Shown piece after piece: positions 1 through 64,000 of a stretch of DNA of 64,000 bases (within the stretch, counting starts at the first letter, position 1; every line of letters begins with the position of its first letter). The stretch covers positions 15,681-79,680 of the forward strand of contig JAFXLD010000043.1 in assembly GCA_017531385.1 (NCBI GenBank). Direction: 5' to 3'. The notes below the pieces were generated by a model that was not told where the DNA came from, ran no database searches, and saw only the letters and a list, made by a program, of their open reading frames with translations. Source of the stretch: Clostridia bacterium. Lineage in GTDB: Bacteria > Bacillota > Clostridia > Oscillospirales > Acutalibacteraceae. Position numbers and translations under genes: made by a program.

Positions 1-476
1 CTTCTGATTTTCTGAGAAATAAAAGGACTTAATCTGTAACCTACAAGTCTGTCAAGAATTCTTCTTGCCTGCTGTGCATTAACAAGATCCATATCAATTT
101 TTGACGGATTTGCCATTCCGTTCTGAACGCTTGTCTTGTTGATTTCGTTGAATTTTACTCGCTTTGTTTTATCAAGATCAAGTCCGAGTATGGTTGCAAG
201 ATGCCATGAAATTGCTTCTCCTTCGCGGTCCGGGTCAGTTGCAAGATATACTTCGTCACTTTTTTCAGCAAGAGCAGTAAGCTCCTTGACGAGTTTTTCC
301 TTTCCCTTTATTGTGACATACTTGGGTGCAAAATCATTGGCAACATCGACACTGAGCTTTGATGCGTACAAATCTCTCACGTGTCCCATTGAAGCCTTGA
401 CTTCAAATCCTTTTCCGAGATATTTTTTAATTGTACCTGCTTTTGTGGGTGACTCCACTATAACTAATTTTGACAT
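1..476 (-). CDS. topA: DNA topoisomerase I, N-terminal part (gene runs off the window start)
   Basis: The reverse strand from the ATG at 476-474 reads [36 protein letters not shown]...[16 protein letters not shown]...[10 protein letters not shown]. This is the TOPRIM/type IA topoisomerase N-terminus. The frame is open to position 1. dprA-topA adjacency is typical in Firmicutes. Confidence 0.9.
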
Positions 477-500
477 ATCATCAATCCTGTATATAAAAAT

Positions 501-1709
501 TTAATTAATTTTCAATCCATATCTTTTTCCGCTGTGCATCATTACGATTCCGTAAAGCTCCAGCTCTGTAACAGCAGAAAGAACATCCTGAACCGACATA
601 CCGCTTTCGAGCACATATTCATCGGCAGTTTTTGCATCTTCTGTTATTATCCCATATAATTTTTTTGCATTTTCAGTTGCAAAATCCGGCAATTGAGCTT
701 TTTCCTGTTTTTTCTTAACAGGAGGTTCCTTTTTAACAGTTTCCCATGTTACCTGCTGTTTTTGTTCTGGTCGATTTTGATTATCCGTATGGAAATTACT
801 GCCAACATCCGGAATAATACCACCGTTCAGATCCATTATAACATCGCTGTAATAATCAATAACATCAGATACACTGAATACAGGTATTGCTCCGTTATTG
901 ATAAGATAGTTTGTTCCTGCGTGCTTTTTGCTAAAAATCTCACCGGGAACGGCAAAGATATCTCTTCCCTGCTTTATTGCATTGCGGGCAGTTATTATTG
1001 AACCGCTTTTTTCTCCGGCTTCTACAACAATAGTTCCTCTGCTCATGCCTGAAATAAGCCTGTTTCTTACGGGGAATGAATATCGTGTCGGTGGTGTAAA
1101 CGGTAAAAATTCACTGACAAGTGCTCCGTTTGCAGCAATCCGCTGACGAAGTGGTTCATTTTCCATAAGATAGGCACTGCCGAGACCGCTGCCGAGAAAA
1201 GCCACAGTTTTTCCGCCTGCGTCAATTGCCGCCGAATGTGCTGCAGAGTCTATTCCTATTGCACCGCCGCTTACAATAACTGCACCTGCCTGAGACAAGG
1301 AATATGCAATATCCGTTGCAGCTTTTATTCCGTACTCAGAAGCATTCCTTGTTCCGACCATCCCGATACATAATAGAGATTTCAGAACTTTTTCATCACC
1401 GTTAACATACAGAACAACAGGACAATCATGCAGACTTTTGAGTAACGGCGGAAAATTTTCATCATCATATGTTATGATTTTCCAACCGTTGTTTTCACAC
1501 TGTTTCATTATCGTGTATGATTCTGAAGGACTGTATGCAGCGAGAGAATCGGCAATTTTACGGTTTATTATACCCGACATCAGAAGATTTTTTCTGCCTG
1601 CTTCATAAATTTTTCTCGGATCACCGAAATATGACAGCAGTTCTTCAGTGTCTTTTCCCGCACCGAGAGTACGCTGAAGCCATATCCAGAATTCAACGGG
1701 ACAACTCAT
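501..1709 (-). CDS. dprA: DNA-processing protein DprA/Smf
   Basis: ORF 501..1736 carries the DprA Rossmann core (GMVGTRNASEYG, IVSGGAIGIDSAAH, RNRLISGMS, VVEAGEKSGS). I moved the start to the ATG at 1709-1707, which overlaps the upstream stop as ATGA. Confidence 0.88.
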   Translation of the reverse strand: MSCPVEFWIWLQRTLGAGKDTEELLSYFGDPRKIYEAGRKNLLMSGIINRKIADSLAAYSPSESYTIMKQCENNGWKIITYDDENFPPLLKSLHDCPVVLYVNGDEKVLKSLLCIGMVGTRNASEYGIKAATDIAYSLSQAGAVIVSGGAIGIDSAAHSAAIDAGGKTVAFLGSGLGSAYLMENEPLRQRIAANGALVSEFLPFTPPTRYSFPVRNRLISGMSRGTIVVEAGEKSGSIITARNAIKQGRDIFAVPGEIFSKKHAGTNYLINNGAIPVFSVSDVIDYYSDVIMDLNGGIIPDVGSNFHTDNQNRPEQKQQVTWETVKKEPPVKKKQEKAQLPDFATENAKKLYGIITEDAKTADEYVLESGMSVQDVLSAVTELELYGIVMMHSGKRYGLKIN

Positions 1710-2491
1710 CTGACCATCTCCCACATTATCATACATGCAGCCGCAGCTGCATTGAGTGACTCTGCTCTGCCCTTCATGGGAATGGTAACTTTACTGCTGC
1801 ATGAAGAAATTGTTTTTCCTGTAAGTCCGTTCCCCTCGTTACCGACAACACACACAATACCTTTGGATTTATCAATCTGTGTCACGGGTAAAGCAGTATT
1901 GTCGGGCACTGCTGCATATGTGTTCATTCCGTTTACATTACATTTTTCAATGAATGAGGGTAAATCAGGAACAGAAAAAACCTCAAGACGCAATAACGAA
2001 CCCATAGCTGCACGAAGTGCCTTGGGGTTATAGATATCACAGCCACCGCTGACTATTATTCCGTCAAGCCCCAGAGCTTCAGCAGTTCTCGCTGCAGCAC
2101 CGAGATTATCAGGTGTCTGAATGTTCTCCATGGCAATATATATACCATTATAATTTATTTTATCTATATTAGAGAATTTGTCAAGTGTTTTGCACACACA
2201 AAATACACCTTGATTTGTTTTTGTGTCTGATAACTTTGCTGCAATCTCCTCTGTTATAACATAACAGTCATCGCATGAATCCAACAGAACTTCAAGCTCT
2301 GAAGCATACTTTTCCATCGCATTTTCCGATACAAAAACTTCTTCAGGATGTATACCGTTTTCTGCTGCATCACAGCACAAACGAAGCCCCTCAAGAAAAA
2401 ACATACCTGTCTTTTTTCTGTAGGAACTTTCGGAGCAAAGTTTTGCCGCATTTTTGATTTTTTCGTTGTTTCTGCTTGTGATTCTGAGCAT
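1706..2491 (-). CDS. TrmH/SpoU-family RNA 2'-O-methyltransferase (RlmB-like)
   Basis: 261 aa with SpoU methylase motifs near the C-terminus (VVGNEGNGL, IPMKGRAESLNAAAAA). Confidence 0.8.
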   Translation of the reverse strand: MLRITSRNNEKIKNAAKLCSESSYRKKTGMFFLEGLRLCCDAAENGIHPEEVFVSENAMEKYASELEVLLDSCDDCYVITEEIAAKLSDTKTNQGVFCVCKTLDKFSNIDKINYNGIYIAMENIQTPDNLGAAARTAEALGLDGIIVSGGCDIYNPKALRAAMGSLLRLEVFSVPDLPSFIEKCNVNGMNTYAAVPDNTALPVTQIDKSKGIVCVVGNEGNGLTGKTISSCSSKVTIPMKGRAESLNAAAAACMIMWEMVR

Positions 2492-2513
2492 ATTATACCC
2501 CTTATTTTCTCTC

Positions 2514-2551
2514 TTAAAAAAACGGAAAAAGGGAATGCAATAAGCATTCCC
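2514..2551 (-). terminator. Intrinsic terminator after rplT
   Basis: The minus strand reads GGGAATGC-TTAT-TGCATTCCC followed by TTTTTCCGTTTTTTT. Confidence 0.7.
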
Positions 2552-2566
2552 ATATATATTTCCGGC

Positions 2567-2923
2567 TTATTTAAGTGCTGCCTTTGCCTGCTCTGTAAGA
2601 GCTGTGAAAGCTGCGGGATCAGCAATAGCGATTTCTGAAAGCATCTTTCTGTTAAGAGTGATGCCAGCCTTGCTCAGACCGTTCATGAATGTTGAATAGT
2701 TCATGCCGTTGAGCTTGCAAGCTGCTGAGATTCTTGTGATCCAGAGACGACGGAAGTTTCTCTTCTTCTGCTTTCTGCCGACATATGCATAGTTGCCGGA
2801 CTTCATAACTGCCTGCTTAGCAGTCTTGAAAAGTCTTGACTTTGAGCCATAATAACCCTTAGCAAGCTTTAATACTTTATTTCTTCTCTTACGAGTCATT
2901 GTAGCGCCTTTAATACGTGCCAT
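2567..2923 (-). CDS. rplT: 50S ribosomal protein L20
   Basis: 118 aa, [39 protein letters not shown]...; unmistakable L20. Confidence 0.97.
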
Positions 2924-2948
2924 TTTAAGTTACCTCCTGAATTATAGA

Positions 2949-3146
2949 TTATTTGTAGGGAATAAGCTTCTTGATCTGCTTTACGTTTGTCTTATCAGCA
3001 GTTGTTGTCTGACGCAGATTTCTTTTTCTCTTTGTTGTCTTCTTGTTGAGGATGTGTGACTTATAAGCGTGAGCACGGATAACCTTACCGGTTTTGGAAA
3101 GCTTAAAGCGCTTCTTAGCACCGCTGTTTGTTTTAATTTTGGGCAT
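2949..3146 (-). CDS. rpmI: 50S ribosomal protein L35
   Basis: Internal ATG of ORF 2949..3344 gives the 65-aa [45 protein letters not shown]... It lies in the conserved infC-rpmI-rplT order. Confidence 0.96.
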
Positions 3147-3180
3147 AGTTATTTCCTCCTGTTTTTTATTACATATTGAT

Positions 3181-3708
3181 TTATTTGGTCGGTTTTGCGG
3201 CAAGGAACATGAGCATCGTACGGCCGTCAAGTTTTGCGGGCTTTTCGATGTTACCGTTTTCCGAGCACATTTCGGCAAATCTGGCCATGATTTCAAGTCC
3301 TCTTTCGGGATGAGCCATTTCTCTTCCTCTGAAACGGATTGCAACTTTTACCTTGTTACCCTGTTTCAGGAACTTGTTTGCATTTTTGGCCTTTGTTTCC
3401 AGGTCATGCGTATCGATGTTGAGAGAAAGCTGAACTTCCTTGATATCGATCTGATGCTGATTTTTCTTAGCTTCCTTTTCTCTCTTCTGCTGCTCAAATC
3501 TGTACTTACCGTAGTCCATAATTTTGCACACGGGAGGCTTAGCCTGAGGAGCAATTTTAACGAGATCAAGATTCTTCTGAGCTGCAATTCTGAGTGCATC
3601 CGAAGCTGACATAATGCCGAGCTGTTCACCGTCATCAGTTACAACACGGATCTCCTTGTCACGGATATCCTCATTCAGCTGCACGTCCTTAGTATCCTTA
3701 GTACCGAT
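3181..3708 (-). CDS. infC: Translation initiation factor IF-3, probable non-AUG (AUC) start
   Basis: IF-3 sequence begins at ...[34 protein letters not shown]...[14 protein letters not shown]... The N-terminal 62 codons of the track ORF cover the promoter and leader and are not IF-3-like. GGAGG sits 9 nt upstream of the in-frame ATC at 3708-3706. This gives 175 aa, a normal IF-3 length. The exact start is unproven. Confidence 0.88.
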
Positions 3709-3714
3709 GTTCAA

Positions 3715-3860
3715 ACACCTCCAAATAGAATAAACAAAGCGCAGACGTAAAACACCTGCACTCATACAATAACACCCGAAAATAATCATCGGGAAAGATA
3801 TTGACCTTACGAGAATGATGTCTGCAAGGTGAGCACACAATGTGTCTACTTTGTTTTGCT
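3715..3860 (-). promoter_or_regulatory. Putative L20-responsive leader (L20_leader-type) of the infC-rpmI-rplT operon
   Basis: About 150-nt untranslated leader between a consensus promoter and infC. A long-range pairing joins AAACAAAG (near the 5' end) with CTTTGTTT (just before a U-rich tract and the SD). Position and gene context match the Firmicute L20 leader. The family assignment was not verified by a covariance model. Confidence 0.45.
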
Positions 3861-3865
3861 TTGAC

Positions 3866-3894
3866 ATTATAATACAACTTTTCCGGTTTGTCAA
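3866..3894 (-). promoter_or_regulatory. SigA-type promoter of the infC operon
   Basis: The minus strand reads TTGACA-17 nt-TATAAT, a perfect consensus for both hexamers and spacing. Confidence 0.65.
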
Positions 3895-3991
3895 GAGGAA
3901 AAATTAAAAATATTTCATTTTTTAACAGCAGGAAGTGAATAAATAAAACTCTGCTAAGTTCAGTCATTCATTCACTTCTCTGCATTAGTAA

Positions 3992-5527
3992 TTATTTTTC
4001 AGTATTCCAGAATTTCCTGTCAAGACTTCTGTACTGCAAAGCCTCCGAAATATGTTTTATGTCAATTTTTTCTGCACCGTCAAGGTCTGCAATCGTTCTT
4101 GCCAAACGCAGAATTTTGTCATATGCTCTTGCAGAAAGACCGAGATTATCAAAAGAATTCTTCAGTACCATCGAAGCAGGCTCCGTCAATATACAGAATC
4201 TGCGTGTCATTTCAGCAGTCATATGAGCATTAGATTTAATATCGGTACCTTCAAAACGCTTTGTCTGGATGCGTCTTGCTGTATTGACTCTTGCTCTGAT
4301 AAGCTCTGATGACTCTCCTCTTGACGAATCCGAAAGGTCATCAAAATTCACCTGTGGCACTTCAATATGAATGTCAAGTCTGTCAAGCAGCGGTCCGCTG
4401 ACTTTTGAAAGATACCTTGCAGGTGCACCTGTAGGACAAGTACACTTTCTTGTGGCATGACCGAAATATCCGCAGGGACAAGGGTTCATTGCACATACAA
4501 GCATAACCGAGCAGGGATATGTAAGCGTACCGGCAACTCTTGAAATCGTAACAACTCCGTCTTCAATCGGCTGTCTGAGAGCTTCCATTGCGTTTTTTGC
4601 AAATTCGGTAAGTTCATCGAGAAACAAAACGCCGTTATGTGCAAGAGAAACTTCGCCCGGTTTCGGAATCGAACCACCGCCCGAAAGTCCCGGAGCAGAC
4701 ACGGTATGATGAGGTGAACGGAACGGTCTTTTTCTGATAAGAGGTACATCTTTCGGAAGTATCCCAGCGACAGAGAATATCTTTGTAGTTTCAAGAGATT
4801 CTTCAAATGTCATATCGGGAAGAATTGATGGAATACGCTTTGCAAGCATACTTTTACCCGATCCGGGAGGACCTATCATCATAATATTATGACCGCCTGC
4901 AGCTGCAACTTCAAGCGCTCTTTTTGCTTGAAACTGACCTTTGACATCAGCAAAATCAGCATCAAAAAACAGTTTTTCGTTATCCTGAGAATCTTCAAAA
5001 ACAGCCGGTGCAATAAGTTCTTTGCCCGTAAGATGATTAATAAGCTGCTTTATGTCTTCAACCGCATAAACTTCTATTCCGTCAACAACAGAAGCCTCTG
5101 CTTCATTATCTTTCGGCACAAAAATCTTTTTTATGCCGTTATTTCTTGCTTCAATAACCATCGGAAGCACACCATTAACATGATGCACTTCACCACCGAG
5201 CGACAATTCACCGAGAAATGCACAACTCTCTATATCACACACAAGCTGTCTTGATGAAAGCATAAGAGCAATAAGGATAGGCAGATCATAAATCGGACCT
5301 TCCTTTTTTATATCTGCAGGTGCAAGATTCACCGTAATATGAACAAGAGGAAAATCATAACCGCTGTTTTTCATGGCAGCTCGTACTCTTTCCCTTGACT
5401 CACTGACAGCAGCATCAGGCAGTCCCACAACATCAAATTTTGCTTTTCCCATTGATATATCTGCTTCAATATCCACCATATATGAATGCATGCCGATTAT
5501 TCCGACACTTGTAACCGTTGAAAACAT
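3992..5527 (-). CDS. YifB/ComM-family Mg-chelatase-like AAA+ ATPase
   Basis: Has the Lon-protease-like N-domain, Walker A (MMIGPPGSGKSM), LFLDELTEF, and the Cys cluster CAMNPCPCGYFGH..CTC typical of YifB/ComM. Start placed at MFSTVTS. Confidence 0.9.
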   Translation of the reverse strand: MFSTVTSVGIIGMHSYMVDIEADISMGKAKFDVVGLPDAAVSESRERVRAAMKNSGYDFPLVHITVNLAPADIKKEGPIYDLPILIALMLSSRQLVCDIESCAFLGELSLGGEVHHVNGVLPMVIEARNNGIKKIFVPKDNEAEASVVDGIEVYAVEDIKQLINHLTGKELIAPAVFEDSQDNEKLFFDADFADVKGQFQAKRALEVAAAGGHNIMMIGPPGSGKSMLAKRIPSILPDMTFEESLETTKIFSVAGILPKDVPLIRKRPFRSPHHTVSAPGLSGGGSIPKPGEVSLAHNGVLFLDELTEFAKNAMEALRQPIEDGVVTISRVAGTLTYPCSVMLVCAMNPCPCGYFGHATRKCTCPTGAPARYLSKVSGPLLDRLDIHIEVPQVNFDDLSDSSRGESSELIRARVNTARRIQTKRFEGTDIKSNAHMTAEMTRRFCILTEPASMVLKNSFDNLGLSARAYDKILRLARTIADLDGAEKIDIKHISEALQYRSLDRKFWNTEK

Positions 5528-5609
5528 GATAAGTCTCCTTATGAACATTTGTTCAATATAATTTTACAATAAATATTTTTATTTGTCAACAAAATTATGC
5601 AAAAAATAT

Positions 5610-5637
5610 TTGCATTTGCATAAAAATGGTATATAAT
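5610..5637 (+). promoter_or_regulatory. Candidate promoter of the phosphohexomutase gene
   Basis: TTGCAT-16 nt-TATAAT. An inverted repeat ATGCAAA-N5-TTTGCAT (5597-5615) overlaps the -35 hexamer. Confidence 0.4.
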
Positions 5638-5671
5638 ATAAGATGAATTTATTTGTAAAGGAACGAGTGTT

Positions 5672-7393
5672 ATGACAGATTACAATTTCTTATACGAACT
5701 TTGGCTCAAAAATGCAGTCAATGATCCGGATCTTAAAGATGAACTCGAAAATATACAAGGTAACGATGCGGAAATTCTTGATCGCTTTTACAGAAGTCTT
5801 GAATTCGGCACAGGCGGTCTGCGTGGCGTAATTGGTGCAGGGACAAACAGAATGAATGTTTACACCGTTGCACAGGCAACACAGGGGCTTGCAAATTATC
5901 TTAACGAAGAGTTTGAAGAGCCTTCCGTTGCCATCGGTTATGATTCAAGAATCAAATCTCAGCTCTTTGCTGAAACTGCTGCAGGTGTTCTTGCCGCAAA
6001 CGGCATCAAGGTTTATATCTATTCCGAGCTTATGCCCACTCCCATGATTTCCTATGCCGTAATGCGACTTCATTGCAGTTCAGGTATCGTTATCACAGCG
6101 AGCCACAATCCTTCAAAATACAACGGTTACAAATGCTATGATTCCAAGGGTTACCAGATGACCGATGAAGGTGCAAAGAAAACTTACGATTATATCAGTA
6201 ATGTTGATATCTTCAATGATGTAAAATCAATGAGCTTTGATGATGCACTTGCAGAGGATATGGTTGACTTTATCGAAGACTGGCTTATTGATGATTTCTA
6301 CAGCGACGTTCTTTCACGTCAGATTGAAAAAGGCATCTGCAAAAAAGCCAACCTTAAAGTCATATACTCTCCTCTTAACGGCACAGGCAACAAGCCCGTT
6401 AAATCAATCCTTAAAAAAATCGGTGTAAAAGACCTTAAAATAGTTCTTGCTCAGGAAAAACCCGACGGTAACTTCCCCACCTGCCCATTCCCCAATCCCG
6501 AAATCCAGCAGGTGTTTGAAGAGGGCATGAAGCTGACTGCTGATTTCCCTGCAGACATTATGCTTGCAACCGACCCTGACTGTGACCGTGTTGGTATTGC
6601 TGTGCGTCACAACGGTGAATACAAGCTTATGACAGGTAACGAAGTCGGTTGTATGCTTACGGAATACATCCTTTCAAGAAAGAAAGCTCAGGGCACACTC
6701 TGCGATAATCCTGTTGTTGTAAAGACAATTGTTACAACAGAACTTATCAGAGCCATTGCAAAGGAATATAACGCAGAAGTTTTTGATCTTCTTACAGGCT
6801 TTAAATATATCGGTGAACTTATTGAACAGCTCAAAGACAAGGGCGAAGAAGACCGTTATGAAATCGGTCTTGAAGAAAGCTACGGTTACCTTACAGGTAC
6901 TCATGCAAGAGATAAGGATGCTGTCAACGCTTCAATGATGATTATTGAGATGGCTGCATACTATAAAACTCAGGGCTTGACACTTGTTGACGTTATGAAC
7001 AGCCTTTATGAAAAACACGGTATGTACCTCAATTCACTTCTCAACTTCGGTTTTGAAGGTGCTGACGGTATGAAGAAAATGGCTGACATGATGGATTCAA
7101 TGAGAAACAATCCTCCCGCAGAAATCGGCGGAATCAAAGTTGAAAAAGTTTCGGATTATCTCACAGGCAAGGCAACTGACACCGCAACAGGCAATACTGA
7201 AACAATTGATCTGCCTTCATCAAATGTTCTTTCCTACTCTCTTACAGATGACAACAAGGTTGTTGTAAGACCTTCAGGAACTGAACCCAAAATCAAAATT
7301 TATATCACTGCACATTCCGATACAAGAGAAAATGCAGAAAAACTTACAGATGTAATTGCAGAAAGTATTAAGAAAATAGCAGGTATTGAATAA
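5672..7393 (+). CDS. Phosphoglucomutase/phosphomannomutase-family phosphohexomutase (PgcA-like)
   Basis: 573 aa with active-site loop ITASHNPSKYNGYK, metal loop ATDPDCDRVG, and sugar/phosphate loops GLEESYGY and RPSGTEPKIK. Confidence 0.88.
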   Translation: MTDYNFLYELWLKNAVNDPDLKDELENIQGNDAEILDRFYRSLEFGTGGLRGVIGAGTNRMNVYTVAQATQGLANYLNEEFEEPSVAIGYDSRIKSQLFAETAAGVLAANGIKVYIYSELMPTPMISYAVMRLHCSSGIVITASHNPSKYNGYKCYDSKGYQMTDEGAKKTYDYISNVDIFNDVKSMSFDDALAEDMVDFIEDWLIDDFYSDVLSRQIEKGICKKANLKVIYSPLNGTGNKPVKSILKKIGVKDLKIVLAQEKPDGNFPTCPFPNPEIQQVFEEGMKLTADFPADIMLATDPDCDRVGIAVRHNGEYKLMTGNEVGCMLTEYILSRKKAQGTLCDNPVVVKTIVTTELIRAIAKEYNAEVFDLLTGFKYIGELIEQLKDKGEEDRYEIGLEESYGYLTGTHARDKDAVNASMMIIEMAAYYKTQGLTLVDVMNSLYEKHGMYLNSLLNFGFEGADGMKKMADMMDSMRNNPPAEIGGIKVEKVSDYLTGKATDTATGNTETIDLPSSNVLSYSLTDDNKVVVRPSGTEPKIKIYITAHSDTRENAEKLTDVIAESIKKIAGIE

Positions 7394-7494
7394 TGAATAA
7401 GAAATTTACAAAAATCGTTTCAATAGTTATGGCGATTCTGATGGTATTAAGCGTAGTTTCAGTTATGATCTACGCAATTGCGGCAGCATTATGA
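7393..7494 (+). CDS. Small hydrophobic peptide (33 aa), hypothetical
   Basis: MNKKFTKIVSIVMAILMVLSVVSVMIYAIAAAL. Its ATG overlaps the upstream stop (TAATG) and its stop overlaps the downstream ATG (ATGA). It is a single predicted TM helix with a Lys-rich N-terminus. No homology evidence is available to me. Confidence 0.3.
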   Translation: MNKKFTKIVSIVMAILMVLSVVSVMIYAIAAAL

Positions 7495-8702
7495 TAAACA
7501 ATAATATATTTGAAAACTGCGAACTGCTTTGTCCCGCAGGCAGCTTTGAAAGCATGAAAACGGCACTTCACTTCGGTGCAGATGCCGTTTATGCAGGCGG
7601 ACCTTTTATGCAGCTTCGTGCAGGCAATGCAGGTTTTTCCGAAGAAAACATAATAAAAGCCGCAGAGCTTGTTCATGGGGAAGGCAAAAAACTTTATATA
7701 ACGGTCAATTGTTTTGCAACAAACAGTGAAATTGACCGTCTTCCTGACTATGCACGTTTTTTATATGAAACAGGTGTTGACGGAGTTATCGTTTCAGACC
7801 TGGGTTCGGTTATAACAATCAAAAATGCAGCACCCGATCTGCCTGTTCACATAAGCACTCAGGCAAACATCCAAAACTACAAAACTGCTGAAGTTTACTA
7901 TAACATGGGTGCTGAAAGAGTTGTTCTCGGCAGAGAAATGACACTTGAAGAAATCGCTGAGCTTCGTGCAAGAACTCCCAAAGACATGGAAATCGAAGCT
8001 TTTGTACACGGTGCGATGTGTATGTCATATTCAGGCAGATGCTTAATCAGCTCCTATCTTTCCGGCAAAAGCGGTAATCACGGCGAATGCACACAGCCCT
8101 GCAGATGGATGTACAACATCGTTGAGGAAAAACGGCCCGAACAGCATTTCACCGTTATTGAAGAAAACGGCACTTCTGCAATTCTCAGCTCACATGACCT
8201 TTGCTGTATTGATTTCCTTGATGAAATCGCAAAGGCAGGTGTTGTTTCTTTCAAAATAGAAGGAAGAATGAAATCTCCTTATTATGTGGCAACCGTCACA
8301 AATGCTTACAGACAGAGAATGAACGGCACAGCAAGTCTTGATGAGCTTAAATACGAGCTTGAATGTGCAAGCCACAGACCTTATTCAACAGGTTTTTATT
8401 ACGGTGCATTGAAATATGACCATAATAATGACGGACTTTATCATCAGAGCTGTAAGTTTATCGGTATTGTACTTGGTGAAGATACAGACGGCAGATATTT
8501 CGTTGAAATGAGAAACAGATTTTCAGTCGGTGACAGACTTGAAATTCTTTCTCCCAATTCATCAGGTAAGAGTTTCACCGTTGAAAGCATAAAGGATAAA
8601 AACGGAAATGACAGACAGACAGCACATCTTCCGCAGGAAATTCTCAGTGTTGCATGTAATGAAAAACTCAGCGAAGGCGATATTTTAAGAATAAGACTTT
8701 AA
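7491..8702 (+). CDS. Peptidase U32 family protein
   Basis: 403 aa, ELLCPAGSFESMKTALHFGADAVY..., with the family signature EAFVHGAMCMSYSGRCLISSYLSGKSGNHGECTQPCRW. Confidence 0.85.
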   Translation: MINNNIFENCELLCPAGSFESMKTALHFGADAVYAGGPFMQLRAGNAGFSEENIIKAAELVHGEGKKLYITVNCFATNSEIDRLPDYARFLYETGVDGVIVSDLGSVITIKNAAPDLPVHISTQANIQNYKTAEVYYNMGAERVVLGREMTLEEIAELRARTPKDMEIEAFVHGAMCMSYSGRCLISSYLSGKSGNHGECTQPCRWMYNIVEEKRPEQHFTVIEENGTSAILSSHDLCCIDFLDEIAKAGVVSFKIEGRMKSPYYVATVTNAYRQRMNGTASLDELKYELECASHRPYSTGFYYGALKYDHNNDGLYHQSCKFIGIVLGEDTDGRYFVEMRNRFSVGDRLEILSPNSSGKSFTVESIKDKNGNDRQTAHLPQEILSVACNEKLSEGDILRIRL

Positions 8703-8716
8703 AACATCATATACGC

Positions 8717-8751
8717 AAAAAAAAAGCAGTCATTAACGACTGCTTTTTTCT
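8717..8751. terminator. Bidirectional intrinsic terminator between convergent genes
   Basis: AAAAAAAAAGCAGTC-ATTAAC-GACTGCTTTTTT. An A-run and a T-run flank a GC-containing stem. Confidence 0.7.
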
Positions 8752-10776
8752 TTAAAATGTATCAAGTTTACTCGAAACTCTGAGAATTTTTCTTGCTTCA
8801 CCTGCCGTGATGCTGTTATCACCGTTCAGATCTCCGGCAAGGAAATAGGGGCTGAGCAATGTTGTCAGTTTTGCTGAAGCACGAAGGGCTTCTCTGGCAT
8901 CTGATGCAGATATATCTCCGTCTCCGTTGAGATCGCCTTTTATTATAACACAGGTCGTATCAACAGGCTCTTTTTCGCCTGTTTCAGGATTTGTTCTGAC
9001 CAGGAACAGGAAACAACCGCTTCCTATTATATCATCACCGGCAAGCTGATTCGGCTGAGTGTCTGTTACAATGATATGCCCCGGATAATCAAACTGTATA
9101 AGCACATCATTAACCGTTGTGCCGGGTTGAACACCATAAATACAGGTTCTGTTTTCATTGAAACTGATTTTTGCACCTGAAGCCAGAGTCAACATCATTA
9201 CGTCATCAGGCAATTCGGTTGAAATAACAGGAATTTCAGCTATAAATGTCTCTCCGCAGACAATACATTCACCCTGTTTTTCTCCGGGAATAATTGCTGT
9301 AGGATCTTTTATGACTATCCATTCATTTGCCTTATGTCCTGTTGCGGGAATACCTGTATTCTCTGTTGAATTACACACAATACAGATTCTTGACATTGTT
9401 CCGATCTCATCACAAGTCGGAGCAGCAGTAACAAACCAACCGTCACTGTCAGTAGTCTCATTTTTTATCCATTCATGACCGAGAGCAGGATAAATTTCGA
9501 CAGAAACTGTGCCGCAGACGGTACAAGTATGATTACGTTCACCGTCATTTACGCAATCAGGTTCTTTCGTAACCGTCCATTCATTCCATTCATGGCCTTT
9601 TGTAAGAGTGACATCATCTTCGGTTACCGCACAGACAGTACAGGTACGTCTTTTTATTCCGTCGGTGGTACATGAAAGTTCACTTATAGTGACCCAGCCA
9701 CTCCATGCGTGACCTTTTGCCGCAACAACCTGATTTTCAGTTTTATTACATTTTATACATCTGTGCATCTCAGAACCTTCTGCCAGACAATCGGGTTCAA
9801 CAGTTATCTGCCAATCGGTATACTGATGTTCACAATCATCAATAATATAAGTATCAAGTGAATTGTTTTCAGCCCAGGCTTCTGCTGTTGAATCACTGTA
9901 ACAATAAACAATAAAGCCCTTTACCGCAGTGTTTTCAACATAACCTATTGCTCTTGTTCCGATACTGATAACAGACTCGGGAACAGAGATGTATTGCATA
10001 TTCTTACATTCTGAAAATGCATAACTTCCGATGTAATAAAGACCGTCGGGAAGAACAACAGATTTTACAGAGGTGCCGTAAAAAGCATAATCTGCAATAC
10101 ATCTTGCACCTGCGGGTATAACGACATGTTCATCTTCACCTGTATAGGAATAAACAACATTACCCAATGAAAGAAGTCCTTTAGGCTGTGATTTATACCA
10201 TGCTGTTGAATCGAATGCATATCTGCCCACAGTCTGAACAGAATCAAGAAGTCTTATTGATTCAAGTGCAGTACAGTTTCTGAATGCGGCATAACCGATT
10301 CTTGTTGAAGGAATTGTTATCTCTTCAAGAGCAGTACATCCTTCAAACGCATAGTAACCTATAGCAGTTGAAGCAGAACTGATAGTTACGTTTTTAAGAG
10401 CAACGCAACCTGCAAATGCAGAGTCGCCTATAGAAGAAACAGAAGCCGGAATAACAACACTCTCAAGTGCAGTACAATTACTGAATGAATCTTTCATAAC
10501 TCTTAAAACATTTGAGGATATTGTAACGCTTCTTATACCCGAATGTGACGCAAATGCACCACTGCTGATTTCAACAACGGTACGTCCGTCAATGATATCG
10601 GGAATTATGACATCAGCTTCAATGCCGGTATAACCTGTAATTCTTACACTTGTGCTGCCGGATACAACTTCATAACTGAAGCCTCTGCTTGTAGCCGCTG
10701 TTGCAGGTATATACACAGAAATCATTATGAGAATTGATAAAACAACAGAAAGTATCCGTCTGATTGTTCCTTTCAT
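8752..10776 (-). CDS. Secreted leucine-rich-repeat (BspA-like) protein with Cys-containing repeats and a C-terminal dockerin
   Basis: Signal peptide MKGTIRRILSVVLSILIMISVYIPATA. LRR_5-type repeats (FxxCTALESVxIPxSVxxIGxxAF). Five copies of GHxWxxW...C...C..C. C-terminal duplicated Ca-binding loops GDLNGDGDISASDAREALR / GDLNGDNSITAGEARKILR, which make a type I dockerin. Start set at the ATG at 10776 behind AAGGGGA. Confidence 0.8.
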   Translation of the reverse strand: MKGTIRRILSVVLSILIMISVYIPATAATSRGFSYEVVSGSTSVRITGYTGIEADVIIPDIIDGRTVVEISSGAFASHSGIRSVTISSNVLRVMKDSFSNCTALESVVIPASVSSIGDSAFAGCVALKNVTISSASTAIGYYAFEGCTALEEITIPSTRIGYAAFRNCTALESIRLLDSVQTVGRYAFDSTAWYKSQPKGLLSLGNVVYSYTGEDEHVVIPAGARCIADYAFYGTSVKSVVLPDGLYYIGSYAFSECKNMQYISVPESVISIGTRAIGYVENTAVKGFIVYCYSDSTAEAWAENNSLDTYIIDDCEHQYTDWQITVEPDCLAEGSEMHRCIKCNKTENQVVAAKGHAWSGWVTISELSCTTDGIKRRTCTVCAVTEDDVTLTKGHEWNEWTVTKEPDCVNDGERNHTCTVCGTVSVEIYPALGHEWIKNETTDSDGWFVTAAPTCDEIGTMSRICIVCNSTENTGIPATGHKANEWIVIKDPTAIIPGEKQGECIVCGETFIAEIPVISTELPDDVMMLTLASGAKISFNENRTCIYGVQPGTTVNDVLIQFDYPGHIIVTDTQPNQLAGDDIIGSGCFLFLVRTNPETGEKEPVDTTCVIIKGDLNGDGDISASDAREALRASAKLTTLLSPYFLAGDLNGDNSITAGEARKILRVSSKLDTF

Positions 10777-10792
10777 AAAATTCCCCTTCATT

Positions 10793-12067
10793 TTAAATCT
10801 GAGCAAGAGCCTGTTCAATATCGGCAATGATGTCATCTGCATTTTCAATACCGACAGAAAATCTTACAAGGTCGGGTGAAACACCACACTCAACGAGTTC
10901 GTTATCGCTGAGCTGACGGTGTGTTGATGACGCAGGATGAAGAACACAGGTTCTTGCATCTGCAACATGAGTTACGATAGCAGCAAGTTTAAGTGAATTC
11001 ATAAACTTTTCTGCTGCATCTCTGCCGCCCTTGACACCGAATGAAACAACACCGCAAGTGCCGTTCGGCATGTATTTCTTAGCAAGCTCGTAATATTTAT
11101 TGGAAGGAAGTCCGGGGAAATTAACCCATTCGATCTTGTCATTTGACTCAAGATACTCTGCAACCTTCTGAGCGTTTGCACAATGTCTTTCCATACGAAG
11201 TGCAAGTGTTTCAAGACCGACATTGAGATAGAAAGCATTCTGAGGTGACGGAGTTGAGCCGTAATCACGGAGAAGCTGTGCAACAATCTTTGTGACATAG
11301 CCTGCTTTGCCGAAATCCTTAGTATAAACAGCACCGTGATAACTGTCATCGGGAGTTGTAAGACCGGGGAATTTATCATTCTGTTCCCAGTCAAAATTAC
11401 CGCTGTCAACTACGCAACCGCCGATTGTTGATGCATGACCTTCCATATATTTTGTTGTTGAATGAGTAACGATATCTGCACCGAATTCAAAAGGACGGCA
11501 ATTGACGGGTGTGGGGAATGTATTGTCAATAATAAGAGGTACACCGTTTGCGTGTGCAACCTTTGCAAACTTCTCAATATCAAGAACATCAAGTGAGGGG
11601 TTTGCAATAGTTTCGCCGAAAACAGCCTTTGTATTGGGTTTGAAAGCTGCCTGCAGTTCTTCTTCTGTGCAGTTGGGATCAACAAATGTTACATCGATAC
11701 CGATTTTTCTCATTGTGACATTGAAAAGGTTGAAAGTACCGCCGTAAATTGTTGCGGCACTGATAAAGTGGTCACCTGCACCCATGATATTAATAAGTGA
11801 GAAGAAGTTAGCGGCCTGACCTGATGATGTAAGTACACCTGCGACACCGCCTTCAAGAGCTGTGATTTTTGCTGCAACTGCATCACTTGTGGGATTTGCA
11901 AGACGGGTATACATATAACCCGGTTCAAGATCAAAAAGCTTTGCCATATCGGCACTTGTATCATATTTAAATGTTGTGCTCTGGCAGATGGGAAGAACTC
12001 TGGGTTCACCACTCTTGGGTTTGTAACCTGCCTGCACGCATAATGTATCTATTTTATAGTCTGCCAT
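10793..12067 (-). CDS. metY: O-acetylhomoserine sulfhydrylase (aminocarboxypropyltransferase), PLP-dependent
   Basis: 424 aa, TLCVQAGY...QSTTFKYD...YTRLANPT...HSTTKYMEGH (PLP-Lys region). Cys/Met-metabolism PLP family, MetY/CysD type. Confidence 0.88.
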   Translation of the reverse strand: MADYKIDTLCVQAGYKPKSGEPRVLPICQSTTFKYDTSADMAKLFDLEPGYMYTRLANPTSDAVAAKITALEGGVAGVLTSSGQAANFFSLINIMGAGDHFISAATIYGGTFNLFNVTMRKIGIDVTFVDPNCTEEELQAAFKPNTKAVFGETIANPSLDVLDIEKFAKVAHANGVPLIIDNTFPTPVNCRPFEFGADIVTHSTTKYMEGHASTIGGCVVDSGNFDWEQNDKFPGLTTPDDSYHGAVYTKDFGKAGYVTKIVAQLLRDYGSTPSPQNAFYLNVGLETLALRMERHCANAQKVAEYLESNDKIEWVNFPGLPSNKYYELAKKYMPNGTCGVVSFGVKGGRDAAEKFMNSLKLAAIVTHVADARTCVLHPASSTHRQLSDNELVECGVSPDLVRFSVGIENADDIIADIEQALAQI

Positions 12068-12082
12068 AATTATTACTCCTTT

Positions 12083-13291
12083 TTATTTTCCGAGGAAATA
12101 TTTCATAAGTTCAACACCGCTGTCAAAGTAAACACCTGTTGACTTGGCTGTGTTTTCATTGACTGTGTCTACCCCCTGTTTTTCGCCGTTCTTGTGATAA
12201 ATCATAAAGGGAACGGGATCTCTTGCATGAGTCATTGTAACAAGAGGAGTGGGATGGTCGGGAAGAATCATAATCTTGTAATCATCATATTTTTCAAGCT
12301 CTTCAATAACTACGGGAAGAACCTTTTTGTCAATGATTTCGATTGCTCTGACTTTATTCTCAGGTTCATGTCTGTGACCGCATTCATCTGGAGCTTCAAT
12401 ATGAATATAAACAAAATCCTGCCCTTTTCTGAATTCTTCAACTGCTGTCTGAGCCTTGCCGTCAAAGTTAGTGTCGATATAACCTGTTGCACCTTCTACG
12501 TCGGGTGTGTTCATCTTTGCACAACCGCCGATTCCTTTAAGCAGGTCAACAGCAGAAATGATACTGCCCTTGAGTCCGAATTTTTCTTCAAATGCTTCAA
12601 GTGCAGGTTTTGTACCCTCACCCCAGAGCCAGATTGAGTTTGCAGGACGCTTACCCTCTGCAATTCTTCTTAAATTTACGGGATGGTCTTTAAGCAAATC
12701 ATAGCTTTCTTTCATCATAGCGATAAGCTCTTTTGCATTTTCACTCTTAGAAAGATATTCACCAACTACTCTGCCCGAAATATCGTGAGGTGGTGTCATG
12801 TCACCGAGATCGGTTGTACCGCCGTGCCATACAAGGCAATGACGATATGCAACACCGTTATAGAACTTATAAATATCGTTACCGAAATGCTCCTGCACGG
12901 TTTTGATGATTTCAGCCGCATCTTCCGAAGAAATATCACCTGCAGAATAATCAACCATTGTTTTGTCTTCATAATTTTCTTCATCAGAAAGAGTAACAAC
13001 ATTGCAACGCATTGTAACATCATCATCTGCAAGCTCGACACCGATGCTCACAGCCTCCAGAGGACTTCTGCCTGTATAACATTTTTCAGCATCATAACCG
13101 AGTGCGCTGAGATTTGCGACGTCACTACCGGGTTTGAGTGAATCGGCAACGGTTTTTACGATACCGACAGTACCTTTCTGACCGAGTTTATCAAAATTCG
13201 GCTTATCGGCAACTTCCATGGGAGTTCTGCCGTCAAGCTCGGGTACGGGATAGTCTGCCATACCGTCATATAAAACAACAAGATATTTCAA
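12083..13291 (-). CDS. Cofactor-independent phosphoglycerate-mutase-like protein (ApgM family; 'proposed homoserine kinase' clade)
   Basis: 402 aa, MKYLVVLYDGMADYP...DKPNFD...GSDVANLS...IHIEAPDECGHR...LPDHPTP. This is the alkaline-phosphatase-superfamily metalloenzyme of the archaeal-type iPGM family. It lies immediately upstream of metY. Confidence 0.78.
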   Translation of the reverse strand: MKYLVVLYDGMADYPVPELDGRTPMEVADKPNFDKLGQKGTVGIVKTVADSLKPGSDVANLSALGYDAEKCYTGRSPLEAVSIGVELADDDVTMRCNVVTLSDEENYEDKTMVDYSAGDISSEDAAEIIKTVQEHFGNDIYKFYNGVAYRHCLVWHGGTTDLGDMTPPHDISGRVVGEYLSKSENAKELIAMMKESYDLLKDHPVNLRRIAEGKRPANSIWLWGEGTKPALEAFEEKFGLKGSIISAVDLLKGIGGCAKMNTPDVEGATGYIDTNFDGKAQTAVEEFRKGQDFVYIHIEAPDECGHRHEPENKVRAIEIIDKKVLPVVIEELEKYDDYKIMILPDHPTPLVTMTHARDPVPFMIYHKNGEKQGVDTVNENTAKSTGVYFDSGVELMKYFLGK

Positions 13292-13326
13292 AATTTGTCA
13301 TCTCCGAAAAAAATATTATTCAACAT

Positions 13327-13355
13327 ATTATATCATGGTTATTTATATTATTCAA
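13327..13355 (-). promoter_or_regulatory. Candidate SigA promoter of the PGM-like/metY operon
   Basis: The minus strand reads TTGAAT-17 nt-TATAAT, with TGA immediately upstream of the -10 hexamer (extended -10). Confidence 0.5.
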
Positions 13356-13390
13356 GAGTATTTACAAATTAAATTCTTCCATAAATAAAT

Positions 13391-14107
13391 TTACCAGTTG
13401 TCTAATCCTCTTCTCTGCAACGCTCCGATAACTTTTTCACGAAGCTGAGGATAATCCTTATTCAAGATCTTGATAAGTTCCTTTGTTTTTTCTCTTTCAC
13501 TTGTCTTATCCATAGGACATTTGCTCTTTTCAACAGGCAAGGAATTATGCTTTACAGCACCTGCTACAAGGCTCTCTGAAGCCAAAACCATAGGTCTTAT
13601 GATGTAAAGGTTTTTCCTTGACATGTATGTAACCGGAAAGAAACTGCTGATATTTCCGCCTTTAAGAAGATTCATAAAAAACGTTTCAACAGCATCATCC
13701 ATATGATGTCCCAACGCAACTTTATTGCATCCGTTTTCAATGGCAACATCGTGAAGAATACCTCTTCGCATTTTTGCACACAATGAACAAGGGTTACTCT
13801 CCTTACGGATATTGAAAATTATATCGGCAAGTTCAGTGCGTTTTATAACATACGGCACATCAATTTTCTTACAAAAATCCTCAAATACGGAATAATCAGC
13901 ATCAACTCCGTCAAACCTCATATCAACGGTAATTGCAACCAATTCGAACTTTGCAGGATAAAATCTGCGCATATCTGCAAGTGCAGCCAGAAGCGCAACG
14001 GAATCCTTTCCGCCTGAAAGACCGACTGCAATCCTGTCACCGTCCTGAATCATATCATAGTTTTCCATTGCCGCACGCATACGGCTCATCAATTTTTGCA
14101 TAGACAA
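13391..14107 (-). CDS. ttcA: PP-loop ATPase, tRNA 2-thiocytidine biosynthesis TtcA-like
   Basis: 238 aa with PP-loop GLSGGKDS and Cys motifs CSLCAKMRRG and KCPMD. Confidence 0.75.
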   Translation of the reverse strand: MSMQKLMSRMRAAMENYDMIQDGDRIAVGLSGGKDSVALLAALADMRRFYPAKFELVAITVDMRFDGVDADYSVFEDFCKKIDVPYVIKRTELADIIFNIRKESNPCSLCAKMRRGILHDVAIENGCNKVALGHHMDDAVETFFMNLLKGGNISSFFPVTYMSRKNLYIIRPMVLASESLVAGAVKHNSLPVEKSKCPMDKTSEREKTKELIKILNKDYPQLREKVIGALQRRGLDNW

Positions 14108-14223
14108 TCACCACACTATTGTCTTATTATAATTCACAATGTTTTTTTTGTAAATACAAATTTGAATAAAGAATAAACTTGCACAAAAAGCCGTCAATCT
14201 TAATTGTTTTTTTATTTACTCTA

Positions 14224-14252
14224 TTGACAATTATTTACTCTTATGGTAATAT
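14224..14252 (+). promoter_or_regulatory. SigA-type promoter upstream of the riboswitch and ATPase
   Basis: TTGACA-17 nt-TAATAT. Confidence 0.6.
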
Positions 14253-14272
14253 TGATATGCAAATATAATAGG

Positions 14273-14366
14273 CTCATGAGGGAGTAGTTTGCACGCAATC
14301 GTGTTTCAGTGTCAACATTCATGGCTGTAATTCAGCTTGGCACGAATTAAATGACCAGACTCGTGT
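14273..14366 (+). promoter_or_regulatory. yybP-ykoY (Mn2+) riboswitch aptamer
   Basis: Conserved GGGAGUAG at 14280-14287, next to the P1 5' strand CAUGAG, which pairs with CUCGUG (14360-14365). Internal helices are CACG/CGUG, GUGUCAA/UUGGCAC (14309-15 / 14337-43) and GCUG/CAGC, with a UCAACAU segment. The P1 3' strand overlaps the 5' arm of the downstream terminator. Matched from memory of the family consensus, not by a covariance model. Confidence 0.6.
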
Positions 14367-14403
14367 ACAGTTTTCGCAATCCGGATACTGTATGCGTTTT
14401 TTT
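14362..14403 (+). terminator. Riboswitch expression-platform terminator
   Basis: CGUGUACAGU (14362-71) pairs with ACUGUAUGCG (14387-96): 10 bp including G-U pairs. It is followed by UUUUUUU (14397-14403). Confidence 0.65.
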
Positions 14404-14460
14404 AATATCAGATTGCTCTCTTATCAGTCAAAATTTTTTTGGGAAAGGGCGAAAAAAAAC

Positions 14461-17175
14461 ATGAACTTTTACAGAGAAGAAGTAGATACCGTATTAAAAG
14501 AAGTCGGTTCATCTTCTGCAGGTCTTACATCGGCAGAAGCCGCAACAAGACTTGAGAAAAACGGTAAAAACAAGCTCAAACAGGCTGAAAAAGATTCCCT
14601 TTTAAAGAGATTCTTTGCGCAACTTACAGACCCGATGATTATCATTCTGTTGGTTGCGGCAGGTATTTCCGCTTTGCTTTCAATTCTTGCATTGACAGGT
14701 GTAGTTGAAGGCGAAAGTGAATTTGCAGATGTTATAATCATCCTTACAGTTGTTCTCATCAATGCAGTTCTCGGTGTTTATCAGGAAAGTAAAGCCGAAA
14801 AAGCAATTGAGGCACTGCAGGAAATGTCAGCCGCCACAACAAAAACTCTCCGTGACGGAAATGTTGTTGCAGTTAAGAGTGAAGATCTTGTTGTCGGCGA
14901 CGTTATCGTACTTGAAGCAGGTGATGCTATTCCTGCAGACTGCCGTATCATCGAATGTGCAAGCATGAAGATTGAAGAGGCTGCACTTACAGGTGAGTCC
15001 GTTCCCGTTACAAAAATGCTTGATGTCATCAACGGCAAAAAAGAGGATGCAGTTCCTCTCGGTGACAGAAAAAATATGGCATATATGGGTTCAACACTTG
15101 TATACGGCAGAGGTAAAGCTGTTGTTGTTGCAACAGGTATGGATACAGAAATGGGTAAAATTGCAGATGCTATCGCTTCTGCAGAAGAAGGTGAAACTCC
15201 CCTTCAGAAGAAGCTTTCACAGCTGAGTAAAATACTCACATTCCTTGTTATCGGCATTTGTGTATTCATCTTCGGCTTCCAGCTTGTAAAGACATTTGTA
15301 AGCGGTTCGGCACTTGATTTCTCTGTTGTTCTTGACTTCTTTATGGTTGCTATTTCTCTTGCTGTTGCTGCCATCCCCGAAGGTCTTGCCGCAGTTGTTA
15401 CAATTGTTCTTTCAATGGGCGTTACAACAATGTCCAAGAAAAACGCTATCATCAGAAAGCTCACTGCAGTTGAAACACTCGGTTGTGCGCAGATAATCTG
15501 TTCAGACAAAACAGGTACTCTCACTCAGAATGTCATGACAGTTGTTGACTCATACTGCGAGGATGAAAAGAATCTTGCAACTATGATGTCACTTTGTACA
15601 GACGTTACAGTCAACAGCGACGGTACAGTTACCGGTGAACCCACAGAAGCTGCTCTTGTTAACTTTGCAATAAAGCTTGGTCTTAACAAAAATGACCTTC
15701 AGGAAAAAATGCCCAGAGTTGCTGAAGCTCCTTTCGATTCAGGCAGAAAGATGATGTCTACACTTCACAAAACAGCAAACGGCATTGTTCAGTTCACAAA
15801 GGGTGCTCCCGATATCGTTGTAAGTCTTTGTAAATATGCTCAGTTTGAAGGCAAAGTTGTTCCCATGAGCGACGAAATCAAAGCAAAGATTTCTGCAGAA
15901 AACAAGAGAATGGCAGACAAGGCTCTCCGTGTTCTTGCCTGTGCAATGAAAAAATATCCCGAAATTCCCGCATCTACAGAACCTGCTGATCTTGAAAATG
16001 AAATGGTTTTCGTAGGTCTTACAGGTATGATTGATCCTGTCCGTCCTGAAGTAAAAGATGCAATTAACGAATGCAGAAGTGCAGGTATCACACCCATTAT
16101 GATTACAGGTGACCACAAAGATACTGCAGTTGCAATCGCAAAGGAACTCGGCATTATTTCAGACGAAAAGAATGCCATGACAGGTGCAGACCTTGAAAAG
16201 CTTTCTGACGAAGAATTTGACAATGTTGTTACAAATACATTCGTTTATGCCCGTGTTCAGCCCGAACACAAAACAAGAATCGTTACAGCATGGAAGAAAA
16301 AAGGCTATATCACTGCTATGACAGGCGACGGCGTTAACGATGCACCCTCAATCAAGAGTGCTGATATCGGTGTCGGCATGGGTATCACAGGTACAGACGT
16401 TACAAAGAATGTTGCAGACATGGTTCTTGCAGACGATAACTTTGCAACAATCGTTTCAGCAGTCGGTGAAGGCAGAAGAATTTATGACAACATCCGTAAA
16501 GCTATTCAGTTCCTTCTCGGATCAAACCTCTCGGAAGTTCTTTCTATCTTCTTTGCAACACTTCTCGGCTTCACAATTCTTGAAGCTCCCCATCTTCTCT
16601 GGATCAACCTTGTTACTGACTGCTTCCCTGCACTTGCTCTCGGTGTTGAAAAGCCCGAAAGCAACATCATGAAGAGAAAACCCAGAAGCACAAAAGACGG
16701 CATATTCTCAGGCGGTCTCGGTATTGATGTTCTCTATCAGGGTGTACTTGTAACACTTCTGACAATGGCTGCATACTTCGTTGGTGTAAACAGCGTAAAC
16801 GGTTTCAACTGGGATCTTTCAACATGGCAGTTCACAAACATTCAGCTTGGTACACCTGCAGGTCACCTCGGCACAACAATGGCATTCCTTACAATGTCAA
16901 TGTGTGAAATCTTCCATTCACTCAACATGCGTTCTCAGAGAGGCTCTATCTTCACAATGGCATTCAAGGGCAGCCACAACATTCTTCTCTATGGCTCAAT
17001 GATTGCAACACTTGTTCTTACAACACTTGTTATTGAAGTACCTTTCCTTGCAAATGCTTTTGATTTTGAAAAGCTCGACCTTGTTCACTATGGAATAGCT
17101 CTTGCAATTGCATTCCTTATCATTCCGATTGTTGAAATTGTAAAAGCAATTCAGCGTGCTACTGCAAAAAAATAA
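14461..17175 (+). CDS. P-type cation-transporting ATPase, Ca2+ (PMCA/SERCA-like, P2) type
   Basis: 904 aa from MNFYREEV. Motifs: TGES, PEGL, DKTGTLT, KGAPD, TGDGVNDAPS. The track ORF start at 14392 lies inside the terminator and is rejected. Confidence 0.9.
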   Translation: MNFYREEVDTVLKEVGSSSAGLTSAEAATRLEKNGKNKLKQAEKDSLLKRFFAQLTDPMIIILLVAAGISALLSILALTGVVEGESEFADVIIILTVVLINAVLGVYQESKAEKAIEALQEMSAATTKTLRDGNVVAVKSEDLVVGDVIVLEAGDAIPADCRIIECASMKIEEAALTGESVPVTKMLDVINGKKEDAVPLGDRKNMAYMGSTLVYGRGKAVVVATGMDTEMGKIADAIASAEEGETPLQKKLSQLSKILTFLVIGICVFIFGFQLVKTFVSGSALDFSVVLDFFMVAISLAVAAIPEGLAAVVTIVLSMGVTTMSKKNAIIRKLTAVETLGCAQIICSDKTGTLTQNVMTVVDSYCEDEKNLATMMSLCTDVTVNSDGTVTGEPTEAALVNFAIKLGLNKNDLQEKMPRVAEAPFDSGRKMMSTLHKTANGIVQFTKGAPDIVVSLCKYAQFEGKVVPMSDEIKAKISAENKRMADKALRVLACAMKKYPEIPASTEPADLENEMVFVGLTGMIDPVRPEVKDAINECRSAGITPIMITGDHKDTAVAIAKELGIISDEKNAMTGADLEKLSDEEFDNVVTNTFVYARVQPEHKTRIVTAWKKKGYITAMTGDGVNDAPSIKSADIGVGMGITGTDVTKNVADMVLADDNFATIVSAVGEGRRIYDNIRKAIQFLLGSNLSEVLSIFFATLLGFTILEAPHLLWINLVTDCFPALALGVEKPESNIMKRKPRSTKDGIFSGGLGIDVLYQGVLVTLLTMAAYFVGVNSVNGFNWDLSTWQFTNIQLGTPAGHLGTTMAFLTMSMCEIFHSLNMRSQRGSIFTMAFKGSHNILLYGSMIATLVLTTLVIEVPFLANAFDFEKLDLVHYGIALAIAFLIIPIVEIVKAIQRATAKK

Positions 17176-17187
17176 AACAAAAATTTT

Positions 17188-17219
17188 ACGGAGCTCTGAA
17201 AAGAGTTCCGTATTTTTTT
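17188..17219 (+). terminator. Intrinsic terminator after the ATPase gene
   Basis: ACGGAGCTC-TGAAAA-GAGTTCCGT followed by ATTTTTTT. Confidence 0.7.
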
Positions 17220-17302
17220 GTTTTTTTGGGGTTGAAGATTGTTGTATTTAGTGGTATATTATGTTCTTGTGAAAAATAATTACATATATTCAGGGTGATA
17301 AA

Positions 17303-18037
17303 ATGACAGGACTCGGCACAATTATAAATACTGCTGCGATAATTGTCGGCGGATTAGGTGGTATGATTTTCGGTAAAAAAATTCCCGATCGTTTACAGGA
17401 TACAATAATGAAGGCAAACGGTGTCTGCGTTATATTCATAGGAATCGCAGGTGCTCTGCAGGAAATGTTCACTATTTCTCCCGAAGGTAAACTCCAAAGC
17501 GGCGGCACAATGATGATGATCGGCTGTATTATAATCGGCTCCATTATCGGTGAAATTCTCAACATTGAACATCATCTTGAAACATTCGGAGAATGGCTCA
17601 AACGCAAGACAAAAAGTGACAAAGACACAGGCTTTGTTGACGGTTTTGTAACTGCATCACTTACCGTCTGCATCGGTGCAATGGCAGTCGTAGGCGCTGT
17701 ACAGGACGGCATAAACGGCGATTATTCCGTTCTTGCGGCAAAATCAGTTCTCGACCTTATTATTATAATGGTAATGACTGCATCAATGGGCAAAGGCTGT
17801 ATTTTCTCCGCTATTCCAATTGCTGTTTTCCAGGGGTCAATCACAATTCTTGCAACATTTATTGAACCCGTTCTTACCGAAACTGCCCTCTCCTACCTCT
17901 CACTTACAGGCTCAATGCTGATTTTCTGCGTCGGTGTCAATCTCACATGGGGCAAAATGATAAAAGTCGCAAATATGCTCCCCACAATTTTTATAGCCGT
18001 GATATGGGCTTTGGTTGAAAAGCTTATTGCGGTATAA
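17303..18037 (+). CDS. DUF554-family integral membrane protein (YdfK/YqgA-like)
   Basis: 244 aa, polytopic and hydrophobic. The N-terminus MTGLGTIINTAAIIVGGLGG and the internal GAVQDGINGDYSVLAAKSVLD resemble DUF554 proteins. Confidence 0.7.
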   Translation: MTGLGTIINTAAIIVGGLGGMIFGKKIPDRLQDTIMKANGVCVIFIGIAGALQEMFTISPEGKLQSGGTMMMIGCIIIGSIIGEILNIEHHLETFGEWLKRKTKSDKDTGFVDGFVTASLTVCIGAMAVVGAVQDGINGDYSVLAAKSVLDLIIIMVMTASMGKGCIFSAIPIAVFQGSITILATFIEPVLTETALSYLSLTGSMLIFCVGVNLTWGKMIKVANMLPTIFIAVIWALVEKLIAV

Positions 18038-18040
18038 CTC

Positions 18041-18069
18041 TTGACAATACATAATTTAACTGCTATAAT
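18041..18069 (+). promoter_or_regulatory. SigA-type promoter (perfect consensus, extended -10)
   Basis: TTGACA-17 nt-TATAAT, with TGC immediately upstream of the -10 hexamer. Confidence 0.65.
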
Positions 18070-18103
18070 TCAGAAAAAACACAATAAAAGGCTGGTGGAC
18101 AAA

Positions 18104-18157
18104 ATGACGAATCTTAATTTCCGAAATCGGAGAACCGTTTTGTCCGTTTGTGATTGA
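18104..18157 (+). CDS. Possible 17-codon leader peptide ORF (MTNLNFRNRRTVLSVCD)
   Basis: The ATG is preceded by GGUGG with a 5-nt spacer. The ORF spans both arms of the leader helix and stops 25 nt before the terminator stem. This is purely a sequence observation. Confidence 0.2.
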   Translation: MTNLNFRNRRTVLSVCD

Positions 18158-18181
18158 TGTAATAAATCTTTCTGAATTAAC

Positions 18182-18221
18182 AAGGCATCTCCGTATTCCG
18201 TGAGATGCTTTTTGTTTTTTT
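18182..18221 (+). terminator. Leader terminator
   Basis: AAGGCAUCUC-loop-GAGAUGCUU followed by UUUGUUUUUUU. The SD (AAGGTG) and ATG of the first gene follow immediately. Confidence 0.7.
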
Positions 18222-18233
18222 AAGGTGTTTAAT

Positions 18234-18719
18234 ATGAAAAAAATTATAATAATCGGCTGTCCGGGCAGCGGAAAAAGTACATTTGCCCGTAGTTTGCATG
18301 AAAAAACAGGCATACCGCTGTATTATCTCGATATTCTGAAATGGAATGCGGATAAAACTACTGTTTCAAAAGAAGTATTCCTACATAGACTTAATAATGT
18401 TTTATCAGAGAGCGAATGGATAATTGACGGAAATTATGCATCTACAATGGAACTGAGAGTGTCAATGTGTGACACTGTTTTCTTTCTTGATTATGACCTT
18501 GATGTTTGCCTTTCTGGCATAAAAGAACGACAGGGGAAAACCCGCCCTGATATGCCGTGGGTTGAAACAGAAGATGATGAAGAATTTATAGAATTTATAA
18601 GGAATTATAATACTCTGAATCGTCCGAAAGTTCTGGAAATATTAAAGAATAACAGAGATAAAGATATATTTGTTTTTAAAAACAGAGATGAAGCAGAATT
18701 ATATTTAAAAATGAGGTAA
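18234..18719 (+). CDS. P-loop NTPase, adenylate-kinase-like / topology-modulation (FlaR)-like small kinase
   Basis: 161 aa from MKKIIIIGCPGSGKSTFARSL (Walker A at the N-terminus, NMP-kinase-like size). SD AAGGTG lies 6 nt upstream. Confidence 0.7.
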   Translation: MKKIIIIGCPGSGKSTFARSLHEKTGIPLYYLDILKWNADKTTVSKEVFLHRLNNVLSESEWIIDGNYASTMELRVSMCDTVFFLDYDLDVCLSGIKERQGKTRPDMPWVETEDDEEFIEFIRNYNTLNRPKVLEILKNNRDKDIFVFKNRDEAELYLKMR

Positions 18720-18725
18720 CGTATT

Positions 18726-21017
18726 GTGATAAAAAGTCATATTGAATTCAAAAACGGAAAACCTTTTATAAACATTGACGGTGAACTTCATTCACCACTT
18801 GCATACACAACATATTTTGAGGAATGCGGTGAATTTTCTGATTTTATCAGAAGCGGTTACAGGATGTTTTTTGTGAATGTTTCCTTTACGGATCTTGCAA
18901 TAAACAATGTTTCGTTTTTTTCACCGTTCCTGACAGGTGTTTTTGAGGGTGATGCTCCTGATTATAATGAATTTGACGGTATTGTCAGAGAAATTTTATC
19001 TGAATGTCCCGATGCATTGATTTTTCCCAGAATCAACATTGCTATGCCCCGCAATTGGATTGAAAAAAACATATCAGAATGCGTTGAAACACCGTCAGGG
19101 TTGAGAGAGTCGCTCTGTTCCGAAAATTTCCTTTATGACGGTGCAGAGCTTCTGAAAGAGCTTGTTTCGCATATCCGATCTGCTGATTATTGTAACAGAA
19201 TTGCAGGATATCAGATATGCGGCGGTACAACACAGGAATGGATGCATCACGATATGGCAGGTTCGTTTTCTGAAAAGAGTTTCGATAAATTCCGTCTGTG
19301 GATGAAAGAAAAATACAATATAAATGATGTTCAAGAAATCACAAAAGATGACTTGTTTAGAGAAGGTCTTGATGAAACTGTCAGCCGATATTGGGAATTC
19401 TGCTGCAAATCGGCTTCACATGCCGTTGAGCACTTCTGTAAGGTGCTGAAAGACTACATAAATAATGAACAGGTCGCAGGTGTTTTCTACGGATATAATG
19501 CTTTTGTAAACGACCCTCTTCTCGGGCTTCTGGGTCTCAGACACATTATTGATTCACCCTATATCGACTTTTTCTCGTCGCCTTGTTGCTATGACGGAAA
19601 CAGAAAACTCGGCATTGACTGGGGTGATATGCTTCCTGCTGAAACCGTAAAAAATCACGGAAAACTTTATTTTGTGGAGTGTGATATAAGAACATACCTC
19701 ACACGAAGAATGCAGGATTCCCGTCCCGGTCGATATCCTGATAACATCCTCACTCTCACAGATGCTGAGGGGAATAAAACTGTGTGGTGCGGTCCCGAAA
19801 CAAAAGAACTTTCGCTTTCTGCTATCCGTAAAGCATTCGCACATCAGCTCACAAAAGGCTCAGGAATTTGGTGGTTTGATATGTGGGGCGGTTGGTATCA
19901 CGATGATGAAATTATGGCTGAAATGAAGAAAATGAAAGAGATTGCAGAGTCTTCAACAGAAAAAGATTCTGAGCATTTCCCACAGGCACAGACAGTTGTT
20001 TTTATTGATGAAAAAGCATATTTCAATAATCCCAGAGGCAGTCACTATTGTCATTGCGTAAATATCACAAGAGTTGCGATGGGTAATACGGGCATTCCTT
20101 TTGACACATGCATGACGGAAGATGCAGAGAAAGTGCTTCATAAATATAAAGCTGCAATTTTTACGGCTCCGTTGCCGTCAGAAAGCGGCAGAAAAGCCCT
20201 TGAAATGTGCAGAAAAATGAATATTCCGTATATTCAGGCAGATACCGAAAAATCATGGTTTACAACCGATGAATTGCGTGATTTACTTGTATCAAAGGGT
20301 GTTCATTGCTATAATTCCGACGGAAATGTAGTGTATTGCGGTGGTGGTTTTATCGGTATTCACACTGTAAATGACGGCATTGTTGATATTTCACTCCCTG
20401 AAATATACAGAGTCAGACAACTTCTCGGAACAGGTTATGCAGAGCGTGAAACGGACAAAATTTCACTGTATATGAAAACACATGATACCATTTTATTTGA
20501 GTTATACAGAAATGAACTCTGGGATATTTATGACATCAACCGCAATAAAACAGGCAGAACAGTCGAGCGTGGCAAACCGATGTCGCAGGATGAATACCAT
20601 ATAGTTGTTAATGTGTGGATTAAGAATTCGGACGGCAGATGGCTTATTTCAAAACGCTCACCGAACAAGCATTACGGTAATCTGTGGGAATGTTGCGGAG
20701 GGTCTGCTGTTTCAGGAGAAGACAGTCTTACTTCTGCTATACGTGAAGCAACAGAAGAACTCGGCATTGAGCTAAAACCTGACAACGGACACCTTTTTAC
20801 ATCTGCAATCCGTCAGTACAGAACTTTTCCCGATTTTCTTGATGTTTGGGTATTCAATCAGGATGTTGATATAAATACAGTTGTTCTGCAAGAGGAAGAA
20901 ACCTGCGATGCAAAATGGGCAACAAGTGAAGAAATTCTTACTATGGCAGAAAACGGTGAATTTATACCTCTGACAGTTTTCCCTTATCTTGAAAAACTGT
21001 TTGAAAGTGAGAGTTGA
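18726..21017 (+). CDS. Fusion protein: N-terminal glycoside-hydrolase-like (GH42/GH35-type TIM-barrel-like) region plus C-terminal Nudix hydrolase
   Basis: 763 aa with a GTG start behind GAGGT. The N-terminal ~600 aa loosely follows the GH42 layout (...PRNWIEKN...IAGYQICGGTTQEWMHH...FDKFRLWMKEKYN...). This part of the assignment is tentative. The C-terminal ~165 aa has a canonical Nudix box GSAVSGEDSLTSAIREATEELGI (about 20697-20768). Confidence 0.65.
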   Translation: MIKSHIEFKNGKPFINIDGELHSPLAYTTYFEECGEFSDFIRSGYRMFFVNVSFTDLAINNVSFFSPFLTGVFEGDAPDYNEFDGIVREILSECPDALIFPRINIAMPRNWIEKNISECVETPSGLRESLCSENFLYDGAELLKELVSHIRSADYCNRIAGYQICGGTTQEWMHHDMAGSFSEKSFDKFRLWMKEKYNINDVQEITKDDLFREGLDETVSRYWEFCCKSASHAVEHFCKVLKDYINNEQVAGVFYGYNAFVNDPLLGLLGLRHIIDSPYIDFFSSPCCYDGNRKLGIDWGDMLPAETVKNHGKLYFVECDIRTYLTRRMQDSRPGRYPDNILTLTDAEGNKTVWCGPETKELSLSAIRKAFAHQLTKGSGIWWFDMWGGWYHDDEIMAEMKKMKEIAESSTEKDSEHFPQAQTVVFIDEKAYFNNPRGSHYCHCVNITRVAMGNTGIPFDTCMTEDAEKVLHKYKAAIFTAPLPSESGRKALEMCRKMNIPYIQADTEKSWFTTDELRDLLVSKGVHCYNSDGNVVYCGGGFIGIHTVNDGIVDISLPEIYRVRQLLGTGYAERETDKISLYMKTHDTILFELYRNELWDIYDINRNKTGRTVERGKPMSQDEYHIVVNVWIKNSDGRWLISKRSPNKHYGNLWECCGGSAVSGEDSLTSAIREATEELGIELKPDNGHLFTSAIRQYRTFPDFLDVWVFNQDVDINTVVLQEEETCDAKWATSEEILTMAENGEFIPLTVFPYLEKLFESES

Positions 21018-21020
21018 TGT

Positions 21021-21932
21021 ATGAGCACTGAATTAATAAAACCCATTGTTGAAAAGATAATGAATACCGAGGTTAAAAGAATCCGTGCTATAGGTAAAGG
21101 TGCAAGCGGAAGTGTTTATCTTACCAAAATCTCAACCGAGCCTTTTGAAATCGCCGTCAAAACGAGCAAGTATTATGATGCCGTTTGCAAGGAACGTGCA
21201 ATGCTTGATTTTCTTTCGCCTAAGGTTTCATACAAAGTTCCGAAAACTTATTTCATACACAGAGAAAATGACACAGTATTTCTGGGAATGGATTACATCA
21301 AAGGCATGAGCGGTAAAAGTAAATATATAAACTTTATTCCGTCAAGAAAGCGGCTCAGGAACAGCATTATTGATGCTCTTATGAATGCACAAAGCGTGCA
21401 TAACGAGAAATTCGGTAAATATGATAATCCTGTTTATGACACCTGGGCTGAGTATTATAAAGATTATTTCGTTGATATTTACACCTTTACCAAAGCAAAG
21501 TTTGAGAAAAACGAGATTGAAGCCGAGATTATGGAAGCTGTTGAACTTATCAAAAAGAATTTCGATGAAATATTCAACGATACAAACAACACGGCATGTC
21601 TGTGTCATGGTGATTTCTGGATGCCGAATCTGATTATAGATTTTTGGAAATCCGAACTTGCAGGAGCAGTTGACCCGTTTGACATGCTGTGGGCAGAATC
21701 TGAATATGAACTCTTCTGCCTGACACTCGGATTCGGTGAAAAACTGAAACTCTATGATGAATATAAAAGAAGAAATCTGACTTCAAGATACTGTGATTTA
21801 AAGGTTGAAATGTATGCTCTGTGTAACGAACTGAACTGGTATATTCTTTTAGGGGAAATGGGACATGATTATCTTTTGTTCCGTGCAAAAAGACTTATAA
21901 AGATTATGAAAGAAATGGGATTGGAGCAATGA
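21021..21932 (+). CDS. Phosphotransferase-family kinase (APH/fructosamine-kinase-like fold)
   Basis: 303 aa with Gly-rich loop IGKGASGSVY, catalytic-loop motif HGDFWMPNL (HxDxxxxN), and downstream VDPFD. Confidence 0.7.
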   Translation: MSTELIKPIVEKIMNTEVKRIRAIGKGASGSVYLTKISTEPFEIAVKTSKYYDAVCKERAMLDFLSPKVSYKVPKTYFIHRENDTVFLGMDYIKGMSGKSKYINFIPSRKRLRNSIIDALMNAQSVHNEKFGKYDNPVYDTWAEYYKDYFVDIYTFTKAKFEKNEIEAEIMEAVELIKKNFDEIFNDTNNTACLCHGDFWMPNLIIDFWKSELAGAVDPFDMLWAESEYELFCLTLGFGEKLKLYDEYKRRNLTSRYCDLKVEMYALCNELNWYILLGEMGHDYLLFRAKRLIKIMKEMGLEQ

Positions 21933-22801
21933 TGGAGTTTATATCAAAAGAACCCATAAATAAAGGTTGGTCGTGTGACAAGAAATACTGTGTCACAACT
22001 GTTGATGGCACAAAATATCTTTTGCGTGTTACTCCTTTTGAAAAGAGTGCAAACCGTAAAAATATGTACTTAATGCAAAAAGAGGTTGAAAAACTCGGTG
22101 TCCCTATGTGCAAGCCTGTTGATTTCGGCAAGTGTGACGAAGGTGTTTATACTTTACAAACCTGGATTGACGGTAGGGATGCAGAAGAGGTTGTGCCTTT
22201 TCTTGCAGATTCAGAACAGTATGCACTGGGTCTGCAAGCAGGCAGAATTTTAAAGAAAATTCACTCGATTCCTGCTCCCGTGTATCAACCTGATTGGGAA
22301 GAGCGATTCAATAAGAAAATGGACAGAAAAATTCAGATGTATAATGACTGTCCCATAAAATTCGATGGTGCTGAACATATCATTGATTACATAGAGTCTA
22401 ACCGACATTTACTGAAAAACAGACCGCAAGCTTATCAGCACGGAGATTATCATATAGGTAACATGATGATAGAAAACGGAAAAATCGTAATCATAGATTT
22501 TGACCGTTTTGATTTCGGTGACCCATGGGAAGAATTCAACCGTATTGTGTGGTGTGCTCAGTCTGCTCCCGTTTTTGCATCAGGTATTGTCAATGGCTAT
22601 TTTGACGGCGAAGTACCTATGGATTTTTGGAAACTTCTTGCACTTTATATCAGTAGTAATATGCTTTCATCAATCCCGTGGGCAATTCCTTTCGGTGACG
22701 GTGAAGTTCAGACAATGCTGAATCAGGCAAAAGATGTTCTTAAGTGGTACGACAATATGCTCAATCCCGTGCCGACTTGGTACACAAATAATAAAAACTG
22801 A
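21929..22801 (+). CDS. Phosphotransferase-family kinase (aminoglycoside-phosphotransferase-like fold)
   Basis: 290 aa with HGDYHIGNMM (HxDxxxxN) and IIDFDRFDFGD. Its start overlaps the upstream stop (ATGA). Confidence 0.72.
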   Translation: MMEFISKEPINKGWSCDKKYCVTTVDGTKYLLRVTPFEKSANRKNMYLMQKEVEKLGVPMCKPVDFGKCDEGVYTLQTWIDGRDAEEVVPFLADSEQYALGLQAGRILKKIHSIPAPVYQPDWEERFNKKMDRKIQMYNDCPIKFDGAEHIIDYIESNRHLLKNRPQAYQHGDYHIGNMMIENGKIVIIDFDRFDFGDPWEEFNRIVWCAQSAPVFASGIVNGYFDGEVPMDFWKLLALYISSNMLSSIPWAIPFGDGEVQTMLNQAKDVLKWYDNMLNPVPTWYTNNKN

Positions 22802-22912
22802 ACAAATAATTCTTAAAACATTATTTCAAATAAATCTTGTCTTTTTCATATGCTTTATGCTAATATATAGAAAAACATAAATGTTTTTCAACCCTTACAC
22901 GGAGGTTTTACT

Positions 22913-24586
22913 ATGAGTATTTTAAAAACAGTAATTTCACTTCTTATGTCGTTTTTTATGCTTATCACAAACAGCATTACGGCTATTATTCCGGGCAATC
23001 TGCCTGAAACAAAGTCTGAAAAAGAACTGCTCAGAATGTCGGATATTTTCGATAAATATTCTCTTGCAGAGGAGATTTATGTTGTCAGAGGTGGGATTAC
23101 AAAGGATGAACTTGCGGCAATCCAGTCACTTCAGGGACTGGTAAGCAGAGACAAAGCGACCATTTTTATTAACTACGGCGTTGACTCAAAGACTGAACTT
23201 GAAGAGCTTAAAAATGCCGGTCACAAGCTCGTTTATACCGATGAAAACGGCGCAAACTGGACACTTAAAAACCTTGTGCCCCGTTTCGCATCTTACATAA
23301 AAGACAACGGATATGTTCTGTTCAAAGATTCCGACACTACCGAACAGATAAATATGGCTTTTAATTATTCAACTGTTTTCGGTTGGCTCGCAGTGCCTGC
23401 ATCTGCTGAAAGCATTGTAAAAGAGCTCGGGCTGAAAAAAATTGAAGATCTTACGGATGATGTAATCACAATTTCCTGTCAGCGTGATTTTTATGAAAAA
23501 TACAAGGACGAATTCAGAAAAGATTCTCTGGTTCACCTTTACGCAGAGGCCTCGGGACTTCGTGATTTCGCCATTCAGCAGAAAATTTTCATCACATTTG
23601 CAAAAGATGATGATTACATTGCCCGTGCATTCCGTGAGGAATTGCTTAAAGACCTTGAACCTGCTTCAGTTATTCTCGGCTGGTGTCAGTATGAGGTTCA
23701 GTATACAGAAGCTGTTTCAGCATTCGGTCATTATGTTGTGCCGTCAGATCACAGCTTCAACATGAGTATACTCAACTGCCTTGATCTTGGTGAAATCAAA
23801 CTCGGCAGCGAAACTCAGGCACCTGAGCTTGACCCCACAAAGCATTATGTGGCAATCGTATACAGTGACGGTGACAACGCACAGTGGATATCAAATGGTT
23901 TCAGAGAATTCCACACGTGGCAGACATTCGATATCGACACTCCGATAACATGGACATTTGCTCCTCTTATGAATGAATTTTCACCCGTTGCAGTAAAGAA
24001 AGCAACAGAAAATGTTGGCGATGATTCATTTATTACAGGTCCTTCGGGTGTAGGTTATGCGAGAATTTCAAAAATGTCTGCAGAAGAGCTTGAAAGCTAC
24101 TCTGATCTGACAGCCGCAATAATGCTGAAAACAGGCTTAACCACAATAACACTTCTTGATGAACCTCTTAATCTTCCCCAAAATGTATTTATTAACAAGC
24201 TCAGCTATTTTGCAAGATATGATAACATAAACGGCGGTATTCTGCAGATTGACCCCTCAAGATATGAAGGCGGTAAGGGCAAAGTTTTCTTTGCAGGTGA
24301 CAAACCCTTCGTCAGTGTCCGTTTGTCACTCTGGCACCCCTCGGGCAATGCCGATGAAGTGACACAGGAATGGCTGAAAGAACAGGCAGACATTGTCAAC
24401 AGCTACCCTGCTGATATAAATTCAATTAATGGTTATTCGGTAATAAATGTTCATCCATGGACTGTAGGTCCCGATGATTTAGCATATTTCGTCAGTCAGC
24501 TTGATGACGGTGTTGAAGTGATTTCCGCAGATGAACTTATATCTGCAATAACACAGAACGTTCCTCACAAAACAGCAGAACCCTGA
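22913..24586 (+). CDS. Membrane-anchored/secreted protein, GxGYxYP-family putative glycoside hydrolase (tentative)
   Basis: 557 aa with an N-terminal hydrophobic anchor MSILKTVISLLMSFFMLITNSITAI. The segment GPSGVGYARI resembles the GxGYxYP motif. The family call is from memory only. Confidence 0.5.
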   Translation: MSILKTVISLLMSFFMLITNSITAIIPGNLPETKSEKELLRMSDIFDKYSLAEEIYVVRGGITKDELAAIQSLQGLVSRDKATIFINYGVDSKTELEELKNAGHKLVYTDENGANWTLKNLVPRFASYIKDNGYVLFKDSDTTEQINMAFNYSTVFGWLAVPASAESIVKELGLKKIEDLTDDVITISCQRDFYEKYKDEFRKDSLVHLYAEASGLRDFAIQQKIFITFAKDDDYIARAFREELLKDLEPASVILGWCQYEVQYTEAVSAFGHYVVPSDHSFNMSILNCLDLGEIKLGSETQAPELDPTKHYVAIVYSDGDNAQWISNGFREFHTWQTFDIDTPITWTFAPLMNEFSPVAVKKATENVGDDSFITGPSGVGYARISKMSAEELESYSDLTAAIMLKTGLTTITLLDEPLNLPQNVFINKLSYFARYDNINGGILQIDPSRYEGGKGKVFFAGDKPFVSVRLSLWHPSGNADEVTQEWLKEQADIVNSYPADINSINGYSVINVHPWTVGPDDLAYFVSQLDDGVEVISADELISAITQNVPHKTAEP

Positions 24587-24600
24587 TTAACAGACGCAAC

Positions 24601-24632
24601 AACGGACTCAGAATTTTTCTGAGTCCGTTTTC
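24601..24632 (+). terminator. Intrinsic terminator
   Basis: AACGGACTCAG-AATTTTT-CTGAGTCCGTT followed by TT (the T-run overlaps the 3' arm). Confidence 0.7.
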
Positions 24633-24649
24633 ATATGCTTTTATATTAA

Positions 24650-25276
24650 TCAGTAAAGTGACATAACTGCCTTTTCAATTTGTTCTGCTACTTTTTCAAC
24701 AGTTCCGTCGGCATTGATTACAACGATATTTTCTTTATCTTTAAGTGAATCAATCACATTATAAAATCTTTTGCGTATACTGGTAAGGTACTCTGTGTTT
24801 TCATATATTTCAATCTCATCTGCGTTTCTGTTTGCATTGATGCGCTCCATGCTCTTTTCAGGCAGAAGATCAAGAAAAATACAAAGGTCGGGTTTTCTGA
24901 TGTCCTCACAGTCAAGATTCAGGCTCATAAGCCAATCAAGCCCAACATCAACACCCTGATATGCAAGAGTTGAGTAATAATATCTGTCAGAAATGACAGT
25001 ATCACCCTTGCCTATGTGCATATTTATACCGTCTTCGGGATTGAGATTATGGTCGATTCTGTCAGCTGTAAAAAGCAATGCAAACTGGCTTTTTGTAACC
25101 CTTTTTCTGCCCGAAAGCACTTCACGGCACATTTTTCCGAACTCATGAGGTGTCGGCTCTGCCTGATTTATAACATTAATTCCCTTTGATTTAAGCTTTT
25201 CTGTTATGATATTTGTCTGAGTGGTTTTTCCTGAGCCGTCAAGGCCTTCAATAACAATAAATTTTCCTTTTTCCAT
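24650..25276 (-). CDS. tmk: Thymidylate kinase
   Basis: 208 aa, MEKGKFIVIEGLDGSGKTTQ...EPT...DRYYYSTLAYQ. Confidence 0.92.
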   Translation of the reverse strand: MEKGKFIVIEGLDGSGKTTQTNIITEKLKSKGINVINQAEPTPHEFGKMCREVLSGRKRVTKSQFALLFTADRIDHNLNPEDGINMHIGKGDTVISDRYYYSTLAYQGVDVGLDWLMSLNLDCEDIRKPDLCIFLDLLPEKSMERINANRNADEIEIYENTEYLTSIRKRFYNVIDSLKDKENIVVINADGTVEKVAEQIEKAVMSLY

Positions 25277-25280
25277 AGTT

Positions 25281-26144
25281 CTACCTCATTTTATAAAGCT
25301 CTTCGCTGAGTGTAAAAAGCTCTTCCATTGTAAGCTTTTCAGCTCTCACAGTTGTTTCAAGTCCTGCATTTGAAAGTGCTGAAAAAATCTTATCCTTAGC
25401 CATTCCGAGACCCGATGACAAACCGTTTGCTGCTGTTTTTCTTCTCTGTGAAAATGCGGCTTTTACAACACTGAAAAAGAATTTTTCATCTGTCGGAGCA
25501 AATTCGGGTTTTTCTCTGACAGTAAGCTTTATAACTTCACTGTCAACATTGGGAGAAGGCATAAATGACTCTCTGGGCACAAAGAAAAGCTCCTCTGCTT
25601 CGGAATAATAATTAACCGCAACGGAAACAGCTCCTGCATCTCTCGAACCGATTTCTGCACAAAGCCGCTCTCCTGCCTCTTTCTGCACCATAACGGTTAT
25701 TGCTGTCAGAGGCAGTCTGCTTTCAAGCAGCATCATTATAATCGGCGATGTGATATAATACGGCAGATTGGCAATGACATGAATATTCCTGCAATCCGAA
25801 AAACTTTCTTTAAAAAGTCTGTCAAGATCGGTTTTCATCACATCGGCATTGATGACTTCCACATTGGTAAAATCTTCAAGAGTGTCACCAAGCACGGGAA
25901 TAAGTCTTGTATCAAGTTCGAGTGATACGACTTTTTTTGCCTTTTTTGCAATTTCCTGAGTAAGCACACCCACACCGGGACCGATTTCAAGAACACCGTC
26001 TTCTTCGGTAATACCCGATTTTTCAACAATCATTGGACAGACATCGGCATCAATGATAAAATTCTGTCCCAATGCTTTTGAAAAGGTTACACCATGGCGT
26101 GACATTATGCGTTTAATTGTGTTTATATCTGTTAAATTATACAT
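25281..26144 (-). CDS. rsmA: 16S rRNA (adenine1518/1519-N6)-dimethyltransferase
   Basis: 287 aa, FSKALGQNFIID...VLEIGPGVGVLT...ANLPYYITSPI. Confidence 0.93.
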   Translation of the reverse strand: MYNLTDINTIKRIMSRHGVTFSKALGQNFIIDADVCPMIVEKSGITEEDGVLEIGPGVGVLTQEIAKKAKKVVSLELDTRLIPVLGDTLEDFTNVEVINADVMKTDLDRLFKESFSDCRNIHVIANLPYYITSPIIMMLLESRLPLTAITVMVQKEAGERLCAEIGSRDAGAVSVAVNYYSEAEELFFVPRESFMPSPNVDSEVIKLTVREKPEFAPTDEKFFFSVVKAAFSQRRKTAANGLSSGLGMAKDKIFSALSNAGLETTVRAEKLTMEELFTLSEELYKMR

Positions 26145-26146
26145 AA

Positions 26147-27115
26147 TTATATTCCTAATTTCTGCTGTCTGACATCTCTTCCTGCAAAGGTAAGAATGTT
26201 ATATTCACCGATGATTCTTGATGCAATTCGCTCGGAATATCTCTTCTGCAGCTCTGTAAGGTTTAAATTTGTGCTGATTATTGTCGGTTTTGATGTAAGC
26301 ATTCTTGTGTTGACGATATTATTGAATGTTGCAACCGTGAAACTTGTTGTAAATTCAGCTCCAAGGTCATCAAGAATGAGAAGATCACATTCAAGAAGCA
26401 TTTTTTCAGTTGTGCCGTCTGAGTCTGCCGATCTTCCGAAATGTTCTTTTTCCACATTGGAAAAAAGATTCTGCACAGAACCGTAAACCACACCGTAGCC
26501 TTTTTTCAGAACTTCACCTGCAATTGCCAGTGAAAGATGTGTTTTTCCGAGTCCTGTTTCACCCATCATCAGAATGCTGTATGAGTTAAGATCAAAGCTG
26601 TTTGCATAATTCAGACAGAATTCGTAATTACGGCTCATCAGGCTGTAATTTTCTTTTGTATTATTATAATATTCAAGGCTGAAATCGTCAAAAGTAGATA
26701 TTTTAAGGGGTGAACTTTTGCAGAGCTGTTCATAAGAAAGCTGCCTGAGAAGCTCAAGGTGGCATTTACACAGTTTGCCATCCTTGAAACCTGTATCGTT
26801 GCAAAGAGAACAGGTATACACCGGCTCAAGGTAATTTTCACCGTATCCCATATCAACAAGAAGACTTCTTATCCTTGCCTGGGCTTCAAGGTTTTCATTG
26901 CGAAGATTTTCTATATATTCCAGCGTTTTTTCACCCATACCTATGACCTTTACAAGACCGTAAGCTGATCTTCGCATTTTATCCTCAAGCTCTCGGATTT
27001 CCGGGCACTTCACTGTAATAGACATATGTCTGTCAGATGCTTCTGCCTCGGCTTTCATTCGTCTTTCGGCGATTTTTTCAGTTGCAAGGGCAAATAATTT
27101 TTCATTGTATGCCAT
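26147..27115 (-). CDS. dnaI: DnaI/DnaC-like helicase-loader AAA+ ATPase
   Basis: 322 aa from MAYNEKLF. It has a zinc-binding N-domain (CSLCNDTGF..KLCKCH), Walker A GETGLGKTHL and Walker B LLILDDLG. It sits directly downstream of a DnaD-domain gene. Confidence 0.8.
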   Translation of the reverse strand: MAYNEKLFALATEKIAERRMKAEAEASDRHMSITVKCPEIRELEDKMRRSAYGLVKVIGMGEKTLEYIENLRNENLEAQARIRSLLVDMGYGENYLEPVYTCSLCNDTGFKDGKLCKCHLELLRQLSYEQLCKSSPLKISTFDDFSLEYYNNTKENYSLMSRNYEFCLNYANSFDLNSYSILMMGETGLGKTHLSLAIAGEVLKKGYGVVYGSVQNLFSNVEKEHFGRSADSDGTTEKMLLECDLLILDDLGAEFTTSFTVATFNNIVNTRMLTSKPTIISTNLNLTELQKRYSERIASRIIGEYNILTFAGRDVRQQKLGI

Positions 27116-27119
27116 TATA

Positions 27120-28169
27120 TCACTGTCCTTTTTTTGTCTTGGTCGGGTCGATGGCAAGACTTCTCTTCATAGCAAGTTCTATATCATACGACGGCTTTTT
27201 GTCGTTTTCTGCTTTCGTTGCAGGTTTTTGCATACCGTTTGCAAATTCTTCTGCCGCACGTTCCGCATCTTCTATGGTTTTAAAACCGCTTTCAAACCAT
27301 GAACGCAAAACTCCGTTCATATAGCTGAAACTGATTTTTCCTTTTTTCTCAACGGTTTTTTCATAAGCATGATAAATCATATCAATATTATATGAATAAT
27401 CATTTATCCATATTTCAAGAAACTCTGCTTGTTTAGCTGTCGGTCGGGGATTTTCAACTCCCGTAAGCCGTTTGAATTCTGCCCAGATATTCTGAGCATT
27501 TTCCATTCTCGCAATTTTGTGGCTTGCAGAATCAAAATCAGTTATTCCTTCTTCTGCCCATGATTTACCTATCTGAACTATGTAAGCAATAGCACCTTGT
27601 TTGCCGACAGTTTTTGCATAACTGCACAACATAACGATAACTTCGGCAGGCAGACCGTAATGATCGTGAAGAATCAGCAGGTTTGACTGACCGTCATATC
27701 CTAATGTTCTGCCGAAAACCTCCTGGACTTCATTGAACATCGATGCAACTTCACTTGATTCGTCAAGACGTCTTGCAATATCTTTAATGGATGGCTTTAC
27801 AATAACAACTTTTTCTTTTTCCTGTTTTTCAGGCTTTGTAACAGATTTCTGAACAACAGTAAATGTTGATTTTTCGGCTCTTAACTGCTGTGATGCCGAA
27901 ACAGTTTCGGTCTGCACAGGAACGGGAGCTTCACCGTCTTTCATAACAAGCCCTGCATCTATCCAGTAAAGCATCGCATCATCAATTTCATCCCTGGGTA
28001 TTCCTGTGTCACGGGAAATAACATCAAGGTCAAAGGTTGTATTCGGATTTCTGAACAGCCACAAAAGCACCTTCAGCTGGGCTTTGCCTGCCATACGAAG
28101 ATGCTTGTCTGCAATCTGAGTCGGCAATACAAACACCGACGCATATGAACCTGGATTCACTTTATACAT
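27120..28169 (-). CDS. DnaD-domain replication initiation protein (DnaB/DnaD-like co-loader)
   Basis: 349 aa with a winged-helix-like N-terminus and two DnaD/DnaB_2-type repeats (...YIVQIGKSWAEEGITD... and ...SYMNGVLRSWFESGFKT...). Confidence 0.75.
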   Translation of the reverse strand: MYKVNPGSYASVFVLPTQIADKHLRMAGKAQLKVLLWLFRNPNTTFDLDVISRDTGIPRDEIDDAMLYWIDAGLVMKDGEAPVPVQTETVSASQQLRAEKSTFTVVQKSVTKPEKQEKEKVVIVKPSIKDIARRLDESSEVASMFNEVQEVFGRTLGYDGQSNLLILHDHYGLPAEVIVMLCSYAKTVGKQGAIAYIVQIGKSWAEEGITDFDSASHKIARMENAQNIWAEFKRLTGVENPRPTAKQAEFLEIWINDYSYNIDMIYHAYEKTVEKKGKISFSYMNGVLRSWFESGFKTIEDAERAAEEFANGMQKPATKAENDKKPSYDIELAMKRSLAIDPTKTKKGQ

Positions 28170-28174
28170 AAATA

Positions 28175-28618
28175 TTACTTCTTTCCTGTCGATCCGAAGC
28201 CGCCTTCGCCTCTGTCTGTTTCATCAAGGCAGTCACATTCTTCTGTGGGCATAAGGCTGACGGGCATAATGACCATCTGTGCGATTCTTTCACCGGGTTC
28301 AACTGTATAAGGCTCTGAAAACTGATTTACAAGTCCTACAATAACTTCTCCTCTGTAATCACTGTCCACAACACCTACGCAGTTTGCAGGAGCCAGTCCG
28401 TGATTGATTGAAAGTCCGCTTCTTGCAAAAACAAATGCACCGTAATCAGCAGAAGGTAAAGCAATTGCTATACCTGTGGGAAATTTCACACATTCATGGG
28501 GTTTTACAGTAACAGGTGCATCGATACAGGCATAAAGGTCCATACCTGCACTTCCCTCGGTTGCTCTTTTGGGAACAACAGCATTTTCTCTGATTTTCTT
28601 AATTTTAAGAGTTTCCAT
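28175..28618 (-). CDS. dut: dUTP diphosphatase
   Basis: 147 aa, ...GSAGMDL...RSGL...GVVDSDYRGE...GERIAQ...RGEGGFGSTG. Confidence 0.93.
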   Translation of the reverse strand: METLKIKKIRENAVVPKRATEGSAGMDLYACIDAPVTVKPHECVKFPTGIAIALPSADYGAFVFARSGLSINHGLAPANCVGVVDSDYRGEVIVGLVNQFSEPYTVEPGERIAQMVIMPVSLMPTEECDCLDETDRGEGGFGSTGKK

Positions 28619-28953
28619 CAGAATTCACCGTTTCCGTTTTTCTTAAGCTTTGCCAGCTCTCTTCTGAGCATATCACGTTCACTCTTAGCCTGTGCCGCAT
28701 CTGCAAGGTATTCTTTGAGCTGATGCTTCATATTTTCAGAACTTTCAGAAAGCTTTTTTGCTTCATCTGCATATTCAAGAAGAGCAAGGACAGTTGCCTG
28801 TGTCGGCGAAACAAAACCACCTGCACTCATAATTAAATTGATCTTTTCCTCAATTTCTTTTGCAAGATTTACAGTGTATTCCGGATTATTGTCAGTTGCA
28901 ATAATGTATGGCACTCCGGCAATAGTAATTTTTACTTTTTCCATTTTCATCAT
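28618..28953 (-). CDS. zapA: Cell division protein ZapA
   Basis: 111 aa, KVKITIAGVPYIIATDNNPEYTVNLAKEIEEKI, plus a C-terminal coiled coil. Which of the first ATGs is used is unclear. Confidence 0.8.
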   Translation of the reverse strand: MMKMEKVKITIAGVPYIIATDNNPEYTVNLAKEIEEKINLIMSAGGFVSPTQATVLALLEYADEAKKLSESSENMKHQLKEYLADAAQAKSERDMLRRELAKLKKNGNGEF

Positions 28954-29113
28954 TCCGTATCAAAATTCTTTTAGTTTTACTATTATATCTTTTTTTTCCG
29001 AAAACTTCAACATAAATATTGAAAACAAATATTTTTTTTATATTTTCTCATAAACAATGGAGTATTAACCGAATTATTAATAAAAAATTAAAATCTGTGA
29101 TTTGAAAAAAATA

Positions 29114-29141
29114 TTGACATAACGGTAAATTGTGCTATAAT
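29114..29141 (+). promoter_or_regulatory. SigA-type promoter of the vWA surface-protein gene
   Basis: TTGACA-16 nt-TATAAT, with TGC immediately upstream (extended -10). Confidence 0.6.
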
Positions 29142-29184
29142 TATTATGAACGATCACAATTATAAGCAAATGGAGGTATTTTTT

Positions 29185-30258
29185 ATGAAAAGATCATTCG
29201 CAAAGATCGTATCTGTTGTTCTTGCCCTGATGTTTGCACTCACTGCATTCAGTTGTATGGCAGCAGCAGAAACAACAGTTGTTAAGTGCAATTGCTGTCT
29301 TAACGACACAGGCTCCGCAGGAGATACAATCACAAAATTCCAGGGTCCAAGAGACATTTATCTTGTTCTTGACATTTCAGGAAGCATGAGCGGTGAGCCC
29401 ATGAGTAAGCTCAAGGAAGCTGCAAAAGAATTTTGTAAGACAATGATTGAAGACACAACAGGAGACAACAGAATCGTTATCGTTACTTATAACACAACTG
29501 TAGATTCATATTCTTTCTCAACTGATTATGATGAACTTGCAGCAGTTATAGACGGTTTCAAGGCAAAAGGCAGTACAGCTATGTATGATGCTCTTCTGAC
29601 TGTTAAAGAAATCAGCGAAAAATACGGTAATGCAGATGCTTCAAAGCACGTTGTAGTTATGGCTGACGGTCTTCCCAACGAAGGTGCTGTGCTCACAAGC
29701 GGTAAGTACACATCAAAGGACAGCACAATGTACTACAAACACGGTAATGCTGTATTTTCAACAGCAGCAGGTATGTGGCCTGATTACCTTATCTACTCAA
29801 TCGGTTTCTTCCACAACCTTGGCGGTAGCCAGCTCAGATTCGGTCAGACTCTTATGAAGGATATTCAGAATGCTCTCTATCTTGAAGTTTTCGATCCTGA
29901 TAAGCTTCTTGATGCATTTACAGGTGTTGCTGACGATATCATCGGAAAACCTTGTAACGGATCATGTAAAGGCGAATGCGATTGTGCAAACTGTTCCTGC
30001 ATGCCTAAGGATCCTTGCACAGACGTTACAAAGCCCGACGGAAGTTGTGCTTGTAAAGAAGGTTGTACATGCGGCTTAAATTGTGCATGTGGTGAAAACT
30101 GCACTTGTTCTGAAACAACAGCTCCTTCAACTGCTCCCACAACAAAGCCCAACAATTCAATTCCCCAGACAGGTGAATCATTTGCAGGTGTTGCAATTGC
30201 AGCAGTTGTTATGCTTGCAGGTATTGCAGTTGTAGCAACAAAAAAACGTGAAGATTAA
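29185..30258 (+). CDS. Cell-wall-sorted von Willebrand factor A protein with a Cys-rich stalk (sortase substrate)
   Basis: 357 aa from MKRSFAKIV (GGAGG SD). It has a signal peptide and a vWA MIDAS motif, DISGSMSG. There are 15 Cys in 52 residues (29953-30108). The C-terminal sorting signal is IPQTG (30160-30174), then a hydrophobic helix and KKRED. Confidence 0.85.
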   Translation: MKRSFAKIVSVVLALMFALTAFSCMAAAETTVVKCNCCLNDTGSAGDTITKFQGPRDIYLVLDISGSMSGEPMSKLKEAAKEFCKTMIEDTTGDNRIVIVTYNTTVDSYSFSTDYDELAAVIDGFKAKGSTAMYDALLTVKEISEKYGNADASKHVVVMADGLPNEGAVLTSGKYTSKDSTMYYKHGNAVFSTAAGMWPDYLIYSIGFFHNLGGSQLRFGQTLMKDIQNALYLEVFDPDKLLDAFTGVADDIIGKPCNGSCKGECDCANCSCMPKDPCTDVTKPDGSCACKEGCTCGLNCACGENCTCSETTAPSTAPTTKPNNSIPQTGESFAGVAIAAVVMLAGIAVVATKKRED

Positions 30259-30273
30259 TTCATAATGTTTTCA

Positions 30274-30301
30274 AGCACTCGCTTATGCGGGTGCTTTTTT
30301 T
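30274..30301 (+). terminator. Intrinsic terminator after the vWA gene
   Basis: AGCACTCGC-TTAT-GCGGGTGCT followed by TTTTTTT. Confidence 0.75.
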
Positions 30302-30480
30302 GTCCCCTTTTTACAAATCTCGTTATTGTGCACATATTGTAATAAAATATTACTATATATTTCTTATTTATTTTTTTATTTAATACTTGTACATTACACT
30401 ATATTTGTGTTATACTATGATGAGTATTGTTATAAGTATAACTGTATTCTTTATTAATTTTTCCCTCAGAGTTGATAATA

Positions 30481-30972
30481 ATGAAAAATTATGCTGAGAC
30501 AGCAGTAAACCTGCTGAAAACAAATAAACTGAAAATTACAACTGCCGAATCATGTACAGGTGGTCTTATTTCAAAAATGATCACTGATGTAAGCGGTTCA
30601 TCAGAAGTTTTTGATTGCGGAATAGTATCATATTCAAATGAAATAAAAATGTCCGTTCTCGGAGTAAAGGAAGAAACACTTTCCCTTTACGGAGCTGTCA
30701 GTGAACAAACGGTAAGAGAAATGTCAGAAGGTGCATTAAGAATATCCGGCGCAGATATTTCGGTTGCTGTCAGCGGTATTGCAGGTCCTTTTTCAGACTC
30801 AACAAACAAACCTGTGGGACTTATTTTTATCGCCGTTAACTATAACAATAAAATCACTGTAAAAAAACTAAACAATCAATTTGATGTAAACATAAGAGAA
30901 AACAACAGAAATTCTGCAGCAAACGAAGCTTTGGGGCTCGTTTGCGATGTTCTCAACAATAAGGCGGTGTAA
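30481..30972 (+). CDS. pncC: CinA C-terminal-domain protein / nicotinamide-nucleotide amidohydrolase PncC-like
   Basis: 163 aa from MKNYAETAV, with the signature TTAESCTGGLISKMITDVSGSS and VAVSGIAGP. Confidence 0.85.
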   Translation: MKNYAETAVNLLKTNKLKITTAESCTGGLISKMITDVSGSSEVFDCGIVSYSNEIKMSVLGVKEETLSLYGAVSEQTVREMSEGALRISGADISVAVSGIAGPFSDSTNKPVGLIFIAVNYNNKITVKKLNNQFDVNIRENNRNSAANEALGLVCDVLNNKAV

Positions 30973-30978
30973 AAAATC

Positions 30979-32145
30979 ATGGAAGAAAACAAGAACGGTA
31001 ATCCCGTAAGAAACACACCAATAGCAAGATCAGGCGTAAAAAAAGATACTGACAATGCTTCCGGAGATATTTTCAGTGCTGTCTACAGGGAGAAAAAAAA
31101 TCAGAACGAACAAGAAAAAATTGAGGCACAGAAGATAGCTGATCAACAAGCTGCCGTGGCTCAGCAAATTAAAACAGTTTCTGCTGCCGGGAAAAATGAT
31201 GATAACAATAAAAAATTCAAGCCTGTTTTTATCTTATTGATTATAATTACAGTTGTGCTTTTTCTTATTTCAGGTGTTTATCTGGCATTATCTTTCCTTG
31301 GCAAAGATCCTGTTTCTGACAATAATTCAGATGATTCTGTGGCAAACACAATCAGCGCAACACTCTCCTCTCCCTTTGAATATCAGCGTCTTTACGGAAC
31401 AGATTTTCCTGAAGGGATACAGGATAAATATAAGCTTCTTTATGCACAGAATCAGGATTTTGTCGGTTGGCTCAATGTCCCGAATACAAGTATTGATATG
31501 CCGGTTTACAAGTGCTCAAACAACGATTACTACTTAAAGCATGATAATTACGATACTTACACAAAATACGGCACACTCTTTATGGACAAGGAAAATAACC
31601 CTCTCAATCTTACCCGTAACACAACCATTTACGGTCACAACTTTGATAATAAGTTGATTTTTGATGAACTTCATAATTATCAGGATCCGGAATTCTTCAA
31701 ACAATCTCCTGTCATAGAATTCAACACTCTTTATAAAGACTATAAATGGAAAGTCATCGCAGCTTTCCACACAAACGGTAGTTCTGAAGGTGATAACGGT
31801 TATCTGTTCTATTACATCGCATCTGATTTCGGAAACAACAGTTTCATGAAATTTTACGATGAATTACAGCAGCGCAGTTATATACATACAGGTGTTGATG
31901 TACAGCCTACAGATAAAGTGCTCACTCTTTCAACCTGTACATATTTCTTTGACAGAAACGGTGCACTTGAAAATGCAAGATTTGTGGTTATTGCAAGACT
32001 TGTCCGTGACGGCGAAAGCGAAGAAGTTGATACAAGCCTGGTAACAAAAAATAACAATGTCCGCTATCCTCAGCTTTATTTTGATGTTTTCGGCGGTACA
32101 AACCCATGGAGAAACTCATCAAAATGGATACCTGAAATCAACTAA
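30979..32145 (+). CDS. Sortase, class B-like, with about 85-aa N-terminal extension and TM anchor
   Basis: 388 aa with TM FKPVFILLIIITVVLFLISGVYLALSFL. Catalytic His in TTIYGHNF, Cys in LTLSTCTY, Arg in RFVVIARLVRDGE. Confidence 0.8.
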   Translation: MEENKNGNPVRNTPIARSGVKKDTDNASGDIFSAVYREKKNQNEQEKIEAQKIADQQAAVAQQIKTVSAAGKNDDNNKKFKPVFILLIIITVVLFLISGVYLALSFLGKDPVSDNNSDDSVANTISATLSSPFEYQRLYGTDFPEGIQDKYKLLYAQNQDFVGWLNVPNTSIDMPVYKCSNNDYYLKHDNYDTYTKYGTLFMDKENNPLNLTRNTTIYGHNFDNKLIFDELHNYQDPEFFKQSPVIEFNTLYKDYKWKVIAAFHTNGSSEGDNGYLFYYIASDFGNNSFMKFYDELQQRSYIHTGVDVQPTDKVLTLSTCTYFFDRNGALENARFVVIARLVRDGESEEVDTSLVTKNNNVRYPQLYFDVFGGTNPWRNSSKWIPEIN

Positions 32146-32174
32146 TGAATTTTACCCGAAAGGAAGATAATGAT

Positions 32175-33782
32175 ATGGCAGATTTTGATAATAACAAGCC
32201 GGCAGCAACATCTGATAATGGCAGTGATATCATATCTGATCTTGATGCGTTATCAAAAAAATACGGTATATCATCCGGTGCATCTGTTTCCGGTTCAAGG
32301 CCTGTAAACACCGGCAGCCCGAGAGCTTATACTCCGCCAAAAAACAACAATCCTGCAAGAACTCCGAGAATCGTCTATGATTCTGATATTCCCGGTGGTG
32401 GCGTAAGAATTGTTTACGGTAATGAAGATGATATGCCCAAAGGACCTGAAGGAAGAAGAGTTATATATTCCGAATCCGAAAGCGAATCCATTGCGGAAAA
32501 AAGACGCCGTAATGCTCAGCGCTCAGCAAAAGGTTCACAGGGATTCGGCAGTCAGCCTTATGTAAGACACGTGGCAAGCAGTCCTGCTGCAATAAAGCGT
32601 GACGATGAAGAAGCTTTTTCGAGAGCATATAAAACAAAAAAAGAAAACGAACCTGAAACAAAAACTGAAATAAAAGATACTCCCATCACAGAATCAAAGG
32701 GAAAACTTGTTGCTACAAATCCCGATTATGATAAGAAAAAAAATTCAGTTCATATGCATTATGAAAAAACAGCGGGTGAAAAAGCGGCATCATTTTTCAA
32801 AGCATTCATTCCCTGGAAGGGTGATGATGCAAAAGAAGTCATCCGAAAAATAATAATGAATGTTTCAGCAATTCTTGTTCTTCTTTGTTTCGGATATTTC
32901 ATTGACAACTACATTAAGCATCAGGATGAATTACAGAAACAGGAAGAAATTAAAAACAACATTCCTGAAGTAGAAACTGTTGATGATCTTGAAGCAAAAT
33001 GGGCAGAAAAAAAAGCAATGTACCCTGATGTTGTATTTCCTGAAGGAATGAATATCAAATGGGCAGATCTTTATGCAAAGAATCAGGATCTGATCGGTTG
33101 GTTAAAAATTGATAACACAAATATTGATTCAGCTGTAATGCACACACCTTCTGATAAAGACAACAATAATGAAGATTTCTATCTGAGAAGAAATTTCTAC
33201 AAAAAAGACGATAAATACGGCACACCGTATCTTGAAAAACACAATACAGGCAAATCTCTTGACTGGAATAACACAATTTATGGTCACAATATGATGGACG
33301 GATTGTCCTTTGCACAGCTCGAAAAATATTACACAATTGACGGTTTCAAACAGTCCCCTATTATAAAATACAGCACGATTTATGAAGATTATTATTTTAA
33401 AGTGTATGCTGCATTCATAACAAACGGCTATCCGTCAGGTGATAACGGTTATCTTTTCAATTATAATATGGCTCATTTTCCGTCCGTTGCAAACTATGAA
33501 AAATTTATAGAAGCAATTGATGAAAGAAAACTCTACGACACCGGTGTGGACATCAATAAAGAAGACAAACTTCTTATATTGTCTACATGTTCATATGAGA
33601 TTAAGAAAACAGATATGGGCAGACTTGCTGTTGTGGGAAGACTTGTGAGACCCGGCGAAAGCATTTCTGTTGACACATCAAAAGCTGTTGTAAACGATAA
33701 TATACGTTATCCTCAAATATGGTATGATGAACATAATATGAGTAATCCTTATGCAAATTCATATCAATGGATCCCCGAATAA
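32175..33782 (+). CDS. Sortase, class B-like paralog, with about 225-aa low-complexity N-terminal extension
   Basis: Catalytic His in NTIYGHNMMDG, Cys in LILSTCSYE, Arg in RLAVVGRLVRPGE. TM helix IIMNVSAILVLLCFGYFI. Start placed at MADFDNNK (AAGGAAG 8 nt upstream). The ATG at 32145, which overlaps the upstream stop, is an alternative. Confidence 0.78.
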   Translation: MADFDNNKPAATSDNGSDIISDLDALSKKYGISSGASVSGSRPVNTGSPRAYTPPKNNNPARTPRIVYDSDIPGGGVRIVYGNEDDMPKGPEGRRVIYSESESESIAEKRRRNAQRSAKGSQGFGSQPYVRHVASSPAAIKRDDEEAFSRAYKTKKENEPETKTEIKDTPITESKGKLVATNPDYDKKKNSVHMHYEKTAGEKAASFFKAFIPWKGDDAKEVIRKIIMNVSAILVLLCFGYFIDNYIKHQDELQKQEEIKNNIPEVETVDDLEAKWAEKKAMYPDVVFPEGMNIKWADLYAKNQDLIGWLKIDNTNIDSAVMHTPSDKDNNNEDFYLRRNFYKKDDKYGTPYLEKHNTGKSLDWNNTIYGHNMMDGLSFAQLEKYYTIDGFKQSPIIKYSTIYEDYYFKVYAAFITNGYPSGDNGYLFNYNMAHFPSVANYEKFIEAIDERKLYDTGVDINKEDKLLILSTCSYEIKKTDMGRLAVVGRLVRPGESISVDTSKAVVNDNIRYPQIWYDEHNMSNPYANSYQWIPE

Positions 33783-33801
33783 ACAGGAGAGTTTTTATAG
33801 C

Positions 33802-34878
33802 ATGAAAATCAAGACAATTATTTTTTCCGATACAAATACTCCGTCATTTACTCATCTTGAAAGCGTAATTGCTGATGCATTCACTTCCATCACCGCAGCT
33901 GACAATATTTCATCTTCTGTTCACAGCACTGTTCAGAGCGGTCTTCCCGAAATTGCAGTAGCATTAAAAACCAATAATATGATCTTCATTTATGCAGATG
34001 AGAAGATATATCATGAAGCAAAACGAAGCATCTGCAAAGCTTTCAAGTTTGAAATGATTCACGCTGATGCTGTTCTTGAGAATCTGAAAAACCTTGAAAA
34101 TTCAGAGAGATATATGCTTCATGCACTTATGCCTAAAAATGCAACCGCATTCCCTCTTTCTGACGGTTTGTTTCCCGGTTTTGCGGTCAGATCAAAAACA
34201 CAGTGCATATTTTTCATGCCGTTTTCAGAAGACAGAACTTTTATCACAATGAAGAAGTATGTTTTTCCGTATATAAGCAGAGTTTACGGTGCACATCTGC
34301 CGGCATTCAATGAACATGAAACTGCATATGCAGCTGCAATACTTGAAGCTCACCTAAAAGAAAACGCTGTTCAGATAGCAATTGCAAATACTCCGATTTG
34401 CAAATACATTGCCCATGCAGGAAAAAAGATTGACTGCTTCGCTGATTATATTTCCTATGCTCCCTATGAATCTGACAAACAGGCAAAAACGGCAGATCGT
34501 CTTTCAGCCGTAAAAGCAGCCGAATATTACGAATGTCAATTCGGTGCATCAGTTGTTGAAAATGAAAAAGATGAAAACGGAAATTTCACCGCAACAATTA
34601 CAATTTCCAACAGAAAAACAGCAAAAATCAGATCGTTATCATCAATCAAAGATGAATCTCATGAAGACTTCATAACAACAGTTGTTACCGAGTTTTTCCT
34701 CATGCTGGCTCAGGAAATTTCAGAAACTCCCGCTATGACTCAGGAAGAACTCAAGCATATAAGACCGACTCCCGCCATACACGGTGCACATATTGCTCTT
34801 TACATTATTCTTTTTGCTACAACATTCTTCCTTACATATGTTGCAGCTTCGTTCTCAAATCTTACACTGTTCTCATAA
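33802..34878 (+). CDS. Hypothetical membrane-anchored protein, degenerate CinA-like
   Basis: 358 aa from MKIKTIIFSD (AGGAG SD). ALMPKNATAFPLSDGLFPGFAVRSKTQCIFFMPFSED resembles the CinA N-terminal (MoCF-type) domain. It has a C-terminal TM helix. The ESCTGG active-site signature is absent. The similarity was judged by eye. Confidence 0.5.
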   Translation: MKIKTIIFSDTNTPSFTHLESVIADAFTSITAADNISSSVHSTVQSGLPEIAVALKTNNMIFIYADEKIYHEAKRSICKAFKFEMIHADAVLENLKNLENSERYMLHALMPKNATAFPLSDGLFPGFAVRSKTQCIFFMPFSEDRTFITMKKYVFPYISRVYGAHLPAFNEHETAYAAAILEAHLKENAVQIAIANTPICKYIAHAGKKIDCFADYISYAPYESDKQAKTADRLSAVKAAEYYECQFGASVVENEKDENGNFTATITISNRKTAKIRSLSSIKDESHEDFITTVVTEFFLMLAQEISETPAMTQEELKHIRPTPAIHGAHIALYIILFATTFFLTYVAASFSNLTLFS

Positions 34879-34884
34879 AGTATT

Positions 34885-36186
34885 ATGCGAAAAATAAACA
34901 AGTACGTTCTTTTGGGACACATCGGAAAATTCCTTATATTCGTTCCTCTTGTTCTGACCTTTGCTGTAGTGAGTATAACTTCTGATTATCAGGCTGCAAT
35001 AACTGTAAAAAAAGGTGACATGAACGGCGACGGCATCATTTCTTCGACTGATATCAACATGATTATGGCGTACTCCTCGAATCAGACATCTGAAATATCA
35101 GATCTCGACTTCAGAAAAGCTGATATGGATGCTGACGGAATTATCACGGCAAAGGATGCTTATCTGGCAAATAATCTTATATCATCTTCGGTTGTCATTA
35201 AATATGAGGAAGAAGATGTGCCCACAACTGCTCCCCTTGTGAACAATAACTTCACTTCAACCGGAGCTGTTCCTGTTGTCAGCGAAAACGGCGCATACAA
35301 CGTAATAAGCAATCAGAAAATGTATATCTATCCCGACCTGACACAGGTTATGCAGATGCGTGATACATTTGTAATAATTGCGTTCGGTTGGGGTCACGGT
35401 GTCGGCATGAGCCAATGGGGTGCTGTGGGACTTGCCAGAGCAGGATATTCATACATTCAGATAGTTCAGCATTATTATCAGGGTGTCATGATTATGAAGG
35501 AGCAATACCCTGCAACCGTCCGCTGTGCAGGACGGAATGTTGACACTGTTGAGATGCTTGCAAGAATCGTTCAGCAGGAAATTTCGGGTATTACAAAAAG
35601 AAATGACCCCGTTGATATGAATGCTCTCAGAGCTCAGGCTGTTGCAGCATATACCAATATGAAATTCAGCGACTATTCAGTCAGCGGTTGTTCATATGTA
35701 AACTCATATTCTGCTTGCCGTGACGATGTAAAGGCTGTTGCAAAAGAAATTGCAGGACAGTATATGCTTTTCAACGGAAAAGTTCCTTACGCTTATTATT
35801 CTGCGTGCTCTGCAGGTGTTGCAGCGACTTACAGAGATGTCTGGGGCAGCACATCACGAGATATGTCTTATCTTACAAATTCAGCATCATATTATGACTG
35901 CTACACAGACGGATACATTTCTGCCACTGCATACACTCCTGATGCAATAAAAAATTATATTCTTTCTTATGACCCGTCAATAATGTTATCAAATAATCCT
36001 GCAGATTGGATTAGAATACTCAGTCATGACGATGCCGTAAATGAAAATATCGGTTATGTTTCGTCAATGCAGATCGGAAACAGAACATTCTCTGAAGCTG
36101 CAGGTATAACATTCAGGGACAAAATAATGAAATACAATGTAAAATCTCCGTGTTTTGCAATAATTTATAACGGACAATATTTATAA
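34885..36186 (+). CDS. SpoIID/LytB-domain protein with an N-terminal dockerin
   Basis: 433 aa with an N-terminal anchor helix. Dockerin loops are [18 protein letters not shown] / [18 protein letters not shown]. SpoIID signatures are [37 protein letters not shown] and [18 protein letters not shown]. Confidence 0.8.
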
Positions 36187-36202
36187 AGGAAAGGTGTTTT
36201 TT

Positions 36203-37216
36203 ATGTCAATTCTTATCACAGGCGGAGCCGGTTACATCGGTTCACATACTTGCGTGGAACTTCTTGAAGCAGGTAAGGATATTGTTGTTATCGACAATTA
36301 TTCCAACAGCTGCAGTGAATCTCTTGAAAGAGTAAAAAAAATCACAGGCAAAGACTTTAAGTATTATGAATGTGATATCCGTGACAGAGAAGGACTTGAA
36401 AAAGTTTTTTCTGAAAATAAAATCGAAGCTGTAATTCATTTTGCAGGTCTTAAGGCTGTTGGTGAATCATGTCAGAAGCCCTGGGAATATTACGATAATA
36501 ACATCGCAGGTACTCTTGTTCTTGTTGATGTAATGCGTAAAAACGGCTGTAAAAAGATGGTATTCTCTTCTTCTGCAACTGTTTACGGTGAAGAGAATCA
36601 GGTTCCCTTTGTGGAAACAATGAAAACAGGCACAACAACAAACCCCTACGGCACAACAAAGCTTTATATAGAAAACATTCTTAAAGATATATATAATGCA
36701 GACAATGAATGGAGCATCGTTCTTCTCCGTTACTTCAATCCCGTCGGTGCACATGAAAGCGGACTTATCGGTGAAGCACCCAGTTTCCCCAACAACCTTA
36801 TGCCTTACATTTCACAGGTTGCAGTCGGCAAGAGAGAATTCCTGAGCATTTTCGGTGATTGCTACAACACTCCCGACGGCACAGGTGTAAGAGATTATAT
36901 TCACGTTGTTGACCTTGCGCTCGGTCATGTAAAAGCTATCGACTTTGCACTTCCGAGAACAGGTGTTGAAATTTTCAATCTCGGTACAGGTAACGGTGTA
37001 AGTGTTATCGGTCTCGTTAAAGCTTTTGAAGAAGCTAACAATGTTTCCGTGCCCTATAAAATCGTCGAACCCAGAGCAGGTGACGTTGCATTTTCCTATG
37101 CAAATGCTCAGAAAGCTCTTGAAATTCTCGGTTGGAAAGCCGAAAGAGATGTCAAAAAAATGTGTGAAGACACATGGAGATGGCAGAAAAACAATCCCAA
37201 CGGCTACGTAAACTAA
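36203..37216 (+). CDS. galE: UDP-glucose 4-epimerase
   Basis: 337 aa from [15 protein letters not shown], ...SSSATVYG...YGTTKLYIE...RYFNPVGAH. Confidence 0.92.
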
Positions 37217-37235
37217 AATTTAAAGGAGGTGCCGT

Positions 37236-38141
37236 ATGAAAAAGTTGATATGCTTTTTGCTTTTACTTATTTTAACGGCATCTTCAATTATTATATCGGC
37301 CGGTTATGAGTCACTTCCCTCACCTGACTGGGTTAAAATAACACTCAATCCTGATGCATCACAAACTCTGACTATCACCACTCCGACCTATATGATCGAC
37401 AAGGTTGATTATTATGAGTACAGCACTGATGATTTTATGACAGTGCAAAAACTGAGCAATAAGGAAGGCGGCGAATTTGTTTTTGAAACGACCTGTGAAT
37501 TCTCACTGAGATATTACAGCAGCGGTATCATGTCGGAAACATATACTGTAGATATCGTTATAAACAAAACAACCGTCATAACAAGCCACTCCACGAATAT
37601 TTCAATTCTGATTCCGTTAGGCTCGCCTATCCCCACCGACATAACTCTTTCGGGTTATGAAATAACCGGCGGAAATGATTATAAAACTGCAAAAAATGAA
37701 ATAGGTGAAGATAAAAGGTTCCGACTTTTCAATATTGCCGTGATGCGAAACAATAAGGAATATAAAACTGAAATTCCCTACAATTACCTTTTTCCCTGCG
37801 GTGATTTTGATGCACGATACTGTCAGATTTACAAAATGGATTCAAGAGGCAGGATGACACTTATTGAAAGCACTCCGGACATGAATATGCGTTTATGCAA
37901 AACGGATATGACAGGATTGTTCCTTGTTGTTGAGGACAAAAGCTATTGCACGGGTGATCTTAACGGTGACGGAAAAATCCTTGCAAACGATGCAAGACTT
38001 GCTCTGAGAATTTCAGCAAAACTTGAAAACGCAACCGAACAGCAGACTGTTTCGGGTGATATAAACAAAAACGGTCGTATAGATGCATCAGATGCAAGAA
38101 TGATTCTCAGAGCTGCTGCATCTTTAGAAAAATTAGACTAA
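37236..38141 (+). CDS. Secreted dockerin-containing protein of unknown function
   Basis: 301 aa with a signal peptide and no recognisable catalytic motif. C-terminal dockerin loops are GDLNGDGKILANDARLALR / GDINKNGRIDASDARMILR. Confidence 0.75.
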   Translation: MKKLICFLLLLILTASSIIISAGYESLPSPDWVKITLNPDASQTLTITTPTYMIDKVDYYEYSTDDFMTVQKLSNKEGGEFVFETTCEFSLRYYSSGIMSETYTVDIVINKTTVITSHSTNISILIPLGSPIPTDITLSGYEITGGNDYKTAKNEIGEDKRFRLFNIAVMRNNKEYKTEIPYNYLFPCGDFDARYCQIYKMDSRGRMTLIESTPDMNMRLCKTDMTGLFLVVEDKSYCTGDLNGDGKILANDARLALRISAKLENATEQQTVSGDINKNGRIDASDARMILRAAASLEKLD

Positions 38142-38153
38142 GGAGTTTGTATT

Positions 38154-39599
38154 ATGGATATACCGGCAAAACTTCTGAAAACGGCTATGGATCTTGTTAA
38201 AAGCAATGCCCATAAAAAACATTTGAAAAACAGTGCAGAACCTCTCGCTGAGGGTGTTTTTGATAAATCCGATGCAGAGCCTGCAAAGAATTTTACTTTC
38301 GGTTTCGGCAAGGCTGTAATAATGCCTGAAGAAAAGATTCCAAACAAAAAGAAAACCTACTATGTTGCAGGTTACAGAATAAACAATCCTGCTGTGGGTG
38401 TTCTTGATGACCTTATGACAAAAGCCTTATGGATAGATGATAATTCGGGCAGAGGCGGTATGGTTCTTGTTTCTGTTGACTGCGTAGGACTTTTCGGAGT
38501 TGATGTGGCAGAAATCAGAAAAAGACTCGAGCATTTTTGTATTATTACAGGTTGCAGAAGTGTGAATATCTGCTCAACTCACTGCCATGCAGGAATTGAC
38601 ACAATGGGTATGTGGGGACCTCTTCCGAAAACAGGCAGAGATAAAGATTTCATGGAAATTGTTTACAAAGGCGTTATTTCAGCTGTTGAACAAGCCTACA
38701 AAAACAGAGGCTCAGGTCAGATCTATCTCGGCTACGGTAAAGCTGATAAAGGCGCTCAGAATGCACCGAGACCTCCTCATGTTGTTTCTGATGCAATTAC
38801 AAGACTTCGTTTTGTTCCCGATGACGGCTCAAAAGAAGTTTATATGATAAATTTTGCATCTCATCCCGAATCACTGCAAGGCAAAAACTCATTGGTCAGT
38901 GCAGACTTCCCTTGCTACATGGCAAAGTACATAGACGAAAATAAAAATGCGGAAATGATGTATTTTGCCGGTGCAATCGGCGGAATATGCATGAACGATA
39001 TGGACGAAAACAACATAATTTCAACCATAAAAACAGGTCATAGGCTTGGTGAAATTATTTGTGATATAAAAAAGGAAAAGAAGCTTACCCCGAAAATCAA
39101 TATTCTGCGACAGGAAATGTATCTTTCTTGTGACAATCCTGTTTTCTGGGCAGCATCTAAACTTAAAATTATTCCTGAAAAAATTATCGTAACAGGTGAA
39201 GGAAAACTGAATCTCGGAATGAAAGCAGAGCTGTCATATATTCAGTTCGGAGAGCTCAATATGTTGCTCATTCCCGGTGAACTTTTCCCCGAGCTTGCTT
39301 ACGGTGGTTATCTTTCAAAAGAAGAATCTTCAATTGACGCTTCACCGGATATTAACCCAAAGCCACTGTGCGAAATTGCAGATGACGAAAAACTTCTTGT
39401 TTTCGGTCTTGCTAACGGTGAAATCGGTTATATTCTCACACCCAATGATTATCTGCTTCACCCGTCACTTCCCTTCATTGAGCAGCCAAGGGATAAATTC
39501 GGCAGAAATCATTATCCCGAAACTAACTCACTGGGACCGAAAACGGCATATTATATAGCAGATACATTCAAAAAAATGATGAAAAAAATTAATAAATAA
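38154..39599 (+). CDS. Hypothetical protein, possibly neutral/alkaline-ceramidase-like hydrolase (tentative)
   Basis: 481 aa. The N-terminal half (GYRINNPAVGVLDDLMTKALWIDD...VLVSVDCVG...ICSTHCHAGIDTMG) resembles the neutral ceramidase N-domain layout. The call is from memory and needs a profile search. Confidence 0.4.
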   Translation: MDIPAKLLKTAMDLVKSNAHKKHLKNSAEPLAEGVFDKSDAEPAKNFTFGFGKAVIMPEEKIPNKKKTYYVAGYRINNPAVGVLDDLMTKALWIDDNSGRGGMVLVSVDCVGLFGVDVAEIRKRLEHFCIITGCRSVNICSTHCHAGIDTMGMWGPLPKTGRDKDFMEIVYKGVISAVEQAYKNRGSGQIYLGYGKADKGAQNAPRPPHVVSDAITRLRFVPDDGSKEVYMINFASHPESLQGKNSLVSADFPCYMAKYIDENKNAEMMYFAGAIGGICMNDMDENNIISTIKTGHRLGEIICDIKKEKKLTPKINILRQEMYLSCDNPVFWAASKLKIIPEKIIVTGEGKLNLGMKAELSYIQFGELNMLLIPGELFPELAYGGYLSKEESSIDASPDINPKPLCEIADDEKLLVFGLANGEIGYILTPNDYLLHPSLPFIEQPRDKFGRNHYPETNSLGPKTAYYIADTFKKMMKKINK

Positions 39600-39630
39600 T
39601 GATGTTTTTAATATAAAGGAGATGATATAA

Positions 39631-40869
39631 ATGTTTGTAGCGGTTATGGGATTCGGAACTGTTGGCTCCGGCGTTGCAGAGCTTCTCGACAAAAACCACG
39701 ACAGCATTGTCAAAAAAAGTATGCAGGATTCTTTGGAGCTGAAGTATATTCTCGATATCAGAGATTTTCCCGACAGCCCCTATAAAGATAAACTGATAAA
39801 AGATTTCAACATCATTCTCAACGATCCTGAAGTAAAAATTGTTGTTGAAACAATGGGCGGTGTCACATTTGCTTATGACTTCGTCAAGAAGCTTCTTCTT
39901 GCAGGAAAGAGTGTTGTAACATCAAACAAAGAGCTTGTTGCACAGCACGGTTATGAGCTTCTTACAATTGCAAACGAAAAGAATGTAAACTTCCTGTTTG
40001 AAGCAAGTGTCGGCGGTGGTATTCCCATCATCAGACCTATGACTCAGTGCCTTGCTGCAAATGAAATCGACGAAATTGCAGGTATTCTCAACGGTACAAC
40101 AAACTACATCCTGACAAAGATGATAACAGAAAATCAGAGCTTTGACGAAGCACTCAAAAAGGCTCAGGAGCTCGGATATGCTGAAAAAGATCCCACAGCC
40201 GATGTAGACGGTCACGATTCATGCCGTAAGATCTGTATTCTTGCAGCTCTTGCATTCGGCAAGCACGTTTATCCCGATTCTGTTCATACAGAAGGTATAA
40301 GAAAAATCACTCTCGGCGACGTCGCATATGCATCCTGCTGGGGCGGTGTTATCAAGCTTATTGCAACAGCTAAAAAGCTTGATAACGGTCAGATCAATGT
40401 AACAGTCGGCCCCACATTTGTTGCTCTTCACAGTCAGCTTGCAAGTGTTGACGATGTTTTCAATGCAGCACTCATTAGAGGTGACGCAACAGGTGATGTG
40501 GTATTCTACGGCAAAGGTGCAGGCAAAATGCCCACAGCTTCTGCTGTTGTGGCTGACGTTATCGATGCAGCTAAGCACATTCAGAAGAAGAAATTCTTCG
40601 GTTGGGATGCAGCAGAAGACAACTATGTTGCTGATTACAACAATGCTGTCACTGCGCTCTATGTGAGAGGCACAACTGATGACAAACAGGCTGTTATCAA
40701 GGCTCTCAACGATTCAATCGGTGCTGTACATGTTCTTACACGTGAAAATGCACCCGAAAATGAAATTGCCTTTGTTACAAATCCTGCAACAGAAGGCGAA
40801 CTCAAAAAGAAAATCAATGCTGTAAACGGTCTTTCAGTTGATTCAGTTATCCGTGTGGCTGATTATTGA
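39631..40869 (+). CDS. hom: Homoserine dehydrogenase with C-terminal ACT domain
   Basis: 412 aa, VAVMGFGTVGSGV...TSNKELVA...FEASVGGGIPII...GILNGTTNYIL...GYAE.DP..DV.G.D. Confidence 0.9.
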   Translation: MFVAVMGFGTVGSGVAELLDKNHDSIVKKSMQDSLELKYILDIRDFPDSPYKDKLIKDFNIILNDPEVKIVVETMGGVTFAYDFVKKLLLAGKSVVTSNKELVAQHGYELLTIANEKNVNFLFEASVGGGIPIIRPMTQCLAANEIDEIAGILNGTTNYILTKMITENQSFDEALKKAQELGYAEKDPTADVDGHDSCRKICILAALAFGKHVYPDSVHTEGIRKITLGDVAYASCWGGVIKLIATAKKLDNGQINVTVGPTFVALHSQLASVDDVFNAALIRGDATGDVVFYGKGAGKMPTASAVVADVIDAAKHIQKKKFFGWDAAEDNYVADYNNAVTALYVRGTTDDKQAVIKALNDSIGAVHVLTRENAPENEIAFVTNPATEGELKKKINAVNGLSVDSVIRVADY

Positions 40870-40885
40870 TTATATATAAAAGCAT

Positions 40886-40916
40886 AAAAATCCCTCATAT
40901 ACGAGGGATTTTTTTA
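40886..40916. terminator. Bidirectional terminator between hom and spoIIID
   Basis: AAAAATCCCTC-ATATAC-GAGGGATTTTTTT. A second hairpin, GGTCGC-N9-GCGACC GTTTTC, follows at 40930-40957. Confidence 0.65.
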
Positions 40917-40968
40917 CTTTACAGGAAATGGTCGCATCGATACAGCGACCGTTTTCTTATATATCTCT

Positions 40969-41217
40969 TTACTTTTTAAGATACTTTTCTTTAGTCGCCT
41001 GACCGCCTCTGATGTGTCTTTGAGCCTTATTGTCATCAAGAACTTTGCGCACTTCTATGTAAAGCGACGGACTTGCTTTTTTCAGCCTGCCTGAAACATC
41101 TGAATGCACTGTACTTTTGGATATTCCGAATTTTTTTGCAGCAGCACGGACTGTGGTATTATTTTCAACTATATATTCACCAAGCTCAATTGCTCTTTCC
41201 TCTACAAACGTTTTCAA
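40969..41217 (-). CDS. spoIIID: Sporulation transcriptional regulator SpoIIID
   Basis: 82 aa from a TTG start (AAGGAGG 8 nt upstream). LKTFVEERAIELGEYIVENNTTVRAAAKKFGISKSTVHSDVSGRL...RHIRGGQATKEKY is collinear with B. subtilis SpoIIID. Confidence 0.85.
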   Translation of the reverse strand: MKTFVEERAIELGEYIVENNTTVRAAAKKFGISKSTVHSDVSGRLKKASPSLYIEVRKVLDDNKAQRHIRGGQATKEKYLKK

Positions 41218-41278
41218 AGAAAAAACCTCCTTAAACCATATCATTCAATAGATATGAATTAAAGAGGTATAATATGAA

Positions 41279-42478
41279 TTATTGTTTTGCTATAATGCTG
41301 TCCACAAACTGTTTTGCAACTCTGGCACTTCTGCCGCCTTTTATGAGTGCAAACCGTTCTGCTTCCATAAACATTTTTTCTTCATCATATTCAATGTTAT
41401 GATGTTCTGCAATGTTTCTGACGATGTCAAGATAACATTCTTTCGAAGGTTTTACGAATGTGATGCAAAGTCCGAATCTCTCTGAAAGTGACATCAGCTC
41501 CTGAACGGTGTCGTTACGATGGATATCGTCGCTTGAATCCCTTTCTTTGAATGATTCCTTGACAATATGACGTCTGTTACTTGTGGCATAAATGGCTACA
41601 TTGCCGGATTTTGCCGACACGGAGCCTTCAAGAATTGCCTTAAGTGCGCTGAAGTTATCGTCCGTCTGATTGAAAGACAAATCATCAATAAACAGAATGA
41701 ATTTAAGAGGATTGATGCTCAGTTCATCTATGATAACGGGAATATCAACAAGCTGGTCTTTGCGGACTTCAATGATACGAAGTCCCTGATTTTTGAACTC
41801 ATTCACAACTGCCTTGATTGTTGAAGATTTACCCGTGCCTGCATCACCTGAAAGCAGAATGTTTGCGGCAGGTTTACCTTCAAGCAGAGCCTTTGTGTTA
41901 TCAATAACAGCCTGTCTTTCGTTTCTGTAACCCGACAAATCGGCAAGTGTGACAGGATCGGGATGCTTTACGGGACAGATAACCGAGTCTTTGACATTGA
42001 ACATATGATATTTTGCATATATACCGTAACCGAATTTGCCGATATCGGCACATCTGCTGAAATATTCAGCTTCAAAGTCAATTTCAGAAGTCTTCCATGA
42101 AGGCAGAAAACCATCATAGACGATAAATTCTTTGAGTTTATCATGAGTCAGTCTTGAAATTTCTTCAAAAACAGAAAGCTCAGCACGGACACAACTGTTG
42201 AGTTCATCTGAAATAATCTGACCGTTTGCAACCTTTCTGATGAACACATTTTCATCGTTTGTGACGATAGTCAGAATGTATCTGCTCAGGTTGTCCGTAT
42301 GAGCATAAAGCTCATGGGCAAATCTGCCGTATCTGTTCACTTTTTCGGACACATCGGCATCTTCCGAATCAAGAAGCTTCATAAGAGCCGACACAACATC
42401 GTCTTTTAAAAGATTTCTGAACACCGCAACTGCGTGAAGCCGTGTTGCGAGAAGATTTATATTGTTCATATATTTCAC
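41279..42478 (-). CDS. DUF815-family AAA ATPase
   Basis: 399 aa with Walker A LLSGDAGTGKSS and Walker B FILFIDDLSF, a layout typical of COG2607/DUF815. Confidence 0.75.
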   Translation of the reverse strand: MKYMNNINLLATRLHAVAVFRNLLKDDVVSALMKLLDSEDADVSEKVNRYGRFAHELYAHTDNLSRYILTIVTNDENVFIRKVANGQIISDELNSCVRAELSVFEEISRLTHDKLKEFIVYDGFLPSWKTSEIDFEAEYFSRCADIGKFGYGIYAKYHMFNVKDSVICPVKHPDPVTLADLSGYRNERQAVIDNTKALLEGKPAANILLSGDAGTGKSSTIKAVVNEFKNQGLRIIEVRKDQLVDIPVIIDELSINPLKFILFIDDLSFNQTDDNFSALKAILEGSVSAKSGNVAIYATSNRRHIVKESFKERDSSDDIHRNDTVQELMSLSERFGLCITFVKPSKECYLDIVRNIAEHHNIEYDEEKMFMEAERFALIKGGRSARVAKQFVDSIIAKQ

Positions 42479-42533
42479 TTCTTTTAATTAAATCGCAACG
42501 GACGCCCGATGGGCGCCCCTACGATTGTTTTAA

Positions 42534-44195
42534 TCAATCTACTTTAAGAATTGCGCCTTTTGAGCCGCTCTGAACAAGTGCCGCATAACGCTTATGATAA
42601 CCTGTGAGTTCTTTTGTCTTGGGAACAAACGAAGCCATTCTTCTGTCGATCTCCTCCTGAGGAACCTTCAGTTCAAGCTTGTTTGCAGGGATATCGATGC
42701 TGATAATATCGCCGTCTTCGACAATACCGATAATACCGCCTGATGCAGCTTCGGGTGAAACGTGACCGATTGCAGCACCTCTTGTTGCACCGCTGAAACG
42801 ACCGTCTGTGATAAGAGCTACTGAGCTGCCCAGGCCCATACCGACAATTGCAGATGTGGGATTAAGCATTTCTCTCATACCGGGACCACCCTTGGGTCCT
42901 TCATAACGGATAACAACAACGTCACCGGGTACGATTTTACCGCCGTTGATGGCAGCCTGAGCATCTTCTTCGCAGTCAAATACCTTTGCAGGACCCTCGT
43001 GAGAAAGCATCTCTGGAGCAACTGCAGAGCGTTTTACAACGCTTCCGTCAGGAGCAAGATTGCCCTTGAGAACAGCAATACCGCCTGTTTCGCTGAACGG
43101 GTTTTCAATGGGTCTGATGATATTTGTATCCATATTGAATGCATTTTCAATATTCTCCCCTACTGTCTTACCTGTTGCAGTAATGAGGTCAGTATGAAGA
43201 AGGCCTTTTTTGTTAAGTTCGTTCATAACGGCATAAACACCGCCTGCCTCTTCAAGCTCTTCCATATAATTTCTGCCTGCAGGGGCAAGATGACAGAGGT
43301 TGGGAGTTTTATCACTGATTTTATTTGCAATATCAAGGTCAATATCAATACCGCATTCATTTGCTATTGCAGGAAGATGAAGCATTGTGTTTGTTGAACA
43401 GCCCAGAGCCATATCAACTGTAAGTGCATTTTCAAATGCTTCCTTAGTCATGATGTCACGGGGTCTGATGTCTTTTCTGACAAGCTCCATGATCTTCATA
43501 CCTGCGTGCTTTGCAAGTTCAATTCTCTGTGAATAAACAGCGGGAATTGTACCGTTACCGCGAAGTCCCATACCGATAGCTTCTGTAAGACAGTTCATTG
43601 AGTTTGCTGTGTACATACCTGAACATGAACCGCATGTGGGACATGTCTTACATTCATACTCATGAAGCTTTTCTGCAGTTATTGTTCCTGCATTATACTG
43701 ACCTACAGCTTCTGAAATACTTGAGAAACTGACCTTTGCACCGTCCATGTGACCTGCAAGCATAGGTCCGCCGCTTACGAAAATACAGGGAATGTTAAGT
43801 CTTGCAGCAGCCATAAGAAGTCCGGGGACATTCTTATCGCAGTTGGGAACCATAACAAGAGCATCGAATCCGTGAGCAAGTGCCATAGCTTCTGTTGAGT
43901 CAGCGATAAGGTCACGGGTGATAAGCGAATACTTCATGCCCTTGTGTCCCATAGCGATACCGTCGCACACTGCGATTGCAGGGAAAACGATGGGTGTACC
44001 GCCTGCTGATGCAACACCGAGTTTTACTGCATCGACAATTTTATCTATATTTGTGTGACCGGGAACAATCTCATTGTAAGAGCTTACAATACCAATCATG
44101 GGCTTTGCAATCTCTTCATCGGTAAGTCCCAGAGCATGATACAAAGCTCTGTGAGGAGCGTTTGTTATGCCGTTTTTAAGGTAATCACTAACCAT
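42534..44195 (-). CDS. ilvD: Dihydroxy-acid dehydratase
   Basis: 553 aa, ...CDKNVPG...TDGRFSG...; full-length IlvD/Edd family. Confidence 0.95.
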
Positions 44196-44213
44196 AGTTC
44201 TTTCTCCTTTTTT

Positions 44214-44248
44214 TGCAAAACTGCACCAACCGAAGACGATTGATGCAG
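44214..44248 (-). terminator. Strong hairpin plus U-run between ilvC and ilvD (internal attenuator/terminator or processing stabiliser)
   Basis: The minus strand reads CTGCATCAATCG-TCTT-CGGTTGGTGCAG (12 bp including G-U pairs) followed by TTTTGC. The ilvD SD follows within about 20 nt, so there is no room for a promoter. Confidence 0.5.
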
Positions 44249-44260
44249 ATTGAACTCATA

Positions 44261-45307
<1,047 letters not shown>

Positions 45308-45315
45308 TTACAATT

Positions 45316-45816
45316 TTAATTTTCATTAAGTATGCTTCCGTTACCTCTTTTAAGAGCTACAATACCTGTACGGCAGACTTCGATAATTCCGAATTCTTCC
45401 ACAAGGTCAACGAAGGCATCAATTTTTGAGGACTCACCTGTTATTTCAATAATCATAGCTTCCGTGCCGTAATCGACAACCTTTGCTCTGAAAATGTCAA
45501 CAACACTCATTATGTCCTGTCTTGAGTCTTTGCTGTTCTTTATTTTTACAAGAACAAGCTCTCTTGAAACAGATTCACCCTTCTGAAGCTCTGTAAGACA
45601 CTCAACATCGGGCATCTTTGCCAATTGACGGATAATCTGATTCTTTACAGTGTCATCACCGTTGAAAGTGACAGTCATTCTTGAATATTCGGGGTTTTCC
45701 GTTTCACCAACGGTAAGAGAGTCAATATTGAAACCTCTTCTTCTGAACATACTTGAAATTCTTGCAAGTACGCCGTACTGGTTACGAACGAAAACTGAAA
45801 GTACGTGTCTGTCCAT
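45316..45816 (-). CDS. ilvN: Acetolactate synthase small (regulatory) subunit
   Basis: 166 aa from MDRHVLSVFVRNQYGVLARISSMFRRRGFNIDSLTVG (ACT domain). The start lies next to the ilvB stop. Confidence 0.92.
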   Translation of the reverse strand: MDRHVLSVFVRNQYGVLARISSMFRRRGFNIDSLTVGETENPEYSRMTVTFNGDDTVKNQIIRQLAKMPDVECLTELQKGESVSRELVLVKIKNSKDSRQDIMSVVDIFRAKVVDYGTEAMIIEITGESSKIDAFVDLVEEFGIIEVCRTGIVALKRGNGSILNEN

Positions 45817-45817
45817 A

Positions 45818-47488
45818 TCAGTTACCAACCCTTTCAACAATGATGTCGTCCATTGAACCACCCGGAGGAAGCATGGGAAGAACCATTTCATCCTTATCAA
45901 TGAAACATTCTATAAGCACAGGGCCTTCTGCTTCGATTGCCGATTTCATTGTTTTCTCAAAATCAGCCATTTCGGTACATCTGTAACCCTTGACACCGAA
46001 AGCTTCGGCAAGACGGACAAAATCAGTCTTTCTGTCAAGCACAGTGTTTGAATAGTGCTGATTGAAGAAAAGATTCTGCCACTGACGGACCATTCCGAGC
46101 ACGCCGTTATTCATTATAACGATAACAACGGGGACATTGTATGATGCAGCCGTTGCAAGCTCATTAAGGCACATACCGAAACTGCCGTCACCTGTTATGA
46201 GGACTGTTTTCTGTCCCGAACCGATTGCAGAGCCGATCGCAGCACCAAGACCAAATCCCATTGTACCAAGACCGCCGCTTGAAACGAATTTTCTCGGCTT
46301 TCCGAATTCACAGAACTGTGCAGACCACATCTGATGCTGTCCGACGTCTGTTGCTACGGGCATATCGTCTGTTTTGCACTTATTAATGACCTGAATTATA
46401 TTGTAAGGATTCATTTTGCCAGAAACGGGAATGTGTTTCTTTTCTTCAACAATGAAATCCTTTACCTGACTCATCCATTCGGGATGTTCTGCCTTTTCGA
46501 CACCGTCAATAATCTGAGAAAGAGCCATTTTAACATCACTGCATATTCCGAGATGTGCAATAATGTTTTTATCGATTTCAGCTTTATCGGTATCGATATG
46601 GATAATCTTCGCTTTGGGAGCATATTTTGCCTTGTTACCTGTTGCTCTGTCAGAGAATCGGGCACCGACGGTAATGATAAGGTCTGCATTATGCTGAGCC
46701 ATAGACGAAGCATAATGACCGTGCATACCCTGCATACCGAGGAATCTCTCATTTGAGTTTTCTATAGCGGAAATACCCATGAGTGAACAACCGATAACAG
46801 CATCAATTTTTTCTGCAAGAGCCTTTACTTCTTCGCTTGCATTACCCGAAATTGTACCGCCGCCACAGTATATGTAAGGTCTTTTTGCTTCATTGATAAG
46901 CTTTATTGCACTCTCGATTTTATGAGGTTTGGGAGGAATCTTTACAAATGGCGCAACGGGAGCTTCGGGCTCATATTCACAAAGAGCCACCTGAACATCC
47001 TTGGGAATATCCACAAGCACGGGACCGGGTCTGCCTGATTTGGCAAGCTTAAATGCTTCTCTTAAAGTTTCAGCAAGCTTTGAAACCTTATTAACAAAGT
47101 AATTGTGCTTTGTAATGGGCATTGTGATACCCGTTATGTCAACTTCCTGAAAACTGTCTCTGCCGATAAGGTCGTTTGATACGTTACCCGTAATTGCAAC
47201 CATAGGAACAGAATCAAGGTAAGCTGTTGCAATACCTGTTACAAGGTTTGTGGCACCGGGACCTGATGTTGCAATACATACACCGACTTTGCCTGTTGTT
47301 CTTGCATAACCGTCAGCAGCATGGGATGCACCCTGCTCGTGAGCCACAAGAATGTGCTTTATATCGTCCTGATGCTCATATAATCTGTCATAAATGTTGA
47401 TAACCTGTCCTCCGGGATAACCGAAAACAACATCAACTTCCTGTTCCATCAATGTTCTGACAAGTATTTCAGCACCTGATAATTTCAT
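45818..47488 (-). CDS. ilvB: Acetolactate synthase large subunit (ThDP-dependent)
   Basis: 556 aa from MKLSGAEILVRTLMEQEVDVVFGYPGG, with the ThDP motif GDGSF...NN. The N-terminal extension in the track ORF runs through the intergenic repeat and is rejected. Confidence 0.93.
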   Translation of the reverse strand: MKLSGAEILVRTLMEQEVDVVFGYPGGQVINIYDRLYEHQDDIKHILVAHEQGASHAADGYARTTGKVGVCIATSGPGATNLVTGIATAYLDSVPMVAITGNVSNDLIGRDSFQEVDITGITMPITKHNYFVNKVSKLAETLREAFKLAKSGRPGPVLVDIPKDVQVALCEYEPEAPVAPFVKIPPKPHKIESAIKLINEAKRPYIYCGGGTISGNASEEVKALAEKIDAVIGCSLMGISAIENSNERFLGMQGMHGHYASSMAQHNADLIITVGARFSDRATGNKAKYAPKAKIIHIDTDKAEIDKNIIAHLGICSDVKMALSQIIDGVEKAEHPEWMSQVKDFIVEEKKHIPVSGKMNPYNIIQVINKCKTDDMPVATDVGQHQMWSAQFCEFGKPRKFVSSGGLGTMGFGLGAAIGSAIGSGQKTVLITGDGSFGMCLNELATAASYNVPVVIVIMNNGVLGMVRQWQNLFFNQHYSNTVLDRKTDFVRLAEAFGVKGYRCTEMADFEKTMKSAIEAEGPVLIECFIDKDEMVLPMLPPGGSMDDIIVERVGN

Positions 47489-47505
47489 TACTTCACCACA
47501 CAAAT

Positions 47506-47560
47506 CAATTCTCAATTCGCAATTTGAAATGCTCAATTATCGGAAGTCGCGATGCGACTT
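47506..47560 (-). repeat. Intergenic repeat copy A (hairpin + AATTGCGAATTG motif), inside the presumed ilvB 5' UTR
   Basis: The minus strand reads AAGTCGC-ATC-GCGACTT CCGATAATTGAGCATTTCAAATTGCGAATTGAGAATTG. Confidence 0.55.
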
Positions 47561-47616
47561 GAATTGATAATCAGTCAAAACAAATACTGTAATTAAGAAA
47601 TGAAAATTATTTTGAT

Positions 47617-47645
47617 ATTATATAATATATTAATTTATAATTCAA
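47617..47645 (-). promoter_or_regulatory. Candidate ilvB promoter
   Basis: The minus strand reads TTGAAT-17 nt-TATAAT. The region is very AT-rich, so alternatives exist. Confidence 0.35.
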
Positions 47646-47681
47646 GTATTATTTTAAAATATTAGCGTATATTAAAGGGGC

Positions 47682-47720
47682 AAAGGGCGAAGCCCTTTCC
47701 GCAATTGCGAATTGTGAATT
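47682..47720 (+). repeat. Intergenic repeat copy B, abutting the leuB stop codon
   Basis: The plus strand reads AAAGGGC-GAA-GCCCTTT CCGCAATTGCGAATTGTGAATT. Read on the minus strand, the same hairpin could act as the leuB terminator. Confidence 0.55.
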
Positions 47721-48789
47721 AAATTCTTTCTGTCACCAGGTCGCCCATCTTTTTACAGCCGACCTTTGTCATGCCTTCCTGCATGATGTCCCCTGTTCTG
47801 TAACCTTCATCAAGAACTGCATTTACAGCATTTTCGATTGCGTCTGCTTCCTGAGCCATATTGAATGAATAACGAAGCATCATTGCTGCTGAAAGGATTG
47901 TGCCAAGGGGGTTTGCGATGTCCATTCCTGCAATGTCGGGAGCAGAACCATGAATGGGTTCATACATACCGAGTGTACCTTCTGAAAGAGAAGCTGAGGG
48001 CATCATACCGATTGAGCCTGTGAGCATACTTGCTTCGTCTGAAAGAATATCGCCGAACATATTCTCTGTAACTGCAACGTCAAATCTGCCGGGATTTCTG
48101 ATAAGCTGCATTGCAGTGTTGTCAACGAGAATATCTTCGTATTCAACATCGGAATATTCCTCTGCAAGACGGTGCATAACGCTTCTCCAGAGTCTTGATG
48201 AATCAAGAACGTTTGCCTTGTCAACGGAAGAAACCTTGCCTCTTCTCTTTCTTGCAGATTCAAATGCAACTCTGCCGATTCTTTCAATTTCGTGCTCTGA
48301 ATATTTGAGTTCATCTGCGGCAAATCTTTCACCGTTTTCTTCGCCTGTTGTTCTCTTACCGAAGTAGATACCGCCTGTAAGCTCTCTTACGATGAGAAGG
48401 TCAATGCCGTCGCCGACAACTGAGGGCTTCAGAGGTGATGCATCTGCCAATTGCGGGAAGAGTTTTGTGGGTCTTAAGTTTGCAAAAAGACCGAGTTCAC
48501 TTCTTACTGCAAGAAGAGCCTTTTCGGGACGGATTGCAGGAGGACAGTCATCCCATTTGGGACCGCCTACAGCACCGAGGAGAACGCTGTCGCAGTTTTT
48601 ACACTGTGCCATGCCTTCATCTGTGATGGGCACACCGTATTTATCGATTGAGCAACCGCCGATGTCAACATATTTATATTCAAATTCGTGACCGAACTTC
48701 TCCCCTACTTTTCCAAGCACTTTAAGAGCTTCGTCAACTATTTCGGGACCGATTCCGTCACCTTTGAGAACAGTAATAACTTTTTTCAT
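47719..48789 (-). CDS. leuB: 3-isopropylmalate dehydrogenase
   Basis: 356 aa, [15 protein letters not shown]...[20 protein letters not shown]. Confidence 0.95.
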
Positions 48790-48799
48790 AATTTTACCC

Positions 48800-49279
48800 T
48801 CACTTGAGTGAATTGAGAAGACCGTTTGAAGCGATGATCTCTTTTATGAATTCGGGGAAAGGCTGAGCCTTGTATTCCTCATTCTTTGTGATGTTTGTGA
48901 TAACACCTGTATCGAAGTCAACAGCAACTTCGTCACCTGTTGCGATTTTTTCGCTGGCTTCGGGACATTCAAGGATTGCAAGACCGATGTTTATAGCGTT
49001 TCTGTAGAAAATTCTTGCAAATGTTGATGCGATGACACATGAAATACCTGATTCCTTGATAGCGATGGGAGCATGCTCACGGGATGAACCGCAACCAAAG
49101 TTGGCTCCGCCGACCATGATATCGCCGTCTTTTACTTTATTAACAAATTCTGTGTCGATATCTTCCATACAGTGTGCTGCAAGTTCCTTGTGGTTTGCAG
49201 TATTGAGATATCTTGCAGGGATAATAACGTCTGTATCGACGTTATCGCCGTATTTATGTACAAAACCTTTGACGTTCAT
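48800..49279 (-). CDS. leuD: 3-isopropylmalate dehydratase small subunit
   Basis: 159 aa, short LeuD type, ...[14 protein letters not shown]... Confidence 0.93.
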
Positions 49280-50544
49280 TATTCCATAACCTCCTTGGGA
49301 TCAACGATGTGACCTACAACTGCTGTTGCGGCTGCAACTTCGGGGCTTGCAAGATAAATCTTAGATGACTTTGCACCCATTCTGCCTACGAAGTTACGGT
49401 TTGTTGTTGCAACTGCGATTTCGTCATCAGCAAGAATACCCATGTAACCGCCAAGACAGGGTCCGCAAGTGGGAGTTGAAACTGCACAGCCTGCGTCAAT
49501 GAAAATATCCATATATCCTCTCTTGATGCACTCTTTGTAAACTGACTGAGTTGCGGGGATAACGATACATCTTATATCCTTTGCAACTTTCTTGCCTTTA
49601 AGAATGTTTGCGGCAGCTTCCATGTCTGAAATTCTGCCGTTTGTGCAGGAGCCGATAACAACCTGATCGGGAACGATGTCTGTAAGCTCGGATGCAGGTC
49701 TTGTGTTTTCGGGAAGATGAGGACAGGCAACGGTTGAAACGATTTCTGAAAGATTGATAACATATTCTTCATCGTAAACTGCGTCTTCGTCTGCCTTATA
49801 AACTGTGAATTCACGGTTTACTCTGCCGTTTACATATTCAAGTGTTTTATCATCAACTTCAAAAATGCCGTTCTTTGCACCTGCTTCAATAGCCATGTTT
49901 GCCATTGCAAGTCTGTCGTCCATTGAAAGAGAATGAAGTCCTTCACCTGTAAATTCCATTGAACGGTAAAGAGCACCGTCAACACCTATCATACCGATGA
50001 TGTGAAGAATTACATCCTTACCTGAAACACCCTTCTGAAGTGCACCTGTAAGAGTAAACTTTATTGCCGACGGAACCTTGAACCATGCCTTACCTGTTGC
50101 CATACCTGCTGCCATATCTGTGGAGCCGATACCTGTTGAGAAAGCACCGAGGGCACCGTATGTACAAGTATGTGAGTCTGCACCGATAATGCAGTCACCT
50201 GGTGCTGCAAGTCCCTTTTCGGGAATAAGTGCATGCTCGATACCCATTTCGCCGACATCGTAGTAGTTTGTAATATTGAATGACTTTGCAAATGTTCTGC
50301 ACTGCTTTGTCTGCTGAGCAGCCTTGATGTCCTTGTTAGGAACAAAGTGGTCCATAACCATTGCAATTTTTGTGTTGTCAAAAACCTGATTGAAACCGTT
50401 TTTGCTGAACTCATTGATAGCAACGGGAGAAGTTATATCGTTGCCGAGAACAAGGTCAAGATTTGCCATAATAAGCTGACCAGCTTCAACAGATTCAAGA
50501 CCTGCATGAGCGGCAAGAATCTTCTGTGTCATTGTCATACCCAT
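49279..50544 (-). CDS. leuC: 3-isopropylmalate dehydratase large subunit
   Basis: 421 aa, aconitase-family, [11 protein letters not shown]...DSHTCTYGA...GSCTNGR... Confidence 0.94.
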
Positions 50545-50562
50545 AATAATATCTCCTTAAAC

Positions 50563-52236
50563 TTATTTGCTTTTTTCATATCTGTTGATTGCTGAGAAAA
50601 GTGCATAAACAGATGAAAGAATGATATCGTCATCAACACCGACACCCCAGCTGACTTTACCGTCAGGCATTGTGATGCTGACATAGGAAACAGCCTTTGA
50701 TGTTGAACCCATATTCAGAGCGTGTTCTGTATATTCAAGGTGGTCAAACTTGATGCCGCCTTTATGAAGTGCTTTAACAACAGCATCAAGTGAACCGTTA
50801 CCGTTACCTGCAATGTCGTCAACAATTCCGTCTTTTTCAAATGTGAGGTAAGCGACTGTATCATTCTTACGTACAAAGTGACAATCAATATATTTAACGG
50901 GACCGTCAATGATATTGATATAGTTCTCTTTGAACACTTCGAAAACTTCCTGAGGCTGAAGCTCCTTATGAGCCTTGTCGGAAACATCCTTTACGCAGTA
51001 GCCGACATTTTCTCTCATCTTCATCGGAAGAATATAACCATACTGCTTATCAAGAAGATAACCGATACCTCCTTTACCTGACTGTGAATTGATACGGATA
51101 ACGTCTGTCTTGTATTCCCTGCCAACATCCTTGGGGTCGATGGGAAGATAAGGAACTGTCCAGTGTTCGCAGTCGTTGTCTTCTCTGTATTTCATACCCT
51201 TTGCGATAGCATCCTGATGTGAACCTGAGAAAGCAGCAAAAACAAGATTGCCCGAATAGGGTGAACGCTCATAAACTGACATTCTTGTAACTTTTTCATA
51301 AACTGCAACGATTTCGGGCATGTTTGAAAAATCAAGATCGGGGTCAACACCCTGTGAGAACATATTCATACCGAGTGTTACAATGTCAGCATTACCAGTT
51401 CTTTCACCATTTCCGAAGAGTGTGCCTTCGATTCTGTCTGCACCTGCAAGAAGCCCCAGTTCACAGTCTGCAACAGCACAGCCTCTGTCGTTATGAGGAT
51501 GAAGTGAAATTTCTACATTCTCTCTGTATTTGAGGTTATTGCTCATGTATTCAATCTGGTTTGCGTAAACGTGAGGCATTGAATGTTCAACAGTTACGGG
51601 AAGATTGATAACAACTTTTCTGTCCTGAGTAGGCTGCCATATATCAAGAACTGCATTGCAGACTTCAAGAGCATATTCGGGTTCTGTACCTGTAAATGAT
51701 TCGGGTGAATATTCATAACGATACTTTACACCGTATTCCTTAGCAAGTGAATCAAAGAGCTTTGCGCCTTCAATTGCAATCTGCTTGATTTCTTCCTTGC
51801 TCTTTCTGAAAACCTGTTCTCTCTGTGCAACTGATGTTGAGTTGTAGAGATGAACAATAACATGATTTTCGTTCTTTATACCTGCAAGACTTTCAAATGT
51901 CTTTTTTATGATATGTTCTCTTGACTGAGTGAGAACCTGAATTGTAACATCATCGGGAATAAGGTCGTTTTCGATAAGTGTACGCAGGAACTGATATTCT
52001 GTTTCACTCGCTGCGGGGAAACCGACTTCAATCTGCTTGAATCCGATTTTTACGAGAAGCTTAAAGAATTCAATCTTTTCTTCAAGACTCATCGGGATAA
52101 TAAGTGACTGATTACCGTCACGAAGGTCAACAGAACACCAGATTGGCGCTTTGTCGATATAAGTTTTATGCATCCATTCACCCTTTACCTCAGGTGGCAT
52201 AAAAAACTGTCTTGTGTACTTTTCTGTTCCTCTCAT
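50563..52236 (-). CDS. leuA: 2-isopropylmalate synthase (long form, about 557 aa)
   Basis: Starts at MRGTEKYTRQFFMPP...WCSVDLRDGNQ (AGAGGTGA SD). HMGL-like barrel with HPHNDRG. The track ORF's 36 extra N-terminal codons overlap the T-box terminator. Confidence 0.92.
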   Translation of the reverse strand: MRGTEKYTRQFFMPPEVKGEWMHKTYIDKAPIWCSVDLRDGNQSLIIPMSLEEKIEFFKLLVKIGFKQIEVGFPAASETEYQFLRTLIENDLIPDDVTIQVLTQSREHIIKKTFESLAGIKNENHVIVHLYNSTSVAQREQVFRKSKEEIKQIAIEGAKLFDSLAKEYGVKYRYEYSPESFTGTEPEYALEVCNAVLDIWQPTQDRKVVINLPVTVEHSMPHVYANQIEYMSNNLKYRENVEISLHPHNDRGCAVADCELGLLAGADRIEGTLFGNGERTGNADIVTLGMNMFSQGVDPDLDFSNMPEIVAVYEKVTRMSVYERSPYSGNLVFAAFSGSHQDAIAKGMKYREDNDCEHWTVPYLPIDPKDVGREYKTDVIRINSQSGKGGIGYLLDKQYGYILPMKMRENVGYCVKDVSDKAHKELQPQEVFEVFKENYINIIDGPVKYIDCHFVRKNDTVAYLTFEKDGIVDDIAGNGNGSLDAVVKALHKGGIKFDHLEYTEHALNMGSTSKAVSYVSITMPDGKVSWGVGVDDDIILSSVYALFSAINRYEKSK

Positions 52237-52275
52237 GGAATCACCTCTGTGTAAAATTATACAGATAACTAAATA

Positions 52276-52560
52276 GAAAAACTCCGTCTCAACAAAGAGA
52301 CGGAGCATAAGTCCGTGGTACCACTCTAATTGGTGAAAAATCACCCACTCAATTCACACATCGGGCACGAAGCCGAATATGCTACTTCATTAACGATGAA
52401 GCTCCGTTCTTCCTACACGACCGCCTTAAAGACGGTGTTCAGTCGACCGCTCGAAGGAGAGATACGATCACTCACGGCTACAACCTCACACCACCCGGTT
52501 GCTCTCTGAAAACACCGCTACGAATGACCCTTTAGCCTTGTCATTGCGTTTATCTGTATT
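52276..52560 (-). promoter_or_regulatory. T-box leader (leucine operon)
   Basis: The minus strand carries Stem I elements (AGAGAG, distal GGUGGUGUGAGG, CUUCGAGCG K-turn side) and the T-box sequence AAUUAGAGUGGUACCACGG. The terminator is CUCCGUCUC-UUUGUU-GAGACGGAG plus UUUUU (52276-52306). Leu codons CUC and CUG occur at the two possible specifier positions. Confidence 0.85.
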
Positions 52561-52566
52561 GCAGAT

Positions 52567-52595
52567 ATTATACTAAAAAGAAACCGGCAAGTCAA
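52567..52595 (-). promoter_or_regulatory. SigA-type promoter of the leu operon
   Basis: The minus strand reads TTGACT-17 nt-TATAAT. Confidence 0.6.
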
Positions 52596-52663
52596 CACTT
52601 TTTTACTAAAAAACTTTAACAAATTAAAGTGATGAATTATGTGGAATCTATACATAAAATCAG

Positions 52664-52744
52664 AATTTTTGTAGAGCTGAAGCTCTACAAAAATTCGCAA
52701 TTGGAAATTCGCAATTCGCAATTTTTGAAGGGGCTTTGCCCCTT
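52664..52744 (-). repeat. Intergenic repeat copy C1 (three AATTGCGAATT units flanked by two hairpins)
   Basis: The minus strand reads AAGGGGC-AAA-GCCCCTT CAAAAATTGCGAATTGCGAATTTCCAATTGCGAATTTTTGTAGAGC-TTCA-GCTCTACAAAAATT. The last element is a 14-bp perfect palindromic stem at 52664-52695. Confidence 0.55.
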
Positions 52745-52762
52745 ACCCCATTATAATGATTC

Positions 52763-52816
52763 AAAAGGTGAAGCCTTTTCCGAAATTGCGAATTGAGCAT
52801 TGTGAATTGCGCATTT
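52763..52816 (+). repeat. Intergenic repeat copy C2
   Basis: The plus strand reads AAAAGGT-GAA-GCCTTTT CCGAAATTGCGAATTGAGCATTGTGAATTGCGCATT. A further hairpin, TCGAGG-GCA-CCTCGA, lies at 52823-52837. Confidence 0.55.
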
Positions 52817-52855
52817 AATTTGTCGAGGGCACCTCGATAAATTATTGTTTATTTC

Positions 52856-53485
52856 TTAACACTGATTAATTATTGCCTTCACAAGCTCTTCTTTTATAAT
52901 CTGATGACCTGCAGATGTGGGATGAACACCGTCTGCACTCCAATATTCTGTATTGCCGTCTGCTGAAACATCGTCAAACAGATTCTGAAGCGGAACAAAG
53001 CTTAAATCATATTTATCGGCAACACGCTTTGCCGCATCAGCCCTCTTTTTAACTTCACTTCTGAATTGTTCCCACATTTCGATGGTTGCTTTCCCCTTTA
53101 AAACAAACGGCTCAAGAATAATGATCTTTATATCGGGAAGTGCTGTTCTGATTTCATCTATAAGCATAGAATAAATCTTTTCGTATTTCGCTTCATCAAC
53201 ACCGCATTGCATTGTCAGTTCGTGTGCAACATCATTCACACCAACGAGGATTGACATATAATCAGGCTTCAGATTGATTATATCTTCCTTTATACGTGCA
53301 TAGATATCCGTTACTCTGTCACCGCTTACTCCACGGTTAAAAAAACAGAAATCACCCTTTCTGTTTTTCAGAAAATCTGCTGCAACAAGTAAAGGATAAC
53401 CTGTCCCCAATCCGAAATTGACTCTGTCGTCATCTTCTCTGTTTGCGTCGGTTATTGAGTCCCCCTGAAACAAAAATGTCTTCAT
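52856..53485 (-). CDS. SGNH/GDSL-family hydrolase
   Basis: 209 aa from MKTFLFQGDSITD (block I GDS; AGGAGG SD), with GVND and a C-terminal DGVHP block. Confidence 0.85.
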   Translation of the reverse strand: MKTFLFQGDSITDANREDDDRVNFGLGTGYPLLVAADFLKNRKGDFCFFNRGVSGDRVTDIYARIKEDIINLKPDYMSILVGVNDVAHELTMQCGVDEAKYEKIYSMLIDEIRTALPDIKIIILEPFVLKGKATIEMWEQFRSEVKKRADAAKRVADKYDLSFVPLQNLFDDVSADGNTEYWSADGVHPTSAGHQIIKEELVKAIINQC

Positions 53486-53617
53486 ACAAGCACCTCCTGT
53501 TTTTTTATTTATTTTATCATAAGCTTTATAACAAAACAAGCCTGCAAAACTTTTTAATAATTGAGTTTTTTATTGAACTTATTGATAAAATCATTTATAA
53601 TATATCCGGTGATAAAA

Positions 53618-54127
53618 ATGGACAACACTTATCTTATTAAAAAGGCTTATGAGCTTCTTGAAAGAGTGACTCCCCTGACTTATGACTGCGGAAAACTCTG
53701 CGATGGTGAATGCTGTAAAGGTGACGGCAACACGGGAATGTGGTTATTCCCTTATGAAGAGGAAATTATAAAAAATATTGATGGTTTTGAAATCAAAGAA
53801 TGTGACGGAAATATGGGGAATAAAATGGTGGTTTGCCAAGGCTCCTGTGACAGAAAAACAAGACCTCTTGCCTGCCGTATTTATCCGTTTTTTCCAATGA
53901 TAACAGATGACGGATATGATGTAAGAGCTGATATAAGAGGTATTTCGGGTTGCCCGTTGCTTTATAAAAACATCAAAGCCGATTATGCTTTTATAAGACA
54001 GGTCAGAAAAATTGCAAGGCTTTTTGACCGTGATGAAACTCTGAAAAATTACATTAATAATATAAATTCCATGCTTGACGAAATAGAGAATTTTGCAAAG
54101 GAAATGACAGATGAACAAATATATTGA
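53618..54127 (+). CDS. YkgJ/UPF0153-family CxxCxxCC zinc/iron-chelating-domain protein
   Basis: 169 aa from MDNTYLIK, with CGKLCDGECCKG and later Cys residues (CQGSCD, CRIYPFFP). Confidence 0.65.
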   Translation: MDNTYLIKKAYELLERVTPLTYDCGKLCDGECCKGDGNTGMWLFPYEEEIIKNIDGFEIKECDGNMGNKMVVCQGSCDRKTRPLACRIYPFFPMITDDGYDVRADIRGISGCPLLYKNIKADYAFIRQVRKIARLFDRDETLKNYINNINSMLDEIENFAKEMTDEQIY

Positions 54128-54941
54128 TCTGCACACACATTCCACCTGCTCAGACGGAACTCTGACACCATCAGAAGTTGTAAAACTTGCGAAAGAGAAA
54201 GGACTTGCAGCCATTGCACTGACAGACCACGATACAATTGACGGTCTGAAAGAAGCAATTGAAGCAGGAAAGAAATACGGCATCCAAGTTATAACGGGAA
54301 TTGAGTTTTCCGTTGCGGGTGATACCGAAATACATCTTTTAGGCTTAAATTTTAATATTGACTGTCCTGCAATCAGAGAAATTCTGGACGAAATGATTAT
54401 TCAGCGTGAAAAAAGAAACTATATTGTGATTGAAATGCTCGGAAAAATCGGTATTCACATTACCATTGATGAGATTCATGCCGAAGCCACTTCAAGAGTC
54501 ACGGGCAGAAGCCAGATTGCAAAGGTCATGCTGAAACAAGGTTATGTTTCGTCAATAAAAGAGGCTTTTGACAAGTATCTTTCATTCGGAAAACCTGCCT
54601 ATGTGGAAAGAAGCACACTTTTTCCGGAAGAAGCAATCGATATTATTCATAAAAGCGACGGAAAGGCTTTTCTTGCACATCTGAATCAGACAGGGAAAAC
54701 AGATGAAAAGCTGTATTCACTTCTGTCAAACCTTAAAAAATGCGGTCTTGACGGTATTGAGGGATATTACACGGAATATACAGACGACATGAATTTCCGA
54801 TACAGAAAAATGGCTGAGGATTTAGGTCTTCTTCTTTCAGGAGGTTCTGATTTCCACGGCACAAACAAAGACGGCTATGAACTGGGTACCGGCAAAGGAA
54901 ATCTCAGAATCCCCTATAGTCTGCTTGAAAAGATTTTCTAA
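54111..54941 (+). CDS. PHP-domain phosphoesterase (TrpH/YciV-like)
   Basis: 276 aa, YIDLHTHSTCSDGTLTPSEVVKLAKEKGLAAIALTDHDT...GGSDFHG. It overlaps the upstream gene by 17 nt. Confidence 0.85.
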   Translation: MNKYIDLHTHSTCSDGTLTPSEVVKLAKEKGLAAIALTDHDTIDGLKEAIEAGKKYGIQVITGIEFSVAGDTEIHLLGLNFNIDCPAIREILDEMIIQREKRNYIVIEMLGKIGIHITIDEIHAEATSRVTGRSQIAKVMLKQGYVSSIKEAFDKYLSFGKPAYVERSTLFPEEAIDIIHKSDGKAFLAHLNQTGKTDEKLYSLLSNLKKCGLDGIEGYYTEYTDDMNFRYRKMAEDLGLLLSGGSDFHGTNKDGYELGTGKGNLRIPYSLLEKIF

Positions 54942-55024
54942 ATAATTATTTAATATTGATTTTATTTATTGCGTTATGTTATAATAATTTATGTATGAAT
55001 TCGATTCAAAGGAGATAGAAAACT

Positions 55025-56455
55025 ATGTACGATATTGCAATTGTCGGTGCAGGTGTCACCGGTGCAATGACAGCAAGAGAACTGTCAAGGTACAATCTCA
55101 GAATAGCACTTCTTGAAAAGTGCAACGATGTGGCTATGGGCGCTACAAAAGCGAACAGCGGTATAGTTCACGCAGGCTTTGACGCCGCAGAAGGCAGTCT
55201 TATGGCAAAGATGAACGTTGAAGGCTGTGCGCTTATGCCCGAAACTTGTGAAAAGCTTCATGTTCCCTATGTAAACAACGGCTCACTTGTTGTTGCATTT
55301 TCAGATGATGAGATGAAGCATCTTGAAGTCCTTCTTGAAAGAGGTAAGGCTAACGGCGTTCCCGAAATCAGCATTCTTTCAAAGGAAGAACTCCTCGAAA
55401 AAGAGCCCAATCTCAGTCCCGATTCATTCGGCGCACTCTATGCTCCCACTGCAGGTATCGTATGCCCTTACGAGCTTACAATTGCGGCGGCTGAATGTGC
55501 TGTTTTAAACGGTGTTGAATTTATAAGAAATTGCGAAGTACAAGCAGTTGAAACAACTGATGAATGTTTTGTGCTTGACACAACTCAGGGTAAGATAGAG
55601 GCTAAATATGTCATTAATGCAGCTGGTGTTTTCTCTGATGACCTTGCACGTATGGCAGGTGACGATACAATCAGCATCACTGCAAGGAAGGGCGAATATT
55701 TCCTTCTTGACAGAGCTGTAGGTAACACTGTAAGCCACACTATTTTCCAGTGCCCCAGCAAAATGGGTAAAGGTATTCTTGTTTCTCCCACTGTTGACGG
55801 CAATCTCCTTGTAGGTCCCACAGCTGAAGATATTGATGACAAGACTAACGTTGCAACATCAAATTCAGGGCTCAATGATGTAAGAAAGTATGCAGTCAAG
55901 AGTGTTCCTTCAGTCAACACAAGAAATGCAATCACTTCTTTCACAGGTCTTCGTGCACATGCAGCTGCACACGAATTCCTTATCGGTGTAAGTGAGAAAA
56001 ATTCAAGACTTATCAATGCGGCAGGTATTGAGTCCCCCGGACTTTCATCTGCTCCCGCTATTGCAAAATATATCGGCGAGATCGTAAAGTCAGTATTCGG
56101 TGAAATTGAAGTAAAAGCTGATTACGATGACACAAGAGAAGCTCCCGTCAGATTCAGACATATGACTGATGAAGAAAGAGCTGAGCTTATAAAGAAAAAC
56201 AGTGCTTACGGCAGAATCATCTGTCGTTGCGAAACAATTACAGAGGGCGAAATCATTGATGCTATCAAGGCTCCTGCAGGTGCAAGAGATGTTGACGGTG
56301 TCAAGAGAAGAACAAGAGCAGGTATGGGCAGATGCCAGGGTGGCTTCTGCGGTTCAAAGGTTGTTGAGATTCTTGCCCGTGAACTCGGCTGTGAAATAAA
56401 TGAAATCACAAAATTCGGCGGAAATTCAAACATTCTGTTCGAGAAAACAAAGTGA
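55025..56455 (+). CDS. FAD-dependent oxidoreductase, glycerol-3-phosphate-dehydrogenase (GlpA/GlpD)-like, with BFD-like [2Fe-2S] domain
   Basis: 476 aa, YDIAIVGAGVTGAMTARELS...SGIVHAGFD..., with C-terminal CRCETITEGEIIDAI...RAGMGRCQGGFC. Confidence 0.8.
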   Translation: MYDIAIVGAGVTGAMTARELSRYNLRIALLEKCNDVAMGATKANSGIVHAGFDAAEGSLMAKMNVEGCALMPETCEKLHVPYVNNGSLVVAFSDDEMKHLEVLLERGKANGVPEISILSKEELLEKEPNLSPDSFGALYAPTAGIVCPYELTIAAAECAVLNGVEFIRNCEVQAVETTDECFVLDTTQGKIEAKYVINAAGVFSDDLARMAGDDTISITARKGEYFLLDRAVGNTVSHTIFQCPSKMGKGILVSPTVDGNLLVGPTAEDIDDKTNVATSNSGLNDVRKYAVKSVPSVNTRNAITSFTGLRAHAAAHEFLIGVSEKNSRLINAAGIESPGLSSAPAIAKYIGEIVKSVFGEIEVKADYDDTREAPVRFRHMTDEERAELIKKNSAYGRIICRCETITEGEIIDAIKAPAGARDVDGVKRRTRAGMGRCQGGFCGSKVVEILARELGCEINEITKFGGNSNILFEKTK

Positions 56456-56462
56456 GGTGAGA

Positions 56463-57722
56463 ATGATGTTAAACTATGATCTTGTTGTTGTAGGCGGCGG
56501 TCCCGCAGGTATGGCTGCGGCACTCAAAGCCAGAGAATGCGGTGTAGAAAAAATCATCGTTCTCGAAAGAGCTGAAACTCTCGGCGGTATTCTTGAACAG
56601 TGTATCCACACAGGTTTCGGTCTTCACTATTTCGGTGAAGAGCTTTCAGGTCCCGAATATGCCGCAAAGTTCATTGATATGCTGAAAGACACTGACATTG
56701 AAGTAAAAGTCAACACAATGGTTCTGTCGGTCAGCGACGACAAAGTTGTTACTGCCGTAAATACCGTTGATGGTCTTATTCAGATCAAGGCTACTGCAGT
56801 TATCCTTGCAATGGGTTGCCGTGAAAGACCCCGTGGTGCACTCCAGATTGCAGGCACACGAGCATCAGGCATTATGACTGCAGGTACAGCACAGAAATAT
56901 GTAAACATAGACGGTTATATGCCCGGCAAAAAGGTTGTTATTCTCGGCTCAGGTGACATCGGTCTTATCATGGCAAGAAGAATGACTCTTGAGGGTGCAG
57001 AGGTTAAGGTTGTATGCGAGCTTATGCCCTTCTCAGGCGGTCTTACAAGAAATATTGTTCAGTGTCTTGACGATTTCGGTATTCCCCTTAAGCTTTCAAC
57101 AACTGTTATCGAAACTCACGGTAAGGAAAGACTTGAAGGTGTCACAATCGCAAAGGTTGATGACAGACTTCAGCCTATTCCCGGAAGTGAAGAATATATC
57201 GAATGTGATACTCTTATGCTCTCTGTCGGTCTTATTCCCGAAAACGAGCTTACAAAGCAGGCAGGCATTGCTCTTGACAACATCACAAACGGAGCAGTTG
57301 TAAACGAAATGAGAGAAACTGACCACGAGGGTATTTTTGCCTGCGGTAACGTTCTTCAGGTGCATGACCTTGTTGACTATGTTACACTTGAATCTCAGAT
57401 TGCAGGTGAAGGTGCGGCAAGATACATTCTGGGCAAAGATACTGAGGAAAAAGTTTACATCAATACTACACCTGAAAACGGTGTAAGATATATTGTACCT
57501 CAGAAGGTAAACATAAAATCAAAGGAAGACATCAAGCTCTATTTCCGTGTGGGTGCTATCTACATGAACAAGAAACTCACAGTTGAGGTTGACGGCAAAG
57601 TTATTTCATCAAAGAAAAAAGTCAAGCTTGCACCGGGTGAAATGGAAAATGTTGTTATTCCCGCAGATATTCTTGCTACTCTTAATGAGAACAGCACAAT
57701 AAAGGTCAGAGTGGAGGAATAA
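56463..57722 (+). CDS. NAD(P)/FAD-dependent pyridine-nucleotide-disulfide-family oxidoreductase (partner subunit)
   Basis: 419 aa from MMLNYDLVVVGGGPAGMAAA, with a second dinucleotide fold VVILGSGDIGL and a GIFACGN motif. Confidence 0.8.
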   Translation: MMLNYDLVVVGGGPAGMAAALKARECGVEKIIVLERAETLGGILEQCIHTGFGLHYFGEELSGPEYAAKFIDMLKDTDIEVKVNTMVLSVSDDKVVTAVNTVDGLIQIKATAVILAMGCRERPRGALQIAGTRASGIMTAGTAQKYVNIDGYMPGKKVVILGSGDIGLIMARRMTLEGAEVKVVCELMPFSGGLTRNIVQCLDDFGIPLKLSTTVIETHGKERLEGVTIAKVDDRLQPIPGSEEYIECDTLMLSVGLIPENELTKQAGIALDNITNGAVVNEMRETDHEGIFACGNVLQVHDLVDYVTLESQIAGEGAARYILGKDTEEKVYINTTPENGVRYIVPQKVNIKSKEDIKLYFRVGAIYMNKKLTVEVDGKVISSKKKVKLAPGEMENVVIPADILATLNENSTIKVRVEE

Positions 57723-57725
57723 AAA

Positions 57726-58088
57726 ATGAAAAGAGATATGACTTGCGTAGCCTGTCCTTTAGGCTGTCAGATAACGGTTGAAATCGAAAACGACGAAGTT
57801 GTTGCTGTTACGGGTAACACCTGCAAACGCGGTGATGCATATGCAAGAACAGAAGTGACAAACCCCGTGCGTTCAATTCATTCAACAGTAAAGGTAAACG
57901 GCGGTTACTACCCTGTTGTTCCCTGCAAAACATCAGGACCCATTCCCAAGGGTGCAATATTTGATGTTATGAAAGAAATCAACAAGGTAACAGTTGATGC
58001 TCCCGTAAAAATCGGCGATGTTTTCATTGAAAATGTCTGCGGAACAGGCGTGGATATTGTTGCAACAAACAATGACGAAGGAAAATAA
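57726..58088 (+). CDS. DUF1667-domain protein
   Basis: 120 aa, MTCVACPLGCQITVE...TGNTCKRG. It is the usual third gene of this oxidoreductase trio. Confidence 0.8.
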   Translation: MKRDMTCVACPLGCQITVEIENDEVVAVTGNTCKRGDAYARTEVTNPVRSIHSTVKVNGGYYPVVPCKTSGPIPKGAIFDVMKEINKVTVDAPVKIGDVFIENVCGTGVDIVATNNDEGK

Positions 58089-58096
58089 AACAAACT

Positions 58097-58121
58097 AAGC
58101 CGTAGCAACTACGGCTTTTTG
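58097..58121 (+). terminator. Intrinsic terminator
   Basis: AAGCCGTAG-CAA-CTACGGCTT followed by TTT (the T-run overlaps the 3' arm). Confidence 0.7.
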
Positions 58122-58136
58122 CTTACAGGTGAAGAA

Positions 58137-59525
58137 ATGAAAGGTTATGAAATTGCTTCTGAAATAAAGCCAACAGAAAGACAGCTCAAGTGGATGGATA
58201 TGGAGTATTATGCCATCGTTTACTACGGCATGAATACTTTCACGGGAAAAGAAATCGGCGACGGATTTGCCGTACCCGAGACATTCTGTCCCGAAAATAT
58301 TGACACGGATGAATGGGCAAAAGCAGTATCAGACGGTAATATGTCAGGTCTTGTTCTTACAGCAAAGCATTATGACGGTTTCTGTAACTGGCAGACAGAT
58401 ACTACTGATTACTCCGTAAAAAGCTCAAACTGGCTTGAAGGTAAAGGCGACCTTATAAAGATGGTTGCAACATCTGCAAGAAAGAACGGGCTTAAATTCG
58501 GTCTTTACATCCCCGTATGGGACAGACATGAGCCCTCTTTCAAAGAAAATGATGACAGCTATAACAATTTCTTCTTAGCTCAGATCAAAGAGCTTGTGAC
58601 CGGGTACGGTGAGCTTTTTACATTATGGCTTGATGACAGATGCGACGATCTAATGCCTTATATTGACTACGAAGCAATTTACTCACTTGTCCGTGAACAT
58701 CAGCCTGATTGTGCCATTGTTTTCAGAGGTCCTGACGGCAGATGGCTCGGCAACGGCAGAGGTGTTCTGAGAAAATCCGAGTGGAGCGTTGTTCCCGCTT
58801 CATATACATACAATGAAGACGGCACTGTCCCCCGTTCCGTAATAAAACCGAAACACGGTCAGATGGAAATGGACATCGGTTCAAGAAAATTCATAAAGAA
58901 AGAAACCGAGTTCCGTTTTTCACCATGTGAAGTGAGTATTCCCATGCGTCCTCATTGGTTCCACAAAAAAGACGACGATATGATTGCAAAAACAAAGGAT
59001 AAACTCCTGAATTGGTACTATAAAACAGTCGGCGCAAATATGAACCTGATGCTCGGCATTGCTCCCGACAAACGTGGAAGACTTTACGAACAGGATCTTC
59101 AGATTCTTGAATCTACGGGACACGAATTGAAAGTCATTTTCGGCTATAATATTCTTCAGGATGCAAAGAAAATCAGTGCATCAAGCGAACTGAGCGGCCT
59201 TTACAAAGCTTCAAATGTTGCAGAAGATAACGATTCTTTCTGGTGTCCCGTTGAAAAAGACAAAAAGCCCGAAATCATCATTGAATTTGATGAAGCACAG
59301 ATGTTTGACAAGGTTGTTATCAAAGAAAACATCCGTAACGGTCAGAAAATTGAGGAATTTGAAGTTTTCATTGACGTAAAAGGCAAATGGAAGAGCTTCG
59401 GCGAAGGCACCGTAATCGGTCACAAAGCAATAGTTCATGCAAAACCCGTTGAAACAACTATGGTTAAAATTAGAATCAAAGAATATCGAAAAACTCCTGA
59501 GATTCTGTATATACAAATAAACTAA
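58137..59525 (+). CDS. Alpha-L-fucosidase (GH29) with C-terminal F5/8 type C (discoidin) domain, no signal peptide
   Basis: 462 aa from MKGYEIAS, ...TAKHYDGFCNWQT...FGLYIPVWD...LFTLWLDD... A C-terminal ~130-aa beta-sandwich-like region follows. Confidence 0.8.
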   Translation: MKGYEIASEIKPTERQLKWMDMEYYAIVYYGMNTFTGKEIGDGFAVPETFCPENIDTDEWAKAVSDGNMSGLVLTAKHYDGFCNWQTDTTDYSVKSSNWLEGKGDLIKMVATSARKNGLKFGLYIPVWDRHEPSFKENDDSYNNFFLAQIKELVTGYGELFTLWLDDRCDDLMPYIDYEAIYSLVREHQPDCAIVFRGPDGRWLGNGRGVLRKSEWSVVPASYTYNEDGTVPRSVIKPKHGQMEMDIGSRKFIKKETEFRFSPCEVSIPMRPHWFHKKDDDMIAKTKDKLLNWYYKTVGANMNLMLGIAPDKRGRLYEQDLQILESTGHELKVIFGYNILQDAKKISASSELSGLYKASNVAEDNDSFWCPVEKDKKPEIIIEFDEAQMFDKVVIKENIRNGQKIEEFEVFIDVKGKWKSFGEGTVIGHKAIVHAKPVETTMVKIRIKEYRKTPEILYIQIN

Positions 59526-59551
59526 AAAGAGCCGTTTTTACGGCTCTTTTG
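59524..59551. terminator. Bidirectional terminator shared by the fucosidase gene and tcdA
   Basis: AAAAAGAGCCG-TTTTTA-CGGCTCTTTT. The tcdA stop codon lies in the loop. Confidence 0.7.
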
Positions 59552-60257
59552 CTATATCACCCAGTATTTCAGATGCAATTATAAGTCCTGCAACTGCAGG
59601 GACAATGGCATTACTGCCGGGAGTCTGCCTTTTTGATATTTCTTCATCATTATCACTTACACAAAACGGGGTTATTGCTTCTTCTTTTGAATAAACAACT
59701 TTAAGTTTTTTTATGCCGTTTTCTTTGCAAAGTCTTCTCATTACTCTTGCAAGAGGACAAACTGAAGTTTTATTGATATCAGCAATTTCAAAACGTGTGG
59801 GCTCAAGCTTATTCCCTGCTCCCATTGAGCTTATGACCGGTGTACCCAGCTCATAAGCTTTTTTGACAATTGCAAGTTTACCGCTGACAGTGTCGATTGC
59901 ATCTGCAACATAATCATACACCGAAAAATCAAACTCATTTATGTTTTCCGGCAAAACAAACATATTGTATTTATTTACGGTACAGTCGGGATTTATGGCT
60001 TTTATTCTTTCTTCCATAACATCAACTTTCAGTTTGCCCACAGTTTCATGGGTTGCGATAATCTGACGGTTGATATTTGTTACCGACACAGTATCATTAT
60101 CTATAATATCAATCGCACCGATACCGCTTCTTGCAAGCGCTTCTGCAAGATGTCCGCCGACACCGCCGATTCCGAAAACTGCGACTCTTGATTTTCTGAA
60201 TTTTTCAACTGCATCTTCCGAGTAAAGAAGACGTGTTCTTGTAAACTGATCTGCCAT
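59538..60257 (-). CDS. tcdA: tRNA threonylcarbamoyladenosine dehydratase (ThiF/E1-like)
   Basis: 239 aa, RTRLLYSEDAVEKFRKSRVAVFGIGGVGGHLAEALARSGIG.IDIIDNDTVSVTNINRQ. Confidence 0.85.
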   Translation of the reverse strand: MADQFTRTRLLYSEDAVEKFRKSRVAVFGIGGVGGHLAEALARSGIGAIDIIDNDTVSVTNINRQIIATHETVGKLKVDVMEERIKAINPDCTVNKYNMFVLPENINEFDFSVYDYVADAIDTVSGKLAIVKKAYELGTPVISSMGAGNKLEPTRFEIADINKTSVCPLARVMRRLCKENGIKKLKVVYSKEEAITPFCVSDNDEEISKRQTPGSNAIVPAVAGLIIASEILGDIAKEP

Positions 60258-60288
60258 ATTATCACCAATGAAATAATACTACAAACTT

Positions 60289-60320
60289 AAAAAAAATGCA
60301 ACAGCCCGAGGACTGTTGCA
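60289..60320 (-). terminator. Intrinsic terminator after the SDR gene
   Basis: The minus strand reads TGCAACAG-TCCTCGGG-CTGTTGCA followed by TTTTTTTT. Confidence 0.7.
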
Positions 60321-60331
60321 AAAATTATCTT

Positions 60332-61381
60332 TTATTCGCCCTTCATTTCAAGAAGCTTGACTTTTCCGTCATATGAAGCCTGACTGACTTTGATTGAATC
60401 TGTGATTGCAGCTTTGATATCATCTTCTGTTGCACCAAGATCAATACTGTGCTTTCTGTCGATGAAAAGATCAAGTCCCATGATATCTGCAAGACCGTCA
60501 ACATCAATACCGCTTTCAATGCCTTTTTCTGCATATTCCTTTTTAACGCCGCCGAGTCCCATTCTCATCATCCATGGAGCAACACTGATGATTTTTCTGT
60601 CATCACCCATGCCTCTTGCTGCATAAACGATTTTGAGGAATTCTTTCCATTTCATATTATACATGCTTATAGGCCATGCTTTTGCACCTTTTGATTTTTC
60701 AGCTGCACCGACAATAACCTGTGCAACCTGACGTACAGTGAGCATTGCTGTACCGCCACCGGGATACATTGTAAAAGGAAGGCTGTCCATACGCTTGATC
60801 TGTTCAATAAGAATAACCCATACAGGCTTTCTGCCGGGCTGTGTGCCGAATATGTAAGGAAGTTCAAGAACTGCCACATCAAAATTCTCATCAGCAAAAG
60901 AAAATGCAACTTTTTCCTGCTCAATACGGCTTCTGATATAAGGATGCTTTTCAGTAAGCTTCATTTCAGGACGCATTTTTGCAAGGTATGAAAAATATGA
61001 ACCGAGAATAACCGCATTTTTCATGCCGACTTCTTTACAGATGGGAAGAATTCTCTTCAAAGGAGCAATGTTATATTTGTAGTAAGCATCATAAACAGGA
61101 GCGGGAAACTCAACACGTTCGTCAATACCTGCTGCAAATACAAAACAATCGTAGCCTTTCATCATTTCTTTGAGTTCTTCGTCTGTCTTTTCAATAAAAT
61201 TGCAGAACTCAATTTCCATTTCCTCTGGAATAGGAGCTCCTTCGGGAAGAGGAGGAAGAGCAAGAGTTTTAACACTGTGACCCTTTTCAATAAACAACTG
61301 TGCTGCTGCAGAACCGAGAAGTCCTGTACCGCCGATCATAAATACTTTCACATTAAACACTTCTTTCATATTATGTTCCAT
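60332..61381 (-). CDS. NAD(P)-dependent oxidoreductase, atypical SDR/epimerase-family
   Basis: Rossmann motif MIGGTGLLGSAAA near the N-terminus. The start codon is uncertain; several in-frame ATG/GTG codons lie between 61381 and 61340. Confidence 0.7.
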   Translation of the reverse strand: MEHNMKEVFNVKVFMIGGTGLLGSAAAQLFIEKGHSVKTLALPPLPEGAPIPEEMEIEFCNFIEKTDEELKEMMKGYDCFVFAAGIDERVEFPAPVYDAYYKYNIAPLKRILPICKEVGMKNAVILGSYFSYLAKMRPEMKLTEKHPYIRSRIEQEKVAFSFADENFDVAVLELPYIFGTQPGRKPVWVILIEQIKRMDSLPFTMYPGGGTAMLTVRQVAQVIVGAAEKSKGAKAWPISMYNMKWKEFLKIVYAARGMGDDRKIISVAPWMMRMGLGGVKKEYAEKGIESGIDVDGLADIMGLDLFIDRKHSIDLGATEDDIKAAITDSIKVSQASYDGKVKLLEMKGE

Positions 61382-61391
61382 ACTATTATAA

Positions 61392-61426
61392 TATAAAAGA
61401 TTCCGCTTATCAATACATAAGCGGAA
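61392..61426 (-). terminator. Intrinsic terminator after the EEP gene
   Basis: The minus strand reads TTCCGCTTAT-GTATTG-ATAAGCGGAA followed by TCTTTTAT. Confidence 0.65.
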
Positions 61427-61469
61427 CCTTTAACATTTTTTTTACAAATTTACTCTTTTCAACGGATTC

Positions 61470-62651
61470 TTACATAAAACCCTTGCCAAGCTCTGCAATC
61501 AATTTGCCGATTGCAGTGAAAATGCTTGCAATATATTCAATAAACATCAGAAGAAGACCTTTATCCTGCTTGACGTTTTCTTTATCATGGCTGTTGCTTG
61601 AGTCCTGAACTTTTTCAACAATTTTGTAAGAGAATGAAGCTTCAGCTGCACAGTGATCAGAAAGAGGTCTGTTTGTAAGATCCTCTGTAATCTGAAGATA
61701 ACCGAAGGAATCACAAGTCAGATCAACACCGTTACCGTCTGCATAACAGATTCTTTCAACTGAGTCATAATGTCCCTGTGCTTCTGTATAGCTAAGATCT
61801 GTTTCTTTTGCATATGTATAATATGCAGAGTAATCTTCGGGATCTTCTGTAATTTCAGAAATCTGCTTTACAGCCCATGCGTCATTGAGATGAGCAGGTT
61901 CAAGAAGCTTTGAAATAAGGTAGGGATCACCGGTTTTATCTTCATTACAGATACTTGAATTAAAGTCACCCATTACAATAACTGCATGGTCATAAGTGCC
62001 TGTTGTTTCATCGTAAACAGAATGCTTTTTGATGTAATTTGCAAGCTGTGTATACTGTGCTTTTCTTGCATTCACTGATGCTGCTCCGCCATATGCATCT
62101 GCATGGATATCATAGATATCAACATAGTGACCTTCTGCAAGTTTTATAGTTGTAACAAGAATACCTTTGTTTGCAAGTTCATCTGAACCGTCATCCAGAA
62201 CACCTGCACTTTCTTCCCAACGAACTCTGTATTCATTGAAAAGAGAATATGTTGAGAAAATGTTGAGACCGTCACCAAGAGGTACACCGCCTGTATGAAC
62301 TGTCTGATGTCTTTCACCTATGTTGCCGAGCCAATCAGGTCTGTTTGCATAGTTTGTCATCAGTTCTCTGAGATAAATATCATAGTTAAAATCCTCCTGA
62401 ATAGCTACGATATCATAATTCATAGCATTAAGCTTTGCACCAATCTGAAGTGTATCAGCATAAGCATCTCTGCCGTCTTCTGTTTCTGAAGCAGGTATAG
62501 GAAGACCGGCAACATTGAAATTGATCATATTGAAGGATCCTGTTGTACCGATCAGATCTTCCGTTTCATCAGCAGAAACAGCAATTCCCATACAGGAACC
62601 GAGCATTAAAACTGAAAGGACCAAGCATAAAATTTTCTTGAAATTACGCAT
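61470..62651 (-). CDS. Secreted endonuclease/exonuclease/phosphatase (EEP) family protein, sphingomyelinase-like
   Basis: 393 aa from MRNFKKILCLVLSVLMLGSC (signal or lipoprotein-like), NFNVAGL...DIVAIQEDFN...GDFN...SDH. It has a C-terminal hydrophobic tail. Confidence 0.7.
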   Translation of the reverse strand: MRNFKKILCLVLSVLMLGSCMGIAVSADETEDLIGTTGSFNMINFNVAGLPIPASETEDGRDAYADTLQIGAKLNAMNYDIVAIQEDFNYDIYLRELMTNYANRPDWLGNIGERHQTVHTGGVPLGDGLNIFSTYSLFNEYRVRWEESAGVLDDGSDELANKGILVTTIKLAEGHYVDIYDIHADAYGGAASVNARKAQYTQLANYIKKHSVYDETTGTYDHAVIVMGDFNSSICNEDKTGDPYLISKLLEPAHLNDAWAVKQISEITEDPEDYSAYYTYAKETDLSYTEAQGHYDSVERICYADGNGVDLTCDSFGYLQITEDLTNRPLSDHCAAEASFSYKIVEKVQDSSNSHDKENVKQDKGLLLMFIEYIASIFTAIGKLIAELGKGFM

Positions 62652-62721
62652 TTTAACCACCCTTTTTTACATAAATTACATTTATAATTAATTATATCAT
62701 TTACCAATTTGTTTGTCAATA

Positions 62722-63969
62722 TTATTGTGCAAGTCCGTAAGTTCTTATGTTGTATTCCTGTTCTGACAGAGTTTTAGCAACATGGAACTCGTTGTTTCTG
62801 TCATGAATGAAGTAGTAATATCCTGTATCAGGTGCATTAAGAACCGCAGAAATAGCATCAACACCGGGATTACATATAGCACCGACCGGAAGAGAGTAAC
62901 AGGAATATGTGTCATAAAGTGCATTATATGCCGCAATATCCGTTTCGGAGAGTCCGGAAAGATTGTTCTTAATATAAATGCTTGTTGAGTCACATTCAAG
63001 ACGCATATTTGCATCAATTCGGTTAAATAATATTGATCCGACAACGGGCATATCTGCTCCGACAGCTTCTTTTTCCACAATTGATGCAAGATTTATTATC
63101 TGATCAACTGTCATTCCGCGATCTTCGGCAAGTTCAGCATAGCTGTCTGTCCATTTTCTGTCAAAATTACCAAGGAACTTCTTTATAACACTTTCGGGAT
63201 CTTCACCGATATAAAATTCATAGGTATCCGGGAAAAGGAAACCTTCAAGACGCATATATCTGCTTTCAGGTTTTGTGATTGATTCCAGGAAATCGAAATC
63301 TTTTGAAAAGTCTACGGTATTCATAGTTGCAACAAACTTTTCACGGGAACAGACATTGTTCTCCTCAAGCATTGCAATAATCTGATCAGCGGAATAACCT
63401 TCAGGGAAGGTAAGGGTAACTGTTTTTGCTGTTTCAGAAGTTTTATTTTTTATTTCATTGAGCATATTTTCAAGACCCATCGACGGCTTGAAATCATAAG
63501 TTCTGGCTATGTATCCCTCGTCAGAATAACCGATAATCTTAGCTGCGAGTTTACAGAACCAGGCATTACGGATTACTCCTGCATCGTCAAGTGCATCAAT
63601 TACATCGTCAGTATTCATGTCTTCAGCGATAACAACGGAAACCTCATTATCTCTTTTCGGATTAATATGGATAGCAAGAACATCGTTTACACAGGAAATG
63701 ACAAAAACTGCTATAGATACAGAAATTGCTATAACAATCGCCATTATTATAACAACTCGTCTGATGTTATTAAGCACCATTTTTCGCTGTGCAGCTTTTC
63801 GCTTTTCGAGTTTACGCATTTCAGGAGTCATTTCTGCAGGTTTTTCAGTAGTATTCGGTCCCCGTGAAGGACGTTTGTTCTGACTTTTTGCTTGCTTATA
63901 TGTCGGAACAGCAACTCCCGGAGTTACATTTCCACTCTGTCTTCTGTTATATTTTCTCGGATCGTTCAT
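62722..63969 (-). CDS. mltG: Endolytic murein transglycosylase MltG (YceG-like)
   Basis: 415 aa with a basic N-terminus, one TM helix, the LysM-like/YceG domain (...ASIVEKEA...), and C-terminal FHVAKTLSEQ. Confidence 0.85.
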   Translation of the reverse strand: MNDPRKYNRRQSGNVTPGVAVPTYKQAKSQNKRPSRGPNTTEKPAEMTPEMRKLEKRKAAQRKMVLNNIRRVVIIMAIVIAISVSIAVFVISCVNDVLAIHINPKRDNEVSVVIAEDMNTDDVIDALDDAGVIRNAWFCKLAAKIIGYSDEGYIARTYDFKPSMGLENMLNEIKNKTSETAKTVTLTFPEGYSADQIIAMLEENNVCSREKFVATMNTVDFSKDFDFLESITKPESRYMRLEGFLFPDTYEFYIGEDPESVIKKFLGNFDRKWTDSYAELAEDRGMTVDQIINLASIVEKEAVGADMPVVGSILFNRIDANMRLECDSTSIYIKNNLSGLSETDIAAYNALYDTYSCYSLPVGAICNPGVDAISAVLNAPDTGYYYFIHDRNNEFHVAKTLSEQEYNIRTYGLAQ

Positions 63970-64000
63970 ATTTATTAATCCTTTCTGTAATTAATAGCAT

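Follow-up and report, generated by a model that had tools for sequence, protein, structure and literature searches.

A conserved leader RNA of uncultured gut Clostridia is probably a ribosome-dependent transcription attenuator

Introduction

Ribosome-dependent attenuation has been established experimentally for the vmlR leader of Bacillus subtilis and for rli80-hflXr of Listeria monocytogenes (PMC9226507; PMC6310831). The vmlR leader combines a constitutive promoter with a short ORF whose start falls within SL-1, an anti-antiterminator hairpin. When a ribosome stalls at initiation, SL-1 cannot form, an antiterminator takes its place and the intrinsic terminator is bypassed; the sequence of the upstream ORF peptide is not critical (PMC9226507). 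In rli80-hflXr (lmo0762) and lmo0919, an ORF some 14 codons long shares sequence with the anti-antiterminator, and the RNA adopts three states: anti-antiterminator, antiterminator and terminator. Mutation of the rli80-hflXr start codon locks the switch OFF, while lincomycin or erythromycin induces it (PMC6310831).

The leader described here would work by a similar logic. It occupies positions 18041-18233 of the window, that is, of the whole 64,000-nucleotide stretch of DNA analysed, which comes from an uncultured organism. All the sequence features that the original prediction had placed in this region are present, and Table 1 lists them together with those that emerged from comparison with homologues. 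The parts of the leader are conserved, its competing strands are complementary, its reading frame is maintained, and its folding in silico depends on the position of the ribosome. The region is best read as a ribosome-dependent (leader-peptide) transcription attenuator, in which translation of the ORF would decide between termination and read-through; we give this reading a probability of roughly 0.65.

Table 1. Features of the leader and of the operon behind it, in window positions
Feature	Position	Strand	Remark
Sigma-70-type promoter	18041..18069	+	TTGACA 18041-18046, 17-nt spacer, extended -10 TGcTATAAT 18061-18069
P1 5' arm, GCUGGUGGACAAAAUG	18091..18106	+	Holds Shine-Dalgarno (SD) sequence and AUG; RNAalifold consensus helix
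SD of leader ORF, GGUGG	18094..18098	+	In P1 5' arm; 5 nt before AUG
Leader ORF, 17 codons and TGA, peptide MTNLNFRNRRTVLSVCD	18104..18157	+	ATG 18104, TGA 18155-18157
Antiterminator 5' strands (predicted)	18128..18143	+	CGGAGA 18128-18133, GUUUUGU 18137-18143
P1 3' arm, CGUUUUGUCCGUUUGU	18136..18151	+	Codons 11/12 to 16 of leader ORF; RNAalifold consensus helix
Inner stems and apical hairpin of antiterminator, including stop codon (putative)	18146..18177	+	From the fold; weakly supported
Antiterminator 3' strand, ACAAGGC-A-UCUCCG (predicted)	18180..18193	+	Overlaps terminator 5' arm
Intrinsic terminator	18182..18221	+	Stem 18182-18193 with 18199-18211, then U-tract UUUUGUUUUUUU to 18221
Controlled operon, four genes	18234..22801	+	Pfam and NCBIfam scans
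P-loop (adenylate-kinase-like) kinase	18234-18719	+	Pfam/NCBIfam
763-aa GH42-like protein fused to C-terminal NUDIX	18726-21017	+	Pfam/NCBIfam; residues 1-600: AlphaFold2 model and Foldseek
Fructosamine-kinase/APH-like gene	21021-21932	+	Pfam/NCBIfam
APH-family kinase	21929-22801	+	Pfam/NCBIfam

Promoter and leader family

The promoter is as perfect as first described, scoring 12/12 with the TG and ranking as the best site of a 6.5-kb scan; transcription probably starts near 18076. The family comprises 21 distinct leaders, namely the window leader and 20 homologous sequences from Oscillospiraceae/Acutalibacteraceae MAGs and metagenome contigs of different species; one truncated sequence (L095) was left out. 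In 19 of the 21, a promoter scoring at least 10/12 with a 17-nt spacer stands at a fixed distance from the SD (18-24 nt from the -10 box to GGTGG). Nucleotide identity over 78 pairs is 0.74 for the leader and 0.74 for the kinase gene. The whole window leader folds with a z-score of -3.85, and none of 200 shuffled sequences is as stable.

The original prediction left the leader unclassified, and that status holds. A scan of the whole window against Rfam 15 gives no family match in 18041-18233 at the gathering score, and at E <= 10 the segment 17950-18300 yields only noise (snoRNA/miRNA). The T-box model RF00230 has no match at the leader in Rfam 15; the scan places the sole T-box of the window at 52293-52553 on the minus strand. 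A literature search with the leader peptide and DNA strings returned no relevant paper. Judged by its sequence, the leader is a conserved RNA of uncultured gut Clostridia that had not been catalogued before.

Several other candidates were set aside. Eight of 14 matches in a metagenome pattern scan are chance hits that have neither terminator nor family context, and a viral-contig scan for AGGCAGGTGGACAAAATG gave a single chance match inside a GC-rich gene (L105). Weak covariance-model matches (L082, L079, L060, L069 and window positions 40871-40966 and 24586-24708) are plain terminators or unrelated, and those in L107/L108 (26 bits) consist of the end of a 533-aa gene and a similar terminator, with no leader. 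A minus-strand ORF of 85 aa (18056-18313) covers the leader together with the start of the kinase gene, two elements that are separated in most homologues. An 11-nt inverted repeat (18067-18077 / 18168-18178) was rejected both as an operator and as an outer helix resembling P1: part of it coincides with the -10 box, and the homologues do not conserve it.

Competing hairpins

The first structured element is the P1 helix, for which the original prediction had given eight base pairs, 18097-18104 with 18138-18145. These pairs exist (GGACAAAA with UUUUGUCC) and form the core of a longer structure: ten contiguous pairs in the window leader (18097-18106 with 18136-18145) and a 16-bp RNAalifold consensus helix in the family, which also takes in the SD and AUG. 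The P1 hairpin of the window leader has an energy of -16.4 to -16.8 kcal/mol, and those of the family range from -12 to -22 kcal/mol. Over the 21 sequences, 95.8% of P1 cells are paired, as against 42-53% in slid registers. P1 covariation is slight, with one of 16 pairs doubly changed and unpaired cells as common as wobble-preserving changes. Taken together, P1 and the terminator have 96.7% of cells paired (42-53% with partners slid) and seven pairs changed on both sides, values that none of 500 shuffles matches. The loop of about 24 nt is variable. The inner hairpin UCCG-AAAU-CGGA that was first described at 18120-18131 can be drawn in the window, but it is absent from the homologues and was dropped as a conserved anti-antiterminator. 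On the folding model, P1 itself would be the anti-antiterminator, locking the SD and AUG against codons 12-17 of the ORF.

The terminator is strong, as the original prediction had it: the hairpin at 18182-18211 has an energy of -13.9 kcal/mol and a z-score of -5.8. In the family, RNAalifold gives a 10-bp consensus with 98.1% pairing, and six of the ten pairs are changed on both sides.

Pairing between CGGAGA (18128-18133) and UCUCCG (18188-18193), the alternative proposed at first, is kept in all 21 leaders, although the antiterminator is longer than these six base pairs. The fold of 18126-18196 (-19.7 kcal/mol, z = -3.3) has as outer pairings CGGAGA with UCUCCG and GUUUUGU with ACAAGGC (18180-18186), and as inner pairings GUUUG 18146-18150 with UGAAU 18173-18177, GA 18152-18153 with UC 18171-18172, and GAU 18156-18158 with AUC 18166-18168. 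Inspected by eye, most homologues again show a small AU-rich hairpin at the apex (GAUAU..AUAUC or GAUU..AAUC). Modelled in this way, the antiterminator is a composite hairpin, with CGGAGA:UCUCCG as its outer helix and inner stems that reuse the P1 3' arm. The full hairpin has predicted energies of -11 to -26 kcal/mol and takes up 6-14 of the 16 nucleotides of that arm (12 of 16 in the window), so P1 and the antiterminator are mutually exclusive.

In all 21 leaders, the outer duplex has an energy of -8.3 to -15.1 kcal/mol, compared with -3 to -6 kcal/mol for shuffled strands; the fraction of shuffled strands at or below the real value is 0.0015-0.06. The outer helix has 91.7% of cells paired and two doubly changed pairs; since 29-42 of 500 shuffled controls show as much covariation, the signal is weak. 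Individual members illustrate how the complementarity is kept. In L012/L113 a C-G pair has become U-A, and the terminator 3' arm has changed to match. L109 changes GGAGAG to GAAAUG and UCUCC to UCUUC and still forms 9 bp, and in L014 the equivalent place is taken by an unrelated pair, AAAUCAGA:UCUGAUUU. Across homologues, then, the leader and the ORF frame are conserved, while covariation in P1 and the antiterminator is weak.

Leader ORF

The 17-codon ORF of the original prediction, starting 5 nt after GGUGG and covering CGGAGA and the helix 3' arm, is also present and maintained. GGUGG varies little or not at all in alignments A3 and A4 and is extended to GAAAGGCAGGUGG in most homologues; the AUG is invariant, its 5-nt spacing from GGUGG is kept across the family, and ORF length ranges from 17 to 22 codons. 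The ORF frame of the 21 leaders, which encode 18 distinct peptides, contains no stops, against 42 and 16 in the other two frames. The three indels (-3, +15 and -3 nt) preserve the frame, and the stop is TGA or TAA, interchangeably, at a fixed distance from the helix.

The peptide is poorly conserved overall. Its C-terminal half and the stop position are the best-conserved part, and in the family alignment substitutions within V-L-S-V-C-D alter the amino acid at least as often as they leave it unchanged. From the alignment, the conserved half of the peptide appears to be accounted for by RNA pairing. Both observations would suit a switch that works independently of translation, in which P1 or the whole leader binds a metabolite, a protein or another RNA and the ORF is a by-product; the sequestering of the SD and AUG in P1 is likewise odd for a translated ORF. 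Such a switch is improbable, however, given that the frame is open in 18 of 18 peptides, that the indels respect it and that the SD is properly spaced from AUG. No Rfam family matches, and, unlike an aptamer, the P1 loop has no conserved unpaired nucleotides and no conserved or covarying sub-helices. A new metabolite riboswitch, offered originally as the alternative, is therefore disfavoured: the structure is a single long hairpin whose loop varies and lacks conserved sub-structure.

Dependence on ribosome position

The attenuator reading was examined by folding with ribosome masks. At equilibrium with the whole terminator included, the terminator wins in most homologues under any mask. Any switch would therefore have to be kinetic, and since equilibrium folding is uninformative it was replaced by RNAfold predictions for pre-decision transcripts cut just 3' of the terminator 5' arm, using 15 leaders. 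With no ribosome on the transcript, ten of the 15 leaders stay under 0.15 in antiterminator probability and the other five lie between 0.31 and 0.98. Placing the P-site on codons 1-2 brings the probability to 0.8-0.96 in all 15, a level held through codon 4 in 13, and with the ribosome on codons 6-14 it is mostly below 0.3; in these values the rule that a closed P1 excludes the antiterminator is partly built into the method, because RNAfold cannot form pseudoknots. In principle, the outer C:T5 helix could arise from the P1 loop as a pseudoknot.

A ribosome on the last two codons gives antiterminator probabilities of 0.4-0.9 in most leaders. This second window, together with the conservation of the C-terminal half and stop, would be expected if A-V-L-S-V-C-D-stop stalled the ribosome in the manner of TnaC and other arrest peptides, opening P1 and allowing the antiterminator to form. 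We regard such an arrest as very improbable. The C-termini differ among members (DVVLSAK in L014, VLSVPD in L012, VLSFCA in L013), and the conservation is at the nucleotide level, where P1 explains it. A ribosome held there would also cover the inner antiterminator stems, leaving an outer helix across the ribosome that seems sterically doubtful.

The dominance of the terminator at equilibrium could also mean that there is no regulation at all, and that a leaky constitutive terminator, serving partly the upstream gene, simply follows a promoter, with incidental alternative pairings. Two sequences (L011 and L107) do have a similar terminator after an unrelated gene, with neither P1 nor ORF. This is the least probable explanation considered, and only a slight chance attaches to it: a promoter ahead of a strong terminator, with the intervening ~110 nt conserved like a protein gene in 21 lineages, would be unexpected if it had no function, and the complementarity between the ORF segment and the terminator arm survives sequence changes.

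Under the attenuator reading, the strong promoter would yield a leader RNA of about 145 nt. By default, P1 would form and pair the SD and AUG with the 3' codons of the same ORF. It would thereby tie up the antiterminator segment, so that the terminator hairpin folds and transcription stops before the first gene. Because P1 hides the SD and AUG, initiation on the ORF would be confined to a short co-transcriptional window. A ribosome moving at normal speed would be on codons 9-13, and so over the antiterminator 5' strand, when the terminator is transcribed, again giving termination. The outcome would change only if a ribosome were held at the start codon or within the first 3-4 codons, blocking the P1 5' arm and freeing the downstream strand. 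The freed strand would then pair with the emerging terminator 5' arm in a long antiterminator hairpin, and RNA polymerase would enter the operon. The element would, in effect, report trouble in early translation. We infer that the ORF is translated and that read-through is inducible. The original proposal that a ribosome on the ORF chooses the structure fits the placement of the ORF, its conserved frame and in-frame indels, the pairing kept in 21 of 21 leaders and the conserved promoter.

Downstream genes and possible signals

The SD of the first gene, AAGGUG (18222-18227), is not sequestered. The operon had been described as a kinase/Nudix operon with two APH-fold kinases; its third and fourth genes are indeed APH-like, and the first encodes a P-loop kinase, for which a sequence search of the PDB gave no match, rather than an APH-fold protein. 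Across the family the operons are variable and contain GNAT acetyltransferases, methyltransferases, kinases, NUDIX hydrolases, histidine phosphatases and the GH42-like protein. A conserved GH42-like protein of 594 aa is found behind leaders. APH genes follow only two of the 21 leaders (the window leader and L115), and no downstream protein reaches a curated NCBIfam resistance cut-off, the APH, CPT, AAC and Gar matches lying far below. The suggestion that the APH pair points to drugs is thereby weakened, and the case for drug induction has to be made from the architecture of the leader. The lack of a recognised resistance gene lowers the claim of a resistance attenuator, not that of the mechanism.

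The leading candidate signals are agents by which ribosomes become trapped at initiation or early in elongation, for instance lincosamides, pleuromutilins and streptogramin A; a broader stress on translation is a further possibility. The leaders share no arrest motif in codons 1-5. An R-N-R-R motif is confined to some of the members, and read-through is unlikely to be triggered by macrolide-type +x+ arrest at R-N-R, since a ribosome there would cover the antiterminator strand.

Physiological signals acting on the same attenuator, such as a shortage of charged tRNA (Met/Asn), low ribosome availability or a stringent-type slowdown, would make the operon a stress or house-cleaning set. Codons 2-9 of the 18 distinct peptides are strongly enriched in Met (27/144) and Asn (34/144), and codon 3 is AUG in most of them. 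An operon content with no recognised resistance gene agrees with this, as does the whiB7 upstream ORF, which is reported to sense both antibiotics and alanine starvation (PMC10274678). On the other hand, internal Met codons are lacking in the window leader, L012/L113 and L014, codon identity at positions 2-5 is not conserved among the leaders, and no run of regulatory codons is common to all members, Met and Asn being missing from several. No Met/Asn biosynthesis or transport genes lie downstream of the leaders. A purely physiological signal is thus unlikely, though better placed than a translation-independent switch.

A broader interpretation, which we advance tentatively and hold to be doubtful, is that a generic sensor of early-translation stress sits in cis to a hypervariable, cassette-like enzyme array in gut Oscillospirales of ruminants and other animals, forming an inducible detoxification or resistance island. 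In that case some members of the island (GNATs, P-loop, CPT-like and APH kinases, methyltransferases, NUDIX and a GH42-like protein) would be enzymes, as yet uncharacterised, that act by inactivating antibiotics or xenobiotics. If the attenuator model holds, the leader is a widespread and easily recognised element in abundant uncultured gut Clostridia that marks operons induced by disturbed early translation. It would offer a handle on dozens of enzymes of unassigned function (GNATs, kinases, methyltransferases, NUDIX hydrolases and the conserved GH42-like protein) and a way to search the gut microbiomes of livestock and humans for drug-modifying activities that are inducible.

Comparison with known systems

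Despite their common logic, this leader and vmlR have no sequence similarity. The vmlR ORF has 3 codons rather than 17-22, and its SD is single-stranded, whereas here the SD and AUG lie in a helix whose 3' arm is within the ORF. By eye, the leader has no TTNTTT NusG pause motif, and it precedes predicted enzymes rather than an ABC-F protein. The rli80-hflXr system controls other genes and contains an RLR macrolide-arrest motif; where R-N-R-R is found here, a stalled ribosome would cover the antiterminator strand.

The erm, cat and cmlA leader peptides and the msrD leader (PMC10314930) similarly use a drug-bound ribosome, stalled on a leader ORF, to remodel downstream RNA pairing. The erm and cat leaders, however, depend on specific nascent-peptide motifs and work mainly through translation attenuation, by unmasking the SD of the resistance gene, while the read-out here is an intrinsic terminator, the first-gene SD is free and no arrest motif is conserved.

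Broad sensing of translation stress by an upstream ORF is described for whiB7 of mycobacteria (PMC10274678) and toiL of E. coli (PMC12121999). Neither is related in sequence to the present leader, and toiL relies on Rho-dependent termination. The whiB7 regulon includes eis, a GNAT, and its induced set contains acetyltransferases, as do the operons described here, along with other drug-modifying enzymes. It differs in that whiB7 acts through a transcription factor and its regulon, whereas here enzyme genes are wired in cis.

The trp, his, leu and thr leader peptides share with this leader an ORF, 1:2, 2:3 and 3:4 alternative pairings and an intrinsic terminator. They differ in having a run of regulatory codons in mid-ORF and biosynthetic genes downstream, while the predicted ON window here is codons 1-4. 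The leader adds a probable new example to a well-known type of switch and leaves the principles of attenuation unchanged. For RNA biology it would represent a variant arrangement: the upstream ORF has its SD and start codon paired with its own 3' codons, which would couple initiation, anti-antitermination and antitermination within about 60 nt.

Leader anatomy and homologues

Comparative evidence suggests that the leader preceding the window's kinase/NUDIX operon is a ribosome-dependent attenuator, a reading to which we assign a probability of roughly two in three. All the sequence features named in the original prediction are present: promoter, helix, inner hairpin, terminator, CGGAGA:UCUCCG pairing and open reading frame (ORF). 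The promoter ranks first among 20 promoter-like sites in a 6.5-kb scan, and the 159-nt leader fold beats 200 of 200 dinucleotide shuffles (z = -3.85). The leader had matched none of the RNA families considered in the original prediction, and no family in Rfam 15 covers it; a permissive Rfam scan of 17950-18300 returned only snoRNA and miRNA noise (E = 0.3-1.7). A T-box is the sole gathering-score Rfam match across the window.

Features of the leader and neighbouring genes in the window
Feature	Position	Strand	Detail
Promoter	18041-18046; 18061-18069	+	TTGACA, 17-nt spacer, TGcTATAAT; 12/12 match
Inverted repeat, 11 nt, perfect	18067-18077 / 18168-18178		TAATTCAGAAA / TTTCTGAATTA
P1	18091-18106 / 18136-18151		one U-U mismatch
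Helix core	18097-18104 / 18138-18145	+	GGACAAAA : UUUUGUCC; from sequence
Inner hairpin	inside helix core	+	UCCG-AAAU-CGGA; from sequence
Leader ORF	ATG 18104 to TGA 18157	+	MTNLNFRNRRTVLSVCD; start 5 nt past GGUGG
Antiterminator pairing	18128-18133 / 18188-18193	+	CGGAGA : UCUCCG; complementarity
Terminator	18182-18211	+	hairpin, then UUUUGUUUUUUU; -13.9 kcal/mol, z = -5.8
P-type Ca-ATPase	14392-17175		upstream of leader
DUF554 membrane protein	17303-18037		upstream of leader
P-loop, adenylate-kinase-like protein	ATG at 18234		first gene downstream
763-aa protein	18726-21017		second gene downstream; C-terminal NUDIX domain
Fructosamine-kinase/APH-like protein			third gene downstream
APH-family protein			fourth gene downstream
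T-box leader	52293-52553	-	full-length RF00230 match, 94.1 bits (gathering score 93)

Kinase homologues were gathered and 80 genome loci encoding them retrieved. With the window leader as query, nhmmer detected homologous leaders at seven of the 80. Often the leader does not adjoin the kinase; it heads a longer operon and lies 1.3-3.5 kb upstream of that gene. Six more came from a pattern scan of metagenome contigs and six from contigs bearing further kinase homologues. A covariance model built on 14 members added L014 (39.5 bits), a clearly divergent leader. This gives 21 distinct leaders, one copy of which lies within the window, from ruminant and other animal gut MAGs labelled Acutalibacteraceae, Oscillospiraceae or Clostridia. 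Nucleotide identity is 0.74 both for the leader and for the kinase coding sequence (78 pairs), a similarity that would not be expected of non-functional intergenic DNA at this divergence. In 19 of the 21, a promoter matching at least 10 of 12 positions with a 17-nt spacer lies 18-24 nt 5' of GGTGG.

Several lesser observations accompany this set. The first copy of the inverted repeat overlaps the -10 box and the second falls within the antiterminator inner stem; the repeat is absent from most homologous leaders. Weak covariance-model matches in the window at 40804-40966 and 24586-24708 (18-21 bits, E ~0.1-0.4) are probably ordinary terminators. Leader-like terminators without P1 or ORF occur at two loci directly upstream of the kinase, after der in L011 (3940-4003) and after a 533-aa gene in L107 (5870-5925), with arms GCATCTCC...GGGGATGC and GGGCATCTTC...GGAGATGCC; these are possibly remnants of lost leaders.

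Three competing structures

RNAalifold, applied to the leader alignment, returns two helices: P1 and a 10-bp terminator. The helix originally predicted exists where it was placed and forms the core of P1, whose 16-bp consensus, GCAGGUGGACAAAAUG : CGUUUUGUCCGUUUGC, holds the whole Shine-Dalgarno sequence (SD) and AUG in one arm and ORF codons 12-17 in the other. The inner UCCG/CGGA hairpin is not conserved in homologues. Comparison backs the attenuator proposal, with its anatomy corrected. Across both helices, pairing is kept in 96.7% of the cells of a model-based alignment (21 sequences), against 42-53% in slid registers; seven pairs are doubly changed, and none of 500 shuffles matches these values. 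Six of the ten terminator pairs carry double changes and only one P1 pair does, so P1 is supported by conservation and wobble-compatible changes rather than by covariation.

The segment directly 5' of the P1 3' arm (GGAGAGCC in the consensus, CGGAGAACC in the window) forms a duplex with GGC-A-UCUCC, the terminator 5' arm. This supports the proposed CGGAGA:UCUCCG choice between terminator and antiterminator: the duplex is found in all 21 leaders at -8.3 to -15.1 kcal/mol, and for shuffled 5' strands the mean energies run from -3 to -6 kcal/mol, with the observed value attained in 0.15-6% of trials. It is also kept through variation. L012 and L113 replace C-G with U-A and change the terminator 3' arm to match; L109 carries GAAAUG in place of GGAGAG and UCUUC in place of UCUCC, retaining AUGCC:GGCAU and CGAA:UUCG; L014, with a different terminator, has AAAUCAGA opposite UCUGAUUU at the antiterminator position. 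In the outer helix 91.7% of cells are paired, against 35-49% when slid, with two doubly changed pairs; covariation here is weak by the shuffle control, since 29-42 of 500 shuffles attain the observed values.

In isolation, the stretch from the ORF segment through the terminator 5' arm folds into a long composite hairpin (-19.7 kcal/mol, z = -3.3 in the window; -11 to -26 kcal/mol across the family). This hairpin re-uses 6-14 of the 16 P1 3'-arm nucleotides as well as the terminator 5' arm, and P1, antiterminator and terminator are therefore mutually exclusive. With their similar stability, the three would make up a classical anti-antiterminator/antiterminator/terminator arrangement.

A putatively translated leader ORF

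All 21 leaders have an ATG and an open frame, 17, 18 or 22 codons long, ending in TGA or TAA 14-17 nt past the start of UUUUGUC. None of the 18 distinct ORFs has an in-frame stop codon, against totals of 42 for frame +1 and 16 for frame +2, and the three indels within the ORF are multiples of three (-3, +15 and -3 nt); those in the linker and terminator loop have arbitrary lengths. The N-terminal half of the peptide is freely variable but rich in Met and Asn. Codons 2-9 (window 18107-18130) specify Met at 27 and Asn at 34 of 144 positions over 18 distinct homologues, a strong enrichment, and most of the ORFs have AUG as codon 3; the window ORF lacks an internal Met. The stretch V-L-S-V-C appears conserved because its codons form the P1 3' arm. 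The conservation lies at the nucleotide level. In the V-L-S-V-C-D region, synonymous changes are no more frequent than amino-acid replacements (V to L or F, C to P, D to A or N). Taken together, the pattern suggests that translation is required and the product unimportant. A riboswitch is unlikely, since the ORF-region loop is variable, whereas an aptamer loop would be conserved.

Ribosome masking and the proposed switch

The first 15 leaders collected were folded with RNAfold, with the transcript ended just past the terminator 5' arm and a 27-nt ribosome mask placed around each possible P-site; the readout was the pairing probability between the terminator arm and the ORF segment. With no ribosome, this probability is below 0.15 in 10 of 15 leaders and 0.31-0.98 in the other five. 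A P-site at codons 1-2 raises it to 0.8-0.96 in all 15, L014 included, and it stays in that range through codon 4 in 13. At codons 6-14 it is mostly below 0.3, reaching about 0.6 in a few leaders, and over the last two codons it rises again in most. Read-through from this last position was deemed unlikely because the ribosome covers the inner stems, so that the outer helix must form across it.

With the full terminator included, equilibrium folding favours termination in most members, and the choice must therefore be kinetic, as it is for other attenuators. The existence of the parts and their complementarity are observed; each later step of the switch is one that we infer. An absent or normally moving ribosome would lead to termination, and one arrested at the start or within the first few codons would allow read-through into the operon. 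RNAfold works without pseudoknots, and an outer antiterminator helix arising from the P1 loop falls outside the masking model. If that helix can form, RNA free of ribosomes would give read-through, and termination would require active translation. Under either version, failure of early translation would turn the operon on.

Operons under putative leader control

The operons behind the 21 leaders range from 3 to more than 12 genes and are highly variable in content. They encode many GNAT acetyltransferases and SAM methyltransferases, P-loop kinases (CPT-like ones among them), histidine phosphatases, NUDIX hydrolases, a GH42-like 594-aa protein, radical-SAM and AP-endonuclease-2-fold proteins, a GrpB-HAD fusion and a phosphodiesterase, a set compatible with small-molecule detoxification or modification. 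The original prediction had argued for a drug link from the APH genes. That argument is weak because only the window leader and that of L115 have APH genes behind them, and no downstream protein attains the cut-off of a curated resistance model. A drug as the leader's natural signal is somewhat less likely than not.

In several genomes the array lies between DUF554 and GxGYxYP genes, as in the window, with different genes inside. L111 (3220-12489) has both flanks; L115 (5072-13327), L106 and L113 share only the upstream one (P-type ATPase and DUF554). The arrays of related genomes (L111, L115, L109, L117) are hypervariable, with the appearance of a cassette-like hotspot. In L091 (reverse strand, oriented 4410-5924), a leader-controlled operon carries a serine recombinase (Recombinase, Zn_ribbon_recom and DUF4368 domains) fused in frame behind a GNAT domain, probably a mobile-element insertion.

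Four genes follow the window leader. Residues 1-600 of the 763-aa protein fall in a conserved "hypothetical" family of about 594 aa with 744 homologues, and this part matches no Pfam domain. Its AlphaFold2 model (pLDDT 78.6, pTM 0.84), compared with the PDB by Foldseek, matches GH42 glycosidases (E = 1e-15 to 1e-12, TM ~0.6, identity 10-12%), which predicts a GH42-like fold. Fusion to NUDIX appears unusual, nearly all homologues being 587-600 aa long. L003 and L002 encode a kinase identical to the window's, yet their operons differ (L003 3493-6486; L002 3493-5751; window 18726-22801): in L003 the 594-aa form directly precedes the GxGYxYP gene, the NUDIX part and the APH genes being absent, and in L002 the form is 752 aa long. 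The difference amounts to gain or loss of a NUDIX/APH block at strain level.

Comparison with known attenuators

No relevant paper in the library searched contains the leader peptide or DNA strings. The leader would define a family, new and not yet catalogued, within a well-known class of regulators. In Bacillus subtilis vmlR, an upstream ORF whose peptide sequence is unimportant lies inside the anti-antiterminator SL-1, and a lincomycin-stalled initiating ribosome triggers the switch (PMC9226507). In Listeria rli80-hflXr, an ORF of 14 codons covers the anti-antiterminator, and the switch stays locked in the OFF state when the start codon is mutated (PMC6310831). The logic of both matches that proposed here; msrD, toiL and the whiB7 upstream ORF bear a looser resemblance. 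None of the five has a sequence relationship to the window leader. Unlike these systems, the present family pairs its SD and AUG with the ORF's own 3' codons and stands before genes of a different kind.

Follow-up and report, generated by a model that had tools for sequence, protein, structure and literature searches.

A close described counterpart of the leader considered here is that of C. difficile cplR, which has been dissected experimentally and combines a 5' hairpin that sequesters an upstream open reading frame (uORF) with a terminator (PMC10201436). Leaders of this class (cplR, vmlR, lsaA, vga(A), erm, and cat) share a uORF, a sequestering 5' hairpin, and a terminator whose 5' arm can re-pair. 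The same two-hairpin layout as in cplR precedes a cluster of four genes in a 64,000-nt stretch of a Clostridia bacterium genome (Acutalibacteraceae; hereafter, the window). The elements of this leader are as follows.

18041-18069, + strand: sigma-70 promoter (TTGACA, 17-nt spacer, TATAAT, with a TG extension; 12/12 match to consensus, the best site of the region)
18091-18151, + strand: leader 5' hairpin, in which the uORF Shine-Dalgarno sequence (SD) and AUG (18091-18106) are paired with uORF codons 12-17 (18136-18151)
18104-18157, + strand: uORF of 17 codons, encoding MTNLNFRNRRTVLSVCD and then a UGA stop
18128-18136, + strand: antiterminator 5' strand, CGGAGAACC, within uORF codons 9-11, complementary to the terminator 5' arm
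about 18184-18221, + strand: leader intrinsic terminator, GGCATCTC...GAGATGC, then a U-tract

Searching with the window leader (nhmmer) recovered homologous leaders at loci L013 (1e-16), L015 (3e-21), and L139 (3e-36), upstream of gene arrays that were reached independently via homologs of the third or second gene of the window (g3 or g2), and an equivalent promoter precedes the leader at all three. A pattern scan of species-representative genomes found the leader at no fewer than 119 loci in Acutalibacteraceae metagenome-assembled genomes (MAGs); it is kept in ~100 species, and a single genome can have as many as three arrays. In an RNAalifold consensus of 120 leaders, the 5' hairpin is a 16-bp helix with at most 3 of 120 sequences unpaired at any position and an 8-bp core that is 99.9% paired, a conservation that is partly by construction because the 3' strand of this hairpin was partly set by the search pattern, which fixes 26 nt of the leader in total. 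The terminator is a 10-bp GC-rich helix (99.3% paired in the 120 leaders). The alternative 9-bp antiterminator pairing, which involves uORF codons 9-12 (9-11 in the window), is retained in 94.4% of alignment cells. One of its pairs covaries, being G-C in 102 leaders and A-U in 14, and 0/500 shuffles reach the observed covariation, which concerns a single position and may be explained by few evolutionary events.

The uORF is constrained as a reading frame. An SD (GGTGGA) precedes its AUG by 5 nt, and an in-frame uORF of 17-19 codons with start and stop, ending in ..VLSVC-x-stop, is present in 120/120 related leaders as well as in the window. The C terminus is nearly always Asp-UGA. Only lengths of 51, 54, or 57 nt occur, and the adjacent untranslated spacer has 10 different lengths covering all mod-3 classes. 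The conserved C-terminal codons are also under a constraint from RNA pairing. The peptide was not found in the literature searched. No Rfam family reached its gathering score in the leader (the best matches in E-value mode, at 0.28-1.5, were to unrelated snoRNA and sRNA models), and a known riboswitch, T-box, or ribosomal or amino-acid leader was rejected for lack of a covariance-model match. These data also bear on whether the leader might be a ligand-binding riboswitch or a protein-binding RNA that senses a small molecule, with the short ORF incidental. Such an RNA would suit the highly conserved 16-bp helix with its conserved flanking nucleotides, the poor conservation of the N-terminal half of the peptide, and the folding of the window leader, which is better than that of shuffled sequences (z = -3.3), but we consider it improbable, given uORF lengths that are all multiples of three beside a freely varying spacer, an SD at the correct distance, start and stop codons in every leader, a variable loop without conserved internal structure, and the absence of an Rfam match.

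Judged by its anatomy, the leader is best classified as a putative uORF-dependent transcription attenuator, with the uORF, the terminator, and a mutually exclusive antiterminator all recognizable in the sequence. We suggest that the strong promoter drives a ~165-nt leader carrying the 17-codon uORF. At rest, the 3' codons of the uORF would be paired to its own SD and AUG, and the terminator would halt transcription downstream. If a ribosome stalled on the uORF, the 5' hairpin would come apart, and the freed CGGAGAACC could then pair with the 5' arm of the terminator, allowing RNA polymerase to read through into the genes beyond. These genes and the features associated with them are listed below.

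18234-18719, + strand: g1, 161 aa, P-loop NMP-kinase-like protein (FlaR / "topology modulation protein"-like)
18726-21017, + strand: g2, 763 aa, GTG start, GH42-like::Nudix fusion
18726-20504, + strand: N-terminal part of g2 (residues 1-594; g2N), predicted GH42-like three-domain glycosidase fold
20514-21017, + strand: Nudix hydrolase domain of g2, fused in frame and missing only its own first two codons
20505-22819, + strand: strain-variable block (Nudix, g3, g4), absent from L001, a 99% identical strain
21021-21932, + strand: g3, 303 aa, fructosamine/ketosamine-kinase-like APH-fold kinase
21929-22801, + strand: g4, 290 aa, APH-fold small-molecule kinase
22913-24586, + strand: g5, GxGYxYP family protein (PF14323, 131.9 bits), chromosomal neighbor
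24601-24632, + strand: strong intrinsic terminator (13-bp hairpin, MFE of the folded stretch -20.3 kcal/mol, z = -6.55, then UUUUC)

A first-pass annotation of the window had described g1-g4 as four co-oriented ORFs that share one promoter and leader and contain no internal terminators, and on each of these points we agree. The coordinates match exactly, with gaps of 6 nt (g1/g2) and 3 nt (g2/g3) and a 4-nt ATGA overlap (g3/g4), which an alternative ATG for g4 at 21932 would shorten to 1 nt; the sigma-70 promoter and the terminator-bearing leader lie before g1; and convincing terminators are absent from g1-g4, the single weak match inside g1 being at chance level (9 sites found vs 5.7 +/- 2.3 expected). 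Its domain and fold calls were likewise correct for all four genes, as assessed with Pfam and NCBIfam profiles and, for g2N, with Foldseek; for g1, g3, and g4, "kinase" is best taken as a fold or family label. No terminator was found in the g4-g5 interval, and the first strong + strand terminator, which ends the transcription unit, comes only after g5, which is possibly co-transcribed with g1-g4. We found g5 in both alleles (the window and L001), but a homolog is absent from every other leader-linked array compared, so g5 is not an array family.

A Walker A motif (GCPGSGKS) is present in the g1 product, whose closest model is NF005994 (E 9e-43). Its score of 146.3 bits falls below the NCBIfam cutoff of 215, for which reason we rejected a FlaR-type "DNA topology modulation protein" equivalog and class g1, from its profile score, as a P-loop NMP-kinase-like relative of NF005994. 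Of the other non-redundant leader-linked arrays, 22 contain a homolog (47-70% identity), whose position varies.

The N-terminal part of g2 has no sequence-family match in Pfam, NCBIfam, or the PDB (the last even by profile). An AF2 model of residues 1-594 (pLDDT 83, pTM 0.88) is divided into a TIM barrel, an alpha/beta domain, and a beta-sandwich, and a Foldseek search with this model returned GH42 glycosidases (E 3e-15, TM about 0.6; 6y2k, 5xb7, 3tts, and 1kwg). The predicted three-domain fold resembles that of GH42 beta-galactosidases and alpha-L-arabinopyranosidases, and of GH35 exo-glucosaminidases, whereas sequence identity to GH42 is ~10% and the Pfam GH42 family is not matched. Among g2N homologs, Q170-E171-W172 and E318 are invariant; their spacing resembles that of the acid/base and nucleophile in GH42, for which E171 and E318 are candidates. 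There are at least 724 homologs. The 120 of these 724 that were listed are 548-629 aa long, mostly ~593 aa, and all stand-alone, and the homologs elsewhere have other neighbors, often among glycan-utilization genes. It appears to represent an unannotated glycosidase-like family with at least 724 members.

The Nudix domain occupies g2 residues 624-741 (PF00293, 53.6 bits vs a cutoff of 21.1), and its Nudix box, GSAVSGEDSLTSAIREATEELG, is intact at residues 659-680 and agrees with GX5EX7REUXEEXGU. A MutT equivalog was rejected (27.6 bits vs a cutoff of 97.9). The Nudix sequence begins at ELWDIYD in g2 and lacks two codons compared with stand-alone relatives, which start MREFWDIYD or MSEIWDIYD. 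In L086, a 90% identical Nudix domain is fused to a GNAT, with homology beginning at the same ELWDIYD, and P0241/P0242 also join a Nudix domain of 90% identity to a GNAT. An assembly error was rejected as the source of the 763-aa protein, which is found identical on 9 contigs; the four places examined belong to four different samples. The glycosidase-like::Nudix fusion is a deletion scar, and the bare junction of 2-3 residues suggests that it arose by accident rather than as a selected bifunctional enzyme.

Comparison with L001 gave a second view of the same locus. By blastn, L001 1-5541 corresponds to window 14964-20504 and L001 5709-10307 to window 22820-27418, with 98.9-99.2% identity on both sides. 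L001 has g1 and a 594-aa g2 only and lacks the Nudix domain, g3, and g4, i.e., three of the five domains. In their place are 167 bp with a pseudogene remnant, the beginning (52 codons, frameshifted) of an AP_endonuc_2 (TIM) gene of the type found in arrays. The GC content of the block 20505-22819 (0.387) equals that of its flanks. We propose that the window version retained g1, the recruited GH42-like protein, Nudix, g3, and g4, and that a deletion between the GH42-like and Nudix genes welded the two in frame; a separate deletion in the sister strain L001 would have run from inside the TIM gene to the end of g4.

These alternative deletions, the pseudogene remnant in L001, and the frequent in-frame fusions seen in arrays are what would be expected if the arrays were an old operon in neutral decay, with the window genes a not-yet-deleted rest lacking any current function. 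We regard this as very unlikely: dN/dS is 0.05-0.13 at dS of about 1 for g2N, Nudix, g3, and g4, catalytic motifs in the window genes are intact, and the leader has been conserved across its ~100 species and up to three arrays per genome. The low dN/dS reflects strong purifying selection and, with the intact motifs, shows the genes to be functional.

The g3 protein matches PF03881 (Fructosamin_kin) over its full length (49.7 bits vs 22.4) and PF01636 (APH; 39.3 bits vs 23.2), and it scores 74.9 bits against the YniA equivalog model (NCBIfam PRK10593, cutoff 319). It resembles FN3K and E. coli YniA in its HGD(F/L)WxxN and (V/I)DP motifs (HGDFWMPN and VDP in g3) and in the PF03881 match. It differs from that family in context: its array homologs (71-88% identity) usually have a rhomboid gene just upstream, and we know of no such pairing for characterized FN3K-family genes. 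The g4 protein matches PF01636 at 122.4 bits (cutoff 23.2) and has the motifs HGDYHIGN and IDFD; its best PDB sequence match is amicoumacin kinase (6sui, E 8e-5), and its array homologs (73-92% identity) frequently carry a second, fused kinase domain (559-560 aa in total). Both proteins share with APH and Mph enzymes and the amicoumacin kinase AmiN the APH/eukaryotic-like kinase fold, the HxDxxxxN loop, and the metal-binding Asp, but fall far under the curated cutoffs for resistance subfamilies. Membership in the characterized APH(3') or APH(2'') subfamilies was rejected at 15-31 bits against NCBIfam/AMRFinder cutoffs of 205-625 (best scores: g3, 31.4 bits; g4, 23.5 bits), in keeping with the earlier caution that neither should be called a bona fide resistance enzyme. 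Among PADLOC anti-phage models, the window genes matched only a generic Nudix model (PDC-S07, 41 bits) and, weakly, a P-loop model, with no match for g3 or g4.

The leader also precedes same-strand runs of up to ~15-20 tightly spaced, translationally coupled genes in other genomes. Intergenic gaps in these arrays have a median of 9 nt and are 25 nt or less in 80% of cases, and in-frame fusions of neighbors are common. The genes are drawn from a common pool that includes many GNATs, SAM methyltransferases, three kinds of P-loop kinase, HIT, an AP_endonuc_2 TIM barrel, and a His-phosphatase, and further HAD, rhomboid, two APH-fold kinases, Nudix, an S66 peptidase, UDG-like and AlkD-like proteins, and an FAD monooxygenase. 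The presence of any family is variable, yet co-occurring pairs of families stand in the same order in 428 of 451 cases (95%). Scores against curated resistance families stay below the cutoff for every array protein. The families of g1, g2N, Nudix, g3, and g4 are each present in other arrays, but the full window set is repeated in none of the ~120 other leader-linked arrays compared, which were read from 8-kb MAG tiles with a crude ORF caller so that many are incomplete. The region is a small, strain-specific version of lineage-wide leader-controlled arrays of Acutalibacteraceae/Oscillospirales from ruminant hindguts.

The first-pass annotation had suggested that the four-gene module processes a phosphorylated glycoside, nucleotide-sugar, or aminoglycoside-like compound. 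A dedicated pathway of this kind, in which a P-loop kinase, a glycosidase::Nudix protein, and two APH kinases act sequentially on one glycoside, nucleotide-sugar, or aminoglycoside-like compound, would account for the tight coupling behind a common leader, for a glycosidase fold and a pyrophosphohydrolase in one polypeptide, and for the g3-g4 adjacency, which recurs in L015 and L131. We nevertheless consider it highly improbable, since three of the five domains are missing from the sister strain, the fusion partner of Nudix varies between genomes, g2N homologs are otherwise stand-alone and often lie amid glycan-utilization genes, and the set is found in no other array compared. The leader recurs with varying contents; the four-gene set with its leader does not in the arrays compared. 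In relatives, the genes are largely scattered, the outcome that the first-pass annotation had itself named as refuting, with stand-alone g2 homologs, Nudix joined to GNAT, and a rhomboid gene normally placed before g3. The glycosidase::Nudix "architecture" and the four-gene "pathway" are products of deletion and should not spread as annotations of a functional unit.

Instead, we hypothesize that the leader switches a mosaic of independently acting enzymes that form an inducible battery, whose targets would be xenobiotics such as antimetabolites and translation-targeting antibiotics, a reading that we consider somewhat better than an even bet. Most likely, each array enzyme acts alone on its own small-molecule substrate. 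What the data show directly is the anatomy, its conservation, the mosaicism, how the fusion arose, and purifying selection; the enzyme substrates, the sensed signal, and inducibility itself are inferred. The earlier suggestion of detoxification or antibiotic inactivation is therefore kept as a best guess for the whole variable array and dropped for the four genes as a pathway. The presence of GNAT, APH, methyltransferase, HIT, S66 peptidase, and FAD monooxygenase proteins fits a role in modifying drugs or antimetabolites. All six classes are used in antibiotic inactivation. Other members point to different chemistry: the CbiR- and CobC-like proteins and the likeness of g3 to protein-repair ketosamine kinases speak against a drug theme, the UDG-like and AlkD-like proteins point to DNA damage and not to translation, and the rhomboid protease and the GH42-like protein fit drug modification poorly. 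The 95% colinearity could instead reflect one coherent ancestral operon with a single purpose.

Alternatively, the array could be an operon for metabolite repair, "housecleaning," or salvage, whose damage-control enzymes for nucleotides, cofactors, and proteins (Nudix, HIT, ketosamine kinase, a CbiR-like phosphodiesterase, a CobC-like phosphatase, and the UDG-like and AlkD-like proteins) would be tuned to translational status and not to antibiotics. The array TIM protein resembles CbiR (80.8 bits vs a cutoff of 105) and the His-phosphatase resembles CobC (99.5 bits vs 163), both sub-threshold in NCBIfam; g3 is a member of the fructosamine-kinase family; arrays also encode UDG and DNA_alkylation domains; and the Nudix domain is close to YfcD/MutT-type enzymes. 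We think this rather unlikely, although less so than the preceding alternatives. The arrays are dominated by GNATs and small-molecule methyltransferases, a content so variable between close relatives would be unusual for housekeeping repair, and every similarity is under its curated cutoff. In addition, cobamide genes normally lie behind B12 riboswitches, and the leader matches no Rfam family.

Returning to the battery of independent enzymes, an extension that we put forward only tentatively, and consider less probable than the battery itself, is that the arrays are an undescribed inducible "chemical-defence super-operon," in which one ribosome-stalling sensor would simultaneously turn on up to ~15-20 independent enzymes that deal with drugs, antimetabolites, and damage, and each lineage would tailor its repertoire by deletion and exchange of genes from the common ordered pool. 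If this is true, gut Clostridia hold a large hidden store of resistance-type enzymes that go unrecognized in present resistance databases. The window exposes a regulon-like system: a single recognizable leader, not in Rfam, stands before hundreds of GNAT, methyltransferase, kinase, and hydrolase genes and occurs in ~100 genomes at species level within a family abundant in the ruminant gut. Should this leader respond to translation inhibitors, like those of cplR and vmlR, the arrays would amount to an inducible store of enzymes that modify antibiotics or antimetabolites and have escaped resistance databases, and the uORF sequence would indicate the drug class that is sensed. The arrays are also a natural experiment in operon evolution, with conserved order, variable content, and neighbors that often fuse.

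Three comparisons with known systems place the locus. First, the arrays resemble integron gene-cassette arrays in having variable, co-oriented, small, mostly promoterless, unrelated genes, rich in GNATs, behind one upstream promoter, with content that differs between close relatives; they differ in their 95% colinear order and common in-frame fusions. Gaps with a median of 9 nt are too short to accommodate attC sites, and no integrase was found among the called neighbors in L001, L007, L013, L015, and L017, on which grounds an integron cassette array was rejected. Given the colinearity, differential deletion and homologous exchange would explain the variation better than site-specific capture. 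Second, AAC(6')-Ie/APH(2'')-Ia is a bifunctional resistance enzyme, and g2 likewise joins two modifying or hydrolytic enzymes by fusion of neighboring genes. In g2, however, the Nudix domain has an interchangeable partner (GH42-like in the window, GNAT in L086). Third, the leader shares its anatomy with the cplR/vmlR class but has a uORF of 17-19 codons, compared with 3-4 in cplR and vmlR. Whereas leaders of that class control one ABC-F, Erm, or Cat gene, the leader described here stands before up to ~15-20 unrelated enzyme genes.

One promoter and a uORF/terminator switch precede translationally coupled, independent enzymes whose membership is fluid; we refer to such a same-strand run of tightly packed enzyme genes behind a conserved leader (uORF plus terminator) as an array. 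In the window, the four ORFs reported by the first-pass annotation were confirmed exactly, as were their spacing (6 nt, 3 nt, and a 4-nt overlap, ATGA) and their common promoter and leader. No internal terminators had been seen, and we likewise found that promoter-like and terminator-like matches within the genes were not above chance. The unit is laid out as follows, g1 to g4 being the four genes and g5 the next gene downstream:

18041-18069, + strand: sigma-70 promoter, 12/12 consensus positions
~18184-18221, + strand: terminator hairpin and U-tract ending the ~165-nt leader, immediately before g1
18234-18719, + strand: g1 ORF
18726-21017, + strand: g2 ORF, 763 aa
21021-21932, + strand: g3 ORF
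21929-22801, + strand: g4 ORF
22913-24586, + strand: g5, GxGYxYP-family protein, next gene after g4
24601-24632, + strand: strong intrinsic terminator beyond g5, the first strong one on this strand after the leader

There is no terminator between g4 and g5, and g5 may be co-transcribed with the array, though it is not an array family.

The earlier fold calls were borne out by profile searches and, for the N-terminal part of g2 (g2N, residues 1-594), by predicted fold. The g1 protein is P-loop NMP-kinase-like; of the known families it comes closest to FlaR-type "topology modulation" proteins, scoring under their cutoff. At its C-terminus g2 carries a Nudix domain whose Nudix box is intact, and g3 (a fructosamine-kinase/APH-fold protein) and g4 (an APH-fold protein) both carry the catalytic HxDxxxxN loop. 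In PDB sequence searches g3 had no match, g1 matched over its P-loop stretch only, and g2N had no match even as a 36-sequence profile. Profile searches matched g2N to no sequence family; neither it nor P0028, a protein that bears a precomputed PF26214 tag, matched Pfam at E up to 5. Since the fold of a confident AlphaFold model of g2N (pLDDT 83, pTM 0.88) matches that of GH42 glycosidases (E 3e-15, TM ~0.6), the label "glycosidase-like" is correct at the level of predicted fold. The g2N family comprises at least 724 homologues of ~593 aa and has no sequence match in Pfam, NCBIfam, or PDB; we propose it as a candidate new glycosidase-like family. Members cited here, from the window and two contig stretches of other genomes, are:

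window 18726-20504: g2N
L003 7967-9748: g2N family member
L138 9001-10803: g2N family member

Because g2N homologues outside arrays lie among glycan-utilisation genes (GH127, GH38, GH92, GH3, GH109, NAGidase, and GxGYxYP), the g2N gene looks like a recruit into the array.

Homologues of g3 in other MAGs (71-88% identical) lie within long runs of small genes that are closely spaced and share a strand; these encode GNATs, SAM methyltransferases, an AP_endonuc_2 TIM barrel, a rhomboid, P-loop kinases, HAD, an S66 peptidase, and an FMN reductase. The window leader is conserved upstream of these runs (nhmmer, 1e-16 to 3e-21) and upstream of the array on L139, a contig stretch reached via a g2 homologue (nhmmer, 3e-36). 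A scan of species-representative genomes with a pattern for the invariant leader core returned at least 119 stretches. Among the matches listed, the hosts are almost all Acutalibacteraceae, Oscillospiraceae, or "Clostridia" MAGs, from the hindgut of goat, sheep, deer, buffalo, and cattle. The window has one leader copy and some genomes have two or three: on L079, copies at 2806-2901 (- strand) and 6396-6493 (+ strand), ~3.5 kb apart, drive divergent arrays, and several MAGs (JAZSGZ, JAZPYI) carry three on different contigs.

To catalogue array content, ORFs were called downstream of each listed leader and clustered, and representatives were annotated. The array data are drawn from MAG contigs in tiles of 8 kb, with a simple caller for the ORFs and BLAST for the clustering; strict coverage was used, as loose single linkage merges GNATs and kinases via fusion proteins.

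Array gene pool among the matches listed
HIT-like: 36 members
GNAT: at least seven clusters
SAM methyltransferase: four clusters
g1 family: 23 arrays
AAA_18 and AAA_33 kinases: present
TIM barrel: 18
His-phosphatase: 12
rhomboid: 9
g3: 8
g4: 7
UDG-like, radical-SAM, FAD-monooxygenase, AlkD-like, S66 peptidase, HAD, and Nudix: present

Genes in the listed arrays are separated by a median of 9 nt, with 4-nt overlaps at 46 junctions. Because content differs between arrays while the majority order is kept in 428 of 451 two-family co-occurrences, the arrays look, from these gene orders, as though each were its own subset of a single master list with a set order. Every window family was found in other arrays; the g3-g4 adjacency was seen again in L015/L016 and L131, and a g1-type kinase adjoining g2N in L139. 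The four-gene set as a whole is absent from all other leader-linked arrays listed. These neighbourhood data contradict a dedicated pathway in which the four genes would together process one phospho-glycoside, a kind of compound that the first-pass annotation had suggested from their composition. A four-gene pathway is wrong in its unit: the four genes look like one strain's remaining subset of an array.

The surroundings of two arrays deserve mention. The L015/L016 array holds 15 tightly packed genes between a TnpV gene and NikA-like/relaxase genes (places cited: L015/L016 2049-2192 and L015 15812-16909), and at least some arrays may ride on mobilisable elements. On L139 (10890-14493), a GNAT, AAA_18, and g2N array is followed 99 nt later by a pair of ABC genes; an ABC-F assignment was considered for these and rejected, as they encode MsbA-like exporters.

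Neighbouring array genes are often fused in frame (places cited: L086 6930-7871, L015 8909-10591, and L085 3006-4685), as in extended g1 proteins (320-337 aa), HIT (395 aa), AAA_18 (312 aa), and methyltransferase (421 aa) fusions, a g4-type APH joined to a second protein-kinase-like domain (559-560 aa), and GNAT::Nudix proteins. The g2 protein is itself composite. Its 120 listed homologues, one of them 97% identical, are ~593 aa long (548-629) and span only its first 78%. Stand-alone Nudix relatives start MREFWDIYD or MSEIWDIYD; the window homology starts at ELWDIYD, right behind the ...LFELYRN of the glycosidase-like part, and in L086 a 90% identical Nudix starting at the same ELWDIYD has a GNAT acetyltransferase as its fusion partner. 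As a 763-aa fusion the g2 protein is real: 9 contigs carry it with identical sequence, and the four places examined, from four samples, share one chromosomal context.

L001, the contig with the 97% identical homologue, aligns with the window at 98.9% identity over 14964-20504 and 99.2% over 22820-27418. Between these parts the window has 2315 bp (20505-22819: Nudix, g3, and g4) and L001 has 167 bp, a frameshifted stretch made up of the first 52 codons of an array-type AP_endonuc_2 TIM-barrel gene. This CbiR-like remnant (~52 codons, L001 5566-5720) lies exactly at the place of the window's Nudix-g3-g4. The simplest history would be a longer ancestral array shortened by two different deletions, one welding the glycosidase-like gene to the Nudix gene in the window, the other, in L001, taking out all sequence from within the TIM gene through g4. 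As for the longer allele itself, an exact-protein look-up of g5 gave the window-type allele only, and a metagenome scan with g5 gave only two short, distant contigs. We rejected a foreign origin of the Nudix-g3-g4 block, as its GC content equals that of its flanks and dS to the nearest homologues is ~1.

Against the nearest array homologues, dN/dS is 0.13 for g2N, 0.05 for Nudix, 0.06-0.07 for g3, and 0.06-0.11 for g4, with dS ~1 or above for all four. These values contradict neutral decay of the locus; from them we conclude that g2N, Nudix, g3, and g4 are functional and not recent transfers.

The leader encodes a 17-19-codon peptide ending [RS]AVLSVC[D]-stop in the window and in 120/120 related leaders listed. 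In leader alignment A3, 118 of these 120 uORFs stop at UGA and 106 have GAU as their final sense codon (window Asp codon and UGA, 18152-18157). A riboswitch in place of the uORF is disfavoured by in-frame indels: listed uORFs are 51, 54, or 57 nt only, and the spacer from stop to terminator has ten different lengths, which fall into all three modulo-3 classes. Conservation is partly imposed over the 26 nt fixed by the search pattern, and both RNA pairing and coding act as constraints on the C-terminal codons. Besides the terminator, RNAalifold predicted that the SD and AUG of the uORF pair with its codons 12-17 in a helix of 16 bp. In a third pairing, satisfied at 94%, codons 9-12 (CGGAGAGCC) meet the terminator 5' arm (GGCATCTCCG); its support is a single covarying pair, G-C in 102 sequences and A-U in 14, a covariation value that no shuffle reached. 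We suggest that a ribosome held on the uORF would open the 5' hairpin, and that the freed strand would capture the terminator arm and allow array transcription. Rfam has no family for the leader (gathering scan of the window, E-value scan of the leader). The sole family above its gathering score in the whole window was RF00230, a T-box leader at 52293-52553 (- strand; 94.1 bits, E 2.5e-19).

Antibiotic and antimetabolite inactivation uses N-acetyltransferases, O-phosphotransferases, methyltransferases, HIT and S66 hydrolases, and flavin monooxygenase. Because such classes are present together with damage-handling enzymes (Nudix, UDG-like, and AlkD-like), we lean slightly towards reading the arrays as an inducible chemical-defence battery, of which the window's four genes would be one strain's remaining subset. 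The composite origin, the array family, and the uORF attenuator are much more secure than this function. No array member searched passed curated resistance cutoffs, and PADLOC found no defence system. A metabolite-repair or salvage operon is a possible alternative, and CbiR-like, CobC-like, and ketosamine kinase similarities among array members hint at other chemistry. HIT, GNAT, and S66-peptidase genes occur in arrays alongside the uORF's Asp-UGA end; these classes confer resistance to aminoacyl-nucleotide (microcin C-type) AspRS inhibitors. With these classes present, the Asp codon at the uORF end might serve to detect an AspRS inhibitor, which is suggestive only.

The array family to which the four genes belong is worth following up. 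Its leader sequence and peptide are not described in the literature searched, where we also found no account of such arrays. In variability and gene types the arrays resemble integron cassette arrays; they differ in having no attC sites, no integrase seen, and a fixed gene order. The experimentally dissected C. difficile cplR leader combines a 5' hairpin that sequesters its uORF with a terminator, and is induced when antibiotics stall ribosomes on that uORF (PMC10201436). The array leader has the same layout. Its regulatory part would work in the manner of known uORF attenuators of resistance genes, but here it precedes a multi-enzyme array.
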